The position numbers and the translations under genes were made by a program. A DNA stretch of 64,000 nucleotides. Source: Octopus vulgaris (Eukaryota). The stretch is from the NCBI GenBank assembly GCA_951406725.2, contig OX597823.1, forward strand, positions 23,436,001 through 23,500,000. The letters are read 5' to 3'. The notes beneath the pieces were generated by a model. That model searched no databases. It was not told where the DNA came from and worked only from the letters and a program-made list of their open reading frames with translations. Numbering within the stretch: position 1 is the first letter of the stretch; each line of letters opens with the position of its first letter. Shown here piece after piece: positions 1 to 64,000 of this stretch.

Positions 1-1100
1 AGGGAATTGCACCACTAATGCTATATTTCTGGTAAGACAGCTGCAGGAGAAATACCTAACCAAAAATAAACCTCTGTACCTGGCTTTCATTCACATGAAG
101 AAAGCCTTTGACAGGGTCCCCCCGATCCCTTATCTAGTGGTCAATGAGGAACCTAGGGTTAAGGCAACCTGTGGAAGCTATCCTCATCCATTCTCACCAC
201 ATCACCACAGCTATCTCTCTTTCACACCACATCTGATACTTCTATGGTCCAACTTTTCTCTCAAGGTACTTAAACTCTGTCGAGTATGCACACTGACATT
301 ACACATCCAGCGGAGCATACTGGCTTCATTCCTTGCAAGCTTACGCATGTCCTCAGCAGTCACGGTCCATGTTTCACTGCCATATGGTGGTTTAGGGAAC
401 CTGTGGATGAGGTGGTGAAGCACGACTTTCAAACATTAGGCCTCAGTGAGGCAATGACTATTGACCGAAATATGCTGTGCTTGAGAAGACCAGGCAAGCT
501 AAGTGAGACCATAACCTGTGGTCTATTCCAGGGGTTTAACCAGCCCTCTTATCTGTACCTTTCCTTCATTAGACACTAAACTTTGCTTGCAAAGACCTGT
601 TGAGGTAAGTGAAATCGAAATCGAAATCAAATTTGATGACTGGCATCTGTGCTAGTGGAGCACTAAAAGCATCATCCTAGCATGATCGTTGCCAGAGCAG
701 CTGACTGGCTTCCGTGCCAGTGGCACATAAAAAGCACCATTCAAGCATGATTGTTACCAGCGTCGCCTTACTGGCACTTGTGCCAGTGACATGTGAAAAA
801 ATATTTGAGCAAGGTCATTGCCAGTGCCGCTGGACTGGCTCCTGTGCAGGTGGCATGTAAAAAACACCATTTGAGCATGGCCGCTGCCAGTACCGCCTGA
901 CTTGCCCTCGTGCTGGTGGCACGTAAAAGCACCCACTACACTCTCGGAGTGGTTGGCGTTAAGGAAGGGCATCCAGCTGTAGAAACTCTGCCAGATCAGA
1001 TTGGGGCCTGGCGCTGCCATATGGTTCGCCAGTCTTCAGTCAAATCGTCCAACCCATGCCAGCATGGAAAGCGGACATTAAACGATGATGATGATGATGT
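1..1100. mobile_element. Rearranged RTE-clade LINE remnant (RT fragment on +, inverted piece on -, 3' end with (GAT)n tail on +)
   Basis: Bases 1-170 read ..TTNAIFLVRQLQEKYLTKNKPLYLAFI.MKKAFDRVP (non-LTR RT); ORF 211-432(-) is a LINE C-terminal region (YGSETW..EASMLRWMCNVS); 3' end aaacgatgatgatgatgatg near 1100. Confidence 0.8.
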
Positions 1101-1589
1101 TTGAAGTGTATCAAAGACTAGAGAGAGGATTTGCAATCATTCTCTGATGATTATGTAATGTTAGTGTGCATGAATAGAAGAGTAAAAACGAGCAAAGGAA
1201 AAGCTATATATAATAGAATCTAATATGATGTGAAGAAAAAAAAAAACTTCTATGGTTCAGGCATATGATGCATATAGAGAATGATTGCTATATAAGAAAT
1301 TGTCAAGTGATCAAACTGAACAAAATTTGCAGAAAAGGGAGACTGAGGAAGACTCAAGACAAAACAGAGAAGACAAAAGATGATGATAATTGGTGTTATG
1401 TAGAGCTGCAGTAACCTGATGAAATGTACATTAGAAACGGCTGTGTTGAACAATGTGTGTGGGTGTATTTATATCTCTGTGCAACTTGCTTCACTCAATA
1501 AATTTCATTGTAAACCTGTTATGTTCTCATTCTCATCCTCCTCCTAACATACTTTCACCATTAGTGTCAATTTCTGTCATCAATTCCAG

Positions 1590-1760
1590 CTTATGTGCAA
1601 GTTAAATGTGGACCTCCAAAAGATGTTGCTCTTGGCAAAAAGGCCTACACTACCACCAGATACAAATCTGAGGTGACTTATACTTGTGATGATGGAAATC
1701 AATATAAGTTGACATGTGAAAAGGACAATAAATGGAGTCCCATAACATTTTCTTGCAAAG
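1590..1760 (+). CDS. Exon S1: Sushi/CCP-like domain of the Sushi-PAN repeat protein
   Basis: ttccag|CT..AAAG|gtaacg; 171 nt, phase 1-1; YVQVKCGPPKDVALGKKAYTTTRYKSEVTYTCDDGNQYKLTCEKDNKWSPITFSCK has the CxxP..YxC..C..W..C Sushi pattern. Confidence 0.9.
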
Positions 1761-2384
1761 GTAACGTAAACAGCTTTTCTCTATTTGCCTCTGTCTATGT
1801 GACTTTTTTAAAAAAGTTTAAATTATGTGTTTTTGTCAGAAGAAAGTTGACTCTTCATATATACATCTTCTTTGCCCATTTAATGCCAGAATGGGAGAGG
1901 GGAAAGAATCCTCAAGCATACCTTTCATGAGATCCTGTCAGAAGCAACTGTCTTCTGTTAGACCCCAAGACTAGCCAAGCACATGCATGTTATCCAAGCA
2001 CCTTGCTCGTGGTTTATTCCTGGGTCTCCTGCCTGTTGGTTTTGCCTGTAAAACAAGTCTTTCCCAATACAATCTTACCACATGCCCATATTATCAGAGT
2101 TGTGATCTCTTAATTTGGAGACATTGTGGCTCCACCTGGAGTGACACACCGATTTCTGAGCTACACATTCTATCGAGTAACATTACTCCTATGTCCCTTT
2201 GGTGTAACCCCATCTTGACCACTTGTATTTGTGATCATATTGCTTCAGTCATTACCCATGAGTTATGACCACAGGTAAGGAAAGGCTTAAATACCAAATT
2301 ATTCAGCATTTGCACTTACTTCTCTTCTGATGATGATGGAATGTTGAAACTGGCACATTACTGCCCCAGCTCCTGTAATTCTTT

Positions 2385-2855
2385 CACATGCATCACAACC
2401 ACATGTGTATGACATAGTGACCTCCTATCATAAAAAAAAAAATGCATAATCTTACATGTGGAACCCAGTTAGAACTTTTTTCAGATTGACTGGCTCATCC
2501 TACTCAAAAGGTCCCTAAATAAGGTTTGTTTAAGGATGATGAACAAAACACCCATGTTTCCAGAGGCAAATTATTCAAACCCCAAAGAATTTCTTTTGAA
2601 ACATGGTTATGAAATTCCTCACAACTCCTGTTCATGGTCAGAAAAGCACATATCATCAGCCACTGAAGGACATACTCAACTGAATAAGGTCAAGCAACTG
2701 ACAAGCAAATCTGTAGTATTGAGTAGAATATTTGCAATAGCCCACCTTTTACACCAAGACAAAGCATATACATGTTAACACTTCCAATCAGTTAAGATCA
2801 GAAGCCATGAGAGCCACTGCTTGTTACTGTATCATGGCATTATTATTATTATTAC

Positions 2856-2927
<72 letters not shown>

Positions 2928-3350
2928 CATCATTTTCGTTATCGAGTGAGAGAGTAATTCATGCCATCAAGGTGATACTGGGGCACAAATATATGAAGCC
3001 CTATATACTCATCATGACTACCCATCTGATAAGGGTACATCAGGCATATGCATCACCACCACATGTGTGCAACATGGTGGTCTCATATCAAGATAACCAG
3101 TACATGACCTTGCAGTTAGAGCCCAGTTAGAATTTTTTACAGTTTGAATTGTCTTTCCCACTCAAAAGGTCACTGAACAAGGGTTGTTTAATGATGTTAA
3201 ATGAAACACCCTCTCAACACATGGCTATGATGCTTCCCCTCGACCTTTGCTCATGATCAGAGATGCACACATCTTCAGTCACTAAGAGTTAAGGTCAAGC
3301 AACTGACAAGCAAACCTGTAATATGGAGCAGAATATTTGCTGTAGACCAT
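2385..3350. mobile_element. Two copies (partial) of a ~560-bp interspersed element associated with (TTA)n tracts
   Basis: Same sequence (gagtgagagagcagtgcatgccatcaaagtg...aagatcagaagccatgagagccactgc) recurs at ~4935-5460, ~14020-14545 and ~14590-15150, flanked by TTA repeats. Confidence 0.8.
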
Positions 3351-3352
3351 TT

Positions 3353-4082
3353 ATTACCTCCGTCTTAGTGAAGGCAGAGGTATTGTTCTCAGTTTGTTTG
3401 TTTGTTCATGTTTGTTTGTCCGTGGACAATATATCTCAAGAACCACTGGATGGATTTGAATGAAAATTTCAGGGATGTTTAGCCTCATGACTGGCACAAA
3501 CTGATTAGATTTTGGGACCAATCCAGCACCATACAAGGATTCTAGATTATTTTTCATATTTTCTTTACATGTATATGTAGTTTCACATAATTCTCTTGTA
3601 CACACACACACACATGCAAACATACCTATTTTTACACACACTTCACACTTTAAACACTTTTTATTGGTTTTTTCACTCCTTCCTTTGTTATTCATACAAC
3701 ACTCTCTTTGCCATTTATCTCCTCTATTTTCACCTCTCACTCTGGCTCTATTTTATATATTTATGTATATATATATATGTGTGTGTATAAATATATATAG
3801 AAATATATAAAAAGACAATGCTCATTATTATATTAGGAGATTATACATACATTTTAAAACTTTACAGTATACTTACCTATATACATAATTCTATACATTG
3901 ATCTAAAACAACAGGGTTACTAAAGGAAGACCAGAATTTAAGAGAAGAGAAAACCAAAAGGTCTCATGATATTCATTGAATGGTTTTATTTCATATATTC
4001 TCATTTAAAAAATCATCTCCAGTTAATTGTCGAGAGGACGTTGATGTTGCATTGCCAGAGGTTTGCACTCTCTGAGTGCACT
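3353..4082 (+). mobile_element. Helentron-associated non-autonomous element (HINE/DINE-like), interrupted
   Basis: 5' ttacctccgtcttagtgaaggcagaggt and 3' ttgccagaggtttgcactctctgagtgca (subterminal repeat plus terminal hairpin); uninterrupted copy at 45845-46203. Confidence 0.6.
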
Positions 4083-4193
4083 TGTTATCATTATTATTAT
4101 TACTATTATTATTATCTTTTTTTTTTCTTCTTCTTTCAAATTTGCTTCCATTTCTTGCTGAGTGTCTTCCCAACTCCTAGGGCAAAGAAACTC

Positions 4194-4250
<57 letters not shown>

Positions 4251-4399
4251 GAATTTTTCTTTTTCTGCTGATTTTGTTTCCATTTCTTCCTCAGTACCTT
4301 ACTGGTATCTAGGGTAAAGAAACTTACTCTATATATTGAAAGGCCATTAAATAAACACAACAGATTTGTCATTTACAAAATCAAATAAAGTTAAGTAGA

Positions 4400-4900
4400 G
4401 AAAAAAGATATTTGCATGGAAGGTTATCACAGAACATTGCCCTTCTCAGTATGAGTGATGTACTGTTTAAAACAATAATTGCTCTTTCTGCAGGGATGGT
4501 AAGCCAGGGATTATTCTCAAATAATATTCAGTTTCTTTTTTGATCATTCCTAGTGCTTTTACAATCACTGGTATTTTAATTGCCTTGAGATGTCACATTT
4601 TTCTATTCCAATGAGTAAAGTTTATATTTCATGAGTTCGTCAAACTCTTTGCCACAATATAATGATCACAAGGGATACTCAAGTCAATAAACAGACTTTA
4701 TTATTTTGGTCTTTTACAACAATGTCCTGTTTATTAGCTTTGATGGTTCAGTCTGTGTATAAAGGAAAATCACCAAAGAGCATAACATATTCTCCCTCAG
4801 TTGTGTTTACAGCATTTGTCAACAGTTTTGAATTATAATGTTGACATATTAACTAGTGTAGATATTGGAAGACTCTATCATATCTTGATTTATACTCTAT
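4400..4900 (-). mobile_element. R4/Dong-like non-LTR retrotransposon, restriction-like endonuclease fragment (decayed)
   Basis: Minus strand gives a broken ..TIKANK.DIVV..CLLID..IP.D....IPVIV.ALGMIKK motif, homologous to ORF 15303-15539. Confidence 0.65.
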
Positions 4901-4934
4901 TTGTGTTAAAACTTTACCTTATTGTTATTATTAT

Positions 4935-5505
4935 TGAGTGAGAGAGCAGTGCATGCCATCAAAGTGATACTGGGGTACAAATATACAAAGTCCAATATAC
5001 CCATCATCACTACTTGTCTGACAAACATGCATCACCACCATATGTGAGTGACATGATGATCTCATATCAAGATAAACAGCACATGACTTTGCAGGTGGGT
5101 CCTAGCTAGAATTTTCTTCAGATTAAGTGGGCCATCCCACTTAAAGGGTCCCTGAATAAGGGTTATTTAATGATGTTGAATGAAACACCCATATTTCCAG
5201 AGGTGAATTATTCAAACTCCAAAGAATTCCTCTCAACACATGGCTATGATGCTCCTCCACTACTTCTGCACACATCATCAGCCACTAAGGGACACGCTCA
5301 ACTGGTTAAGGTCAAACAACTGACAATCAAATCTGTGGTATTGAGCAGAATATTTGCTGTAGCCCATGTTTTATACCAAGACAAAACATGCACATGATAA
5401 CACTTCCAATCAGTTAAGATCAGAAGCCATGAGAGCCAGCATGTGGTACTGAATCAGGTCATTTATTATTATTATCATTATTATTATCATTATTATTATT
5501 ATTTA

Positions 5506-5588
<83 letters not shown>

Positions 5589-5590
5589 TC
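4935..5590. mobile_element. ~560-bp TTA-associated element plus long (TTA)n microsatellite
   Basis: Near-full copy of the repeat described above, followed by about 130 bp of (TTA)n. Confidence 0.8.
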
Positions 5591-5789
5591 TCTTTATCAC
5601 AAGTTTTGTTGCAGCTCCTGGAGTTTTACATGTGTTGTGTATTATCATTATTAATACCTCTGCCTTAGCGAAAGTGGGGGCATTGTTTTCAGTTGCATTT
5701 GTTTGTTTGTTTGTTCATGGACAAGATATCTCAAGAACTGCTGGTTGGATTCAAATGAAATGTGATGAAGTTCACCTGTCATTTTATTC

Positions 5790-6130
5790 ATTCCTCCAGG
5801 GTGTTATTTTAGTAACTCACAAACATATTTGCACTCATGTATTTTGAGGAGTGAAAGTGTAGTAGATTCAGAACATTTTCTGAGAATGTGCACTTTCAGA
5901 TGTCCCTCAAAATTGCAGCTGCTTGATGTAAAATGTTTGGCAAATTCTGTCAAACTACTGCAATTGTGCCTAATGTCATACCTGTGCCTATTGAATCTTT
6001 TGTTCAATTGTTCTGTTGTACAGCCAACATAAATCAAGTTGTGTTTAGTGCATTCTGCTGCATACACCCAATGAGAATCTTTACATGTCTCACCTTTTGT
6101 ATAAATCATAACGTTTCTGTTATGATTCTT
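5790..6130 (-). mobile_element. GIY-YIG endonuclease fragment of a Penelope-like element
   Basis: ORF 5804-6109: TCKDSHWVYAAECTKHNLIYVGCT..LNKRFNRHRYDI..FAKHF has the VY..C....YVG.T...L..R...H signature. Confidence 0.75.
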
Positions 6131-6939
6131 GATGGATTTGACTCAACTCATGTTGTTGCACAATGAACAGGGCTAACTTCTTTTGCATCTGTTGCAGCAT
6201 TCAGAAACACCAGTTTTAGTTTTGTTGGAGTCAGTAGTAGAGGATAATATTTCTCTTATATTTTGTTGAGGGCTACTGAGTTATAGCTTAGACTTGTTCA
6301 ACCATCTGCTGCTCCATTTTTCTTTGCAATACACATATCATATGCTCTCTTATTACAAACCACTTGTACAACTATCTGTCACTCACATCTTCTCCTTGAC
6401 CACTTTAGTGTTGATGTCATCATAAAATACACTCTGTACACTCCACACTGTAAAGTGGTTGGTGTTTAGGAGGGCAGCCAGTCAAAGAAATCTTACTAAA
6501 TAAAACATACAAGTAGGAAAAGATGCATATTCATGGTTCAAGGGAATGCTACAAGTCTGAATGAGAGGTGACTGATATTGCATGAAGGGATCCAATTTGC
6601 ACTAGCAGCATAAAATGATGATAATAATACTAAAATATTTATATGCATCAACACACACACAAACATACAAGGTATGTATAGATACATATCTGAATATATG
6701 TATTCACTGTTTTACACATGCATATACGTATGTATATGTACATACATCCATATGTGTGTGCGTGTGTGTGCGTGCTTGTGTGCGCTTGTGTGTATGTGTG
6801 TGTGTGCATTCATATCACTGTGTAAATAGCTCAACTTGCTTCAGTCAGTACCTTTTATTGTAAATTTGTTACCTTCTCATTCTCACCTTCCTCCTAACAT
6901 ACATTCACCATTAGTGCTAATTTCTCTCATTAATTTCAG

Positions 6940-7104
6940 GTAAGGTTGACTGTAAAACTCCAAAAGATGTTGCTGGTGCAAAAAAGACCTACACTACAAC
7001 TACCTTAAAATCTGAAGTGATTTATACTTGTCCAAAAGGAACGAAGCTAAAATCAATATGTGGAGAGGACAATAAATGGAGTTCACTTGCATTTTCTTGC
7101 AAAG
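6940..7104 (+). CDS. Exon S2: Sushi/CCP-like domain
   Basis: tttcag|GT..AAAG|gtaaca; 165 nt, phase 1-1; KVDCKTPKDVAGAKKTYTTTTLKSEVIYTCPKGTKLKSICGEDNKWSSLAFSCK. Not present in the ORF track. Confidence 0.88.
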
Positions 7105-7319
7105 GTAACATAAACAGCTTTTCTCTATTTGTCTCTGTCTAGGTGACTTTTTAAAAAAAGTTTTACTTATGTGTTTTTGTCAGAAGAAAGTTTGCTCTTC
7201 ATACATACATCTTCTTTGCCCATTTAATGCTGGAAGGGGAGTGGGGGAAGAATCCTCAAGCATACCTTTCATGAGATCCTGTCAGAAGCAACTGTCTTCT
7301 GTTAGTCTCCAAGACCAGC

Positions 7320-8410
7320 CAAGCACAGGTATGTTATCCAAGCACCTTGCTCGTGGTTTATTCCTGGGTCTCCTGCCTGTTGGTTTTGCCTGTAAAACAA
7401 GTCTTTCCCAATACAATCTTACCACATGCCCATATTATCAGAGTTGTGATCTCTTAATTTGGAGACATTGTGGCTCTACCTGGAGTGACACACCGATTTC
7501 TGAGCTACACATTCTATCGAGTAACATTACTCCTATGTCCCTTTGGTGTAACCCCATCTTGACCACTTGTATTTGTGATCGTATTGCTTCAGTCATTACC
7601 CATGAGTTATGACCACAGGTAAGGATAGGCTTAAACACCAAATTATTCAGCATTTGCACTTACTTCTCTTCTGATGATGATGGAATGTTGAAACTGGCAC
7701 ATTACTGCCCCAGCTCCTGTAATTCTTGCACTAAATTGAGCCACTTTCTTTTAATTACTTGTGAAAACAATTCCTTGATACTTGAACTTCTCCTGCTTCA
7801 GCGAAACTTTATTTATATGTAGAGTACTTCGCGCAAGCTTCTTAAGAGAATTAGTGTCTTAATCTTTGCAGAACTGATTTTCTATCCTGCTGAGCAGCTC
7901 TCAGCAGGAAACCTCTCATGAGCTTGTCAGAGATCACCTTCTGATGAGTTGAGTCATTCAAATTTCAGCCAACTATTCCTATACCTACTGGTCTCAATTC
8001 CACTTTCAACTCAGTTGCACATGTTAGTCCTTTCCTCTATGGGTGAAGTTTGACATCCATAGAGATTTCAAGACAACAAGCTGTCCTTTATTCATTGTCC
8101 CATCCTCCTGAAGAACCTCCCACAATACGTCCTGAGTGATTTAGTCATATATAGCCTTTTCAAGGTCTACAAAGCAAACATACACCTCTTGACCATACTT
8201 CCATGATGTCTTGAAAATTTGTTGCAGTTTGCATATTTGGTTGTCTGTGCTGTATCCGTTGTGAAAAACCACACTGTTTGCCTGCCAGCATAGATTTGAC
8301 AATATCCTAACAACTCTTCATCAAACACTCAGCATAGATTCTAATGGGGGAGCTTCACAAGGAGATTCATCTATAATTAGTGCATTCTGCCTTGCCTCCC
8401 TTTTTGAAAA
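7320..8410 (-). mobile_element. Decayed RTE-type LINE RT region (first ~400 bp also present at ~1980-2385)
   Basis: ORF 7438-7659(-) FKPILTCGHNSWVMTEAIRSQIQ resembles the RTE C-terminus; the complement of FVDLEKAY.. lies near 8150-8180. Confidence 0.7.
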
Positions 8411-10178
8411 TTATTCATCTGAGGCTGAATTTTGTCTTCTCCAGGAACCTTGCCATATTTGAGCTTTGTAATTGCTCTTGTGACCAGTTTCTGAAAGGTT
8501 AGTCATCACTCCTAGATGCACCTCATATGTGTCAGAAGATGGACCAAATTTACAAAGTATTCTCTCCACCTCGTGAGGACACAACTCTTTTCCGAGAGAA
8601 GAAATCCAAATGAGTTTCTGAAAGCAGGCATGTGACCGAACGATCTGCTAAAATTCTTCATTTGCTGAACTTAGGTAGAGGGCCTGACCAGAAGCTATTC
8701 TGCAATCTCCCTCTAACATTGTCAAAACATGCAACGGGCTAACAACCTGCCCTGGGGAGTGTGGGAAGGACATACAACGGTTATGTACTTTGAGACACCC
8801 CAAAAGGTCCAAAGGATGGTGGGGAATAATTTGGCTGTGTCTACAATTCCATGACATTTATGACTGGAAGGAAGAAGTTATCCTCAGACCAGTGACCTCC
8901 TCAAATGCTTACAACAGAATATACTGCATTAAAGCTACCCAAGAATCAGGTAATACTGTTAAACTGGGTGATGAAGTAAGTCTATCACCTAAGAAATGGA
9001 AATATGGTAGCTTCCACATGGTTTCCATCTACCAGATTTAATTCTATTTTGCAAAGCAAATTTTTAACCCTGCAGCCAAAACCCAAAACAATACCATATT
9101 GTTTGGAAATGAATTTATTAACCCCACAACTATACCTGAGACCATCTTGGCAGTTTTCTTCTGAATATCTAACCTGACTTTCTCATCTGGCCTTTGTGTC
9201 ATTATTCGAAACACATACAATATAATGTACTAACTCCCTTACAGCAATTCTTTGAAACAGCTGTCCAATGCCCAAGTAATCTTCCAATTTGTCATGCTCA
9301 ATTACTAACGAGAATAATGGTTTCTGAATAGGACATAGATGTTGATGAGAAGGGTTTAGTTTATAACATCAAAACCAGCACTTGATTAGTACTTTATGTT
9401 GTCAACCCACACAAGTGTGAAACAAAAAGACTGACCATGGCTGGAAAATGAAAGCATCCAAATACTTACTGTAAAGTATTTCTTCTCTTGCTGTATTGAT
9501 TCTTCCATTCAACCATACTTAATTATAGAAATAATAAGAAGGATTAGTTTTACTTGCCACTAGGATATCAGACGGAGGTGATGGTACAAAGACAGGCAAA
9601 AAGCATGGTGGTTGACAGCGTTAAATGAATAATAAGAAACATTAGTATTTATGTATACAATTAAAATAAAGATGAGGATGATGATGCAATGCTCTTGAAT
9701 GTAGTGGGATCTGCATCTGGGGTGGTGGTGGGGGAAACTGAAAAAAACCCCACCATCCAAGATCACCCTAAAATCCAAGGGAAACTGTCCTCTCCAGTAA
9801 TTATTCTCTGACCTAAAGGCTTATGCACTACGGTCCCCATCTGCCTTTGCCATATTTGACACTTTCACCATCATTTCAATAATTTCACTTGACAGTATCT
9901 CACTCTCAATCCTCACCATTTACAAGTGAAAGGTGGAAACAACAATGCAGGATCCATGGAAAAAGAAAGTTTCTGTTATTTGATCTTTCAACCTTATCCA
10001 CCACACAACCATTTAACTATCATTATCTCGCAGTGGCAAACTACCTTCTCTGTCTGGTTAAAGGACAGTTGGGGCAATGAATGTTTGAACTTAATAATGC
10101 ATACTAACAGATCTGACACATTTTATCCGGCTGATATAATCTTTTGCCTGATTGAAATCACTAGCTGTTCCTCTAGAT

Positions 10179-10463
10179 CAGTGCTTCTCAAACTATCTGA
10201 TGTGTTGTACTGACAGTTTTTTTCCAATGTGCCAGGGACCAGTAATATTTCTTAGTTATATCAATTTATACTGGAAACAATATATATAATGAATATAATA
10301 AATATTGACAATTTTTTAAAATCTTATATTTATTTTGTAAACAAATAATATAATATTACATAAGCATTTTAAAATGTTTCTTTTTTGGAAACTGGCCACA
10401 TATCAGCAGTTGCTGGCCTGCAGACCAGCGCTGGTCCATGGACCACCACTTTGAGTAGCACTG
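10179..10463. mobile_element. hAT (Charlie-like) MITE
   Basis: Terminal inverted repeats cagtgcttctcaaa / tttgagtagcactg; 8-bp flanks ctctagat and cactaggt resemble a decayed NTCTAGAN target duplication. Confidence 0.75.
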
Positions 10464-10534
10464 CACTAGGTTGTCATGGCAATGGTGGTGGACATTACTT
10501 GGTTCATTGTTAATATATCTATTCAATAAATAAT

Positions 10535-10745
10535 CAAGCTGACAGAATCATCAGCATGCCAGATGAAATGCTTAGTGACATTTCATATAGCTTTATGTTT
10601 TGAGTTCAAATTCTGCTGAGTTAGACTTTGCTTTTCATTCTTTCTGGGATGATAAAATAAGTACCAATTGATCACTAGGGTCGATGGAATTAACTTGCCC
10701 CAGCCCCAAAATTTCTGGCCTTGTGTCAAAATGTGAAACCAATAT
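10535..10745 (+). mobile_element. tRNA-derived SINE with Deu/Nin-like core
   Basis: gctgacagaatc..tgagttcaaattc..gactttgcttttcattc..gataaaataagtacc; relatives at ~13330-13520, ~13580-13790, ~34068-34365 and ~54730-54860(-). Confidence 0.7.
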
Positions 10746-11653
10746 ACATATTACAGTAATAAACACTTGAATTGACTCACAGATGCTCAGGAAGGACATA
10801 GATCACAATAATCTTACAATTGTAGAAAGAAGGGTGGTCAGAGAATTTCATGGCATCACTGTTTCTGCTATGACTAGCTTCTTAAAAAATAAACATACCA
10901 TCTCATTGCAATTAATTACTGTATTTGTTGGTGTATAATACATGCTCTCTTCATTTTTAGATACTTCATAACATTACCCTCTGTCTAATGCCACTATGGA
11001 TAGGAGATCCAATGTTGTAGGATAAGGATCTGGATAAGCATGAGTACTTTATGCACAATAATCATTATTAATAATAAAATATTGAAAACAAACCAAAATA
11101 ACACACAAAGTTTTCAGAAACTTAGGAAAAATTGAACCCACATCAGCTCATTATACATCCTTCCTCAGGATACATAATCTACACCTGATATATGTACGAT
11201 GAAATGTACTAAATTTGTTTTCTTTTCCAACAAAATATACCTGTAAAGGTATATGGTTCAGTAGTTTGAGCACTGGGTTTACAATTGTGAAGTTATGAGT
11301 TCAATTCCCAGATTGGGCTATGTGGTGTGTTTTTGAGTAAGGCACTTTATAGGAAATCCTATGGTCATTCATGACTAAAGGAGATCTTTACCCTTTTGTA
11401 ACTGTAAAATAGAGGACTGTCTTATGTGCTGACAAACATGGTATATCTTTATTGTTTAGGTATATGGCCTAACACTATGACAGAAAATAATGTCTTTTCA
11501 AGGGCGTTAACTGTGTATGTAAAATAAACTGACTTAGACTGAAAATCACACTTAGAACATTTACTAACACCTACCTCAAATTTTTGGCCTTTTATCTTTA
11601 TTAAAAATTATTGTTGTTATATTTCACTGATCTAAATTTTACTTTAACTCTAG

Positions 11654-11890
11654 ATATACAGCTCAGCTTCGTGAAAGTAAAGAACGCCAGTCTGGATGTA
11701 CTTAAGAAAACATTGATAGATAGCAAAACCTTAACAGGAGAAGCCTGTGCAGCAAAATGCATGACTCTTAAAAGTTGTTTATCATTTGAAATATCAAAAA
11801 GTGGAAAATGTTATAAGTTAGAGGATACTGCAGCTTTCTCTAACCATATAAAGATAACCCCAAACAGAGATTACTACCAACGAGTAAAAC
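11654..11890 (+). CDS. Exon A1: PAN/Apple domain, type a
   Basis: ctctag|AT..AAAC|gtaatt; 237 nt, phase 1-1; IQLSFVKVKNASLDVLKKTLIDSKTLTGEACAAKCMTLKSCLSFEISKSGKCYKLEDTAAFSNHIKITPNRDYYQRVK has CxxxC-x5-CxSF..C..DYY (4-Cys PAN). Confidence 0.9.
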
Positions 11891-12419
11891 GTAATTATGC
11901 TTTGTATTTTATTATTGGTTTTGAAATTTATGATTTCATTTGCACTTCATAATATATAAACAACCATCTCTGGAAAGATATTAACAGTTTTGACATAAAC
12001 ATACTGTTAGTGCTTCCCATATGGCATTTGTTCACCTTAAACACTTTTGTGCATATTTTCAATTATTGTTTGATGTTTGAAAGATAAGTCTTATTATTTT
12101 TATTAAATTTTAATAGTAGTGGTGTCAGCAGCAGTAGTCCTAGTATAAACAACTTTATGATCATTTGTCCATGTTGGTATGGCTGAGACACTGCTATTGC
12201 ATCACAGCATCTTAACACTAGTTACTTTTCTTCATAATCTGGTATACAAAATAAGAGAAAAAGTAATGCCAATCAATGTAATTACGTACCTCCTGTATTT
12301 TGGCATGGTTACTATAGGTGAATATATCTTCCTATCACCAATCTTTATACTGCCTAAAGAGAGTACATTTTCTCATGTTATTAAAGTTAGTGAAGTTGTC
12401 TGCTGGGACTAAAAAAATC

Positions 12420-13200
12420 TTCTCTACTTAAAATATATACCTATTCAGAATGGTTCCATGGTATTGAGAAAAAATTGGTCAGAGAATTCACTTAGTTGTT
12501 TTTCAAGGATTTTGTTCTTTCCTATTGAAACGCTTCCTTCTTGAGACCTTGGTCTTAAGAGGAAATTCACTAGGTTTAATGATTTCAATATTACAATACT
12601 CATGAATACCAAGATATCATCACTACTGTAATGAATCTTGCTGGTTCCAAAAGAAAGTTGAGCTATTTCTCCCTATTTCTATGAGGACAGTTAACAAAGG
12701 TTGAAATCACAGACCTCACTTCAGTATTTATCCTAGGTGCTCTCAAGAAGTTTGAGTACATTCACAGTTCAGGATTATACAGAGACAACAGCATATCGAT
12801 CTCATCTAATATGAACATCCATGAACAGGTTTAGGAAGAACTTAACAGGAATCTCCAAGGAGTTTAATTTGAAATAAAGATTACAAATAATCTAACTACA
12901 TTCAGCTAATTGGACATTACTTTAGATTTGAAGTCAGATATCAGACAAGTATTAGCTCTACAGAAGGCCTAAAAGAAAGAGAATGGGAACTTTTATAGGA
13001 ATTTCAACTATGATTCCCAAGCTATATTAAGATAGTTATTACTTGACATTACTAAAATAATCTTGAATTTATCCTCAAATACAGACACTTTTGACTGCAT
13101 TTATTTATTATGCAACAAGGTGTTAGCTAGGATTTGCTTTAGCAAGAAAATAGTCTAAATAAAGTGTAAATACATTTACACAAGTTTCATGAACTGGCAC
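12420..13200 (+). mobile_element. Ancient Penelope-like RT fossil, repeated in the equivalent intron of other modules
   Basis: ggattatacagagacaac (GLYRD.), aggtttaggaagaacttaacaggaatc, ttggacattactttagatttg (LDITLDL); homologous blocks at ~25960-26950 and ~40830-41900. Confidence 0.6.
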
Positions 13201-13899
13201 TTATCAAACGTATCAAAATTGGTTAAGTACTAATGCATGAGACTTTCAGACCATGGGCCACTTTGTAACTTTTGCTGATGAAATAATATACAGGGTGGGC
13301 CAACAGTGATGCACCAAAACATTTGGAATTTTGGCAGAATTATTAGCACACCAAGTGAAATGCTTAGCAATATTTCGTCTACCACTACATTCTGAATTCA
13401 AATTCTGTCAAGATCAACTTTGCTTTCATCCTGTTGGGGTCAATGAATTAAGTACCAGTTGAACACTGGGATCAATGTAATCAGCACATCTATTCCCCTA
13501 AAATGGTTTTCCTTGTAGCAAACATCCTTTGCCCTTGTAGCAAATAAATGAAATCATTATTATTATTATTATTATTACAGAGTAAGCTGGCAGAATCATT
13601 GGGCTGATTAGCATGCTTAGCGGTATTTTGTCTGTTTCATATTCTGAGTTCAAATTCTGCTGAGGTCAACTTTGCTTTTCATCCTTTCAGGGTCGATAAA
13701 TGAAGTACTAGTGAAATACTGGGGTCAATGTAATTGACTAGTAGTCCCCTCCCCGCAAATTTCAGGCCTTGTACTTTTAGTAGAAAGGATTATTATCATT
13801 ATTTTTGTTTTTTAGTTTTTTTGTTTTTTTATCTTTTTTTTTATTTTGTGTGTCACACTTTTCTATTGTCCCCCATGTCTTGAGTCCTTGTGGCCAATA

Positions 13900-13918
13900 A
13901 AAGATATCATTATTATTA

Positions 13919-13995
<77 letters not shown>

Positions 13996-15154
13996 TTATT
14001 TTTATTGTTATTATTATTATTGAGTGAGAGAGCAGTGTATGCCATCAAAGTGACACTGGGGTAAAATATATGAAACCCAGTATACCCATCATGACTACCC
14101 GTCTGATAAGAGAACACCAGGCACATGCATCACCACCATATGTGCACAACATGGTGATCTCATATCAAGATAAACAGTGCATGATCTTGCAGGTATGGCC
14201 CAGTTAGAATTTTCTTCCTGCTCAAAAGGTCCCTGAATAAGGGTTGTTTAATGATGTTGAACGAAACACTCATGTTTCCAGAGGTGAATTACCTAAACCC
14301 CAAAGAATTCTCTCAACACATGACTATGATGCTCCCCCACTACTTCTGCTCATGATCAGAGCTGCACATATCATCAGCCATTAAGGGACATGCTCAACTG
14401 TTAAGGTCAAGCAACTGACAATCAAATCTGAGGTACTGAGCAGAATATTTGCTGATGTCCATCTTTTATACCAAGACAAAACAATGTATATAATAACACT
14501 TCTAATCAGTTAAGATCAGAAGCTATGAGAACCACTGCCTGGTTATTATTATCATTATCATTATTGTTATCATTATTATTATTATTATTATTGAGTGAGA
14601 GAGCAGTGCATGCCATTAAAGTGACACTGGGGTAAAATATACGAAGCCCAGTATACCCATCATGACTACCCGTCTGATAAGGGTACACCAGGCACATGCA
14701 TCACAACCATATGTGCGCGACATGATGATCTCATATCAAGATAAACAGCACATGACCTTGTAGGTGCGGCCCAGTTAGAATTTTCTTCTGGTCAAGTAAC
14801 CCATCCTGCTCAAAAGGTCCCTGAGTAAGGGTTGTTTAAGGATGTTGAATGAAACACCCATGTTTCCAGAGGTGAATTATTCAAACCCCAAAGAATTCCT
14901 CTCAACACATGGCTATGATACTCCCCCACTACTTCTGCTCATGATCAGAGATGCACATATCATCAGCCACTAAGGGACATGCTCAACTGGTTAAGGTCAA
15001 ACAACTGACAAGCAAATCTGAGGTATTGAGCAGAATATTTGCTGATGTCCATCTTTTATACCAAGACAAAACAATGTACATGATAACACTTCCAATCAGT
15101 TAAGATCAGAAGCCATGAGAACCACTGCCTGGTACTGCATCAGGGCATTTATTA

Positions 15155-15194
<40 letters not shown>

Positions 15195-15199
15195 CATCA

Positions 15200-15270
<71 letters not shown>
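13900..15270. mobile_element. Two tandem full copies of the ~560-bp element separated and flanked by (TTA)n
   Basis: Direct repeats ~14020-14545 and ~14590-15150 embedded in TTA tracts. Confidence 0.85.
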
Positions 15271-15563
15271 TAGTTTTATTTTTATAGCGTGCTTTCACTT
15301 CGCTACCGAGCGCAGCTCTGTGTGCCTTGGTATGTGCTGTGATTTGTTGTGATGCTCTGATGGTTATTGTATGGAAAGTGTTCTGCGTAGGATGTGTCAG
15401 TGCCTAGTAGTGCAATTTTCTGTATGTTATATGTGTTTGTAAGTCCTGGTGTTTTTGTTATGTATTTGTCTGAATATTTTTTTATCATGCCTAATGCACC
15501 TACTATGATAGGAATTGTTTCTGTTTTCAGATTCCACATTCTAGTTACCTCTATTTCCAGGTC
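15268..15563 (-). mobile_element. 5'-truncated R4/Dong-like LINE 3' end inserted in (TAA)n
   Basis: ORF 15303-15539(-): MWNLKTETIPIIVGALGMIKK..IQKIALLGT, typical of the restriction-like endonuclease C-terminus; (TTA)n on both sides. Confidence 0.8.
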
Positions 15564-15633
<70 letters not shown>

Positions 15634-16613
15634 CATTATTTAATAGATATTTTAGAATATCAGATAACTGATATTTTAAATAGTATCATAGAAAACCATC
15701 TGGTTTATTATTTAATAGATTGATAATATATTTTGAAAACATAGTCCATTTGCAAAATCACATTTCATCTAACCCATCCTTTTCTGAATTTATGTGACTT
15801 CTAGAACATCATGAGAAAGATGTAAAGCCTTTCTTCAATATTTAATTTATATATAATCCATTTGTACATCCCTCTTTATATGGTTTGTTTTTGTTTAACA
15901 TTGAATGGTTATAATACCAGTAGACATTTTGATTGACTTCCCATTTAAGGAAGTTTCAACCCTACAAAGGCATACCATTCTGATGGAGGATATACTAATG
16001 GAGTATCTGTAATCAATAGTAGGATTGGCATAAACAGGTAGACTGTATTGGGCCATATATGATGTTGTTGTTTGTTTCTTCTTTGAGTCATGCCTGGCTT
16101 ATAAGGGCTAGTTTCCTGGGTTCATTGGCGTATAAGTTCCCCACCTGGATGGGACGCTGGTCCATCACAGGTGAGCTGCTAGATGCTGGAGGAAAGAGTG
16201 AGAGAAAGAAAGAGTCAGAAGAAGTTCACCATTACCTTCTGCTGGAGCCACGTGGAGCTTAGGTGTTTCACTAATAAACACACACATCATCTGGTCTGAG
16301 ATTCGAACCCATGATCCCTCAACTGTGAGTCCACTGCTCTAACCACTAGACCATGTGCCTCCACATTGCACCAGATATAGTTTGCTTAAATACTAAAGAG
16401 TTGAGTCTCAAGATGTACTACAACTCACAAGAATGCTGATGAGGGTGTCAATTTGTAAATCAAATATTTGTTTTTAGTAAATTTTCCATTTAAAAATCAT
16501 GCACTACAAGCATTATAATATTTAATGTATGTATATGGTGTGGTGTGTATATGTATGTCTTACTGACTTTGTGTATGAGTATACAATATATTTCTTGTTT
16601 TCTTTTTTTCCAG

Positions 16614-16850
16614 CTGATGATGATGATGTTAATAGATTTAAAGCAACTTCTGTACCAAAGCAAAGTACTATTGGACGGCTTAAAGGTGTGAAATTAAAGG
16701 AATGTCTTCATGCTTGCCAACTTTATCCAGGATGCTTATCTTTTGCGTACAATGAGGATTTTACATTGTGTAATCTGAATAATGCAAGTTCCGGAACTCA
16801 AGAACTTAAACCCAATGATAAAACTTGGGATACTTACTTCATTAACCCAA
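16614..16850 (+). CDS. Exon B1: PAN/Apple domain, type b
   Basis: tttttttccag|CT..CCAA|gtcagt; 237 nt, phase 1-1; DDDDVNRFKATSVPKQSTIGRLKGVKLKECLHACQLYPGCLSFAYNEDFTLCNLNNASSGTQELKPNDKTWDTYFINP. Confidence 0.9.
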
Positions 16851-16954
16851 GTCAGTAGCATTTTCATTTTATTAATTGTATGAGCGTTTGTGTATATTTA
16901 CATATACCTATATGTGTGTACATAACAACATATGAATATATTTAAGTAACATAC

Positions 16955-17297
16955 GTTGCCTTACTGGCGCTTGTGCTGGTGGCACGTGAAAAAACATTCA
17001 AGCGAGGTCATTGCCAGTGCTGCTGGACTGGCACCTGTGCAAGTGGCACATAAAAAGCTCCATTTGAGTGTAGCATTGCCAGTACTGCCAGACTGGCCTT
17101 CATGCCGGTGGCACGTAAAAGCACCCACTACACTCTCAGAGTGGTTGGCGTTAGGAAGAGCATCCAGCTGTAGAAACTCTGCCAGATCAGATTGGAGTCT
17201 GGTGCAACCATCTGGTTCACCAGAGCTCAGTCAAATCGTCCACCCATGCTAGCCTGGAAAGTGCACGTTAAATGATGATGATGATGATGATGATGAT
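16955..17297 (+). mobile_element. RTE 3'-end-derived repeat with (GAT)n tail
   Basis: Matches ~760-1100 (aaaagcacccactacactctc..ggttggcgttaggaag..gtcaaatcgtcc..atgatgatg). Confidence 0.8.
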
Positions 17298-17308
17298 ATA
17301 TATATATA

Positions 17309-17351
<43 letters not shown>

Positions 17352-17894
17352 AGAATTTAGAGAATGTATTTGATAAAATCTAGGTTACACATGTTATATA
17401 GCTAGCAAACCTCAGAAGTTCAGCACACACACACACACACACACACATTTATACATATATATGTACACTCACACACAAACAAGAAATTACAATAAACACA
17501 AGTTGATATCATTTGTTTCTAATTATGCTTCACCACTGAATTTCTTTGGAACCTTCCATTTAATGTTTCAAGAGAAATTGGATAATCAAGTGCAACAGAT
17601 TATCGAGGACCCTGTTAATGTAACCATGATGTTCTCATGATCTGATGAGCCAACTTTTTTTGCTTTCACATAATGCTGTCACACTCCAGATTGAGCTAAA
17701 TCTTATCTACTAATTAGCAAATGAATATAATAAGAAATTCAATGAATCAAAATTTCAGGTTCTTCATTATGGAGTTGACATGCACAAAACTTATTAGACA
17801 TCAGAAAACCAATTATTGAAAGCTCAAAAAAATATACTAGACTTAGGAGTAATCATGTCAAATGCTGCATCTTTCATCAGACATCAACTTGATC

Positions 17895-18280
17895 TTTTGC
17901 TAACCAACCACATGGTTCCGGGTTCAGTCCCACTGCGTGGCATCTTGGGCAAGTGTCTTCTGCTATAGCCCTGGGCCGACCAATGCCTTGTGAGTGGATT
18001 TGGTAGACGGAAACTGAAAGAAGCCTGTCGTATATATGTATATATATATATATGTATGTTTGTGTGTCTGTGTTTGTCTCCCTAGCATTGCTTGACAACC
18101 GATGCTGGTGTGTTTACGTCCCCGTCACTTAGCGGTTCGGCAAAAGAGACCGATAGAATAAGTACTGGGCTTACAAAGAATAAGTCCCGGGGTTGATTTG
18201 CTCGACTAAAGGCGGTGCTCCAGCATGGCCTCAGTCAAATGACTGAAACAAGTAAAAGAGTAAAAGAGTAAAAGAGAGTA
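17895..18280 (+). mobile_element. tRNA-derived SINE, 5'-truncated, with internal (TA)/(TG) tract and (GAGTAAAA)n tail
   Basis: ggttccgggttcagtccc (B-box-like), ..ggcggtgctccagcatggcc..gtcaaatgactgaaacaagtaaaagag; fuller copy at ~23910-24330. Confidence 0.8.
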
Positions 18281-19760
18281 TCTTATTGGATGAAAACCTT
18301 CATAACTCAAGAACCAGTAGTTCTGCTGACTCTATGGAAAGCCTTAGTTATGAGTATACTAGCTTACTGCTCAGAGCTTTGATCTCCATATAGACCCAGT
18401 CTCATAGAAGAAATCAAAGGGTTACAGTGAACCCTCACAAGTAAGATAACTTCTGTTAAATTACTAAGGACCTCTCAAAGCTCGACATCTCTACTCCCTT
18501 GAATGATAGAGATATGTTTTTATTTATGTATGGAGGATCCTGGATGGTCATGTTCCAAACTTCAGCATTAAAGAAAACTTTAATGCCAGACCTGGTTTCC
18601 AGATATGCCACCTTCAAAATCATGAACAAGGACACTTTATTGCAATAATCTGGTATTTAGAGAGGCCCTCAAATGTTCAACAACTTACATAAAGAAATCA
18701 GAAACATAAAAGAGACTTCTACTGAAAATAATTCAAGAAATCATTGGATGAATTCCTCACCAAAATACTGAACCAGCCAGCAATACAAGGTTACACTCAA
18801 GAAAGATCAACTGCTGCTAATTCATATAGAGACCAACTTACAGCCATAAGATTTCAACAAACCTGATAAAAAGATAGTAATGTATAAAAAAAATAAATAA
18901 AAGTAAATAAAAATATGGTAGTACTCCACTATGACTACAGTCCATCAATCAAAGCCACAAAGAGAAAAAAAAAGTAGAAAAATGTATCTACAGATTGTGT
19001 TGAGTTAAAAGTTTTGCAATATTTTGGTAAATTACTTGCTTTATTCATCAAGTTACAACAAAAGTAGCCTGGCATTCAAAATGGAGGATATTGTGTTGCA
19101 CTGTCTGAAGCCACTTTTCTGCCAGTTCTTTGATTCCATGCTGATACCAGTTCCAGTCCTTTGAGGATAAGAACTCCTTCAGGGAAACTTTCACCTCTTC
19201 TTTGTTGATGAAGCCTCACAAGCACAGGAAGCGAGCCATGGATCAGAGCAATTAATAATCTAAGAGTGTGGAATCAGTTTGATTCCCACAGTTCCTAGAG
19301 TTTATCCCGAGTTGTGCCATAACAAAGATACTTTGGACCAAAAGGAGTAGCAATCCTAGTAACAAGTATGGTGTGTGATCTGGGGATTGATATGAATAAA
19401 ACCTCATTTCATGTGCATATCACCAAGCTGGTGGCAATGTGCAGGCAAATTGCCAGATGGATTCTGAGAACTTTCAAAATGAGGTACCAGAAAACTATGT
19501 TGGTTCTATGGAGGACATTTGTCTTCAGCTGTCTGGACTACTGCTCTTAACTGTGGTCACCTCACTATCAAATTAATAGTGGAACTTGAGTTAGTTCAGC
19601 TGTGCTACATGAGAAAGATTGCATCGATAGAACAGCTGAGTTACTTGGAGAGACTGAAAGAGTTGTGACTCTACTTCTTGGAGCAAAGATGAGAGCGATA
19701 CATAATGATATATGTATGAAAGGTCCTGGATGAGTTGGCATCAAATTCTCAGCATTGACT
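18280..19760 (+). mobile_element. Two decayed CR1/L2-like LINE C-terminal fragments (~18280-18840 and ~19330-19760)
   Basis: ORF 19368-19550 ..ARWILRTFK..MLVLWRTFVFSCLDYCS, and a parallel ..YCSEL.SP / GPQMFNNL stretch in the first block. Confidence 0.65.
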
Positions 19761-20309
19761 CCTAATGGACCAGGAACTTTCCATGTTTATATATCTTTAA
19801 TTGTCTTATCTGTTATACAGCTGTCAACTAGGACAACTTGTACCTCTATTGGGTTCACATAGGGGAGACACCCGTTCTCCCATTCACTCTCCACATTTAA
19901 TAGACTTTCATAGTAGCTCTTCCATACCTTTTTCTTTCAGAATCATCATTAAATGCCAAGCATACCATTATCCAGTCTGGAAATGGAAGATATAGAAGCT
20001 TGAAGACTCAGCAAATTGACAGAAATTTAGAGATATTCTAATGGAAGCCTTTAACAAGAAGAAGGACGAGTTGGAAACATAGCTTAAAGGAAAACTGGAA
20101 GTTTCTATGGGACAACCTACTGCGGGCTACAGATTAAATCTGTAACTGATGCAAAGTTGCAGCCAGGTTGAGAATGACATCACTATAAAAGCAAAGAGAT
20201 GGGCCTGGAAAGATTGGAAATATGGTGGTAGCAGAAAATTGTATCAGGTATCCCGAAGGGAAGCTAGGTGACAGGTTTACATAGTGAAAAGAAAAGCAGG
20301 AAGTAATGT

Positions 20310-21420
20310 TGTTTGGTATGCTCCACCCTTTTCACCCAATGTTAAAACTTGCATGGGAAGAATTTTCCTTAGTTTAAGGATAAACACTTCACCCAATCAC
20401 ACATAACAGACATTTGTTTAATAGGCACAACCTGAGAATCTCGTTCAGTTGTGCACCCAGCATTAAGAAAATTTTAGTGAGTACCCCTAAGCCATGAGCA
20501 GAAGCAGTATGCTCATGTATGGTGTAAAATGACAACCAAGTGGGGATTGATGTGAAGTTTAAGGTTTGAATTGGTAGCCAGCATTGACAGCCAGAGCAAC
20601 AACCTAAGCACCAATGACACTACTAACAGCAGCAATGATGACAACAATGACAGTGGTGGCAGCAGTGCCTCAAGCAGCAGAGGCAACAATACCAATGGTC
20701 ATGATGGCAATTGCAACACTGACATTGCGGCCAGGAGTGGCCTCTACACTAGCAACACATCTTCAAGAATAACAGCACTGACAGTGACTCTAGGACAGCA
20801 TCTATGGCAATAAGAACAACATCGAACCTGGAGTTTATGAAACAAACATCAGTGATGGTGGTACATCCAATACACAAACAGTTCAACTGGGCCCCCATTT
20901 ATACAATATCTGAACAACCACAGGTCTTCTATAAGGTTACAAGAAAGGCATAACATTACATCCCTACCAGTCACGTATGGCACTTAAAAGAGAAAGGAAC
21001 ATAAGTGAAAACTCTCTGAGCAGCCAGGGGCTTATATTAATGGAAGCAGGCAATGTAAGCTTTGCTTGGCAGAGAGAGCAAGAATCCCAGAAAACTTACC
21101 TGGCATGGAGACCTTTTTAAACTCCAAGAAAGAATTATGTTGTCAATGCCCACATCTAAAACATTTCTTACTACAAACTTGGAGTTCTCCCATTCATTGT
21201 GGCAGAGCTTCAAATATCACTATGGCTGGAACATTTGCATGGTGGATAACATCATCCCACCTGTAACACTTCCTGCATGGACAAATATTTTTTGTTTACA
21301 AAACTAATTGACCTCCAGTTGTAGAGAGGTTATGCACCTTTGGGCATTTGCATCTGACAAGTCGCCTATACATCTAAGCACTTTATAGGTGTGAAACCAA
21401 TGGTCACTCTCTGACTGGTC
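20310..21420 (+). mobile_element. Decayed Penelope-like element 3' half
   Basis: NVVWYAPPFSPNVKT at ~20305, HVWHLKEK, CKLCLAE, FLNSKKELCCQCPHLKHFLL (GIY-YIG C-terminus); ends at a (TA)n tract. Confidence 0.7.
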
Positions 21421-21438
21421 ATAGCCATTAACTTACTA

Positions 21439-21476
<38 letters not shown>

Positions 21477-21563
21477 GAAGGTTGAAAAGGAGCACACAAG
21501 TTGATATATATGGAAAAAAATGTCAAGATAGAAAATGCTAAAATAATCTTATAAAAAACATTT

Positions 21564-21599
21564 CAGTACCGATTTCAGTCATTGAGACTTTTTCAACTG
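21564..21599 (-). ncRNA. Minimal type I hammerhead ribozyme motif (U3/A8 variant)
   Basis: Minus strand: CAG TTGAAAA AGTC tcaat GACT GAAA TCGG TA CTG = stem I, core, stem II, GAAA, near-palindromic stem III, GUA site. Confidence 0.6.
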
Positions 21600-21745
21600 T
21601 AAGTATGGAAAACAATTAAATTTGGAAAAATTAAAAGAATATTTGTATAGTGTTCAAATACAAGTGGTATTTTCCTTGTTTCTGTCTGTCTCTGTCTCTC
21701 TTGTTTTCTCTTGTGGGTTTGAGGTCATTGTAAATTCTTGGTAGG

Positions 21746-21873
21746 GAAGAAGAAGAAAAAGAAGAAGAAGAAGAAGAAGAAGAAGAAGAAGAAGAAGAAG
21801 AAGAAGAAGAAGAAGAAGAAGAAGAAGAAGAAGAAGAAGAAGAAGAAGAAGAAGAAGAAGAAGAAGAAGAAGA
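21746..21873. repeat. (GAA)n microsatellite, ~128 bp
   Basis: Read directly from the sequence. Confidence 0.97.
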
Positions 21874-22199
21874 ATGTGGGAGTGCCATGACAGTAGTATG
21901 TTGAATGATCAGCTGTCCTGAAAATGACCAGCTGTGGATGGTAGCAGTCACTGTTCAATTCACGAAACATCTCTTTTGAATGTTTTGTGTATAAAATTTG
22001 CGTAGGTGTTATTCTAAACAGCAATATTGATAAAGAGTTAGGAAGGAGACAAAGAAGAAGAAGAAAGAGAAGGGAGAATAAGAAGAAATGTAGGTAGTGT
22101 GAAAGTAGTAAGGTGTTAAATGTTCAAATGACTTAAAATTGGCAAGTTATGGATTATAGCAGTGATTGGGACTATTTTTTAATGAATTATTGGGAATCT

Positions 22200-23220
22200 T
22201 TTGTGTGTATCATTTTTAATATTTGCGTGTGTATTTGTGTTATTCTAAGGCCATAGTGGATATGTCGTTTGTCGTAGATGCGTTCAAAAAGGGTCTGTAT
22301 TTTGTAATAAAGAGCGTCTCGTTACTAATTCGTTGGCTCTAGGTTGTATTGTCCCTGAATTGGTAGAGGGGAAAAATTCTGAAGCTTCGATTTTTGTTAT
22401 TGGTGCAAATGTCTATATGTTGGCTGAATGCTATTTTTCTGTTTTGGGGAATTTTGATCTGGGATCTGTGCAGAGCCATTCTTTTACATAGACTGTTTTT
22501 TGCTTGGCCTATGTATTGCTCTTGACACCCAGAGCAGTGCGTATATCAGGTTCTCCAAAGCACATGTGAAGTTGCTTTTCACTGTGAAACATTGTCCATG
22601 TTTGAAGGAGAACTCTGATCCCGCAATTAAATTGTCACATATCCCACAGTTGGGTCTTCCGCATTTTTTTTATGATAGCGCATCTTTGGAGGATTAAGTT
22701 CATTCTGTGGTCCTTTTTTAGCAGGGGTATATTTTGGAGGATGGTGTCGAAGGCTTTATTTTTGAGAGGGTTGTGTGTGGAGATGTATGGTAGGGCTTTT
22801 GGTTGTAAATCTTTCTTTAATTTGGGATGTCTGAGTTACTGGATATATGTCAATTAGTGAAGGTGGGTAGTTTCTTTTAGTTCATGTAGTCGTGTGTCTC
22901 TGGTGTCTGCATTAGAAACTATAGTACATATCCTTTTTGCTAGGTTGAAGGGGATATTCATTCTGGTGTGTCTGGGGTGGCATGAGTTGAACGGTAAATA
23001 TTGCTTGAAATCCATAGGCTTATAGTATATATCTGTTTTTATTACATTGTTAGATTTCTCAATGAAGATGTCGAGGAAGGGAAGTTGTTGCTGGCTATAT
23101 TCCATCGTAAATTGAATGTTTACATCAAGTCCATTTAAAAGTGCTTGGAATTCTTTAAGTTTCTCTATATTTTCATGCCAAAGAATGAAACAGTTATCTA
23201 AGTATCTCTTCCAGAGACAG
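22200..23220 (-). mobile_element. Penelope-like element RT C-terminus and GIY-YIG (decayed)
   Basis: WKRYLDNCFILW..IQFTME...LPFLDI....TDIYYKP.D..QYL.FNSCHPRH...NIPFNLAKRICTIVS in ORF 22854-23384; downstream FTCA..NLIYAL.C....YIGQ. Confidence 0.85.
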
Positions 23221-23510
23221 TACTTTCTTGATACACCAAACATTTCAGTTGCTTTCATTATGCTAGCACCTCCCAAACGAGCACCAACAACATGACCTCT
23301 TTGAAAGTCTGATAGATCTGTCATTTTAATGAATATTAATGACCTTTTTCTGATGATATCTGAAAAGAAACAGCAATTTAGCAAAACATATTAAGCAACA
23401 CTAATAATAAATAAAAAAACATAAAAATAAACAAGAATTTGATGGTTTTATAGATATTTCAAAATTATGATGGATGCTAGGTGTTTCCATTATTTTGTCC
23501 AACCCCTCTA
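23221..23510 (-). mobile_element. Tc1/mariner left end (TIR plus transposase N-terminal helix-turn-helix)
   Basis: Minus strand ta-gaggggttggacaaaataatggaaacac (Tc1-like TIR), then MTDLSDFQRGHVVGARLGGASI..ATEMFGVSR. Confidence 0.8.
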
Positions 23511-23550
23511 CATGTATAGACATATATATATGTTTTCATGAAATATATAT

Positions 23551-23900
23551 ATCATCATCTTCCTCATCAAAATTTAACGTCTGCTTTCCATGCTAGCATG
23601 GGTTGGACGATTTGACTGAGGACTGGCGAACCAGATGGCTGCACCAGGCTCCAGTCTGATCTAGCAGAGTTTCTACAGCTGGATGCCCTTCCTAACACCA
23701 ATCACTCCGAGAGTGTAGTGGATGCTTTTACATGCCACCAGCACAAGGATGGCGTTAGGAAGGGCATCCAGCTGTAGAAACTCTGCCAAATCAGATTGGA
23801 GCCTGGTGCAGCCATCCGGTTTGCCAGTACTCAGTCAAATCGTCCAACCCATTCTAGCATGGAAAGCGGACGTTAAATGATGAGGATGATGATGATGATA
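23551..23900. repeat. Head-to-head inverted pair of RTE 3'-end repeats forming a hairpin
   Basis: ~23551-23700 is the reverse complement of ~23750-23900; outward-facing (GAT)n tails. Confidence 0.85.
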
Positions 23901-23909
23901 TACACATAT

Positions 23910-24073
23910 AGGCGCAGGAGTGGTTGTGTGGTAAGTAGCTTGCTAACCAACCACAGGGTTCCGGGTTCAGTTCCCCTGCATGGCACCTTAGGCAAGTGTC
24001 ATCTACTATAGCCTCAGGCCAACCAAAACCCTGTGAGTGGGTTTGGTAGATAGAAACTGAAAGAAGCCTGTTG

Positions 24074-24122
<49 letters not shown>

Positions 24123-24335
24123 TTGTTTGTGCATCTGTGTTTGTCCCCCACCCATTGCTTGACAACCAATATTGGTGTGTTTATGTCCCCATAACTTAGT
24201 CATTCAGCAAAAGAAACTGATATAATAAGTACTAGGCTTACAAAGAATAAGTCCTGGGGTCGATTTGTTTGACTAAACGTAGTGTTCCAGCATGGTCACA
24301 GTCAAATGACTGAAACAAAGAAAATAAAAAATAAA
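23910..24335 (+). mobile_element. Full-length tRNA-derived SINE
   Basis: ggcgcaggagtggttgtgtggtaag (A box)..ggttccgggttcagttccc (B box); same family as 17895-18280. Confidence 0.8.
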
Positions 24336-24343
24336 ATAATATA

Positions 24344-24389
<46 letters not shown>

Positions 24390-24570
24390 TTAAAAGTTAG
24401 CAAAGTTAGCAGTTGGAATAACCATCTCAGGAATAAGAATATCCATTATAAATATATATATTTATAAATGTTTGTGTAAATTTCTACCATTTCACTCAAT
24501 ATCTTTCATTCTAAATTTCTCATCCTCCTAATATACATCCACTATCTACATGAATTATGATCAATTTCAG

Positions 24571-24741
24571 ATTTTAAACCTGTTAAATGTGGACCTCCAA
24601 AAGATATTACTGGTGCATCAAAGTTATTCATGTCTACTACCTACAAATCTGTAGTGACATATACTTGCTCAAATGGAGAGAAATTTAAAGCGCAATGTGA
24701 AAAGGACAGTAAATGGTCTTTAGTACAACTTAGTTGTAAAG
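24571..24741 (+). CDS. Exon S3: Sushi/CCP-like domain
   Basis: tttcag|AT..AAAG|gtaaaa; 171 nt, phase 1-1; FKPVKCGPPKDITGASKLFMSTTYKSVVTYTCSNGEKFKAQCEKDSKWSLVQLSCK. Not present in the ORF track. Confidence 0.9.
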
Positions 24742-25443
24742 GTAAAATAAACAGATTCCCTCTTTTTGTTTTCGTCTAGGTAATTTTGTTTAATTATTTT
24801 ATGAAATATTTTTGTCACAAGAATTGCAGCCTCAATGACAATTTATATTGTGTCTGTAGCTGGTGGAGAGAGAGAGAGAGGAACTTATCTGCAGACCAGA
24901 GACGTCTCCAAATATTTGAAACAGTGTGATCACCATTTATTCTATGATCAGGTAATAGTATTATACTGGGTGACAGATTAGGTCTCACAACGAACAATTG
25001 GAAATGTGGAAACTGGTTCCCCCTGCTGTAGTTTCCATTTACTAGATTAACTTTTCAATGAGTAGCAGATGAGTGACTATCTTTCCATAAAGACACAAGA
25101 AATTTATCATTAAGTGTGTGAAATATTCACGGTTCCTGCTAGTTATCATTAATATTGTTAACATCCCCAACATTAATAATAAATTATTCTTGTTGTTAAG
25201 GGTGGTGGATTGAGAGAAGCATTTGAGCATCAGAGAAAATGTGTCATGATTTTTTGTTTTGGCTCATTACCTTTTAGTTTCAAATCCTGCCTTTCCAGAA
25301 CCAATAATATAAAGATACCAGTCTAGTGTAGTGTCCAATTTACTCAATTAATTTTAACCTCAATGTTTTAGGCTTTTAAGTTGGAAATTATTGTTGTTGT
25401 TGTTATTATTTTTCATTTGTCTACATTTTACCTTCAATTTTAG

Positions 25444-25683
25444 ATGTTCGTTCACATTTTATAAAAATAAAAGAAGCAATACTGGATGTACCTGAGAAAA
25501 CATTGTGGACAAAGAAGAAAGTAGCAGTAGACGCCTGTGCAAAACAATGTTGGTCTGACAAAAATTGTTTATCATTTGAAATTATTAAAAAAAGTGGCTA
25601 CTGTTACTTATCAAAGAAATCTGCAGCTACTGTTACGAAAATAAAATCAGACAAAAGCAGAGATTACTACCAACGAGTAAAAC
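25444..25683 (+). CDS. Exon A2: PAN/Apple domain, type a
   Basis: ttttag|AT..AAAC|gtaatt; 240 nt, phase 1-1; VRSHFIKIKEAILDVPEKTLWTKKKVAVDACAKQCWSDKNCLSFEIIKKSGYCYLSKKSAATVTKIKSDKSRDYYQRVK. Confidence 0.9.
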
Positions 25684-27139
25684 GTAATTATTCTTTATAT
25701 TTTATTGTTGGAAATGTCTTCTTTTTTTCTCTAAAATTTGTGATCCCGTTCATGGTATGTAGACCACCACTTCTATAACTGAAAGGTTTATCTATAAGGA
25801 CAAACATAATCATTGGAGCACAACATGGTCTTTGGACCACTCAAATCCTGTCAAACCATCCAATCTGTGGCAACATGGAAAACAGATGTTAAATGATGTT
25901 GATGATGATATTAGGGCATTTTTATACAGCATGTATTCACCTTAAACACTTATTTGCATCTTTTCTACACAAAATATATTCCTATTCAGAATAGTTCCAT
26001 GCTGTTAAGAACAAAACAGATAATAAATTAACTTAATTTGTTCTCAAAGATTTTGTCACTTCCTATCAAAATCCTTCCTTCTTGAAACCCAGAAAAAGTT
26101 AGCTAGGTTTGTTGACTTCAGTATATGAATACTCATCAACACTTGGATGTCATTGCACACATGATAAATCTTTCTTGGTCAAAAAGGAATGTGAGCCATT
26201 TTCTGTATATCTATTAAGCTATTTAGTTAGGTCAAAATTGCAGACCTCATTGCAATAATAACCCTGAGCACTTTCAAGAAATTAATATACATTCACAGTT
26301 TAAGTTTATGACAACAATAACCTAATAAGTTCATGTAATATGAACAGCCATGCTATGAATAGGTTTATGAAGAACTTTAAAGGTATCTTCAAGAAGTTTG
26401 ATTTAAACATAATGGTTACTGGTTACTACCAATCTAATTCTACATTCATCTAATTGGATTTTATTTTATATTTGAAGTCAGGTATCAATTTATCCTCAAG
26501 TAAAGATATTTTTGACAGTATTTTTCACAAAATGTCACATCTTTCAAGAGAACCTACTATAAAAAGATCATACTTCATCTCCATATCTGAAGAGAGTTTG
26601 GAAGAGAAGAATGATTTGATTCAATCCTCATTTCAACTTAAATATCTCCATGAACTCAGTCAGGAACTATTTATCCTGCATTAGACACTATTTCTCATAA
26701 GTATCACAAGCTTACTAATGTGCATAGTGTTAAAGTTTGTTACTCCTGTGTAGATAACATTACTTTCAACATTGTATGCTGCAAGAGGATTTCTTTTTTA
26801 CCTATTTGCAACTGCCAAAATCAATCTACTCTGCTAGTAGAATTTTGCCTTTCTAAGAGAGTGGTGTGTAGAGCAACTCTCACTCCATCTGATAGTTTCC
26901 TATCAAATCAAATGGGTTCTGTAGACAACAACATCAATGAAATTTTCACTTAGCATATATATATATATATATATATATACTCCTTTGAATAAGTGTAATG
27001 GAAAAGTCCATATCCCTATCTTTCTTCTTTTTCTTTTTGGAGATTTTGGGAGCAGGGAAATGAATGTCTGTCCAGCATAATCTCAAACTTACTCAACTCA
27101 TACATACACATACACACCTGTGTGTGGGCATATGTCTTC

Positions 27140-27849
27140 ATCATTATCATCATTTAACATCCATTTTCCATGCTGGGTTGGATGGCTTGTCAAGAGCTGA
27201 CAAGGCCAGAAGCCACACCAAATTCCATAGACTTTTCCCTTCATAATGCCAACCAATTTAGATGGTGCTTTTTATGTGGCATCAGCACCAGTGATTTTTA
27301 TGTAGCACCAGCACCAATGTGTTTTATGTTGCACCTTGGTTTTAAGATATCAATTCTGTTGTGGTGGGCAGGTCTTCTTGATACAGCAATGCACTACATG
27401 TCTAGGTTCTTTGTCATTTCCTTCACAAGGCATAGAATTTTGAGATCATCTTTCAATATTTTGTCCCGTCTTCCTGTATCACCTCCTTTCACAACTCCCC
27501 TTCATTTTAAATGATAGCCCTTCTTTATGCAACTGTTCTCAACCATCCATATTGCAAGACCAAACCAGCAGTCTTCTCTCTTGAACACTACATCTAATTC
27601 CTCTTATGCCTAATTTTTCTCTCAGTATGCTAGAGCTCTGTTGCATATGCACACTGACATTACATATCCAGTGAAGCATACAAGCGTCATTCTTCTCCAG
27701 TCTTTGCATGTCCTCCACATTCAGAGCCCACATCTCACTGCCAAATAGCATTGCAGTTCACACACATGCATCATACAATCTTTCCTTCACTTAGAGAGAG
27801 AGACCTTTGGTTGTCAGGAGAATTGAAAACTCTATGAACTGACCTTTCT

Positions 27850-27850
<1 letters not shown>
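27140..27850 (-). mobile_element. RTE LINE 3' fragment
   Basis: ORF 27539-27751(-) MLFGSEMWALNVEDMQRLEKNDACMLHWICNVS; the 3' UTR repeat lies to its left. Confidence 0.75.
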
Positions 27851-27914
<64 letters not shown>

Positions 27915-27980
27915 AATATATCGCACAAGTGGAATTATATACGAAAGAAGGTTTGAAAATGCAATTTAAAAGATGTTTAT

Positions 27981-28024
27981 TTACTTTACCGGTTTCACTC
28001 TTTGGAAAAAATTATCAAAAGTAA
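27981..28024 (-). ncRNA. Minimal hammerhead ribozyme motif (left arm of fold-back)
   Basis: Minus strand: TTACTT TTGATAA TTTTTT CC AAAGAGT GAAA CCGG TA AAGTAA. Confidence 0.6.
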
Positions 28025-30524
28025 CATGTGGAAGTTTGGTTGCGTTAATTATTGGTTGTTGCAAATTGCTACATTACATAAATATATACAGTCTTTGGAA
28101 ACAGGGACATGTTAAGGACATAAAAAAGTACAACAGTATGTTGAGAATATAAAGAGGTTTAACAAGCTCATTGAAAAAATGGGCAGAAAAGATTAAAACA
28201 AATATATTATACATCTCAGGGTAATTTCCAGGAGAAATTATTAAAAAGTTCAGTACAGAATATTATGAATTCAAAAAGATTTACATTAATGTAGTGGCGA
28301 GGTTGTTACTGACCTGTCCGTTTTAGCAGTAATGTGGAATTGAAAAGGATGTACCCGTTTTTTTTTTCTTTTTTGGCTTTCCTTCAAGCATCAATGATTT
28401 TGGGGTTAGGATGAGGTGAATATGTGTGTCTCTGCATGTATGTGTGTGTGCATATATATACATGTGGTGTGAATAGATGTGTCTGTGTGTCTGTAGTATT
28501 TGGTCAGATGGTGTCTGTTTGTCAAACGTGTGTGTGGTTGTCATGGTGTTGTGTGTGTGCATGTGTGTGCGCGTGTACGCATGTATGTGTGTGGATGGCA
28601 TTTGACATGGTGCTGCGTGTGTATATATGTGTACCTGTATGGAGGTGAGATTGGTGTGAGTGTGTGTGTCCCTGTGTGCGTGCACATACACGTATACAAG
28701 TGTCTGTGTGTGTGGGCTGTTTTTGATTGGTTCCAGGGTGGTGTAAATAGATGTGTGTTGTTTAAAGAATTTTTTGGGGTAGGATGGTGTGTGTATATGC
28801 ATGCCCGCCCGTGCACGCGCGTGTTCGTGCGCGTGCGTGTCTTTGTGTGTGTGCGGGCCATACACACACACTACATATACATATATACACACACACACAC
28901 ATCATACACATACATACCACACACACACACACACACATACACACACACACACACACACACAACACACATACACACATAATCTACACACACACAACACACA
29001 CACACACAGCACACATACATACAGAACACACACACATGTGTATGTGTATGTTATATGTATATATATGTTATATGTATGTGTATATGTATATGTATACATT
29101 GTATGTATGTATATTGTGTGTATATGTGGTATATTTATGTATGTGTATGTAAACATTATATATATATATATATGTATATATGTATATGCATTGTCTATGT
29201 ATATATATTATATGTATGTATTGCGTATGTATGTTATATGTATATATTGTGTATGTGTATTATATATATGCTGTGTATGTGTACTGTATGTATATATGTG
29301 TTAGGTGTATATGTGTTGTATTTATATTATGTATGTATGTGTGCGTGTGTTGTGTGTGTGTGTGTTATGTGTGTGTGTGTTGTGTGTGTGTTGTATGTGT
29401 GTATATTATATATAAATATATGTTATATTTGTGTGTTGTGTGTGTGTATTATATGTATGTGCATTGTGTGTGTGTGTTCTGTATGTATGTGTGTTGTGTG
29501 TGTGTGTGTTGTGTGTGTGTAGATTATGTGTGTTGTGTGTGTGTAGATTATGTGTGTATGTGTGTTGTGTGTGTGTATGTGTGTGGTGTATCTGTGTGTG
29601 TGTGTGTGGGGTGTGTGTGTGTGAGATGTGTGTGTGTGTGTGGTATGTATGTGTATGATGTGTGTGTGTGTGTGTGTATATATGTATATGTAGTGTGTGT
29701 GTATGTCCCACACACACGCGTAGACGCGCACGCATGGGCGGGCACGCATATACACACACCATCCTACCCCCCAAAAATTCTTTAAACAACACACATCTAT
29801 TTACACCACCCTGGAACCAATCAATAACAGCCCCCACACACACAGACACTTGTATACGTGTATGTGCACGCACACAGGGACACACACACTCACCAATCTC
29901 ACCTCCATACAGGCACACATATATATATACACACGCAGCACCATGTCAAATGCCATCCACACACATACATGCGTACATGCGCACACACACGCACACACAC
30001 AACACCATGATAACCACACACACGTTTGAGAAACAGACACCATCTGACCAAATACTACAGACACACAGACACATCTATTCACACCACATGTATATATATG
30101 CACACACACATACACGCAGAGACACACATATTCACCTCATCCTAACCCCAAAATCATTGATGCTTGAAGGAAAGCCAAAAAAAGAAAAAAACGGGTACAT
30201 CCTTTTCAATTCCACATTACTGCTAAAACGGACAGGTCAGTAACAACCTCGCCACTACATTAATGTAAATCTTTTTGAATTCATAATATTCTGTACTGAA
30301 CTTTTTAATAATTTCTCCTGGAAATTACCCTGAGATGTATAATATATTTGTTTTAATCTTTTCTGCCCATTTTTTCAATGAGCTTGTTAAACCTCTTTAT
30401 ATTCTCAACATACTGTTGTACTTTTTTATGTCCTTAACATGTCCCTGTTTCCAAAGACTGTATATATTTATGTAATGTAGCAATTTGCAACAACCAATAA
30501 TTAACGCAACCAAACTTCCACATG

Positions 30525-30569
30525 TTACTTTTGATAATTTTTTTCCAAAGAGTGAAACCGGTAAAGTAA
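30525..30569 (+). ncRNA. Minimal hammerhead ribozyme motif (right arm of fold-back)
   Basis: TTACTT/AAGTAA 6-bp stem I, core TTGATAA (U3/A8), weak stem II, GAAA, palindromic ACCGGT stem III, GUA triplet ending at 30563. Confidence 0.6.
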
Positions 30570-30647
30570 ATAAACATCTTTTAAATTGCATTTTCAAATC
30601 TTCTTTCGTATATAATTCCACTTGTGCGATGCCCCACAACTCAACTT

Positions 30648-30750
<103 letters not shown>

Positions 30751-30777
30751 CACACACACACACATATATATATATAT

Positions 30778-30983
30778 GTGGTTAGGGCAGCGGACTTGCG
30801 GTCGGAGGATCGCGGGTTTCGATTCCCAGACCGGGCGTTGTGTGTGTTTATTGAGCGAAAACACCTAAAAGCTCCACGAGGCTCCGGCAGGGGATGGTGG
30901 TGATCCCTGCTGTACTCTTTCACCACTCTAAAGGCGGTGCTCCAGCATGGCCGCAGTCAAATGACTGAAACAAGTACAAAAAA

Positions 30984-31000
<17 letters not shown>
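30778..31000 (+). mobile_element. CpG-rich tRNA-derived SINE, apparently chimeric
   Basis: gtggttagggcagcggact..gggtttcgattccc head (related to ~16240-16365 on -) joined to the aaaggcggtgctccagcatggccgcagtc tail of the other SINE family; poly-A tail. Confidence 0.7.
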
Positions 31001-31018
<18 letters not shown>

Positions 31019-34000
31019 TGGTTATAATATTTTATAAGCTTAAAGCTTATAAGTGATCACTGTGTAATGGTGTAATGACTAAAGAAAATGGTCTAATACT
31101 GGGGCATATAAGCCCTCAATGGTTAAAAGTAGTGTTTTCATATGCTTGAACTCAAACCCACAGCTCTTTGTTTTCGCGACAAGTATGTTACCATTACACC
31201 AACTGTTCTTATCCATCCATATTGCAAGATATGGCTTCTTTCAGTCAGATTTAGGAACTATAATCAATTCAAAGTGTTGTTTTTGTAAATAAATGTATAT
31301 TTTCTGCAATGGTTTTTGGTGAGCAGAATCAATTTTTATAATTCTGTAAATGATAATAATAATATTTCATAAACTTAAAGTTTACCAGTGATCACCGCGT
31401 AATGACTAAAGAAAATAATCTAATATTGGGGCATATAAGCCCTGGATGGAAAAAAGTAGGGTTTCCATATGCATAAGACTTGAGCCCACAGCTCTTTGTT
31501 TTTGATAAGTGTTGGTCGGTAGATAGTGAAGATCAAAATTATAGATGTGTCACTAGAATTAAACATCTAGTGATTGCTTGTGTGTATAGTCAATAAAGGC
31601 CTAGACACACTTCTGGATATTAATAAATATCCCAAGGAAAATTGGTCTAAGAGTGAGCTGGAGATTTTGATCGAGGTAAAACGGTAATCTTTGGACAAGA
31701 TCCTCTATCTCATAGAGCTACTGGATTAAGCACAATTCCAAGTTGTGGTGGAAAGCAGGAAACCAAGATGTCAAACTTGCACATTTGAAAGCTCTCTGCT
31801 TACAACAGCAACAAACGCCAGTCCCTGCAGCAACAACAGCCTATGAAGTAACAACTTAATGGAATTTAATCGTAGCACACTACCACTCCTTCAGAAGTAC
31901 AATACAAATATACCTCTTGCTCCAGACAGTGGATTTAGAAATCTTATTAAATGATGAGGAGGATTTGAATCTGTCACAAAAAACTTGTGTGGAGGGAAAA
32001 AGAAAAAGCAGTTCTGAAAAAAAGTCAAAAGAAAAGATGAAAAGCATTCACTATTTACACTAACAATAACCTTGACACGTTCACCAAAATCCCAACAACA
32101 GCAAAAGCAACACACACATTTAACCACAATCACTGTTATAAAAAATACCCCACCAAAACAGAAACAAATACACAAAAACAACAATATATATGACTGAGTA
32201 CAGAACCTGAATCCCTCATCAGCTTCACAATTATTTGAAAGAACAGCAGTGAAATGATGCAAGATATAACCAGCAATGCAAACATTCTTACAAAAGGCGA
32301 TTGCTTTGACGAACTGCTATCAAAAGCTCCCCATGGCAAACAATGAATAAAAGCAGACACAAACACACATTTAGAACTTTAAAAAAATATCCAGCAGACA
32401 TTGGGTCCTTTAGAATAAAGCCATACAAAAGGACTTTTCAATAATTTTGTTCCCACCAAGGCAGTTGAATCAGCTGGCCTCCTCAAAGCCTAAGGCAAAT
32501 GAGTTCTCTTTTTTGTTTCTCCTATAAATATGGCTGTTCTTTGAGGTGAAGTATGAAGGCTGCATAGTCAGAGTCCCAAAGAACTAAAGTTGAAGTGGAG
32601 ACTCATTGAGAAAAGAAAACTATAATCAGATTTGACAAACTAGTTAAATTGCTCTATTTGGTTCAGTCTCAACTTCAAGGTAGATAAGAACAGGGATGAG
32701 GTGACATACAGGGTAGCTAGCCTTAGAAATGGGCAGAGAAGAAACTGTCCCTGAAAGGTTGGGCTGAGGTGGTGAATGCCTTCATTGCCACCATCATCAT
32801 TTATAGCCTGATTGTCATACTCTGTCCTAGTTACTGCTTGAACTGGTTAGAGTGTCTCTTATTTTCTTGTGGAAGGGATGTATTTCAATGGTGAGGTGGT
32901 CAGTTTGCTACCTACACCCTTTGCATGACCAGTTAGGCATGCTATGGCTGCTGCTGAGCAACCAGACATGCACTGAGATTGTGTGAAAATGCAATGATTT
33001 CTGGACGATGAACATGTGTGGGCTTTGTTTGTGAGGCCCATCTTTCTGCAGCCCTTCTTGATGGAGCTGCAGTCCTGGATGAAGGAAAGGCTGAAAACTG
33101 GGCACCTAGCTCCTAGAGTATCATCAAAAACTCATAACTCTCTACCAGTCAGACGATGGGATTAGCGTATGTTCTTCTTTAGCAATATATAGAAAATTAA
33201 TGGTGATGAAGTTGACAATGTTCTCAGGGAGACTCTGGGCATCTATGAAAATGAATTGGCTAGTGTATTCCAGAAGACTTTCTGATCAGAAATTACCATG
33301 GATAATTCCCAGATGTTCTTGGCTTAGCTGTGCTACTGGTTTGAGATAAACTCTACAGGCATGGATGTTCTGTTAGATAGATTTGTCTAAGATGAGTGTG
33401 AGTTGATGAACTCATTCGGTGTCCAAAACTTGTTAGTTTGTGGAGTTAGTTGAATAGCTGTTGTTGCATGTGAGAGGGATCCATCAATCAACCAAGTCCA
33501 TAGTGATGATTGCCCTGTCACCTTCCTTTAATTGGGTAGGTAAGGCAGATTTCCTGAGCCTGATGGCTGTGGTGAAAGAAGTTGTCTAGTGGTTGAGGTT
33601 GAGCAGCATGAGGACAGAGACATTTCTCTTTGGTAGAATTCTCATTGAAGGGGAAAATATAGTTGGAAACGGAGGTACTGTCCTCAAGTAAATTTATTGA
33701 AAGGTGGATGATAGTTGCAAAAATGGTAAGAGTGGATGGCACTGCTCTAAGTTGGTGAACCAGAATTGGAGAGGGTACTTGCCCTTAGTGTTCAGGGAGA
33801 TCTTGGTTGTAAGTTGCATGATTGTCTCTTGATTTCCTCCACTGTCAGGAGGATCAGATCATCTTCATCCCTATAACTGATGTATACTATGTATCCTTTC
33901 TTTCTTTGTTTAATGGTAAACCACATATACTGTCTTTATTTTATATATATATATATCATTTTATTGTATGTAAATCCACACATTTCTTGTCTGTCATTGC

Positions 34001-35012
34001 ATTGCCCCCTCCCTCATTTGTTTCCCTGGTGACAAATGAAAGAAATCATTATCATATTTTGTTGTTAAGGTGGTGAGCTAGCAGAATTGTTTACAACCTG
34101 GACAAAATGCTTAGTAGCATTTCGTCTAACTTTATGTTCTGAGTTCAAATGCTGCCAAAATTGACTTTGCCTTTCATCTTTTTGGGGTTGATAAGATAAG
34201 TACCAGCTGAGTACTGGGTAATAGTATTGAGTACTCAGTACTAGATACAGTAATTACTGGGTCCTAGTAACTGAGTATTAAGTACCATTTAAGCACTAGG
34301 GTCAATGGTATCAATTCACCCCTCACCCAAAATTACTGGCCTTGTGCATATAGTAGAAAGAATTATTATTTCATAAATATTTTTAAAATATTGGATAAAT
34401 ACCTAGAAGTAACATGTAATTAAAATTTTAAATAAAATATCAAAAAGCTGTCTAGTGCATTATTTTTTTAATGAATAATTTATTATAAAGACACAAAATT
34501 CTTTTTCAGTTTATGACACCCTCTTCTGAATTCTAGTACTTCGTGAGATATACTTGTAACCGTGCCCCACTGTTTCAGTTATAGAAAACATATACATACA
34601 TTCTGCTTTTGATAATGTGCTTTGATCTAAGATTGAATGACCATAATTCAACTTAATTTGTTGGTTGCCCACCAGTTTAAGGGAGTTTTCACCCTACAAA
34701 AAGCACAACATCGGAGGAAGGATGTACAAATGGATTTCTGCAATCTAAATATTACAACAATATTTTAAGTAAATCTCAATATGTATTACATCTCACATGA
34801 ATTCTGATTAGGGTGTCATTTTTAGGTCAAATATTTTCAAATAATAAATTGTCAATTTAGAATATTATACACTATATTATTTGCTCTATTTAATATCTGC
34901 ATGAGATGCCTGTGTCTGTGCATGTGTGTATGCATATGTATGCATGTCAGTGTGTCTGTTTGTGTGTGTTTCTGAGAGTATAAAATGAATTTGTTTTCAT
35001 TTTTTTTTCCAG

Positions 35013-35246
35013 CCACTGATGAGTTTATTACAGTTAAAAGTGTTGGTGCACCAAAGAAGGATCATTTTGGATGGCTTAGGAATGTGAAATCAAAGGAGTG
35101 TAATGAGGCTTGCTATCAACATCCACTGTGTAATTCTTATCAGTACAATGAGAAACTTAAACATTGTGGTCTGAGTAATGGTACACAATTCACTCATGTA
35201 CTTAAACCCAGCAATGAAGGTTGGGATACATACATAGTTAATCCAG
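35013..35246 (+). CDS. Exon B2: PAN/Apple domain, type b
   Basis: ttttttccag|CC..CCAG|gtcagt; 234 nt, phase 1-1; TDEFITVKSVGAPKKDHFGWLRNVKSKECNEACYQHPLCNSYQYNEKLKHCGLSNGTQFTHVLKPSNEGWDTYIVNP. Confidence 0.9.
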
Positions 35247-36009
35247 GTCAGTAGCATGTTTTCATTTTATTGTGTGTGTCTGTGCATATTTACATATACA
35301 TATGTGTGAGAACATATATTGGAAAGACTTAGCCGTGCTTATACATATTACTGTAACTCAGATGCATGCTGTATTGAGAGTAAAATATATATTGCTTGCA
35401 TGTGTGTTCGTACACACACAAGCACACGTGTGCACACATACACAGGCACAGGTGTGGCTGTGTGGTGAAAAAGTTTGCTTGCTAACCATGTGGTCTTGGA
35501 TTCAATCCCACAGCATGGCATCTTAGGTAGGTTTCTTACACTATTATACTGGGGTAGAGGCTGTGTATGGATATGTTTGAATCTATTTTAGAGAGTGATG
35601 TTCGATGTGTTGTTGTCAAAGCCTTAGCACTGTGGGGATTGAAGAGTTTATAATATCTATGAGTTCTAAGGAAATGTTTGTTAAAGAAACTCCTAGATTC
35701 ACTACTAGACAAAACTTTAAAACCAGTGGAAAAACTGCTGAAATGAACTCCTTGCAGACTGATACATTCAGCTATTTTTCATTATAGATTCGTTATTGGC
35801 AAATGCATAAAGATATATGAAAACCTAAAGAAATGTTTAACATTTAATGCAGAAAATATCTATTGTATAAAAACTAACAAAATTTTGCCTGGTCAAAAAC
35901 TTAAGACCATGAGAAAAAAAAAGTTTAAATCTGGTTTAAATCATAAAAATTCTGGTATTTATGTTCAAGTTTTTGTTGTGTCAACAACTGACAGTTACTC
36001 CCTATCTAT

Positions 36010-36160
36010 CTCACAACAACCTCAATGGGCAAATCTAAAATATGGATGTGGTAGAATTGTAGAGCTCAAGAAGCAATGTTTTTCTCAACATGTCATCTCC
36101 AGAGAAATTGGTCGCAATAAAACTGCCATTGCAAACTCCTTAAAAGACCCTGAAAATCAA
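36010..36160 (+). mobile_element. Tc1/Tc3-like transposase N-terminal fragment
   Basis: GRIVELKKQCFSQHVISREIGRNKTAIANSLKDPE in ORF 35885-36247 (helix-turn-helix-like). Confidence 0.65.
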
Positions 36161-36821
36161 AATGACTTAAATCTCTTGAAAAGTTTTTCAGAATGCCTAA
36201 ATAAATGCTTTGGCTGTATACAGCTTTTTTTAATGCAAGCATTATAGGGTAATCTGTATAGAGGAAGTTGTTTTGAGTGTCAGTGTTGACTATTTCCAGT
36301 TTAGTATTGAATGTAGAATTCTTATGAATTATTGTTCTTTAGCCTTTTGTAGTTGATCATTTTCTTCATTCATTTTGAGAAATAGGAATATTCTGAATTT
36401 TCCTGTTGAACAGATGTCTAGATGTTCATTATATGGAACATTTCTAAGAATTGGGTCTTTAATTCATTGTTCATGTACCCTAATCCATTGTATACATCTT
36501 GGTCTTGTTTGCTCTATATAATTCTCATTGCTTTTGAGCATGTGATGCAGCAAATGAGATTTTTTTCTTTTACATTTCATATTTGCATAAATCTTCAGTT
36601 CCTGCTGCTCAAAAGTAATCTTAGAACAGACATTAATTTTTTCTACCTCAATGAATGTCATTACAAATGTATGCATGCATGTATGTATTTATATCTGTGT
36701 GCAATTTTTTCAATTTGTTTCATGAAATAACATTTATTGTAACATTCGCATTATCTCTATGTTCTCATCTTACTCCTAATATACATCCATCATTGTTGTA
36801 AATTTTTGTTGTTAATTCCAG

Positions 36822-36992
36822 TTTTTGAACTGATTGATTGTGGATCTCCTAAAGATGTTTTTGGTGCATCAAAGTCCTACAAGTTCACTACATACAAATC
36901 TGAAGTGACATATACTTGCACAAGTGGAGAAAAATTGAAGTCGGTATGTGAAAAAGACAATAAATGGTCTTGGGTAGAGCCTATTTGTAAAG
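36822..36992 (+). CDS. Exon S4: Sushi/CCP-like domain
   Basis: ttccag|TT..AAAG|gtaaaa; 171 nt, phase 1-1; FELIDCGSPKDVFGASKSYKFTTYKSEVTYTCTSGEKLKSVCEKDNKWSWVEPICK. Confidence 0.9.
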
Positions 36993-37119
36993 GTAAAATA
37001 ACTAGTTTTTCCCTTGTTGCTTCTCTATAGGTTAATTGTTTTTCATTTGTTTTATGAAATATTTTTGTCAGAAGAAGAATTACTGACTCCATGACAGTTT
37101 CCACTGCATCTATAGCTAG

Positions 37120-37156
<37 letters not shown>

Positions 37157-37969
37157 GTTATCTGCAGACGAGAGATCTCTCCAAATATTTACAACAGAGT
37201 GAACACCATTAATTCTATCCAGAGGTTAGGTGATAGTATTAAGTTGCATGATGGATTAGGTCCGAAAACTAACAAATGGAAATGTGGAAGCTTGTTCCCT
37301 TTGACTTAGTCTCCATACACCAGATTCCACCCTCAGTTGTGTGAAGCAAATTTTAACTTATGCCAAAACTCTATACAGTACCTCATTGTTGTGAAGTGAA
37401 CTTATTAAGCCCAAGCTATATCTGGTTCATCAATTTTTCTCTTTATTTCTGATTTAAGCTGTCCCACCCATACTTTGTGTCATCATCCAACTCTCTGTAC
37501 AGTGTAATGTTCTGAATCCTTCATTACTAGATTTTGGTCATCTTCTAAAACAATCTTCTGATACTCTTGTGATCTTCTAATCCATCACCCTTTATTATAA
37601 TAATATTAATCATAATAATGGTCTTTGATTTAAGCACAGAACAAACAAATTTTGATGGGAGTGGTTTTGTAGATACCATCAACTAGTAACAAGTAACTTT
37701 CAATAACTTTGAGAGTGAAACATGAAGCTGATGTTTAACTGAGAAATGTAAAGAGCCTGAATAAATGGTGTAAAGCATTTCTTTGAATGTTTGTAATGAT
37801 GCTTCCACTCAGCCACTTTTAGTCATGAAAAAAAGTAATAATAATGATTTCTTTTATTTGTCTGTAAGACATGATATTGGGCAAATGATACAAAGATAGG
37901 CATAAAGTATGGTGATTTACAGAAAGAAATGAGTAAAAGAAAACTATCAGTGCACACATGTACATTTAA

Positions 37970-39130
37970 AAGAAAGATCAGGATGATGATGCAGTCCTCC
38001 TGAATATAGAAGGATCAACTGAAGAACTCCACCATCAAAGATTACCCAGAACTCCAGATCATATGTCCTCTTCCATCATTGTTCTTATAAATGCATGCAC
38101 AGTAGGCCCCATCCACTCTTACCATCTTTGAAACTTTCACCCAGCTTTCAATAACTTCACTTGAGGACAGTACATCTCTCTCTCTCTCTTTCTCTCAATC
38201 TTTATTTTCTTTACAAGTGATAAAGGGTGAACCAAAGAGGAAAGTCTCTGTCATCAGACCTTTCAGCCTCATCCACCAAACGACCACTTTTGAAAAAGCT
38301 ACCAGATAGATGAAAACTGCATTCTCTTCCCTATTAAAGGAAGATATAGGACATTTATCTTGAAAGACTTGATTGACAATCAGATCCTTTCCATACACAA
38401 CAGCAGCTCTTTGACATAACTCATGAACAATGAATAAGTTGCATTGAAAAAGAATTTTGTGTACTGTGTTCAACTCAGACATGATAAAAGAGATTGTATT
38501 GGACTCGTAGAGTTCTTTGGTAGCACTGACAAGCCAAAGACTTCAGGGAGTTGTCCATAATATTCCCTTATCAAAAGGTCCTTTGAAACAAACTTGCTTG
38601 TTCATTTCCATGAATTCCCAAAGGGCTTTTCTGAGAATGTCAGTGCTTTTTCCCTTCACTAACCTTCAACAGGTTCTTTGATTGGGACAGTCACCAGTTC
38701 CATTACCCATTTCGGGTTTGATCCAGCATACGTTATATGTAATCCTTAGGCTTACTTTAGATAAAATGGTCTTCCCTTTTTTAAGAATGTGGTAAGGCAA
38801 TTGAAGACGATTTTGTTAATATTTCTGATATGTTGAGTGAATTCATAGGGGCTTCCACAGTGGCTGATCCACTGAATTTTGAACATATTGCAAACAGATC
38901 TGACATAGCTTATAATTTGTTGCCTTGTTCAACATCACCACCTGGCCTTTAGATGGTCATGGCAATGGTGGTGGATAGTATTTGGCCAATGTTAAAATAC
39001 TAATTACAATAACAAATACTCACATTGACCCACAGTTGTTCAGGATGGGCATGAATGACATGAATCTTGCATGTGTAGGAGGGAAAATGGCCTGAGAATT
39101 TCATGGTACTGATATTTCTTTCATGACCAG
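37970..39130 (-). mobile_element. Decayed L1/Tx1-like LINE 3' region, also present at ~53510-54530
   Basis: Colinear similarity between the two Sushi-to-PANa introns (e.g. ggtcatggcaatggtggtgga, gagaatttcatgg); family assignment is tentative. Confidence 0.45.
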
Positions 39131-40077
39131 CTTATTAATAAAAACAAAAAATCCTACTTCATTAAAATAAATTATGCATTCATTGTTTAGGTGCAAGGAC
39201 AAACACTATGAGAGAGCAATGAGAACTGTGTGATGTTCATGTCTTTCTCAGGGACACTGTTTATATCAAGTGCATCTCACTAAAAGTATAATTTTGATGA
39301 ATTAACATTTATTAGCTTGTTACATTAAGTTTTGTGTATCCATATTTACTACATATTTTTATTAATTCACTACCTGATGATGACAATTAAATTATTTTAG
39401 TTTTCCAAGGCAAAACAGTAAGGTAAGGGGTTTTGCTATGTCTTGATATATTTAGTGACATCCCTCTACATTCTGGGTTTAAATCCCAACAGAGTGTACT
39501 TCACCTTTCATATTTCTGAGATAGATCAAGCAAACACTTGTAAAGTCTGAGGTTAATTTATTCATATGCATTCTCATTGTTGAATGTGTGGCCTTGTGCT
39601 TAAACCATTGTTATAAATATGGTTAACTTCATCAATAATACATCCTTATCGACAAGAACTGAAAGGTGTTTTTGAATGAAAATAATGCAGAATATACAAT
39701 CTATAAAGGAACTCTAATTTTTATGGCTCTATATGAACTTACAATTATCTAAAAAATTTTGTAATTTCTGTAAAATTTCCATAGGTATTGCTAGTTATAA
39801 TTATAGTTAAATATTATTATAATTGTTAAGGGTGATGGATTGACAGAATCATTCAAACATCAGAAATAATACGTTGTAGTATTTGTTCTGGCTCTTTAAC
39901 TTCCAGGTTCAAATCTTGCTTGTGACAACTTTCTTTTTCCAGGGCAATAAAATACCAGATAAATGTAGTATCCAACTTAACTGAAAGTCATATCTCAAAT
40001 TTTGCTCTCCTGTCTATGTTAAAAATTATCATTATTGTTGTTATTTTTAATTGCTCTAAATTTTACTTCAACTCTAG

Positions 40078-40317
40078 GAACTGGGACCCATTTTGTGAAA
40101 GTAAAAAATGCAGTTCTGGATGTGGATGGGAAAACACCATTGCATATTAAAGATATAACAGCAGAAGCCTGTGAACAGAAATGTTGGTCTGACAAAAAAT
40201 GTTTGTCATTTGAAATAAGTGAAAGAAAGGAAATGTGTTACTTATCAAAAGCGTCAGCAGCTTCCTCCAATAAAATAATCAAAGTCATTGGCAAAGATTA
40301 CTACCAACGAGTAAAAC
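40078..40317 (+). CDS. Exon A3: PAN/Apple domain, type a
   Basis: ctctag|GA..AAAC|gtaatt; 240 nt, phase 1-1; TGTHFVKVKNAVLDVDGKTPLHIKDITAEACEQKCWSDKKCLSFEISERKEMCYLSKASAASSNKIIKVIGKDYYQRVK. Confidence 0.9.
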
Positions 40318-43300
40318 GTAATTATTTTTTGTATTATATTATTGGACTTTTTCCTGAAATTTGTGATTCCATTTATACATCAGGAAATATAGACAAGGAC
40401 TTCTGTAAAAATATTTGCAGGTTTGCCAAAAAGGACAAATATAGACATGTTCCAGAAAAGGAATGCAATACTAGAAACTATAAATATTGATAAGGCATTG
40501 TCATATAGCAATTGTTCATCTTGAATATTTTCAACTCTTGTCTTTGTTGCATAGAAACAGTTGTCATAATAACAACAACTTTGTCAATGTTGGCATGGCT
40601 TAAACAGCTTTGTTATTGTACATTGTCTCACCAGTTGTTGCTGCTCTTTATAATTTGATACACAAAAGGCCTAAGCAAAAAATGACAATATGTGGTCAGG
40701 TATCTCCTGTATTATGGTAAGGTTGTTATGGCTAGGGTTCCTTCATATTGCCAACCATTATGTTACATAAAGAAAGTACATTTTCCCATGCTACATGAAA
40801 GAGAGAAGTTTTCTATTGGGAATATGGAATCTTCTCACCATAAAATAAGTTCCCATTCAAAATAGTTCCATGGAATAAAGAACAAAGCAAACAAATTCAC
40901 TCATGCATTTCGTACTTTTTCATTGAAATCCAATCCATCCTTCTTGAAACCATGAACTTCAAGGGAAATTCACTATGTATAATGAACTCAATATTAGAAT
41001 GCTCATAAATGCTAGGATGTCATTGCTATCATGATGAATCTTTTTAGCTCAAAAAGATAGGTGAGTCATTTTTGTATATCTAACTGCAATATTTACTTTG
41101 GGCACTTTCAATAACTTCATGCACATTCACAGCTCAGGTTCATACAGGAGCTTGGCAATTTCAGGTAATATGAACAGCTATGTCATGAAAAGATTTAGGA
41201 AGAATCTAACAGGAATTTACTTGAATTATATTCAACTAAATGGATATTGCTTTAAACCTGAAATTAAGTATTACATGAGTATTTCTCCTACAGAAAGACA
41301 TACAAATGCCTTCATCAGAATTTCAATTACTACTACCAAGTTATAATAAGAAACTTAGTAGCTGGTATTGCTGAAAGTATCTATAATTTATCATCAAATA
41401 ATGATGTTTTTGTCAGTTTATTTACAAGGTGTTAGCTAAGATTGGCTTTAGTGAGAACTTAGTATACAAAGTATCTCCATACATGAAGTGAATTAGGAAG
41501 AGAAAAAGAAAACTTGATTCAACTTTCTTTTCAATTTAAATGTCTCCATGAACACAGAGAGGAAATTTTAAGTATCCTGCATTAGACACTATTTCTCAGG
41601 CATGCATATGAATAACAAGCTTATTAATGTGCATGGTATTATGGTTTAGTACTCCTATCCAGATAACATTTCTCCAGCAATGTCTACTACAATAGAATTG
41701 CTTTCATTCAGTATTTTTACCAGACACCCACCTGAAATTGCCAAAATCAATCCACCTCTCCATTGAGAAAATTCTTCCTTTCTAAGATAGAGGTATATAG
41801 AGTAACTCGTACTCCTCTTGATGGGATTAACAGACAAATATTTCAGAGAAAGTTTCACTCAGCATATATCTCCTTTTTATGTGAAAACTTCAGGAACAGG
41901 GAAACAATCTGTCCAGCATAACCTTGAGCTTACTCAACACATGCATGCACACTAAGAATAAACCTATATGCATATGTATGTGTGAAGGTGCATTGCTTGG
42001 TGGTTAGGGTATTCAGCTCATGATTATAAGGTCATGTATTGGATTCCCAGTTGCATGTTCAATTCCTGATGACACTTCATTTCATGTTGCTCCAGTCCAT
42101 TCAGCTGGCAAAAGTGAGTTGTACCTGTTATTCAAAGGGCCAGCTTTATCACGTTCTGTGTCATATTGAATCTCCCTGAGTACTCTGTTAAGGCTTTGTG
42201 TGTCTGTGGAGTACTCAGCCACTTGCATGTCAATTTCATGAGCAGGCTATTTAATTGATTGGATCAACTGGAACATCCCAACTTGATACCCCATCAGAAA
42301 TGATGGGTAGGACTGCCAGAAATAATATTTTATTACAGGTGTGTTTTTATCAAAAATTGACTGGTTTTTAATGCTACATATTTCTAAGTGAAAAAAATGC
42401 TTAAAAGTGTTATGGACAGATATCAACTTCATAACTCAAGGAATGTTATATGGGTCTGTAGAAATGAACTGCCTAACAGAAGCAGTCAAAAGAAAAAAAA
42501 CATCATCAACAATAATAAAGAATAAATAGAATATATACATCAATGTACAAACACCAAGAACAATGGCTATAAGAACACCACTACACACCAACTGATAATC
42601 AAATTCTAAAAGTAGATGAAGAAACATACAACACACTGAAGAAAAATATTCCAAGGGAATGGGAGATTTCTGAGAAAATATAAATGAAAGAATATACAGA
42701 GGATTTACTTGTGGAAACACTTGCAAGAAGCCAGAAGGATGGAACACAGATCCTTCTCACCTTTGTCCTTCTAACTGAACATAGCCTCACTGAAAATGGA
42801 TGGTCTGAATGCATATGGACTGGGATTGCCTTTGGAAGTAGGGTCACCAGCTCAGCCACCTTAGATCATGAAACAGATGTAGTGACCATTAGCAAGACCG
42901 TCTTGATTTGCTACAAATTGTATGCATCTTCAAAATTACTGGGAGTGGATAGTATAATCAGTGTTGATTTGGAAAGGGTTAGATCTTGTGATATGGACTA
43001 TTTCTCTAGTTCCAGAAGGTGACTGAAAGATGCAGTTTACTTTCTTTTGAATGTTTGTACATTGAAATTGACTGGGGTGACCATTGTTGTTGTTGCATAG
43101 AGGTTTTGAAGCATTTTAGATAATAATGTAGAAATACCATGTAAGTGAAATTTTGAATAAAATATTAAGAAGCCATCTCTTGCACAGTTTTTTAAAATAG
43201 ATAATTTATTATAAAACACAATCCATCCACAAAATTATTGTTTGGTGTAAGACACTTTCATCCAAATTCATGGAATTTCTGGTGCATCATAAAACATATT

Positions 43301-43677
43301 CAAAACCTTGCCTCAAAGTTGTAGATAATCCCAAGCTTGGTGTGCTTTGGCTTAAGATTTAATAGCCATAACAACACTTAAGTCATTAGTTTAAGGAAGT
43401 TTTGACTCTGCAAAAGTACACCATCAGAAAAGGGATGCATAAATAAATTATTTGCAATATATTTGTTGAAACAAGGTTTCAGGTGGATTTCAAGATGAAC
43501 TACAACTGATATGAATATTGAATAGGGTGCCATTTAATGGATCAAATATTTATTTACAATAATTTATTTATTTGAATAAACTATGCATAACTTGCTTTAT
43601 AATATTTAATATATATGTGTGGTGCATGTATGTGTGTGTGTGAAAATATGAAATTAATTTCTTTTCTTTTTTTCCAG

Positions 43678-43908
43678 CTGATGACGTGACTTTTGTATTT
43701 AAAAGTATTACCATACCAGGGCAGAATAATATGGGACGGCTTAAGAAATTGAAGTTAAAAGAGTGTCATCAATCTTGTCTACATCTAGGATGTAATTCTT
43801 ATGAGTACAATGAGAAAACTAAGTTTTGTGATCTAAGTAATGCGACTCACATGACCCATGAACTTGAAACCAGCTTTGAACATTGGGATCTTTATATTAT
43901 TAATCCAG
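43678..43908 (+). CDS. Exon B3: PAN/Apple domain, type b
   Basis: ttttccag|CT..CCAG|gtcagt; 231 nt, phase 1-1; DDVTFVFKSITIPGQNNMGRLKKLKLKECHQSCLHLGCNSYEYNEKTKFCDLSNATHMTHELETSFEHWDLYIINP. Confidence 0.9.
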
Positions 43909-43991
43909 GTCAGTAGAATGTTTTCTTATTTTATTTATTGTCTATATGTGTTTACATATATGTGTGTGTGTATTTATGTTTGTTTGTATAT

Positions 43992-44050
<59 letters not shown>

Positions 44051-44111
44051 GATAGATATACGTTTATCAATTCATTTTGCAAGATTCCTGATGTGAAATT
44101 GTGTATTGAAA

Positions 44112-44775
44112 CATATATTGTTGTATTTCAGGATGGTCATTTTATTTATTCATTTTGGGGGGGGGGGGAGGAGGGGGCAAATAAACACACACACACTATA
44201 TTTTTTTCTTCATTCGATTACTACTATTATTTTATTATTTTAACATCCGTCCATTGTCTGGAAATCTTTTGTCACACATCTGTGACCTCTTCAGTGACAC
44301 TTTTTGTTTCCGTGTGTGTTCTTGCTCCACTTACTCTATTATGTTCTTCTAAGATGTGTATCTTTATGTGCACATGTGTTTGTGTCCTTGTTTGTGTTTG
44401 TGTGTGTGCATGCATGCATGTATATGTCTTAGTTTTTAGGAGCCCCAACTCCATTGTGCTGCTGCTGTCCTAAGACCTGAGGGAAAAAAAAGTGGGGTGA
44501 GAGGTTGGGGCTAAGGGGAAGGCCACACTGCTGCTAAAAACTAAGACACACATGCAAACATAGACACACAAGAACACACGGAAACAAAATGTGTCACTGA
44601 AGAGGTCACAAATGTGTGAAGAAAGATTTCCGGACAATGGACAGGCATTAAAATAATAAAATAACAATAATAAACAAGTGAAGAAAAAATAAAAACATAG
44701 AGTGTGCATGTGTTTATTTGACAAAACAAAAATGATAAATAAAATGACCATCCTGAAATACAACTATATATATAT
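44112..44775. mobile_element. ~660-bp imperfect fold-back element with a hammerhead-like motif in each arm
   Basis: gttgtatttcaggatggtcatttt versus aaaatgaccatcctgaaatacaac; arms share tgtca-CTGAAGA-ggtcaca..tgtga-(G/A)AAA-gatt-TC. Confidence 0.75.
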
Positions 44776-45844
44776 ATATATATATTTTCAAAATGTAACC
44801 ACATGTGAATCATTGGTGATTTTCTTCCTCCATCTTCCTTTCTATTGGATTTTATTCTGTTCCTGAAGAAGAGTGTTGCTCGAAATGTTAAACCATCTTT
44901 CTTCCCTTCCTTGAGCATCTGCTAATACTTTACATGTTCCATGTGCTCGCGTTGTAGTGTTTTTTCTTCTTCCTTTTGGGATTTACTATATATATATTGA
45001 AATATAAAGATAACATTCAGGAATCCAAGTGTAGGATGTTTGTAAGCTCCAAGCTGTCCGTAGTAGCTACAGAATGCAAAAAGTGGACAGTGTATAGTCA
45101 GTAATAACAACAATTTATTGGTGCCAAAGGTTACACACTTTTTCCCATATCAAAGTTACATGGAAATTTGATAAGCTGAGACTTTCCACAGAGCTCATGG
45201 TTAGCAACTAGGGTTGCTTTAAATGTGAATAAAAAGGCTCTCATATTTGCACTAAATATGAGAGGAAATATAGATATTATCCTGGCAGCCTGTGGAATTG
45301 TTATAAAATTTGACAGAAAACTTTGGGCCTGCAAGGACACTCCAATTACTTCAACATCCCAAGGTGGGTGAGTGACTCAACTTTCAATCCATTGAATTAT
45401 CCTACTCCACCACAACTAACATTGCCAATATTATTTGATGACTTAACAATAGGAAGTTACATAACCAGAAGAAAGTTAACTGTAATCATACAAATACAAT
45501 ATTCTAACTCACAGTTTCCTGACCATAATCCTAGATCATCCTTATACCTTCCTACCAGTCCCAACTTTCACCCCACTATCCCTAATCCTAGTACTCCATC
45601 CACTACCTGTAACCAGCTTAGAGATCAGGCTACACCAATTACTGAAGTAGGGAATAATAGAGATATCACCAGACATGAGAGCTACTATAAAATACATCTT
45701 CTGGATAGCTCCCTCATCACTACCACCACCACCACCACCACCACCACCATATAAATGTGAGTGTCTCACCCCAGTAGCTCCCTAACTAATCCTCCAACAT
45801 CCCTTCAACTTTGATTTCTCCTATAACCATTACTACTTGGCATT

Positions 45845-46203
45845 ATTACCTGTGCCTTAGCAAAGGTGGAGGTATTGTTTTCAGTCCTGTTTGTTTGTCC
45901 ATGGACAAGATATCTCAAGAACCACTGGATGGATTCAAATGAAACTTTTAGGAATGTTTGGCCTCATGACTGGCATAGACTGATTAGATTTGGGGATCGA
46001 TCCAGTACCGGATAAGGATTCTGGATTATTTTTCCTGTTTTTTTTTACTTAATTTTTGAGAGTGGTTGGGTTCATTTTTAGTATTCTCATTTGTGAGAGC
46101 AGTTGAATTTATTTCAGATATTCTCACTTTAAAAATAATCTCCGGCTAATCATTGAGAGGATATTGGTGTTGCCTTGGCAGAGGTTTACACTCTCTGAGT
46201 GCT
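45845..46203 (+). mobile_element. Helentron-associated non-autonomous element (HINE/DINE-like), full copy
   Basis: ttacctgtgccttagcaaaggtggaggt ... ccttggcagaggtttacactctctgagtgc; subterminal repeats plus 3' hairpin. Confidence 0.65.
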
Positions 46204-46519
46204 CTTGTTTTTATATATTTCCTTTACTTTGTGGTCTCCTTATTTTTCCTATTTCTGTCTTTTTTGTATACCCTCTAATTCATGTACTTTTTCCTCTTAC
46301 CCTTTTTCTTCTACCCTTTTTTTCCCATTTTTCCTTTCTTTTCCTTTTTTAACTACTTTTTTCTCTTCTCTTTATTTCTTGTTTTTTCATGCACTTTTTG
46401 CTCTCCTTGTAGTTTGCGCATATACTTGCACACCTACAGCTTGCATGTCTAGATATATGCATGATTTATATAGTAGAAGCATTGATATATGTAGAAACTT
46501 GACAAATAAATTACTACTG

Positions 46520-46617
<98 letters not shown>

Positions 46618-46705
46618 CAAAAGCAAAGATCAAATAAATAGTGTATGTGCTTGTTTGGCAAAAGATGATCATCTCTAAATGAAATAATATATTAAATTCA
46701 GCTTA

Positions 46706-46970
46706 TGTTGAGATGTATTGAAAGATACAGATAAGGAAACATTTTTAATTTCAAACACTAATATTGCTAATAATATAGCATGAACAGGATAAACTATTGA
46801 TATTTTGGAGAAAAATCTGTCGGTAGCCAGCCATGTCTCATAGCTGGCAGCCTACAGATTTTTCTGTAAAATTTGGATAGTTTATCCTGTTCAAGCTATA
46901 TTATTAGCATTATCCTGCATTTGAGAATAAAATAATTTCCTTATCTGTATCTTGAAATAATGTTTCAACA
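46706..46970. repeat. ~260-bp palindromic MITE-like element
   Basis: aagatacagataaggaaa / tttccttatctgtatctt and tgctaataatatagcatgaacaggataaacta / tagtttatcctgttcaagctatattattagca; centre near 46835. Confidence 0.8.
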
Positions 46971-47010
46971 CACTATTTCACATCAATAACCTTGCAAAAC
47001 AAATATGTAA

Positions 47011-47052
<42 letters not shown>

Positions 47053-47053
<1 letters not shown>

Positions 47054-47746
47054 CATTTAAATAATGAGGGAGATAAATTGAATATTAATTTAATTAATAT
47101 CAATTTAAAACCAGTAGCCTAGCATACAAAAATCTGAAAAATCAGAGAAAATTCTAATACATGTGTATATTTTAAGGGCTAAAAACATGTGTATATTTTA
47201 AGGGCTAAAAACCACTATGTGGACAGCCATATGCTAGAAATAGATCACCTACGATCAAACTACAAAGAAAGAATGTTCTCTAGAGAAAAATTCAGCAGAC
47301 ACCAAAACAATAGGCAGGCAAGACAGATGAAAATTATATAAAAAACAAGAATTAATCGCAAACCAATTTCGCCTATTAACGAATAAATCACTTACGTAAT
47401 CCTTCGTCCATAGGACTCATCAGTACGATCGTTCCAAAAGCAATATAATTTATAAAACTAACCACCAGTTTTCCATATAAAAACAGACACGTGCTTAGTT
47501 CCACCGATTACATTGGGGAGTTTTGGCGCGCTAAATTCCGGAAACAAAAACTGCAGCAAATAATTTACTGCAGTTAATGCTGCCTATTAGAGAACATATT
47601 TATTTTAACATTTAAATAATGAGGGAGATAAACTGAATATTAATTTAATTAATATCAATTTAAAACCCGTAGCCTAGCATACAAAAATCTGAAAAATCAG
47701 AGAAAATTCTAATACATGTGTATATTTTAAGGGCTAAAAACCACTA
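47053..47746 (-). mobile_element. Penelope pseudo-LTR-like / retrozyme-like unit with ~140-bp direct terminal repeats (period 555 bp)
   Basis: acatttaaataatgagggagataaa..aagggctaaaaaccacta at 47053 and again at 47608; abuts (TA)n; contains a hammerhead motif. Confidence 0.7.
47355..47429 (-). ncRNA. Type I hammerhead ribozyme motif with long stem II
   Basis: Minus strand: ATCGTA CTGATGA GTCCTATGGACGAAGGATTAC-GTAA-GTGATTTATTCGTTAATAGGC GAAA TTGG TT TGCGAT. Confidence 0.7.
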
Positions 47747-48110
47747 CCATCTGAACATGGTTGATACCAGTGCCCCCTGACTGGTTTCCATGCCAGTAGC
47801 TTGTTAAAAGCACCATTTACTAGTATGTTTTAACTTAGTGTATGCAACTCACTACACTCTCAGAGTGGCTGGCGTTAGGGAGGGCATCCAGTTATAGAAA
47901 CATTGCCAGATTAGATTGGAGCCTGGTGCAGCCCACTGGCTTGCTAGACATCAGTCAAACTGTCCAACCCATGCTAGCATGGATGGTGAATGTTAACCAA
48001 TGATGATGATGATGATACATACACATACAAACTCTGTCATTATCACCTCATTTTCATCCTCTTCCTAACATATGTGTACCATTGGTAATTATTTCTGCTC
48101 TTAATTCCAG

Positions 48111-48281
48111 TTTATGGAAGAATCAACTGTAAATCTCCAAAAGATGTTGTTGGTGCATCAAAGTCCTATGATGTTACCACCTATAAATCTGAAGTGATCT
48201 ATACTTGCCCAAATGGAAAAAAATTTAAGTCAGTATGTGAAAAGGACAGTAAATGGAGTTCAGTAGCATCTGTTTGTAAAG
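48111..48281 (+). CDS. Exon S5: Sushi/CCP-like domain
   Basis: ttccag|TT..AAAG|gtactg; 171 nt, phase 1-1; YGRINCKSPKDVVGASKSYDVTTYKSEVIYTCPNGKKFKSVCEKDSKWSSVASVCK. Confidence 0.9.
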
Positions 48282-50539
48282 GTACTGTAAATAACTTCTC
48301 TCTTGTTAACTTTGAGCTTGCAATTTTGTTTTATGTTTGGCTTTATGTCTTTGCCAGAAGGTTTATTAACTATATGACGACTTTCACAGTGTTTCTAGCT
48401 GTTGTGAGGGTGAGAGGTTGTTATTCTCAGACCAGTGACTTTGCCAAACACTTACAGCAGAGTGAACTCCATTGTTTGTACTGAAGGGCCAAATAACACT
48501 ATTAAACTGAAAGCATTGAAGCTTGTTCCTTCCAGCTGGATTCCACACAGTTTCCATCCACCAGATTTCATCCTTAGTTGTGAAGTAAATTTTTTTACCA
48601 CAAAACCAAGACTCCACCCAGTACCACAAAGTTATGAAGTAAACTTCTTATGCTCAGGAAGTAGATCTCTTAATTTCTAACTTCACCTTTTTGCATATAA
48701 CATGCTTCATCATCCCAAATTCTGTGCAGTATAATGCCCTGATTCCTTTTCCACAAGAATCCAACAATACTCTAATGATTGTTCCAATCCATCATCCTTA
48801 TTATAAATGCAACTAAAAGGGAAAAGGCTAACATCCTCCATATTTACTATTATGTTTTAACTTAGTGTATGCAACCCTGTTGTTCTTTAATTCTTTAACA
48901 GCAGTAGCAATCAGATTCCTCCATAGTTTCTTCTCTGATGCAAAAGCTTCCCAGATTTTGGTATCAACATAAATCTTTGTAAGTGTGCCTCTAAAATTGT
49001 CTTTGGAACTCTTTTGTGACTTGCACCAGGATGGTTTCCTTGTTTCAACTCACCATACAACACCTCATTTGGCATATGGGTGTCCTCTTGACCTTTTTCA
49101 GCTGTATCATGCTTCATCATCCAGAACCCTGTACAATATAATGCTCTAAGTCTTTCTTCATTACAATTCAGCAATCCTTCCAAATAGTCTTCAAGGATTT
49201 AATGAATATGCCAATCTGACACCCTTAATTATTATAAATACAACTAATAATAATAATAATGGTTTCTAATTTATTGACAAGGCCAGGCATTTTTGATAAC
49301 AGGACTTTAATTTTTGCCACTAACATCTGTATTTGCATGTTGATATTATTTTATCAACCCCCAAATGGATAAAAGGAAAAGTCGACTTTGGCTGGATTTG
49401 AACTCAGAAAATAAAGAATGATACGAAGGATTTCTTCCAATGTTTTAATGATTCTTTGAGTCAACAATCCTTAATTATAAACATAATGATAATGATTTCT
49501 TTTATTTGCTACCCGTGCAGTGGCTAAGGTTGATGATTCATAGACAGACATATTGTGTGATGGATTACATAGAATCAAATAAGTATAAAGAAAATGTAAG
49601 TGCACATGGTATACATTTAAAAAGGACGATGATGATACTAGTGATGATGATGATATAATCCGGCTGATACAGGAGCACTTCTATTTAGTGTCTAACAGGA
49701 AACCCTACAATTCACAATTACTGTGAATACTTAATGTCCTCACTGATTGTCATTCTCTGATACAGACTTGTCCCATCAACTCTTTAGCAAATTTAGCCAC
49801 TTTCAAGCACTGTTCAAAGAATTCACTCAAGAACAGTATCTCCCTCATCACTCTTTCTATTATTTACAAATGAAACTTGACAAGACAATGAGTTAGTAAT
49901 CAAACACAGTAGTCTCAGTCTTAGGACAATTTAACTTTATCCACTTTCAACTTATTTTGCTATGGCTTAAAGAATGTAACATGATTAGTGCTAGTTCCAA
50001 GATAGAATACAAACAGTATACTCTGTAAAGTTGTTGGTGAGTAAAAAGAGAGATGATAGTGTTGAGAGGATCCTTTAATTTTGTGTGATGCTGATGCCAT
50101 GATGAAATAAACATTGTACACTGTCTATAAACTGGTTGGTGTTAAGAGCATCCAGCCAAATAAACTATGCCAAACAAAACAAAAGTGAGAAGTGACCCCA
50201 CAACTTTGACCATGGCTTGAAGGACAGTAACTCTGAATAAGAACTGGCACAGATGTGACAAGTTGTCCTATGCAAGCCAGGATCGTGAAACGTGGAAATA
50301 AGGATAATACTTACTCTTTATATACATGTGTGTATATAAAGGGTAAGATCTTCCTTGGCTTATTGGGTAAACTGTTACCTTGTATAAATATGTTCCATAA
50401 AATTTTTAATTGACTCACTTTAAAATTCTTTTAGGTGTGTACCTAGTATTAACAAAATATTAGTAGGTTGGTTCACACACGAGACAGATGCTAGATGTTC
50501 ATATAGAGGCCACACCACATGGCAATTCAACAGCCACTG

Positions 50540-50910
50540 CATCACAGAGACACTAAAAAAATTCCAGTGGGTAGTCAAACATGTAGAAGAATGTGGGCAT
50601 GATAGAACATTGTTTCAAGACCAGTTTCAGCAACCTTAAATCCTCCTTTAATATTCTCAGAAGACACAATGTCACAGCTGTTAGGCATGTATTGTCATTG
50701 AAGGAAAGGGCCACAGATGAGAACATTAAGTCAATGTCATGGAGAAGTGCAAACCTTATTTTAATTATGGCAGAAAATGCAGACTAAACTGAACTGAGAC
50801 AGAATTATATTAAAAAGATTCTCTTCACCTGGACATGTACCAAAACTGTGGAAATGGGATTTTCATCCTGTGCCCACATGAGAGAAGGTATATGTTAGCT
50901 TACCTATGAG
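50540..50910 (+). mobile_element. Decayed Penelope-like GIY-YIG fragment
   Basis: ..FKTSFSNLKSSFN....RHVLSLKE.., GRKCRL, CPHERRYML motifs, homologous to the ~20900-21170 block. Confidence 0.55.
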
Positions 50911-51823
50911 GTCCATCATTATCATAAATGTGAGGACTGTCATTATCAATCCTCCCATATAACATTCTGAGATTCCAGTAAATTTTGACCAAACCATAGA
51001 TACACGAACACACATGTGCACCTAAAATATGATGTTAAAAATTTGGGCACCTAGCCAATTCTTTATCCAAATTTAAAACCCTTTACACACATATCAACCA
51101 CCTCAAATTTGATATGTAGATACTGGCGGTATCAGGGCGTGTATAAGTCTTGAAAAAATTACAAAAATCGATTCCAGGTGAGAATGCGATCGATAAAGCC
51201 ATGGGAATGTGCATTTGTATGCGCAAGTACATCAGCTGTTGTGATTGATACTACGCATACGCGAGAAAAATGCATGTGCAGTTTGCGCAAAAAAAGCCGG
51301 CTGGCTTTAGATAATACCACAAAATGCAGTATATTTAAGAGACCAAAAAAAAGTAAGATGCAAAAGAGATATTTTCTTCAAACTTGGCATGAAGGAAGGA
51401 AAGACTATTTGGTTTCTCAAGAAGTTTTTTTTTGCCTTAACTTCATTTAACAAAGCCAAAAATTTTTTTGAAATAAAGGCATGCTTAATTATTTTTTAAT
51501 GAAAAGAACTGTTTAAACCATGTTTGTGTTCTCCCAGTCAACAGCCTTATCATTACTGGTACTTTAAACACTTCGGTTGCATATTTGTGTGAATAAAATC
51601 GTTTTTCTTTGGAATAGAAAAAAAGTCTATCTTTATTTCTTCTTTTGCTGGTGTCTCAAATTTAGGTTAAATCAGTGTTTCTTAAAGGGGAGGCCTATGG
51701 GACAGTCGGACAAGTTGTTTTGAGAAAATTTGGTTTAAATGTTTGACAACTCAGCACCGTCCATTGAATGGTGGGTGGGGGCACGTTTTGCTCATTGATA
51801 TTAATATCTGTTTTCAATTTCAG

Positions 51824-51994
51824 ATTATGAAAACATTGACTGCAGAACTCCAAGAGAAATTATTAATGCGTCGAAGTCCTACAGAACCACCACCTATAAA
51901 TCAGAAGTGACTTATATTTGCCCAAAGGGAGAAAAACTAAAGTTGATATGTGAAAAGGACAGCAAATGGACTCCAGCAGCAGCGTCTTGTAAAG
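51824..51994 (+). CDS. Exon S6: Sushi/CCP-like domain
   Basis: tttcag|AT..AAAG|gtaata; 171 nt, phase 1-1; YENIDCRTPREIINASKSYRTTTYKSEVTYICPKGEKLKLICEKDSKWTPAAASCK. Not present in the ORF track. Confidence 0.9.
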
Positions 51995-54939
51995 GTAATA
52001 TAATAGCTTCTCTCTTATTGACTCTGTTTATGTAATTTTATTTTATCTTAGTGTCAAATGTCTTTGTCAAAGGAAGACTGGCTGATTCCATAATAACGTC
52101 TTTGGTGTTAATGTTTATGGCTGGCATGAGGGAAAGAGGAACCTATTCTGAGACTAAAGACCTCCCCAGATGCTTGCAACAGAGTAGACTCCATTAATAC
52201 TACCAAAGGCCCAGGTAATGCTATTAAATCGGGTAATGAATTAAGTCTGCCAGCCAGTGTAGAAAATTCTCTGCAGCAAGTTTCCACATACAATCCCTCC
52301 ACGAAATTCCATAAGGCTTAGTTGTGAAGTGAATTTTTAACCATGCAGATAAAACTCCTCCCACTTCTATGTAGTTGTTAAGTAAACTTATTCCCTCCAC
52401 AGCTATACCTCAGCTCATCTTGGTGGTTTTTCTCTTAAGATCTTTCTCACTCATACTTTGTGTCATCATCTAATACTCTGTACAATATAATGTCTGATTT
52501 CTTTTTTGCTAAAACACAGCAATCCTCTGAAACAGATTTCTGATGCTCTTGTTTTCTTTCAATTTCTACTACCCATAAGTATAGTATTATTGCTGATAAT
52601 AATAATTTAGAATCTGTTTTCCATACTGGCATGGGTTGGACGTTTGACAAAATTTGGTGAGCTGTAGAGATATGTCAGACCCCAGGGCTAGTTTTGTCAT
52701 GGCTTCTATGGCAGGAAGCCCTTACCAATCCCAACCACTTTACAATATGTACTGTTTTTTTTTTTTTTTTTTTCATTAGCACTAGTGAGGTCACCAAGTA
52801 ATGTGCAAAACAAAATAATAAAAGGAGAAGAGAAAAGCCCCCTTGGCTGAGTGGGACTGTATTTGAGAGGCAGAATTAGCCTTTTGCCTGGTGTTGAAAG
52901 CTAAATATGATTGAGGCACAAGCATTATAAGGGGCAATCCTGCATTATGCAGGGCAGGGAAGGGACATCAAAATGATGTTGACAGAGCACCAGATGATAC
53001 TCTTATGATACAAGGAAGTGAGTATAAGTGAGAACATGGACTGTGGATCAGGAGGCAAGGAAAAAGTGGGTAATTTCATAAGTGTGTGGAGAAGAGTAAC
53101 AGATGGTTAAAAATTGGGCTCAAGGTGAATGTAGTGAGTGATGAGAAAAAGTGAAGCAGAGGTTGATAGTAAATATCAGTATACAGTTGGAAGGGAGAGA
53201 CAGAAGTGGCTTAGGAAGGAAGAGGTGACAAGCAGTAGCACAGGAAGTTTGGAGTGCAGCAGTATCATATAACTGTGGATAGAATGAAAAGTAAGGAAAT
53301 GATACACAGTGTGTGAAATTTGAGGGTGATGAATTGTTGAAGACATAAGGGTCAAAGGTATATGGGAATTGCTATATTGAGTAGAGCAACATACACAGGG
53401 GCAAACATTGCTAGCAGATATAAGAATGATAACAGGTAGAAGTGTTAAAGATGAAGTATGGTAGACCTAGATGTCCCCTCTAGTTATTGTTCAATGGCCT
53501 ACAGATTTATTCACTGTGTTCCCCATCCACTCAAGCCAATTTTGCCACTCTCAACCTGCTTTCAATAATTTCCCTTGAAGACAGCACCTCTTTCTCCATC
53601 CCCACATTCTTTGCAAGTGAAATTTTAAATTGTAGATGAAGGATTGCCTAAAAAGGAAAGTCACTACTGTCTGACCTTTTGACTTCATCAACTACACAAC
53701 CTTTTTGCTATAGCTACCAGAGAAAAACTTTCTCTACCTGGTTAAAGGAGGGTGTGGGGCAATCACTGCTGGATTCATCTGATAGCTAGATCTATGTTGC
53801 ACTCAACAGTGGTTCCACAAATCAGCAATGCATGGATGATGGACAAGTTCATGTAAAATGATTTCATGTTATTGCATGCATCTCTGACAGGCTTGTCTGA
53901 TGGCACCTCCAAAACAATAGATTTATTTGGATTAGGAGAGCACTTTGGTAGTTGTCCATAATATTCTCTGAACAGCATATACCTCAAAACAAGCTTCCAA
54001 TTCATTTTCATTGATGCTCTGAGTAACCCTAAGTAGGTCAGTGCTCTCTCTCTCTCCATCTACTAATCTTCAATAGATTATGAGAATGGAACATCAATCA
54101 GTTCCATTGCTCAGGTCAGTTTTGATCCACCATAATTTAAGTTTACAGAAGATAATCTGGCCTTTTGGTTTTGGAAGATAGTAGGGTGTAATTGGGGGTG
54201 ATTTTGTTAATATTTCTAACATGTTGAGTGTCCAGATAGGGACTTCAAAAGTGGCTGGTTCACAGTAAACATTGAATTTAGTATTGCACACTAACAACAT
54301 TGACACGGTTTATCCTCTGGTATAATCTGTTACCTGGCTCTTTTGATGGTCATGGTGATGGTGGAAGATAATACATGGTCCAATGTTAATATATTTATTA
54401 CTACTAACACTCACATTGATGTACAGATGCTCAGATTGGGCATAGAATGCATAAATGTCACAAGTAAAGGAGGGAGGGTTGCCTGAGAATTTCATGACAT
54501 CACTGTTTTAGCTGTAACTAGCTTCCTAAAGTAATGAGATTGTGTGATATTCATGTGTTTCTCTAGAGCATTAAGCAAACTTTGTCTGAGAATCATACTC
54601 AGGTCATTGATTCACACCATTCAGTCCATATCCTTACTATATATTTATTTCTTTATTGCCCACAGGAGGCTAAACATAGAGGGGACAAACAAGGACAAAG
54701 GGATTAAGTTGATTACATCGACTCCAGTGCATAACTGGTACTTATTTGATCCACCTTGAAAGGATGAAAGACAAGGTCAACCTCAGCAAAATTTGAACTC
54801 AGAACGTAACGGCAGACGAAATACTGCTAAGCATTTTGCCCGGCATGCTAACGATTCTTATTTCATTACTGCCCACTAGAGGCTACACAGAGGGGACAAA
54901 CAAGGACAAACAGATCAATGGAAGACAGAATATATGAGA

Positions 54940-55720
54940 ATTTATCATTAATCACAACAATTGTTTCAACAGATCTAGCATCGATCCCTCATGAGTGGAC
55001 ACTCAGCAACTGGTTCAGAAGCATCCAGCAATGCAGATGTATCTCGTTGGGTGACAAATACAATTCATTGAAATAACAGTTCCGCAGTGTAACTTGTTTT
55101 CTAGAAAGAAAAGCAGCCAGATGGAGGAAATATCTTCACTTATATAGAAGATCAAAAATAAAATCACAGATGGAAAAAAGAGATACGAACACGCAATCCA
55201 GTAGGAAAAGTATTAAAAAGTAACTGTTAACAAACATAGATGTATCAACGCTCTTGGACAAGCTGCAGGGCGCGAGTTCACTCACTTATACAAGCATCTG
55301 CGAAAATGTGAGCATATGCACACTTGAGGTTTGGTGCACTCATGATCACAAAGCGAGTTAACTATCTACTTGGTGTTTGTAAAAATGGGGAAGTTAAAAG
55401 GAAATTTAAGTCATCCATACTTTAATGTAGCACATTTATATGCATGTAGGCATTTCGAGAGTTGTTTAAAAATTCTGTTAATGATCTTCTCATTAGTTCA
55501 CAAAATAAACAGGGATTCCTGAGAGCAGAACGGCATCTCCTGGTAATTATACTGTATGGTTTTGCGTGCCTTACTACGGACCAAGTTATGCTGTACTTCA
55601 TTTTATCCTGCTTCAGTCGCCATACAAAATCTGCCAAAATGTTGAATGTCTCTTATTGATTGTCTTAAAGCTGGCAACATGGTTATAATAACGATTTTTA
55701 AATGAATCAGCCGATTGTAA
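54940..55720 (-). mobile_element. Penelope-like element 3' end (GIY-YIG C-terminus plus 3' repeat)
   Basis: ORF 55422-55637(-) ADFVWRLKQDKMKYSITWSVVRHAKPYSIITRRCR; upstream SFKNRYYNHVASF. Confidence 0.75.
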
Positions 55721-56089
55721 TGCATAAACATCATTTCATACTAATACAGCACATATGTTCAAATGCTTGCGCGGTGTTGTGAAATTTCAAGAAATCTTTT
55801 GTCGACTTGGTTTTATAACAGCCTAAACAATATCTAATTTTCCATCAAAACCTCGTTACACATATGTACATAAATACATAGATATATGCAATACATACAT
55901 ACCAGCACAATACACATATGTAACTTTTAGAACTCTAAGAAAAATGGAGGTGTAAGGAATGTGCAACTTTAAGACAGAAGTGGTTGGTTGGTAAGCTTGC
56001 AATAGTTGTTCATATGCAGCGTTTCTGCTGTCCAGGCTAACTGGGAAGATAGTTTTTATATGTGGCAGATGCTCGGGAGCAATAAACAC

Positions 56090-56600
56090 TGGAAATGCAC
56101 AGAGAACAACTTCTGCCACATTCCAGAAATAAAAACTAGAAGTAGTTGATAGCTTCTGTTACCTAGGTGACCAAGTCAGTAGCGGGGGAGGGTGCACTGA
56201 AAGTGTAGTTGCTAGAATAAGAATAGCTTGGGCAAAGTTCAGAGAGTTCTTACCTCTGCTGGGGACAAAGGGCCTCTCGCTCAGAGTAAAAAGTAGACTG
56301 TATGATGCTTGTGTATGAACAGCCATGCTACATGGTAGTGAAACATGGGCTGTGACTGCTGAGGACATGCATAAGCTCGCAAGGAATGAAGTCAGTATGA
56401 TCCAATGGATGTGTAATTTCAAAGAATCTTGAGAGAAAAGTTGGACCTAAGAAGCATCAGATGTGGTGTGCAAGAGAGACGACTTCACTGTGATGAGAAT
56501 GGATGAGGATAACTGTGTGAAAAAGTGCCACACCCTAGCGGTTGAGAGAACCTGTGTAAGAGGTAGATCCAGGAAGACCTGTTATGAATTGGTGAAGCAC
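56090..56600 (+). mobile_element. RTE LINE C-terminal fragment
   Basis: LEVVDSFCYLGDQVSSGGGCTESVVARIRIAWAKFREFLPLL..KGLSLRVK.RLYDACV..AMLHGSETW. Confidence 0.85.
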
Positions 56601-57114
56601 GAAAAAAGACTGCAAAATCTGTAAAGTGATGAGTTTGTCATGATTAACCATATTCAGTTACATCCTTTTACAATTTTGGTTAAAATACCAAGATGCATTC
56701 TGCTTTTCATACTTCTAAAGTTGATAAAACAAGCTCAATTCAAGTACTGAAGTTGATTTATTTTTCTCTATTGTCTCAGCAGAATGTGTGGTTATGTGCA
56801 TATATGTTAGGAACCATTATTATTAGTATTGTTAACTTCAACAATAATTACTCATCTTAAGTTTGATGGATTGACAGATCATTCAAGCATCAGACAAAAT
56901 ATGTTGTGGTATTTGTTCTGGCTATTTAACCTTTGTGTTCAAATCTTGCTAATGCAAACTTTGCCCATCCAGGGTCAATAAAATACAATGCCAGTCAAGT
57001 TTAGGGGCCAGTTTAATTGACCAACTCTTACCGCAAAGTTTTGCCCTTCATTCTATTAGAAATTGTTATCATTATTGTTATTTTTCATCCGTCTAAATTT
57101 TACTTCAATTCTAG

Positions 57115-57351
57115 ATTCTCAGATCCATTTTGTGAAAGTAGCAAATGCAATTCTGGATGTAAAAGGGAAAACATTATGGAGTAAGAAAAAAGTAACAGCA
57201 GATGCATGTGCTGAAAAATGTTTGTCTGATAAAAATTGTTTATCATTTGAAATAACTAAAGGAAGTGGAAACTGTTACTTATCAAAGCAAACTGCAGCTT
57301 CCTCAAAATTAATGGGAAGCACAGACAGAGATTACTATCAACGACTACAAG
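57115..57351 (+). CDS. Exon A4: PAN/Apple domain, type a
   Basis: ttctag|AT..CAAG|gtaatt; 237 nt, phase 1-1; SQIHFVKVANAILDVKGKTLWSKKKVTADACAEKCLSDKNCLSFEITKGSGNCYLSKQTAASSKLMGSTDRDYYQRLQ. Confidence 0.9.
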
Positions 57352-59535
57352 GTAATTATTTTTGTATTTCATTATTAGATTCCTTTCTTCTCTTTTTCTG
57401 AAATTTATAATTTCACCTGTACTGGGAGAAGTTGGGTTGATGAGAACCTGGTATGTTCTTGTAAACATTTAGAATGCCATTGTTCATGTTAACATCTGAA
57501 ATCTTAAATGCTTGTAGCAGTTGGTGAAATCCAGTCAGCAATAGGCACTGTATTCCCTTGCATATAGGCTAACTCTGATGTGTGTAAAGTTATATCAATC
57601 GGATTGTTACCTAACACTCCATTGTATTCTTTATGCAAAACTATTTGGTAAGATCAGCCATGATGGATATTTAATACTATACATTTTGGATAAAATATAT
57701 ATCATGGCTATTATACAAAAGTGTTTTAAGTTCAAAATGTTGCCTTCTCAGAAAACAAAAAAATAGTTTCACCATTCCATTTGTCTTTACATTAGCAACA
57801 GTTTCAGCTTAACAATAATTCTTTGTTGGATGCATAAAATTGTATGCATGTATGATATTTTCAGTCAGAAATATTTTTGCAAAACTGTTGTATGTGGGAC
57901 TTACTACACTTTTGAAAATACTAAACTGTTGTACTACACTTTGATAATTTTCATATCTTGGCATCTGAAACAACTGGAGATATGATAGTTTGACCAAAGA
58001 ACTGGTTATTGCGAGCAAAATTAAGGTATTGAAAAAAACATTTGACCAGAGTTGGACATACGACAGCTTAACATAATCGTAATGATATATATATATATGT
58101 ATTTGTTTTGCAAGATTTTTGATGTGAAGTCGTGTGTTGAAACAGATACAAAACAAAAACAAAATCAAATTACATGAACGTATATAAACAGGAGATACAA
58201 ATATTGCAGGCATTTCAGCACACACACACACTAACTAAACATAGACGCACAGAGAGGTATACGCATGTGCAAATGAAGACACATACAATAGGAATACAAA
58301 ATGGCTGACCGTTAGTAAGGAGAGACACACAAATAAGAAAGAAGAAAGCAAAGGATCAATGATGCGGCCACAGGAGTGTGATGAAAGAACTCTGGCCGAA
58401 ATAAGATTAAGATTAATGTAAAAAATAAATAATGCTGAAGCAAAGTAACACCAAATATATAGTGCATGTGTTTTTATTGGCTAAACTGGCAAAATGACCA
58501 TTCCTTAATACAACAATATATATATATAATTATATATATATATAAAATGTAACTTAGATTCAGTAGAGTTAGGTACTTTGAGACACCTTGTTGGGATGAA
58601 CTAATTTGTACACTCAGACAGTATTAGGTGAGTATCAAACTCTACATAGAATTTTTTCCACCTTAGTGAATAAATTTGCTCTTGTTCAGATATTTACTTT
58701 ATATAAAGATACTTTCCAAATACTTCTGAAGTGCAGATTTCAGGGTAGGTGAGTAAAATATAAATGAGTTACAAAGATGTGTCAGTGTCAATTCATTATA
58801 GCTGTTTCAAACATCTCCTTCAATTGATCAATGAAAGCATTACATCATTACAAAGAGAACCGTTCTCATCAATTGACCGCATAGACTTCAAGCATAAAAG
58901 ATAAGTTAGATTTTTAGACATATTCAATATCATCAATAGAGAGCAAATATTGACAATGATGCCACTGCTAAATTTTTTGGCAGAATGAGAAAAATGAAAA
59001 AGGACAGTATAGACACACACAAACTTGAGAATTAGCATGGGCTAGAGCTGCAGGGAATTTCAAATAACTAAGTGGATACTGTATAATCTAAAATTTCATA
59101 ATAAAAGATTGCAGCAAATAACAAATTTTATGAAAAAGTTAAAAAGTTATAAATTACCACCAGATTTTTATGCTATAAAACTTGAAAAAAAAACGAAGAA
59201 ATAAACATAAAAAATAAAAAATGTGAAGAAATATAAGTATAAAATATAATATAGAAGAATATAAAAAGTATATAGAATATACATCTGAATACATGAAAAA
59301 ATAAACATAAAATATATAATCTGTAATAAAAATATAATTTTAAGTTCACAGTATACAATGGGATCTATGTAAAAAGATTTAAACCTATCAAAGCAATTAA
59401 TAAAACGCACAAAAATTATGAAAATATATGAAGAGTATATAAAATCTTAAGACATATAAGGATATAAGATTTATAAAATATATAAGGAAATATAAGAAAT
59501 TTCTGAAAGAAGAATTACAATCAAAACCATAAAAA

Positions 59536-60128
59536 AACACGATTTCTAGTTAACTAAACACTTTTAAACTTCGTATACTGGTAGAATGTGTCAAAATAAA
59601 ACATTTTTCTCTTGGCTTTCTTGAGAAAATTGTAATTTGTAAGTTTAACGTAGTTTAATTTTTCGAATTTTAACCAATCACTTGCCTCTTTTGAGCTAAA
59701 ATCATTTGCTGCGTCTAAAACTGAGACAACATCCTGTCACTAACCCTAACTCTAACTCTAACCCTAAATTTTAGCCTTTCGTTTTTTTTCTTAATTGTTA
59801 AATTAAAATTATTTTCCATTGCTTTCGTTTTAGCCTTTCATTTTTTTTCTTAATTGTTATCCTTAAATTAATTTAACAATTAAGAAAAAAAAAACGAAAG
59901 GCTAAAATTTAGGGTTAGGGTTAGTGACAGGATGTTGTCTGTTTTAGACGCAGCAAATGATTTTAGCTCAAAAGAGGCGATAGGATTGGTTAAAATTCGA
60001 AAAATTAAACTACGTTAAACTTACAAATTACAATTTTCTCAAGAAAGCCAAGAGAAAAAATGTTTTATTTTGACACATTCTACCAGTATACGAAGTTTAA
60101 AAGTGTTTAGTTAACTAGAAATTGTGTT
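59536..60128. mobile_element. ~590-bp fold-back MITE-like element, ~260-bp near-perfect arms containing TAACCC/TTAGGG repeats
   Basis: aacacgatttctagttaactaaacacttttaaacttcgtatactggtagaatgtg versus its reverse complement ending at 60128; telomere-type hexamers at ~59741-59767 and ~59909-59924. Confidence 0.88.
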
Positions 60129-60159
60129 GAAAACTGCTGTTCAAAAGGAAAAGATCCAT

Positions 60160-62160
60160 TTTTGCTGCCACTGCTGGACATCAGTTCCACTCTCTTTTTG
60201 GCTTCTTTCCCAGAGCTCGTAGATCCAACTTTCAAATCAGTGAAAGTCACACACTCAACTCACCATTATATCACTACTTCTGGACCACCTGTTTTTTCGC
60301 GTCCATGGCGACTTGCTCCTGATTGGCTCAAAAAGGATCGATCTGAGTTTGAGCATAAGCTTCAACTTGGCCTTATTCTCCCCTCCGCCAGCCCTTGGGC
60401 ATCTCCTCTTCATTTGGCATGGAAAGGGGATTCAGAATTTCGACTGGTGGGGGATTACAAACGTTTGAATGTGGTCACTGTTCCCAATCACTATCCGATA
60501 AGAAATCTCCAGGATTTTTCTTCAAACTTGCATGGTTGTACTATTTTTCCCCTAGGTTGAGCTCATCCAGGCTTATCAAATTCTGATGAACCCTGACGAC
60601 ATTCCAAAAACTGCTGTTACCATCCCTTTTGGAAGTTTCGAGTTCCTGTTTACGAGCTTCAGTTTGTGGAATGCAATGAGTACATTCAAGAGGTTTATTG
60701 ATGCAGTTATCCATGGACTTGACTGTGTGTTCACTTACGTGGATGATTTGCTCATAGCTAGCAACACGTGAAAATCACCTCCAACATTTATCTCAACTTT
60801 TTCAGTGTCTTCGTACCTACAATGTGTGAATCAACACCGAATTTCTAGGTCATTATATTGACTCTAATGGTATCCGACCTCCCTCCCTCCTCCAAAATCA
60901 ATGCAATTCAACGCATCTCTCCTCCCACTTCTTTACGCCAACTGCGTCATTTCTTGGGAATCATCAACTTCTACAGGAGATTCATACCTAAATGTGCAGA
61001 CAAATTACTTCCCTTGCCTCAACTATTAAAAGCAAATAAAAAAAAAATTCTATCATTTTATCTGTCGAGGCATTATCTTCTTTTGAGTCAATCAAGAAGG
61101 AAAAAGCTTCTGTTCCTTTGCTTGCACATCTGGTTCCTGATGCTCATCTCTCTTTAACAGTTGATGCATCGGATTCTGTGGTCGGTGTTGTTTTACAACA
61201 TACAGTCGATAATCAAATTCGACCTTTGGCATACCTTTCTCGTCAATTAAAGCCAGCTGAATGTTGTTACAGTACGTTTGATTGTGAACTCTTAACAATC
61301 TACCCATCAGTTTGTCATTTTCAATATCAGCTCGAGGGCTGAGATTTTGTGATTTATACTGATCACAGGCCTCTTACGTTTGCTCTGTCATCTAAATCGG
61401 ACAGATACTCGCCTCATGCTTTTCGTCACCTGGACTACATTTCCCAGTTCAAGAGTAACATTCGGCATATACCTGGAACAGAGAACATACCTGATGACGC
61501 ACTCTCTTGTCTCCCTGTGTGTTCTCTTTCATCTCCTGCAATTGATTTAACTGCCATTGTGCAGGATCAGCCAGCTCTGGACACATTGGATCTAACTTCT
61601 ACCAAGTTGTCCTGTTGCATGTTTGCCTATCTTCCACTTCCGTCTGCTGAAGGCACAATCCTTTGTGACACAGACACTGGTTCTCCCAGGCCGTTTGTAC
61701 CTATGAACCACCAGTGTTCTATTTTTAATGCCTTGCATTCACTGTCACATCCTGGCAGTGCTGCCTTGGTGAAGCTTCTTAAGGTTCAGTTTTTCTGGCC
61801 TAATATGCACTGGATGATCACCACTAGGGCATGCTCTTGTGTGAAATGCCAGCATTCTAAAATCCACAGGCACATTCGTGCTCCTCTTCGACAGTTTTCT
61901 CCGCCGGAGACTCGCTTTCACCATGTCCACATTGATCTGGTTGGGCCATGGCCTGTCAGTCGCGGTTTCTCTTACATATTAACATGTGTCAATTGTTTCT
62001 CTCATTGGCCTGAAGCCATTCCAATAGTGGACATTTCCACTGAGTCAGTTGCTTGAGCTTTCGTTTCTAATTGGATTGCACATTTTGGTGTTCCAGCTAA
62101 GATAACCAATGACCATGAACGCCAGTTCGAAGCTTCCTTATTTTGTGAATTATCACAAAA
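60160..62160 (+). mobile_element. Ty3/Gypsy LTR retrotransposon pol pseudogene (RT, RNase H, integrase), frameshifted
   Basis: SPWASPLHL..K....RLVGDYKRLN, DIPKTAVT.PFG, YVDDLLIAS, LTVDASD..VG.VLQ, IYTDHRPL, H..SHPG..C..CQ, HVHIDLVGP..YILTCV..FS.WPEAIP; no LTRs seen. Confidence 0.92.
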
Positions 62161-62569
62161 TGATCTCAGACATATTCTTCAGGCACCAACCACATATCAT
62201 AACAAACTAAAAAAAAATTGAATAAGGGAAGTAAAAAGTGTACCCTCCTTAGACCTTAAATTATAACCTTAAATTATGGTCTATGGAGGATAACTCTTTT
62301 ACCATTTTACAGTTTAGTTTTTGTGTTTTCGTTTCCATTTTTTGTTTTCTGTTTTTTTAACTTCTGTGTTTTCTATATAGTACTTTCTCAGTTTTTTTTG
62401 TCTTTCTTCTCTTATTCAATTTTTTTAGTTATATGTGGTTTACACTTGAAGAACATGTTAGAGATATTTCTCAACATATGAAACTATTAGTAGCACTAAA
62501 GGACATATATTGTGTCCTTTGAATAAATACTATATATATGTCTGTCTGTCTGTCAGAAAAAAAAAATTC

Positions 62570-63600
62570 ATATATTTGCCAGTAGAGAGGGTATATTAAT
62601 CAAAGTGTACAGTATTATATACTCATTATGGCTGATCTTATCAATCAGTTTCCCACTAGGGGTTCAACAGAGTGTTAGGTAACAATCCAATTATATAACC
62701 CTGCACTCTTCAGAGATAGTAGTTATGACTGTTCTCTATAGTTGGTGAACAGATACATCCAGTTTATGGTTGCTGTGAAAAAGATGATGAAACAAACTGA
62801 GCAAGGGTTAAGTTAAGAGTTAGTCCCTTGGTACCAAAACAATCTCTGGAGATGTTGCAAGGCTATAAGAGTTTTCAGGAAGAGTGTTGGGGGAAATGTG
62901 TGTATGTTTTAGTGTTGGTGTTCTTGTAGAAATGGAATGTGTGTAGTGGTTTTATATGTGCAGTGTTTTTGGTGGGAAGGGTATTAGTGTGATCTTTTTC
63001 TTTTATGTTTTGGTTAAAACTTTTGATTAAATTCTTTGGGGCATTTATGTATGCATGGAGTGTATATAGGGGTACAATATATGTGGGTGCTTATATTGTG
63101 GTGGTGGAAAAGGGTCTATTGGGTGGATGTCTGCTGTGTTAGTGTGTGTTTTTGAGTGCATTTGTGTATGTTCTAGTCAAACACTTTGCTGGTATTCCCA
63201 GGTATTGGTGGTGGGAGGGTTAAATCTGGGTGACACAGGTATGATAGGATTTACCTCCTTTCAAGGATTAAAAATTTCACTTCTACTCTTCAGGTAGACG
63301 GGATAAAATGACTGACTTTTTTCATGACCCTTACAATACAATGTGTTTTATATCCATTAGATACTAAACAAAAACTCTCAGAACATACATTCAAATTTTT
63401 GTAAGATGGTGAGTGCCATAAGTTAATCAACATTATCAAAATTATAACAAAATTATAACAATATCACCAAAGAATGAAGGAAGAGTCAGTGTATCTCATT
63501 GAGATGACATATGAAATAGTTATTTAAAACTTTGCTTCGTTATTCTTCACTACTCTGTGAAATGATGGGGGTCATTTCATGAACCTCCCAGAATATGTAT
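62570..63600 (-). mobile_element. Heavily decayed Penelope-like element
   Basis: Minus-strand remnants resembling RT C-terminus and GIY-YIG tail, (CA)-rich low complexity; many stops. Confidence 0.4.
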
Positions 63601-64000
63601 TAAAATGCATGTAAGCTGCCAACTTCCATGTATGTTAAACAGTGAAATAAGAACAACACAATACCACCAATTGCTTGTCAAATTGAAATTTTGAATAAAA
63701 TATAAAACAATATGGTGCATTGTTTACTAAATTAACAGTAAATTATAAAAACACAATCTATCAACAGATCTATTTTTAGCATACAAAGGGTTAATGTGAA
63801 TTCTAATATATCATGATATACACACAACAGCTTGCCTGAATGTTTCAGTTGTAGATAATCCATTTGTACATCATTCTTCTGATGCTGTGAATTTGTTTAA
63901 GATTGAATGGCCTTAACAAAATTTGACCTCTTTAAGGTAATATCAGCCTTGGAAAAGTACATCATTAGAGAAGAGATGTACAAATGAATTGTTTGCAAAC

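Follow-up and report, generated by a model that had tools for sequence, protein, structure and literature searches.

An old pair of Sushi exons with a probably converted intron, inside a predicted giant PAN-Sushi gene of Octopus vulgaris

Several described systems resemble, in part, the octopus locus considered here. In the genes that encode the red and green opsins of humans, according to passages of PMC3924837, introns were homogenised after speciation, through interlocus gene conversion, while one exon retains a peak of divergence and groups by orthologue. Regarding size and repetition, passages of PMC10895422 describe Drosophila Dumpy as an extracellular protein of 2.5 MDa whose EGF-DPY-EGF units show a six-unit super-repeat and which has 78 coding exons, and parts of 10.1101/2024.01.29.577497 report PKZILLA-1 (45,212 aa, 4.7 MDa) and PKZILLA-2 (3.2 MDa), with transcript and peptide support.

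A further system is GON-Abd-1 of Abdopus aculeatus (UniRef R4G2C1), whose orthologues are LOC106874924 and LOC115215708. An orthologue (81–84% per domain) is located 70 kb upstream of the array described below. The protein was presumably found in a venom-gland transcriptome, for which no printed passage was found, and we know of no activity for it. A literature search on the array loci, on octopus PAN/apple and Sushi proteins, and on GON in cephalopod venom returned no paper, though subscription papers or supplements may mention the loci, and a word search of PMC7656900 and PMC12607849 gave no relevant passage.

The window and the array around it

The window is the whole stretch of DNA analysed, 64,000 nt of Octopus vulgaris (GCA_951406725.2, OX597823.1:23,436,001-23,500,000, forward strand). 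Its features are as follows.

1..64000, plus strand: whole window, inside the predicted giant gene C10:23,362,495-25,003,050 (window = C10:23,436,001-23,500,000)
1480..1589, plus strand: intron and acceptor upstream of S1, differing by 17% from 6830-6939
1590..1760, plus strand: Sushi exon S1 (array index 15), 171 nt, phase 1-1, PF00084 at E=8e-7
6940..7104, plus strand: Sushi exon S2 (array index 16), 165 nt, phase 1-1, placed by the exon tree as sister to S1
11654..11890, plus strand: PAN-A exon
16614..16850, plus strand: PAN-B exon
24571..24741, plus strand: Sushi exon S3
25444..25683, plus strand: PAN-A exon
35013..35246, plus strand: PAN-B exon
36822..36992, plus strand: Sushi exon S4
40078..40317, plus strand: PAN-A exon
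43678..43908, plus strand: PAN-B exon
48111..48281, plus strand: Sushi exon S5
51824..51994, plus strand: Sushi exon S6
57115..57351, plus strand: PAN-A exon

The first-pass annotation, made from the sequence of the window, had counted six Sushi and seven PAN exons, and these numbers hold. All seven PAN exons score above the Pfam gathering cut-off of PAN_1 (PF00024) and are PAN/apple domains. The Sushi exons are Sushi/CCP domains (PF00084): three of the six exceed the cut-off of 20.7 bits and the remaining three reach 19.6–20.6 bits, while C6, Y30, C32, C42, W48 and C55 are invariant in all 67 exons aligned. In a Foldseek search with a Sushi model the best rows were CCP proteins, none of them at E<=0.001. 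No homologous protein record spans the window's own exons, and a search with a window PAN-B exon did not retrieve a longer protein.

A domain-exon search gave 348 matches, all on the plus strand and in the order PAN-A, PAN-B and Sushi (A, B and S below), of which 345 form a 1.64 Mb array (C10:23,362,495-25,003,050) with the window internal to it. Two of these are fragments, and 343 have AG/GT borders and open frames, a count that includes one exon whose acceptor was re-set. One to three Sushi exons follow each PAN pair in most of the 105 units (73 ABS, 27 ABSS, 3 AB and 2 ABSSS, with 210 PAN domains), and all 343 open exons are in phase 1. A higher-order repeat of 13 exons is apparent, since the best match of an exon lies at an offset of 13 for 78 exons, 26 for 30 and 39 for 24.

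A single signal-peptide exon lies 2.2 kb before the first array exon (71.6% match to the paralogue, E=1e-12), and a GON domain occurs at the array end only. No further signal-peptide exon was found inside the array by a search able to find paralogues of the known exon only. Separately, 31 generic signal-exon candidates within the array, mostly simple repeats, look like chance. The genomic exons thus supply the signal peptide, the PAN-PAN-Sushi core and the C-terminal GON of a GON-Abd-1-like protein; that they are joined, we infer.

The array is collinear in Octopus bimaculoides, and 160 domains of eight protein records, seven of them from that species, match 150 distinct exons at a median of 84%, mostly in order. 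RefSeq and GenBank carry the array as separate loci in three Octopus species, fragments only, in which consecutive exons are chained into models of up to 4,087 aa that may be ab initio. Some public models are labelled SVEP1/polydom; we set this label aside, as the precomputed Pfam lists of these models contain PAN and Sushi but lack vWA, EGF and pentraxin families.

Sushi exons S1 and S2 and the intron behind them

The first-pass annotation had observed that S1 and S2 diverged far more than their flanking introns. Our recount agrees with its numbers for the exons: from the first Cys (1607 in S1, 6951 in S2) to the exon end they differ at 39 of 154 nt, and 20 of the 51 codons carry replacements against four with silent changes only. 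The 110 nt upstream, put at roughly 15%, differ at 19 positions (17%). Downstream (1761-2380 vs 7105-7725) the divergence is low, as had been noted (24 of 621 columns differ, 23 by substitution and one through an end gap), but stepped rather than uniform, with 19 of 230 positions different in a proximal layer (1761-1990, 8.3%) and 4 of 390 in a distal one (1991-2380, 1%; p=7e-6 for the step). Along the pair, divergence therefore runs from 17% upstream to 25% in the exon, 8% in the proximal and 1% in the distal intron; the exons outpace the proximal downstream intron, whereas against the upstream intron their excess falls short of significance (p=0.13).

The exons themselves are unexceptional. 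Their distance, 0.265, is close to the median of 0.274 over 8,911 Sushi pairs of the locus, and S1 ranks only 24th among the exons nearest S2. The exon tree places them as sisters (support 0.92) with the S1 terminal branch the fourth longest of 134, and some acceleration on that branch is possible. Two of 11 fourfold sites differ. The codon tally of 20 to 4 does not imply dN/dS above 1, because three estimates all fall below it: 0.68 by NG86, 0.53 by pairwise maximum likelihood (95% CI 0.22–1.26) and 0.58 by a branch model. We read S1 and S2 as Sushi exons that arose by an old tandem duplication and show ordinary divergence; the conspicuous part is the intron, where three features can be placed.

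1746..2387, unstranded: S1 copy of the homogenised tract, made up of the final 15 exon bases, the proximal layer and the distal layer
7090..7731, unstranded: S2 copy of the homogenised tract
1855..2385, unstranded: old dispersed-repeat relic within the tract, with 67–76% matches on other chromosomes

The last exon difference is at 1745. The relic, LINE-like by resemblance only, occurs within the array only at the S1 tract, at S2 and as one 68% piece. Timing comes from another octopod (organism E; two runs from two studies), in which one contig crosses 1480-1809 with 29 differences in 330 nt, so that S1 has its own counterpart there. The organism E tract contig shows 46–47 differences in 527 nt, against only 14 between S1 and S2 in 1861-2380, and organism E has other bases at 1751, 1752 and 1756, positions at which S1 agrees with S2. 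Since the tract is 1–8% divergent within the genome and about 9% from an octopod with a distinct S1, it was probably homogenised after the species split. In organism E a single contig, at single-copy depth, covers the distal tract. The tract contig of run X3 reaches a depth of 78.5 and the S1 exon contig one of 47.4, which fits two collapsed copies; in run X8 a contig otherwise of S1 type has the S2 alleles at both 1962 and 1972.

With a tract younger than the split and an exon older than it, interlocus gene conversion is the likely mechanism. Gene conversion of the downstream intron had been offered by the first-pass annotation as its alternative, and the stepped tract, the comparison with organism E and the existence of other such tracts favour it. 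At S11/S12, 15 kb upstream, the exons differ by 33% and the upstream introns by 28%, whereas the first 110 intron bases are identical (0%). Homogenised tracts recur along the locus, with exons affected as often as introns: of 19,936 exon pairs, 13 have a young flank on one side alone, 12 a young exon alone and 21 a young exon together with one flank.

These counts bear on an opsin-like reading, in which conversion traverses the intron and selection halts it at the exon edge, keeping adjacent Sushi domains different. In its favour, the tracts at S1/S2 and S11/S12 start within the exon, 15 and about 9 bases before its 3′ end, and most of the 31 adjacent Sushi pairs are 20–38% apart. However, young pairs of the exon-only and exon-plus-flank kinds occur as often as those of the flank-only kind, so that array-wide resistance of exons to conversion is unsupported; in two adjacent pairs the exons are close (S42/S43 at 0.10, S338/S339 at 0.14), and high exon divergence is by itself able to stop a tract. 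We regard this reading as a minority possibility.

The first-pass annotation preferred positive selection on domain surfaces. As a deduction from the S1/S2 contrast this is not supported, given a pair dN/dS below 1 by three methods and a discrete tract starting at the exon 3′ end, the very pattern it had named as speaking against selection; what survives is a weaker form, in which array-wide codon site models and a count in young duplicates point to a fraction of sites with dN/dS of about 1.3–2. In young duplicates pN, pS and intron divergence are all 0.107, with 0.154 at variable sites, and a cross-validated count gives pN 0.154 vs pS 0.120 (p=0.009). Codon site models over the whole array (exon B140 and two fragment exons omitted) give 2dL of 138, 261 and 131, falling to 36 with trimming, MG frequencies and rate variation; these tests are inflated, because a recombination null alone yields 2.9–51.9 in six replicates. 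Weak diversifying selection on a fraction of sites across the array is plausible. An initial set of pairs picked by low flank distance, with faster exons in 15 of 17, reflected ascertainment, and pairs were re-picked by neighbouring exons instead.

A recent duplication of S1/S2, dated by an intron about 1–4% apart and followed by exon divergence under strong positive selection, is improbable and, for this pair, largely refuted. It would account for the 25% against 8% contrast of exon and proximal intron (p=8e-6), for the sister position and the repeat insertion common to both and found at no other Sushi exon, and for the 6 of 20 changed codons at sites with posterior >=0.95 for dN/dS>1; most of the S1–organism E differences among the 40 of 100 rows listed are replacements, and S42/S43 shows 15 replacement changes against one silent (dN/dS 5.5, CI 1.02–33). 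Against it stand the S1/S2 dN/dS of 0.53–0.68, silent and upstream-intron divergence (17–30%) far above that of the tract, the separate S1 already present in a species about 9% away, and 58 young pairs (4 of 62 were dropped for having fewer than 150 aligned intron bases) in which exons are not faster than introns, pN exceeding intron divergence in 22. That the near-identical intron stems from assembly, through polishing of one copy over the other, is very unlikely despite the proneness of near-identical repeats 5 kb apart to mis-polishing and an S2 allele (2282) on an S1 contig of run X1, as the copies differ at 23 sites and an independent run has about 1.7-fold depth over the tract.

We consider it probable that S1 and S2 are old exons with a later-converted intron, inside a 343-exon array that we predict to form a single gene, whose secreted product would reach up to about 24,300 aa. 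The S1/S2 contrast is probably ordinary gene conversion and warns against equating an exon faster than its intron with selection.

The predicted giant protein

Spliced whole, the array would yield about 24,300 aa and 2.7 MDa, a predicted secreted protein among the largest known. This would take a single transcription unit over the array, with most exons spliced in order. Three runs presumed to be RNA gave repeats only over 1400-17000, with no exon joints, which has no bearing on expression. The product may act outside the cell as a long, multivalent binding filament of strongly basic character (net charge about +1,060), in which PAN pairs form the heads that bind glycans or proteins and Sushi domains space them apart; by domain analogy, we give this function about an even chance. 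Relaxed constraint could, with mild diversifying selection at a minority of sites, keep the PAN heads different, and conversion and 13-exon block duplication could reshuffle them. The fullest version, in which octopuses make one secreted chain, with 343 domains and GON, that is encoded by a gene of 1.64 Mb, its 210 PAN heads diversified by mild positive selection and patchwork conversion into a built-in binding library, could equally prove right or wrong.

The one-unit paralogue matches the folds of the factor XI/prekallikrein apple discs, Sarcocystis SML-2, Toxoplasma MIC4 and the HGF N domain (E 6e-7 to 2e-2), in a structure model of low overall confidence (pLDDT 58). A search of solved structures gave only weak collagen C-propeptide matches near the GON start. 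In an atlas search, molluscan PAN/Sushi/GON clusters appear at 0.89–0.90, a lead only.

Two other readings concern how the array is expressed. It may, though we think it unlikely, be a cassette library with one promoter and one GON end, each message taking one or a few PAN-PAN-Sushi units by exon skipping to give many short isoforms. Every exon is of symmetric phase 1 and skippable in frame, the neighbouring paralogue is a one-unit protein of 465 aa, and a high dN/dS would suit a diversified receptor set. Yet the exon types are interleaved in each unit rather than grouped by type, as they reportedly are in Dscam arrays; the units are irregular in composition, and the public models join consecutive exons. 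Less likely still, the array groups a number of distinct genes, in line with the RefSeq and GenBank annotation of three Octopus species: model starts and ends differ between species and overlap each other's breaks, none of 11 N-termini inspected has a signal-like start, and there is only one signal exon and one GON set.

Should the single-gene prediction hold, a megadalton secreted protein split by three annotations would join Dumpy, titin and the PKZILLAs, and the making and secretion of a chain with about 1,400 cysteines from a 73 kb message would need explaining. The 343 paralogous exons also offer a natural experiment in which conversion, block duplication and selection are measurable together.

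Comparison with known systems

As in the opsins, a homogenised intron lies beside a divergent exon at S1/S2. However, the S1/S2 copies belong, as exons, to one predicted gene, homogenisation affects one side only, and conversion in the array does not avoid exons, so that selection against conversion is here only a reading. The array shares with GON-Abd-1 the signal peptide, PAN-A, PAN-B, Sushi and GON, but has 105 units where that protein has one, and the GON domains are about 60% identical. The tandem PAN pair and the fold matches of the one-unit paralogue recall PAN/apple adhesins and lectins, from which the octopus PAN domains differ in having only four cysteines and no protease domain.

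With titin, PKZILLA-1 and PKZILLA-2 the predicted protein shares the megadalton size class and having been missed by annotation owing to genomic structure; those proteins are intracellular and larger, and the octopus one is known from genomic exons alone. Like Dumpy, it is a predicted giant extracellular protein with a three-module unit and a higher-order repeat, here of 13 exons. Unlike Dumpy, it consists of PAN-PAN-Sushi units with one domain per exon, in 343 coding exons rather than 78, ends in GON with no membrane anchor seen, and has a predicted mass of 2.7 MDa and a dN/dS near 0.75. If the prediction is true, the chain exceeds Dumpy and is possibly the largest extracellular protein chain described.

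Divergence and probable gene conversion at S1 and S2

The duplicated Sushi exons considered here, and the near-identical sequence that follows each of them, are located in the window as follows:

1590-1760 (+), Sushi exon S1
6940-7104 (+), Sushi exon S2
1746-2387 and 7090-7731, the downstream tract of S1 and of S2, respectively

From the first Cys to the exon end, S1 and S2 differ at 39 of 154 bases, with replacements in 20 of 51 codons and only four silent differences, i.e., the hand count of the first-pass annotation, while the 110 upstream bases, said to differ by roughly 15%, contain 19 differences on recount. The divergence of a few percent claimed for the downstream sequence is correct overall (24 differences in 621 columns) but not uniform, as the intron has a proximal layer (1761-1990, 19/230 differing) and a distal one (1991-2380, 4/390; p=7e-6). 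The exon carries no significant excess of divergence over the upstream intron (p=0.13), and its last mismatch is at position 1745, so that identity begins 15 bases within the exon.

The S1-S2 exon distance is 0.265, against a locus-wide median of 0.274 over 8,911 Sushi pairs; S1 ranks only 24th among the exons nearest to S2, and its terminal branch is the fourth longest of 134 in the exon tree. In this tree the two are sisters (support 0.92, owed partly to their common 3' end), and their introns have in common a dispersed-repeat relic of LINE-like appearance that accompanies no other Sushi exons; together, these features indicate an old tandem duplication.

The age of the tract was judged from organism E, another octopod seen through contigs of sequencing runs X14 and X15 (two studies). 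Over 1480-1809, its contig differs from the S1 region at 29 of 330 bases, hence S1 has its own counterpart in organism E, far nearer than S2. Over 1861-2387, where a single contig covers the distal tract, 46-47 bases differ and 11 positions are gaps, compared with 14 S1-S2 differences over 1861-2380. Among the differences listed (40 of 100), the organism E exon departs at 1751, 1752 and 1756, where S1 and S2 agree, so that the tract takes in the last codons of the exon. This contrast implies that the tract was exchanged after the split from organism E and that the exons separated before it, which supports gene conversion of the downstream intron, until now the alternative reading. In run X3, depth is 78.5 on the tract contig and 47.4 on that of the exon, a contrast that speaks against an artefact of assembly. 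The flagged contrast between exon and intron is real but likely explained by recent intron gene conversion, a known process.

The same pattern occurs elsewhere. S11 and S12 (numbers being array indices), 15 kb upstream, differ by 33% in the exon and 28% upstream, and form a second conversion tract, cleaner than that of S1/S2:

L051:1501-2250 and L051:5847-6600, S11/S12 tract, in which ~560 bases of intron show close to 98% identity, beginning ~9 bases before the exon's 3' end

S282/S287 repeat the pattern as well. Of 19,936 pairs of the same type, youth is confined to one flank in 13 and to the exon in 12, and extends over the exon and a single flank in 21. These counts point to patchwork conversion in which exons are not disfavoured. 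The PAN-A exons A155 and A173 (G000:C10:24,168,167 and 24,248,704) differ by 3% in the exon and by ~30% in the flanks and lie 80 kb from each other, an exon-only conversion across a long distance.

Selection on the pair and across the array

Positive selection driving S1 and S2 apart, as first proposed, is not detectable: NG86 gives dN 0.283 and dS 0.416, pairwise maximum likelihood a dN/dS of 0.53 (95% interval 0.22-1.26), and a branch model over both terminal branches 0.58. The codon likelihood used gave the same M0 value as IQ-TREE.

For the whole array, one-ratio dN/dS is 0.72 (Sushi), 0.76 (PAN-A) and 0.77 (PAN-B). M2a exceeds M1a by 138, 261 and 131 (2dL), respectively, with a positive class of dN/dS 2.1-2.7 at 11-26% of sites; for Sushi, M8 is ahead of M8a by 92. 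With splice-proximal codons trimmed, another frequency model and rate variation allowed, the Sushi statistic drops to 36. Six replicates of a neutral null that mixed three discordant trees yielded values of 2.9-51.9, five of them above the nominal threshold; the site tests are therefore inflated, yet 138 lies above all six.

A tree-free count used 62 young pairs picked by their neighbouring exons, 58 of them with enough intron. Their exons change at the intron rate, no faster (pN 0.107, 958/8963; pS 0.107, 334/3103; intron 0.108, 3483/32348). With site classes set on 171 exons outside the young-pair blocks, pN is 0.043 in the conserved third and 0.154 in the variable third, where pS for these codons is 0.120 (p=0.009). 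In the variable third, 112 of 456 differing codons have more than one base changed, for which conversion from older donors could be the source. Mild site-level diversifying selection across the array is, on this evidence, somewhat probable. The best single candidate for positive selection is an adjacent Sushi pair:

L060:2262-2432 and L060:5712-5882, S42 and S43, with 15 replacement and one silent difference, 2 differences in 170 upstream bases, and dN/dS 5.5 (CI 1.02-33)

The giant array and related loci

In a pattern search, 72 of the 75 matches fell on a single strand of G000:C10 at 23.38-24.95 Mb. The region examined (23.246-25.020 Mb, free of N) holds 348 domain matches, all on the + strand, three in a short gene and 345 in a single array; excluding two fragments leaves 343 exons (133 Sushi, 105 PAN-A, 105 PAN-B) in 105 units. 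The loci concerned are:

G000:C10:23,362,495, signal-peptide exon of the array, sole paralogue of that of the short gene
G000:C10:25,003,050, end of the array, terminated by a GON domain of four exons
G000:C10:24,195,920 and 24,207,827 (L122, L123), partial exon copies without open frame or acceptor
G000:C10:23,269,851-23,294,199 (L036-L038), short one-unit paralogue, orthologue of GON-Abd-1 / LOC106874924
G000:C1:49.327-49.334 Mb (L033-L035), third locus with a GON domain, on a different chromosome

Domain identity, exon order, frames and ends of the array are directly established. All 343 exons have AG/GT ends and 342 are open at once, B140 (201 bases) after its acceptor was re-set; inside the array, no exon paralogous to the signal-peptide exon of the short gene was found. 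Both fragments are missing from the O. bimaculoides model too, and that at 24,195,920 shares 98% identity with the following PAN-A exon across 123 bases. The commonest best-hit offsets (13, 26 and 39 exons) reflect a super-repeat of four units.

The window contributes 13 symmetric, stop-free exons of phase 1, which run S,S,A,B,S,A,B,S,A,B,S,S,A and are by Pfam score six Sushi (three over cut-off) and seven PAN_1. It also contains an inverted repeat at 27855-30707, either a fold-back element or an assembly artefact, with 1.2 kb arms (27855-29032 vs 30707-29527; 92.8% identity), a degenerate simple-repeat core and flanking TA runs, and an intronic direct duplication of 134 bases (47053-47186 and 47608-47741; 98.5% identity).

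The short gene encodes a signal peptide, PAN-A, PAN-B, Sushi and GON; GON-Abd-1 is presumably of venom-gland origin, and we take the G000:C1 locus to be probably an ADAMTS9/GON-1 type gene.

Named O. vulgaris models agree fully with array exons, and O. sinensis models match at 92-100% at most domains. From eight records (seven of O. bimaculoides), 160 domains map to 150 distinct exons (median 84%), collinear with the array save for recently duplicated blocks. These models are all fragmentary (279-4,087 aa), their breakpoints falling at differing exons. A search of 1.84 billion representatives returned nine matches at E<=1e-30, eight being these octopus records; PAN-A/PAN-B-like domains also occur, at a greater distance, in an Argonauta protein. 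The literature searched yielded no paper on the giant array locus. The array is likely one transcription unit, and it is slightly more probable than not that its isoforms include a product close to full length.

The predicted protein and its closest parallels

The domain exons total 72,306 bases, and the predicted product with both ends has ~24,300 residues, ~2.7 MDa and a net charge of ~+1,060. The gene around S1/S2 is a candidate, so far unrecognised, for a place among the largest secreted proteins. The S1 structure model is a small beta domain that matches CCP modules with a non-significant E-value, and the predicted fold of the PAN pair of the one-unit paralogue, of low overall confidence, matches apple domains of factor XI, prekallikrein, SML-2 and MIC4. 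Analogy suggests that the protein would form a long, basic filament outside the cell bearing ~210 binding heads, perhaps acting like a mucus, gland-secretion or matrix agglutinin.

In Dscam arrays, exons are grouped by type; in the octopus array the types alternate unit by unit. The red/green opsin pair is a precedent for conversion, and there selection is thought to halt conversion (PMC3924837); the parallel drawn with S1/S2 concerns the conversion alone. Titin and the PKZILLAs are larger than the predicted octopus protein and intracellular (10.1101/2024.01.29.577497). The closest architectural parallel is Dumpy, with its 2.5 MDa, three-module unit and super-repeat (PMC10895422).
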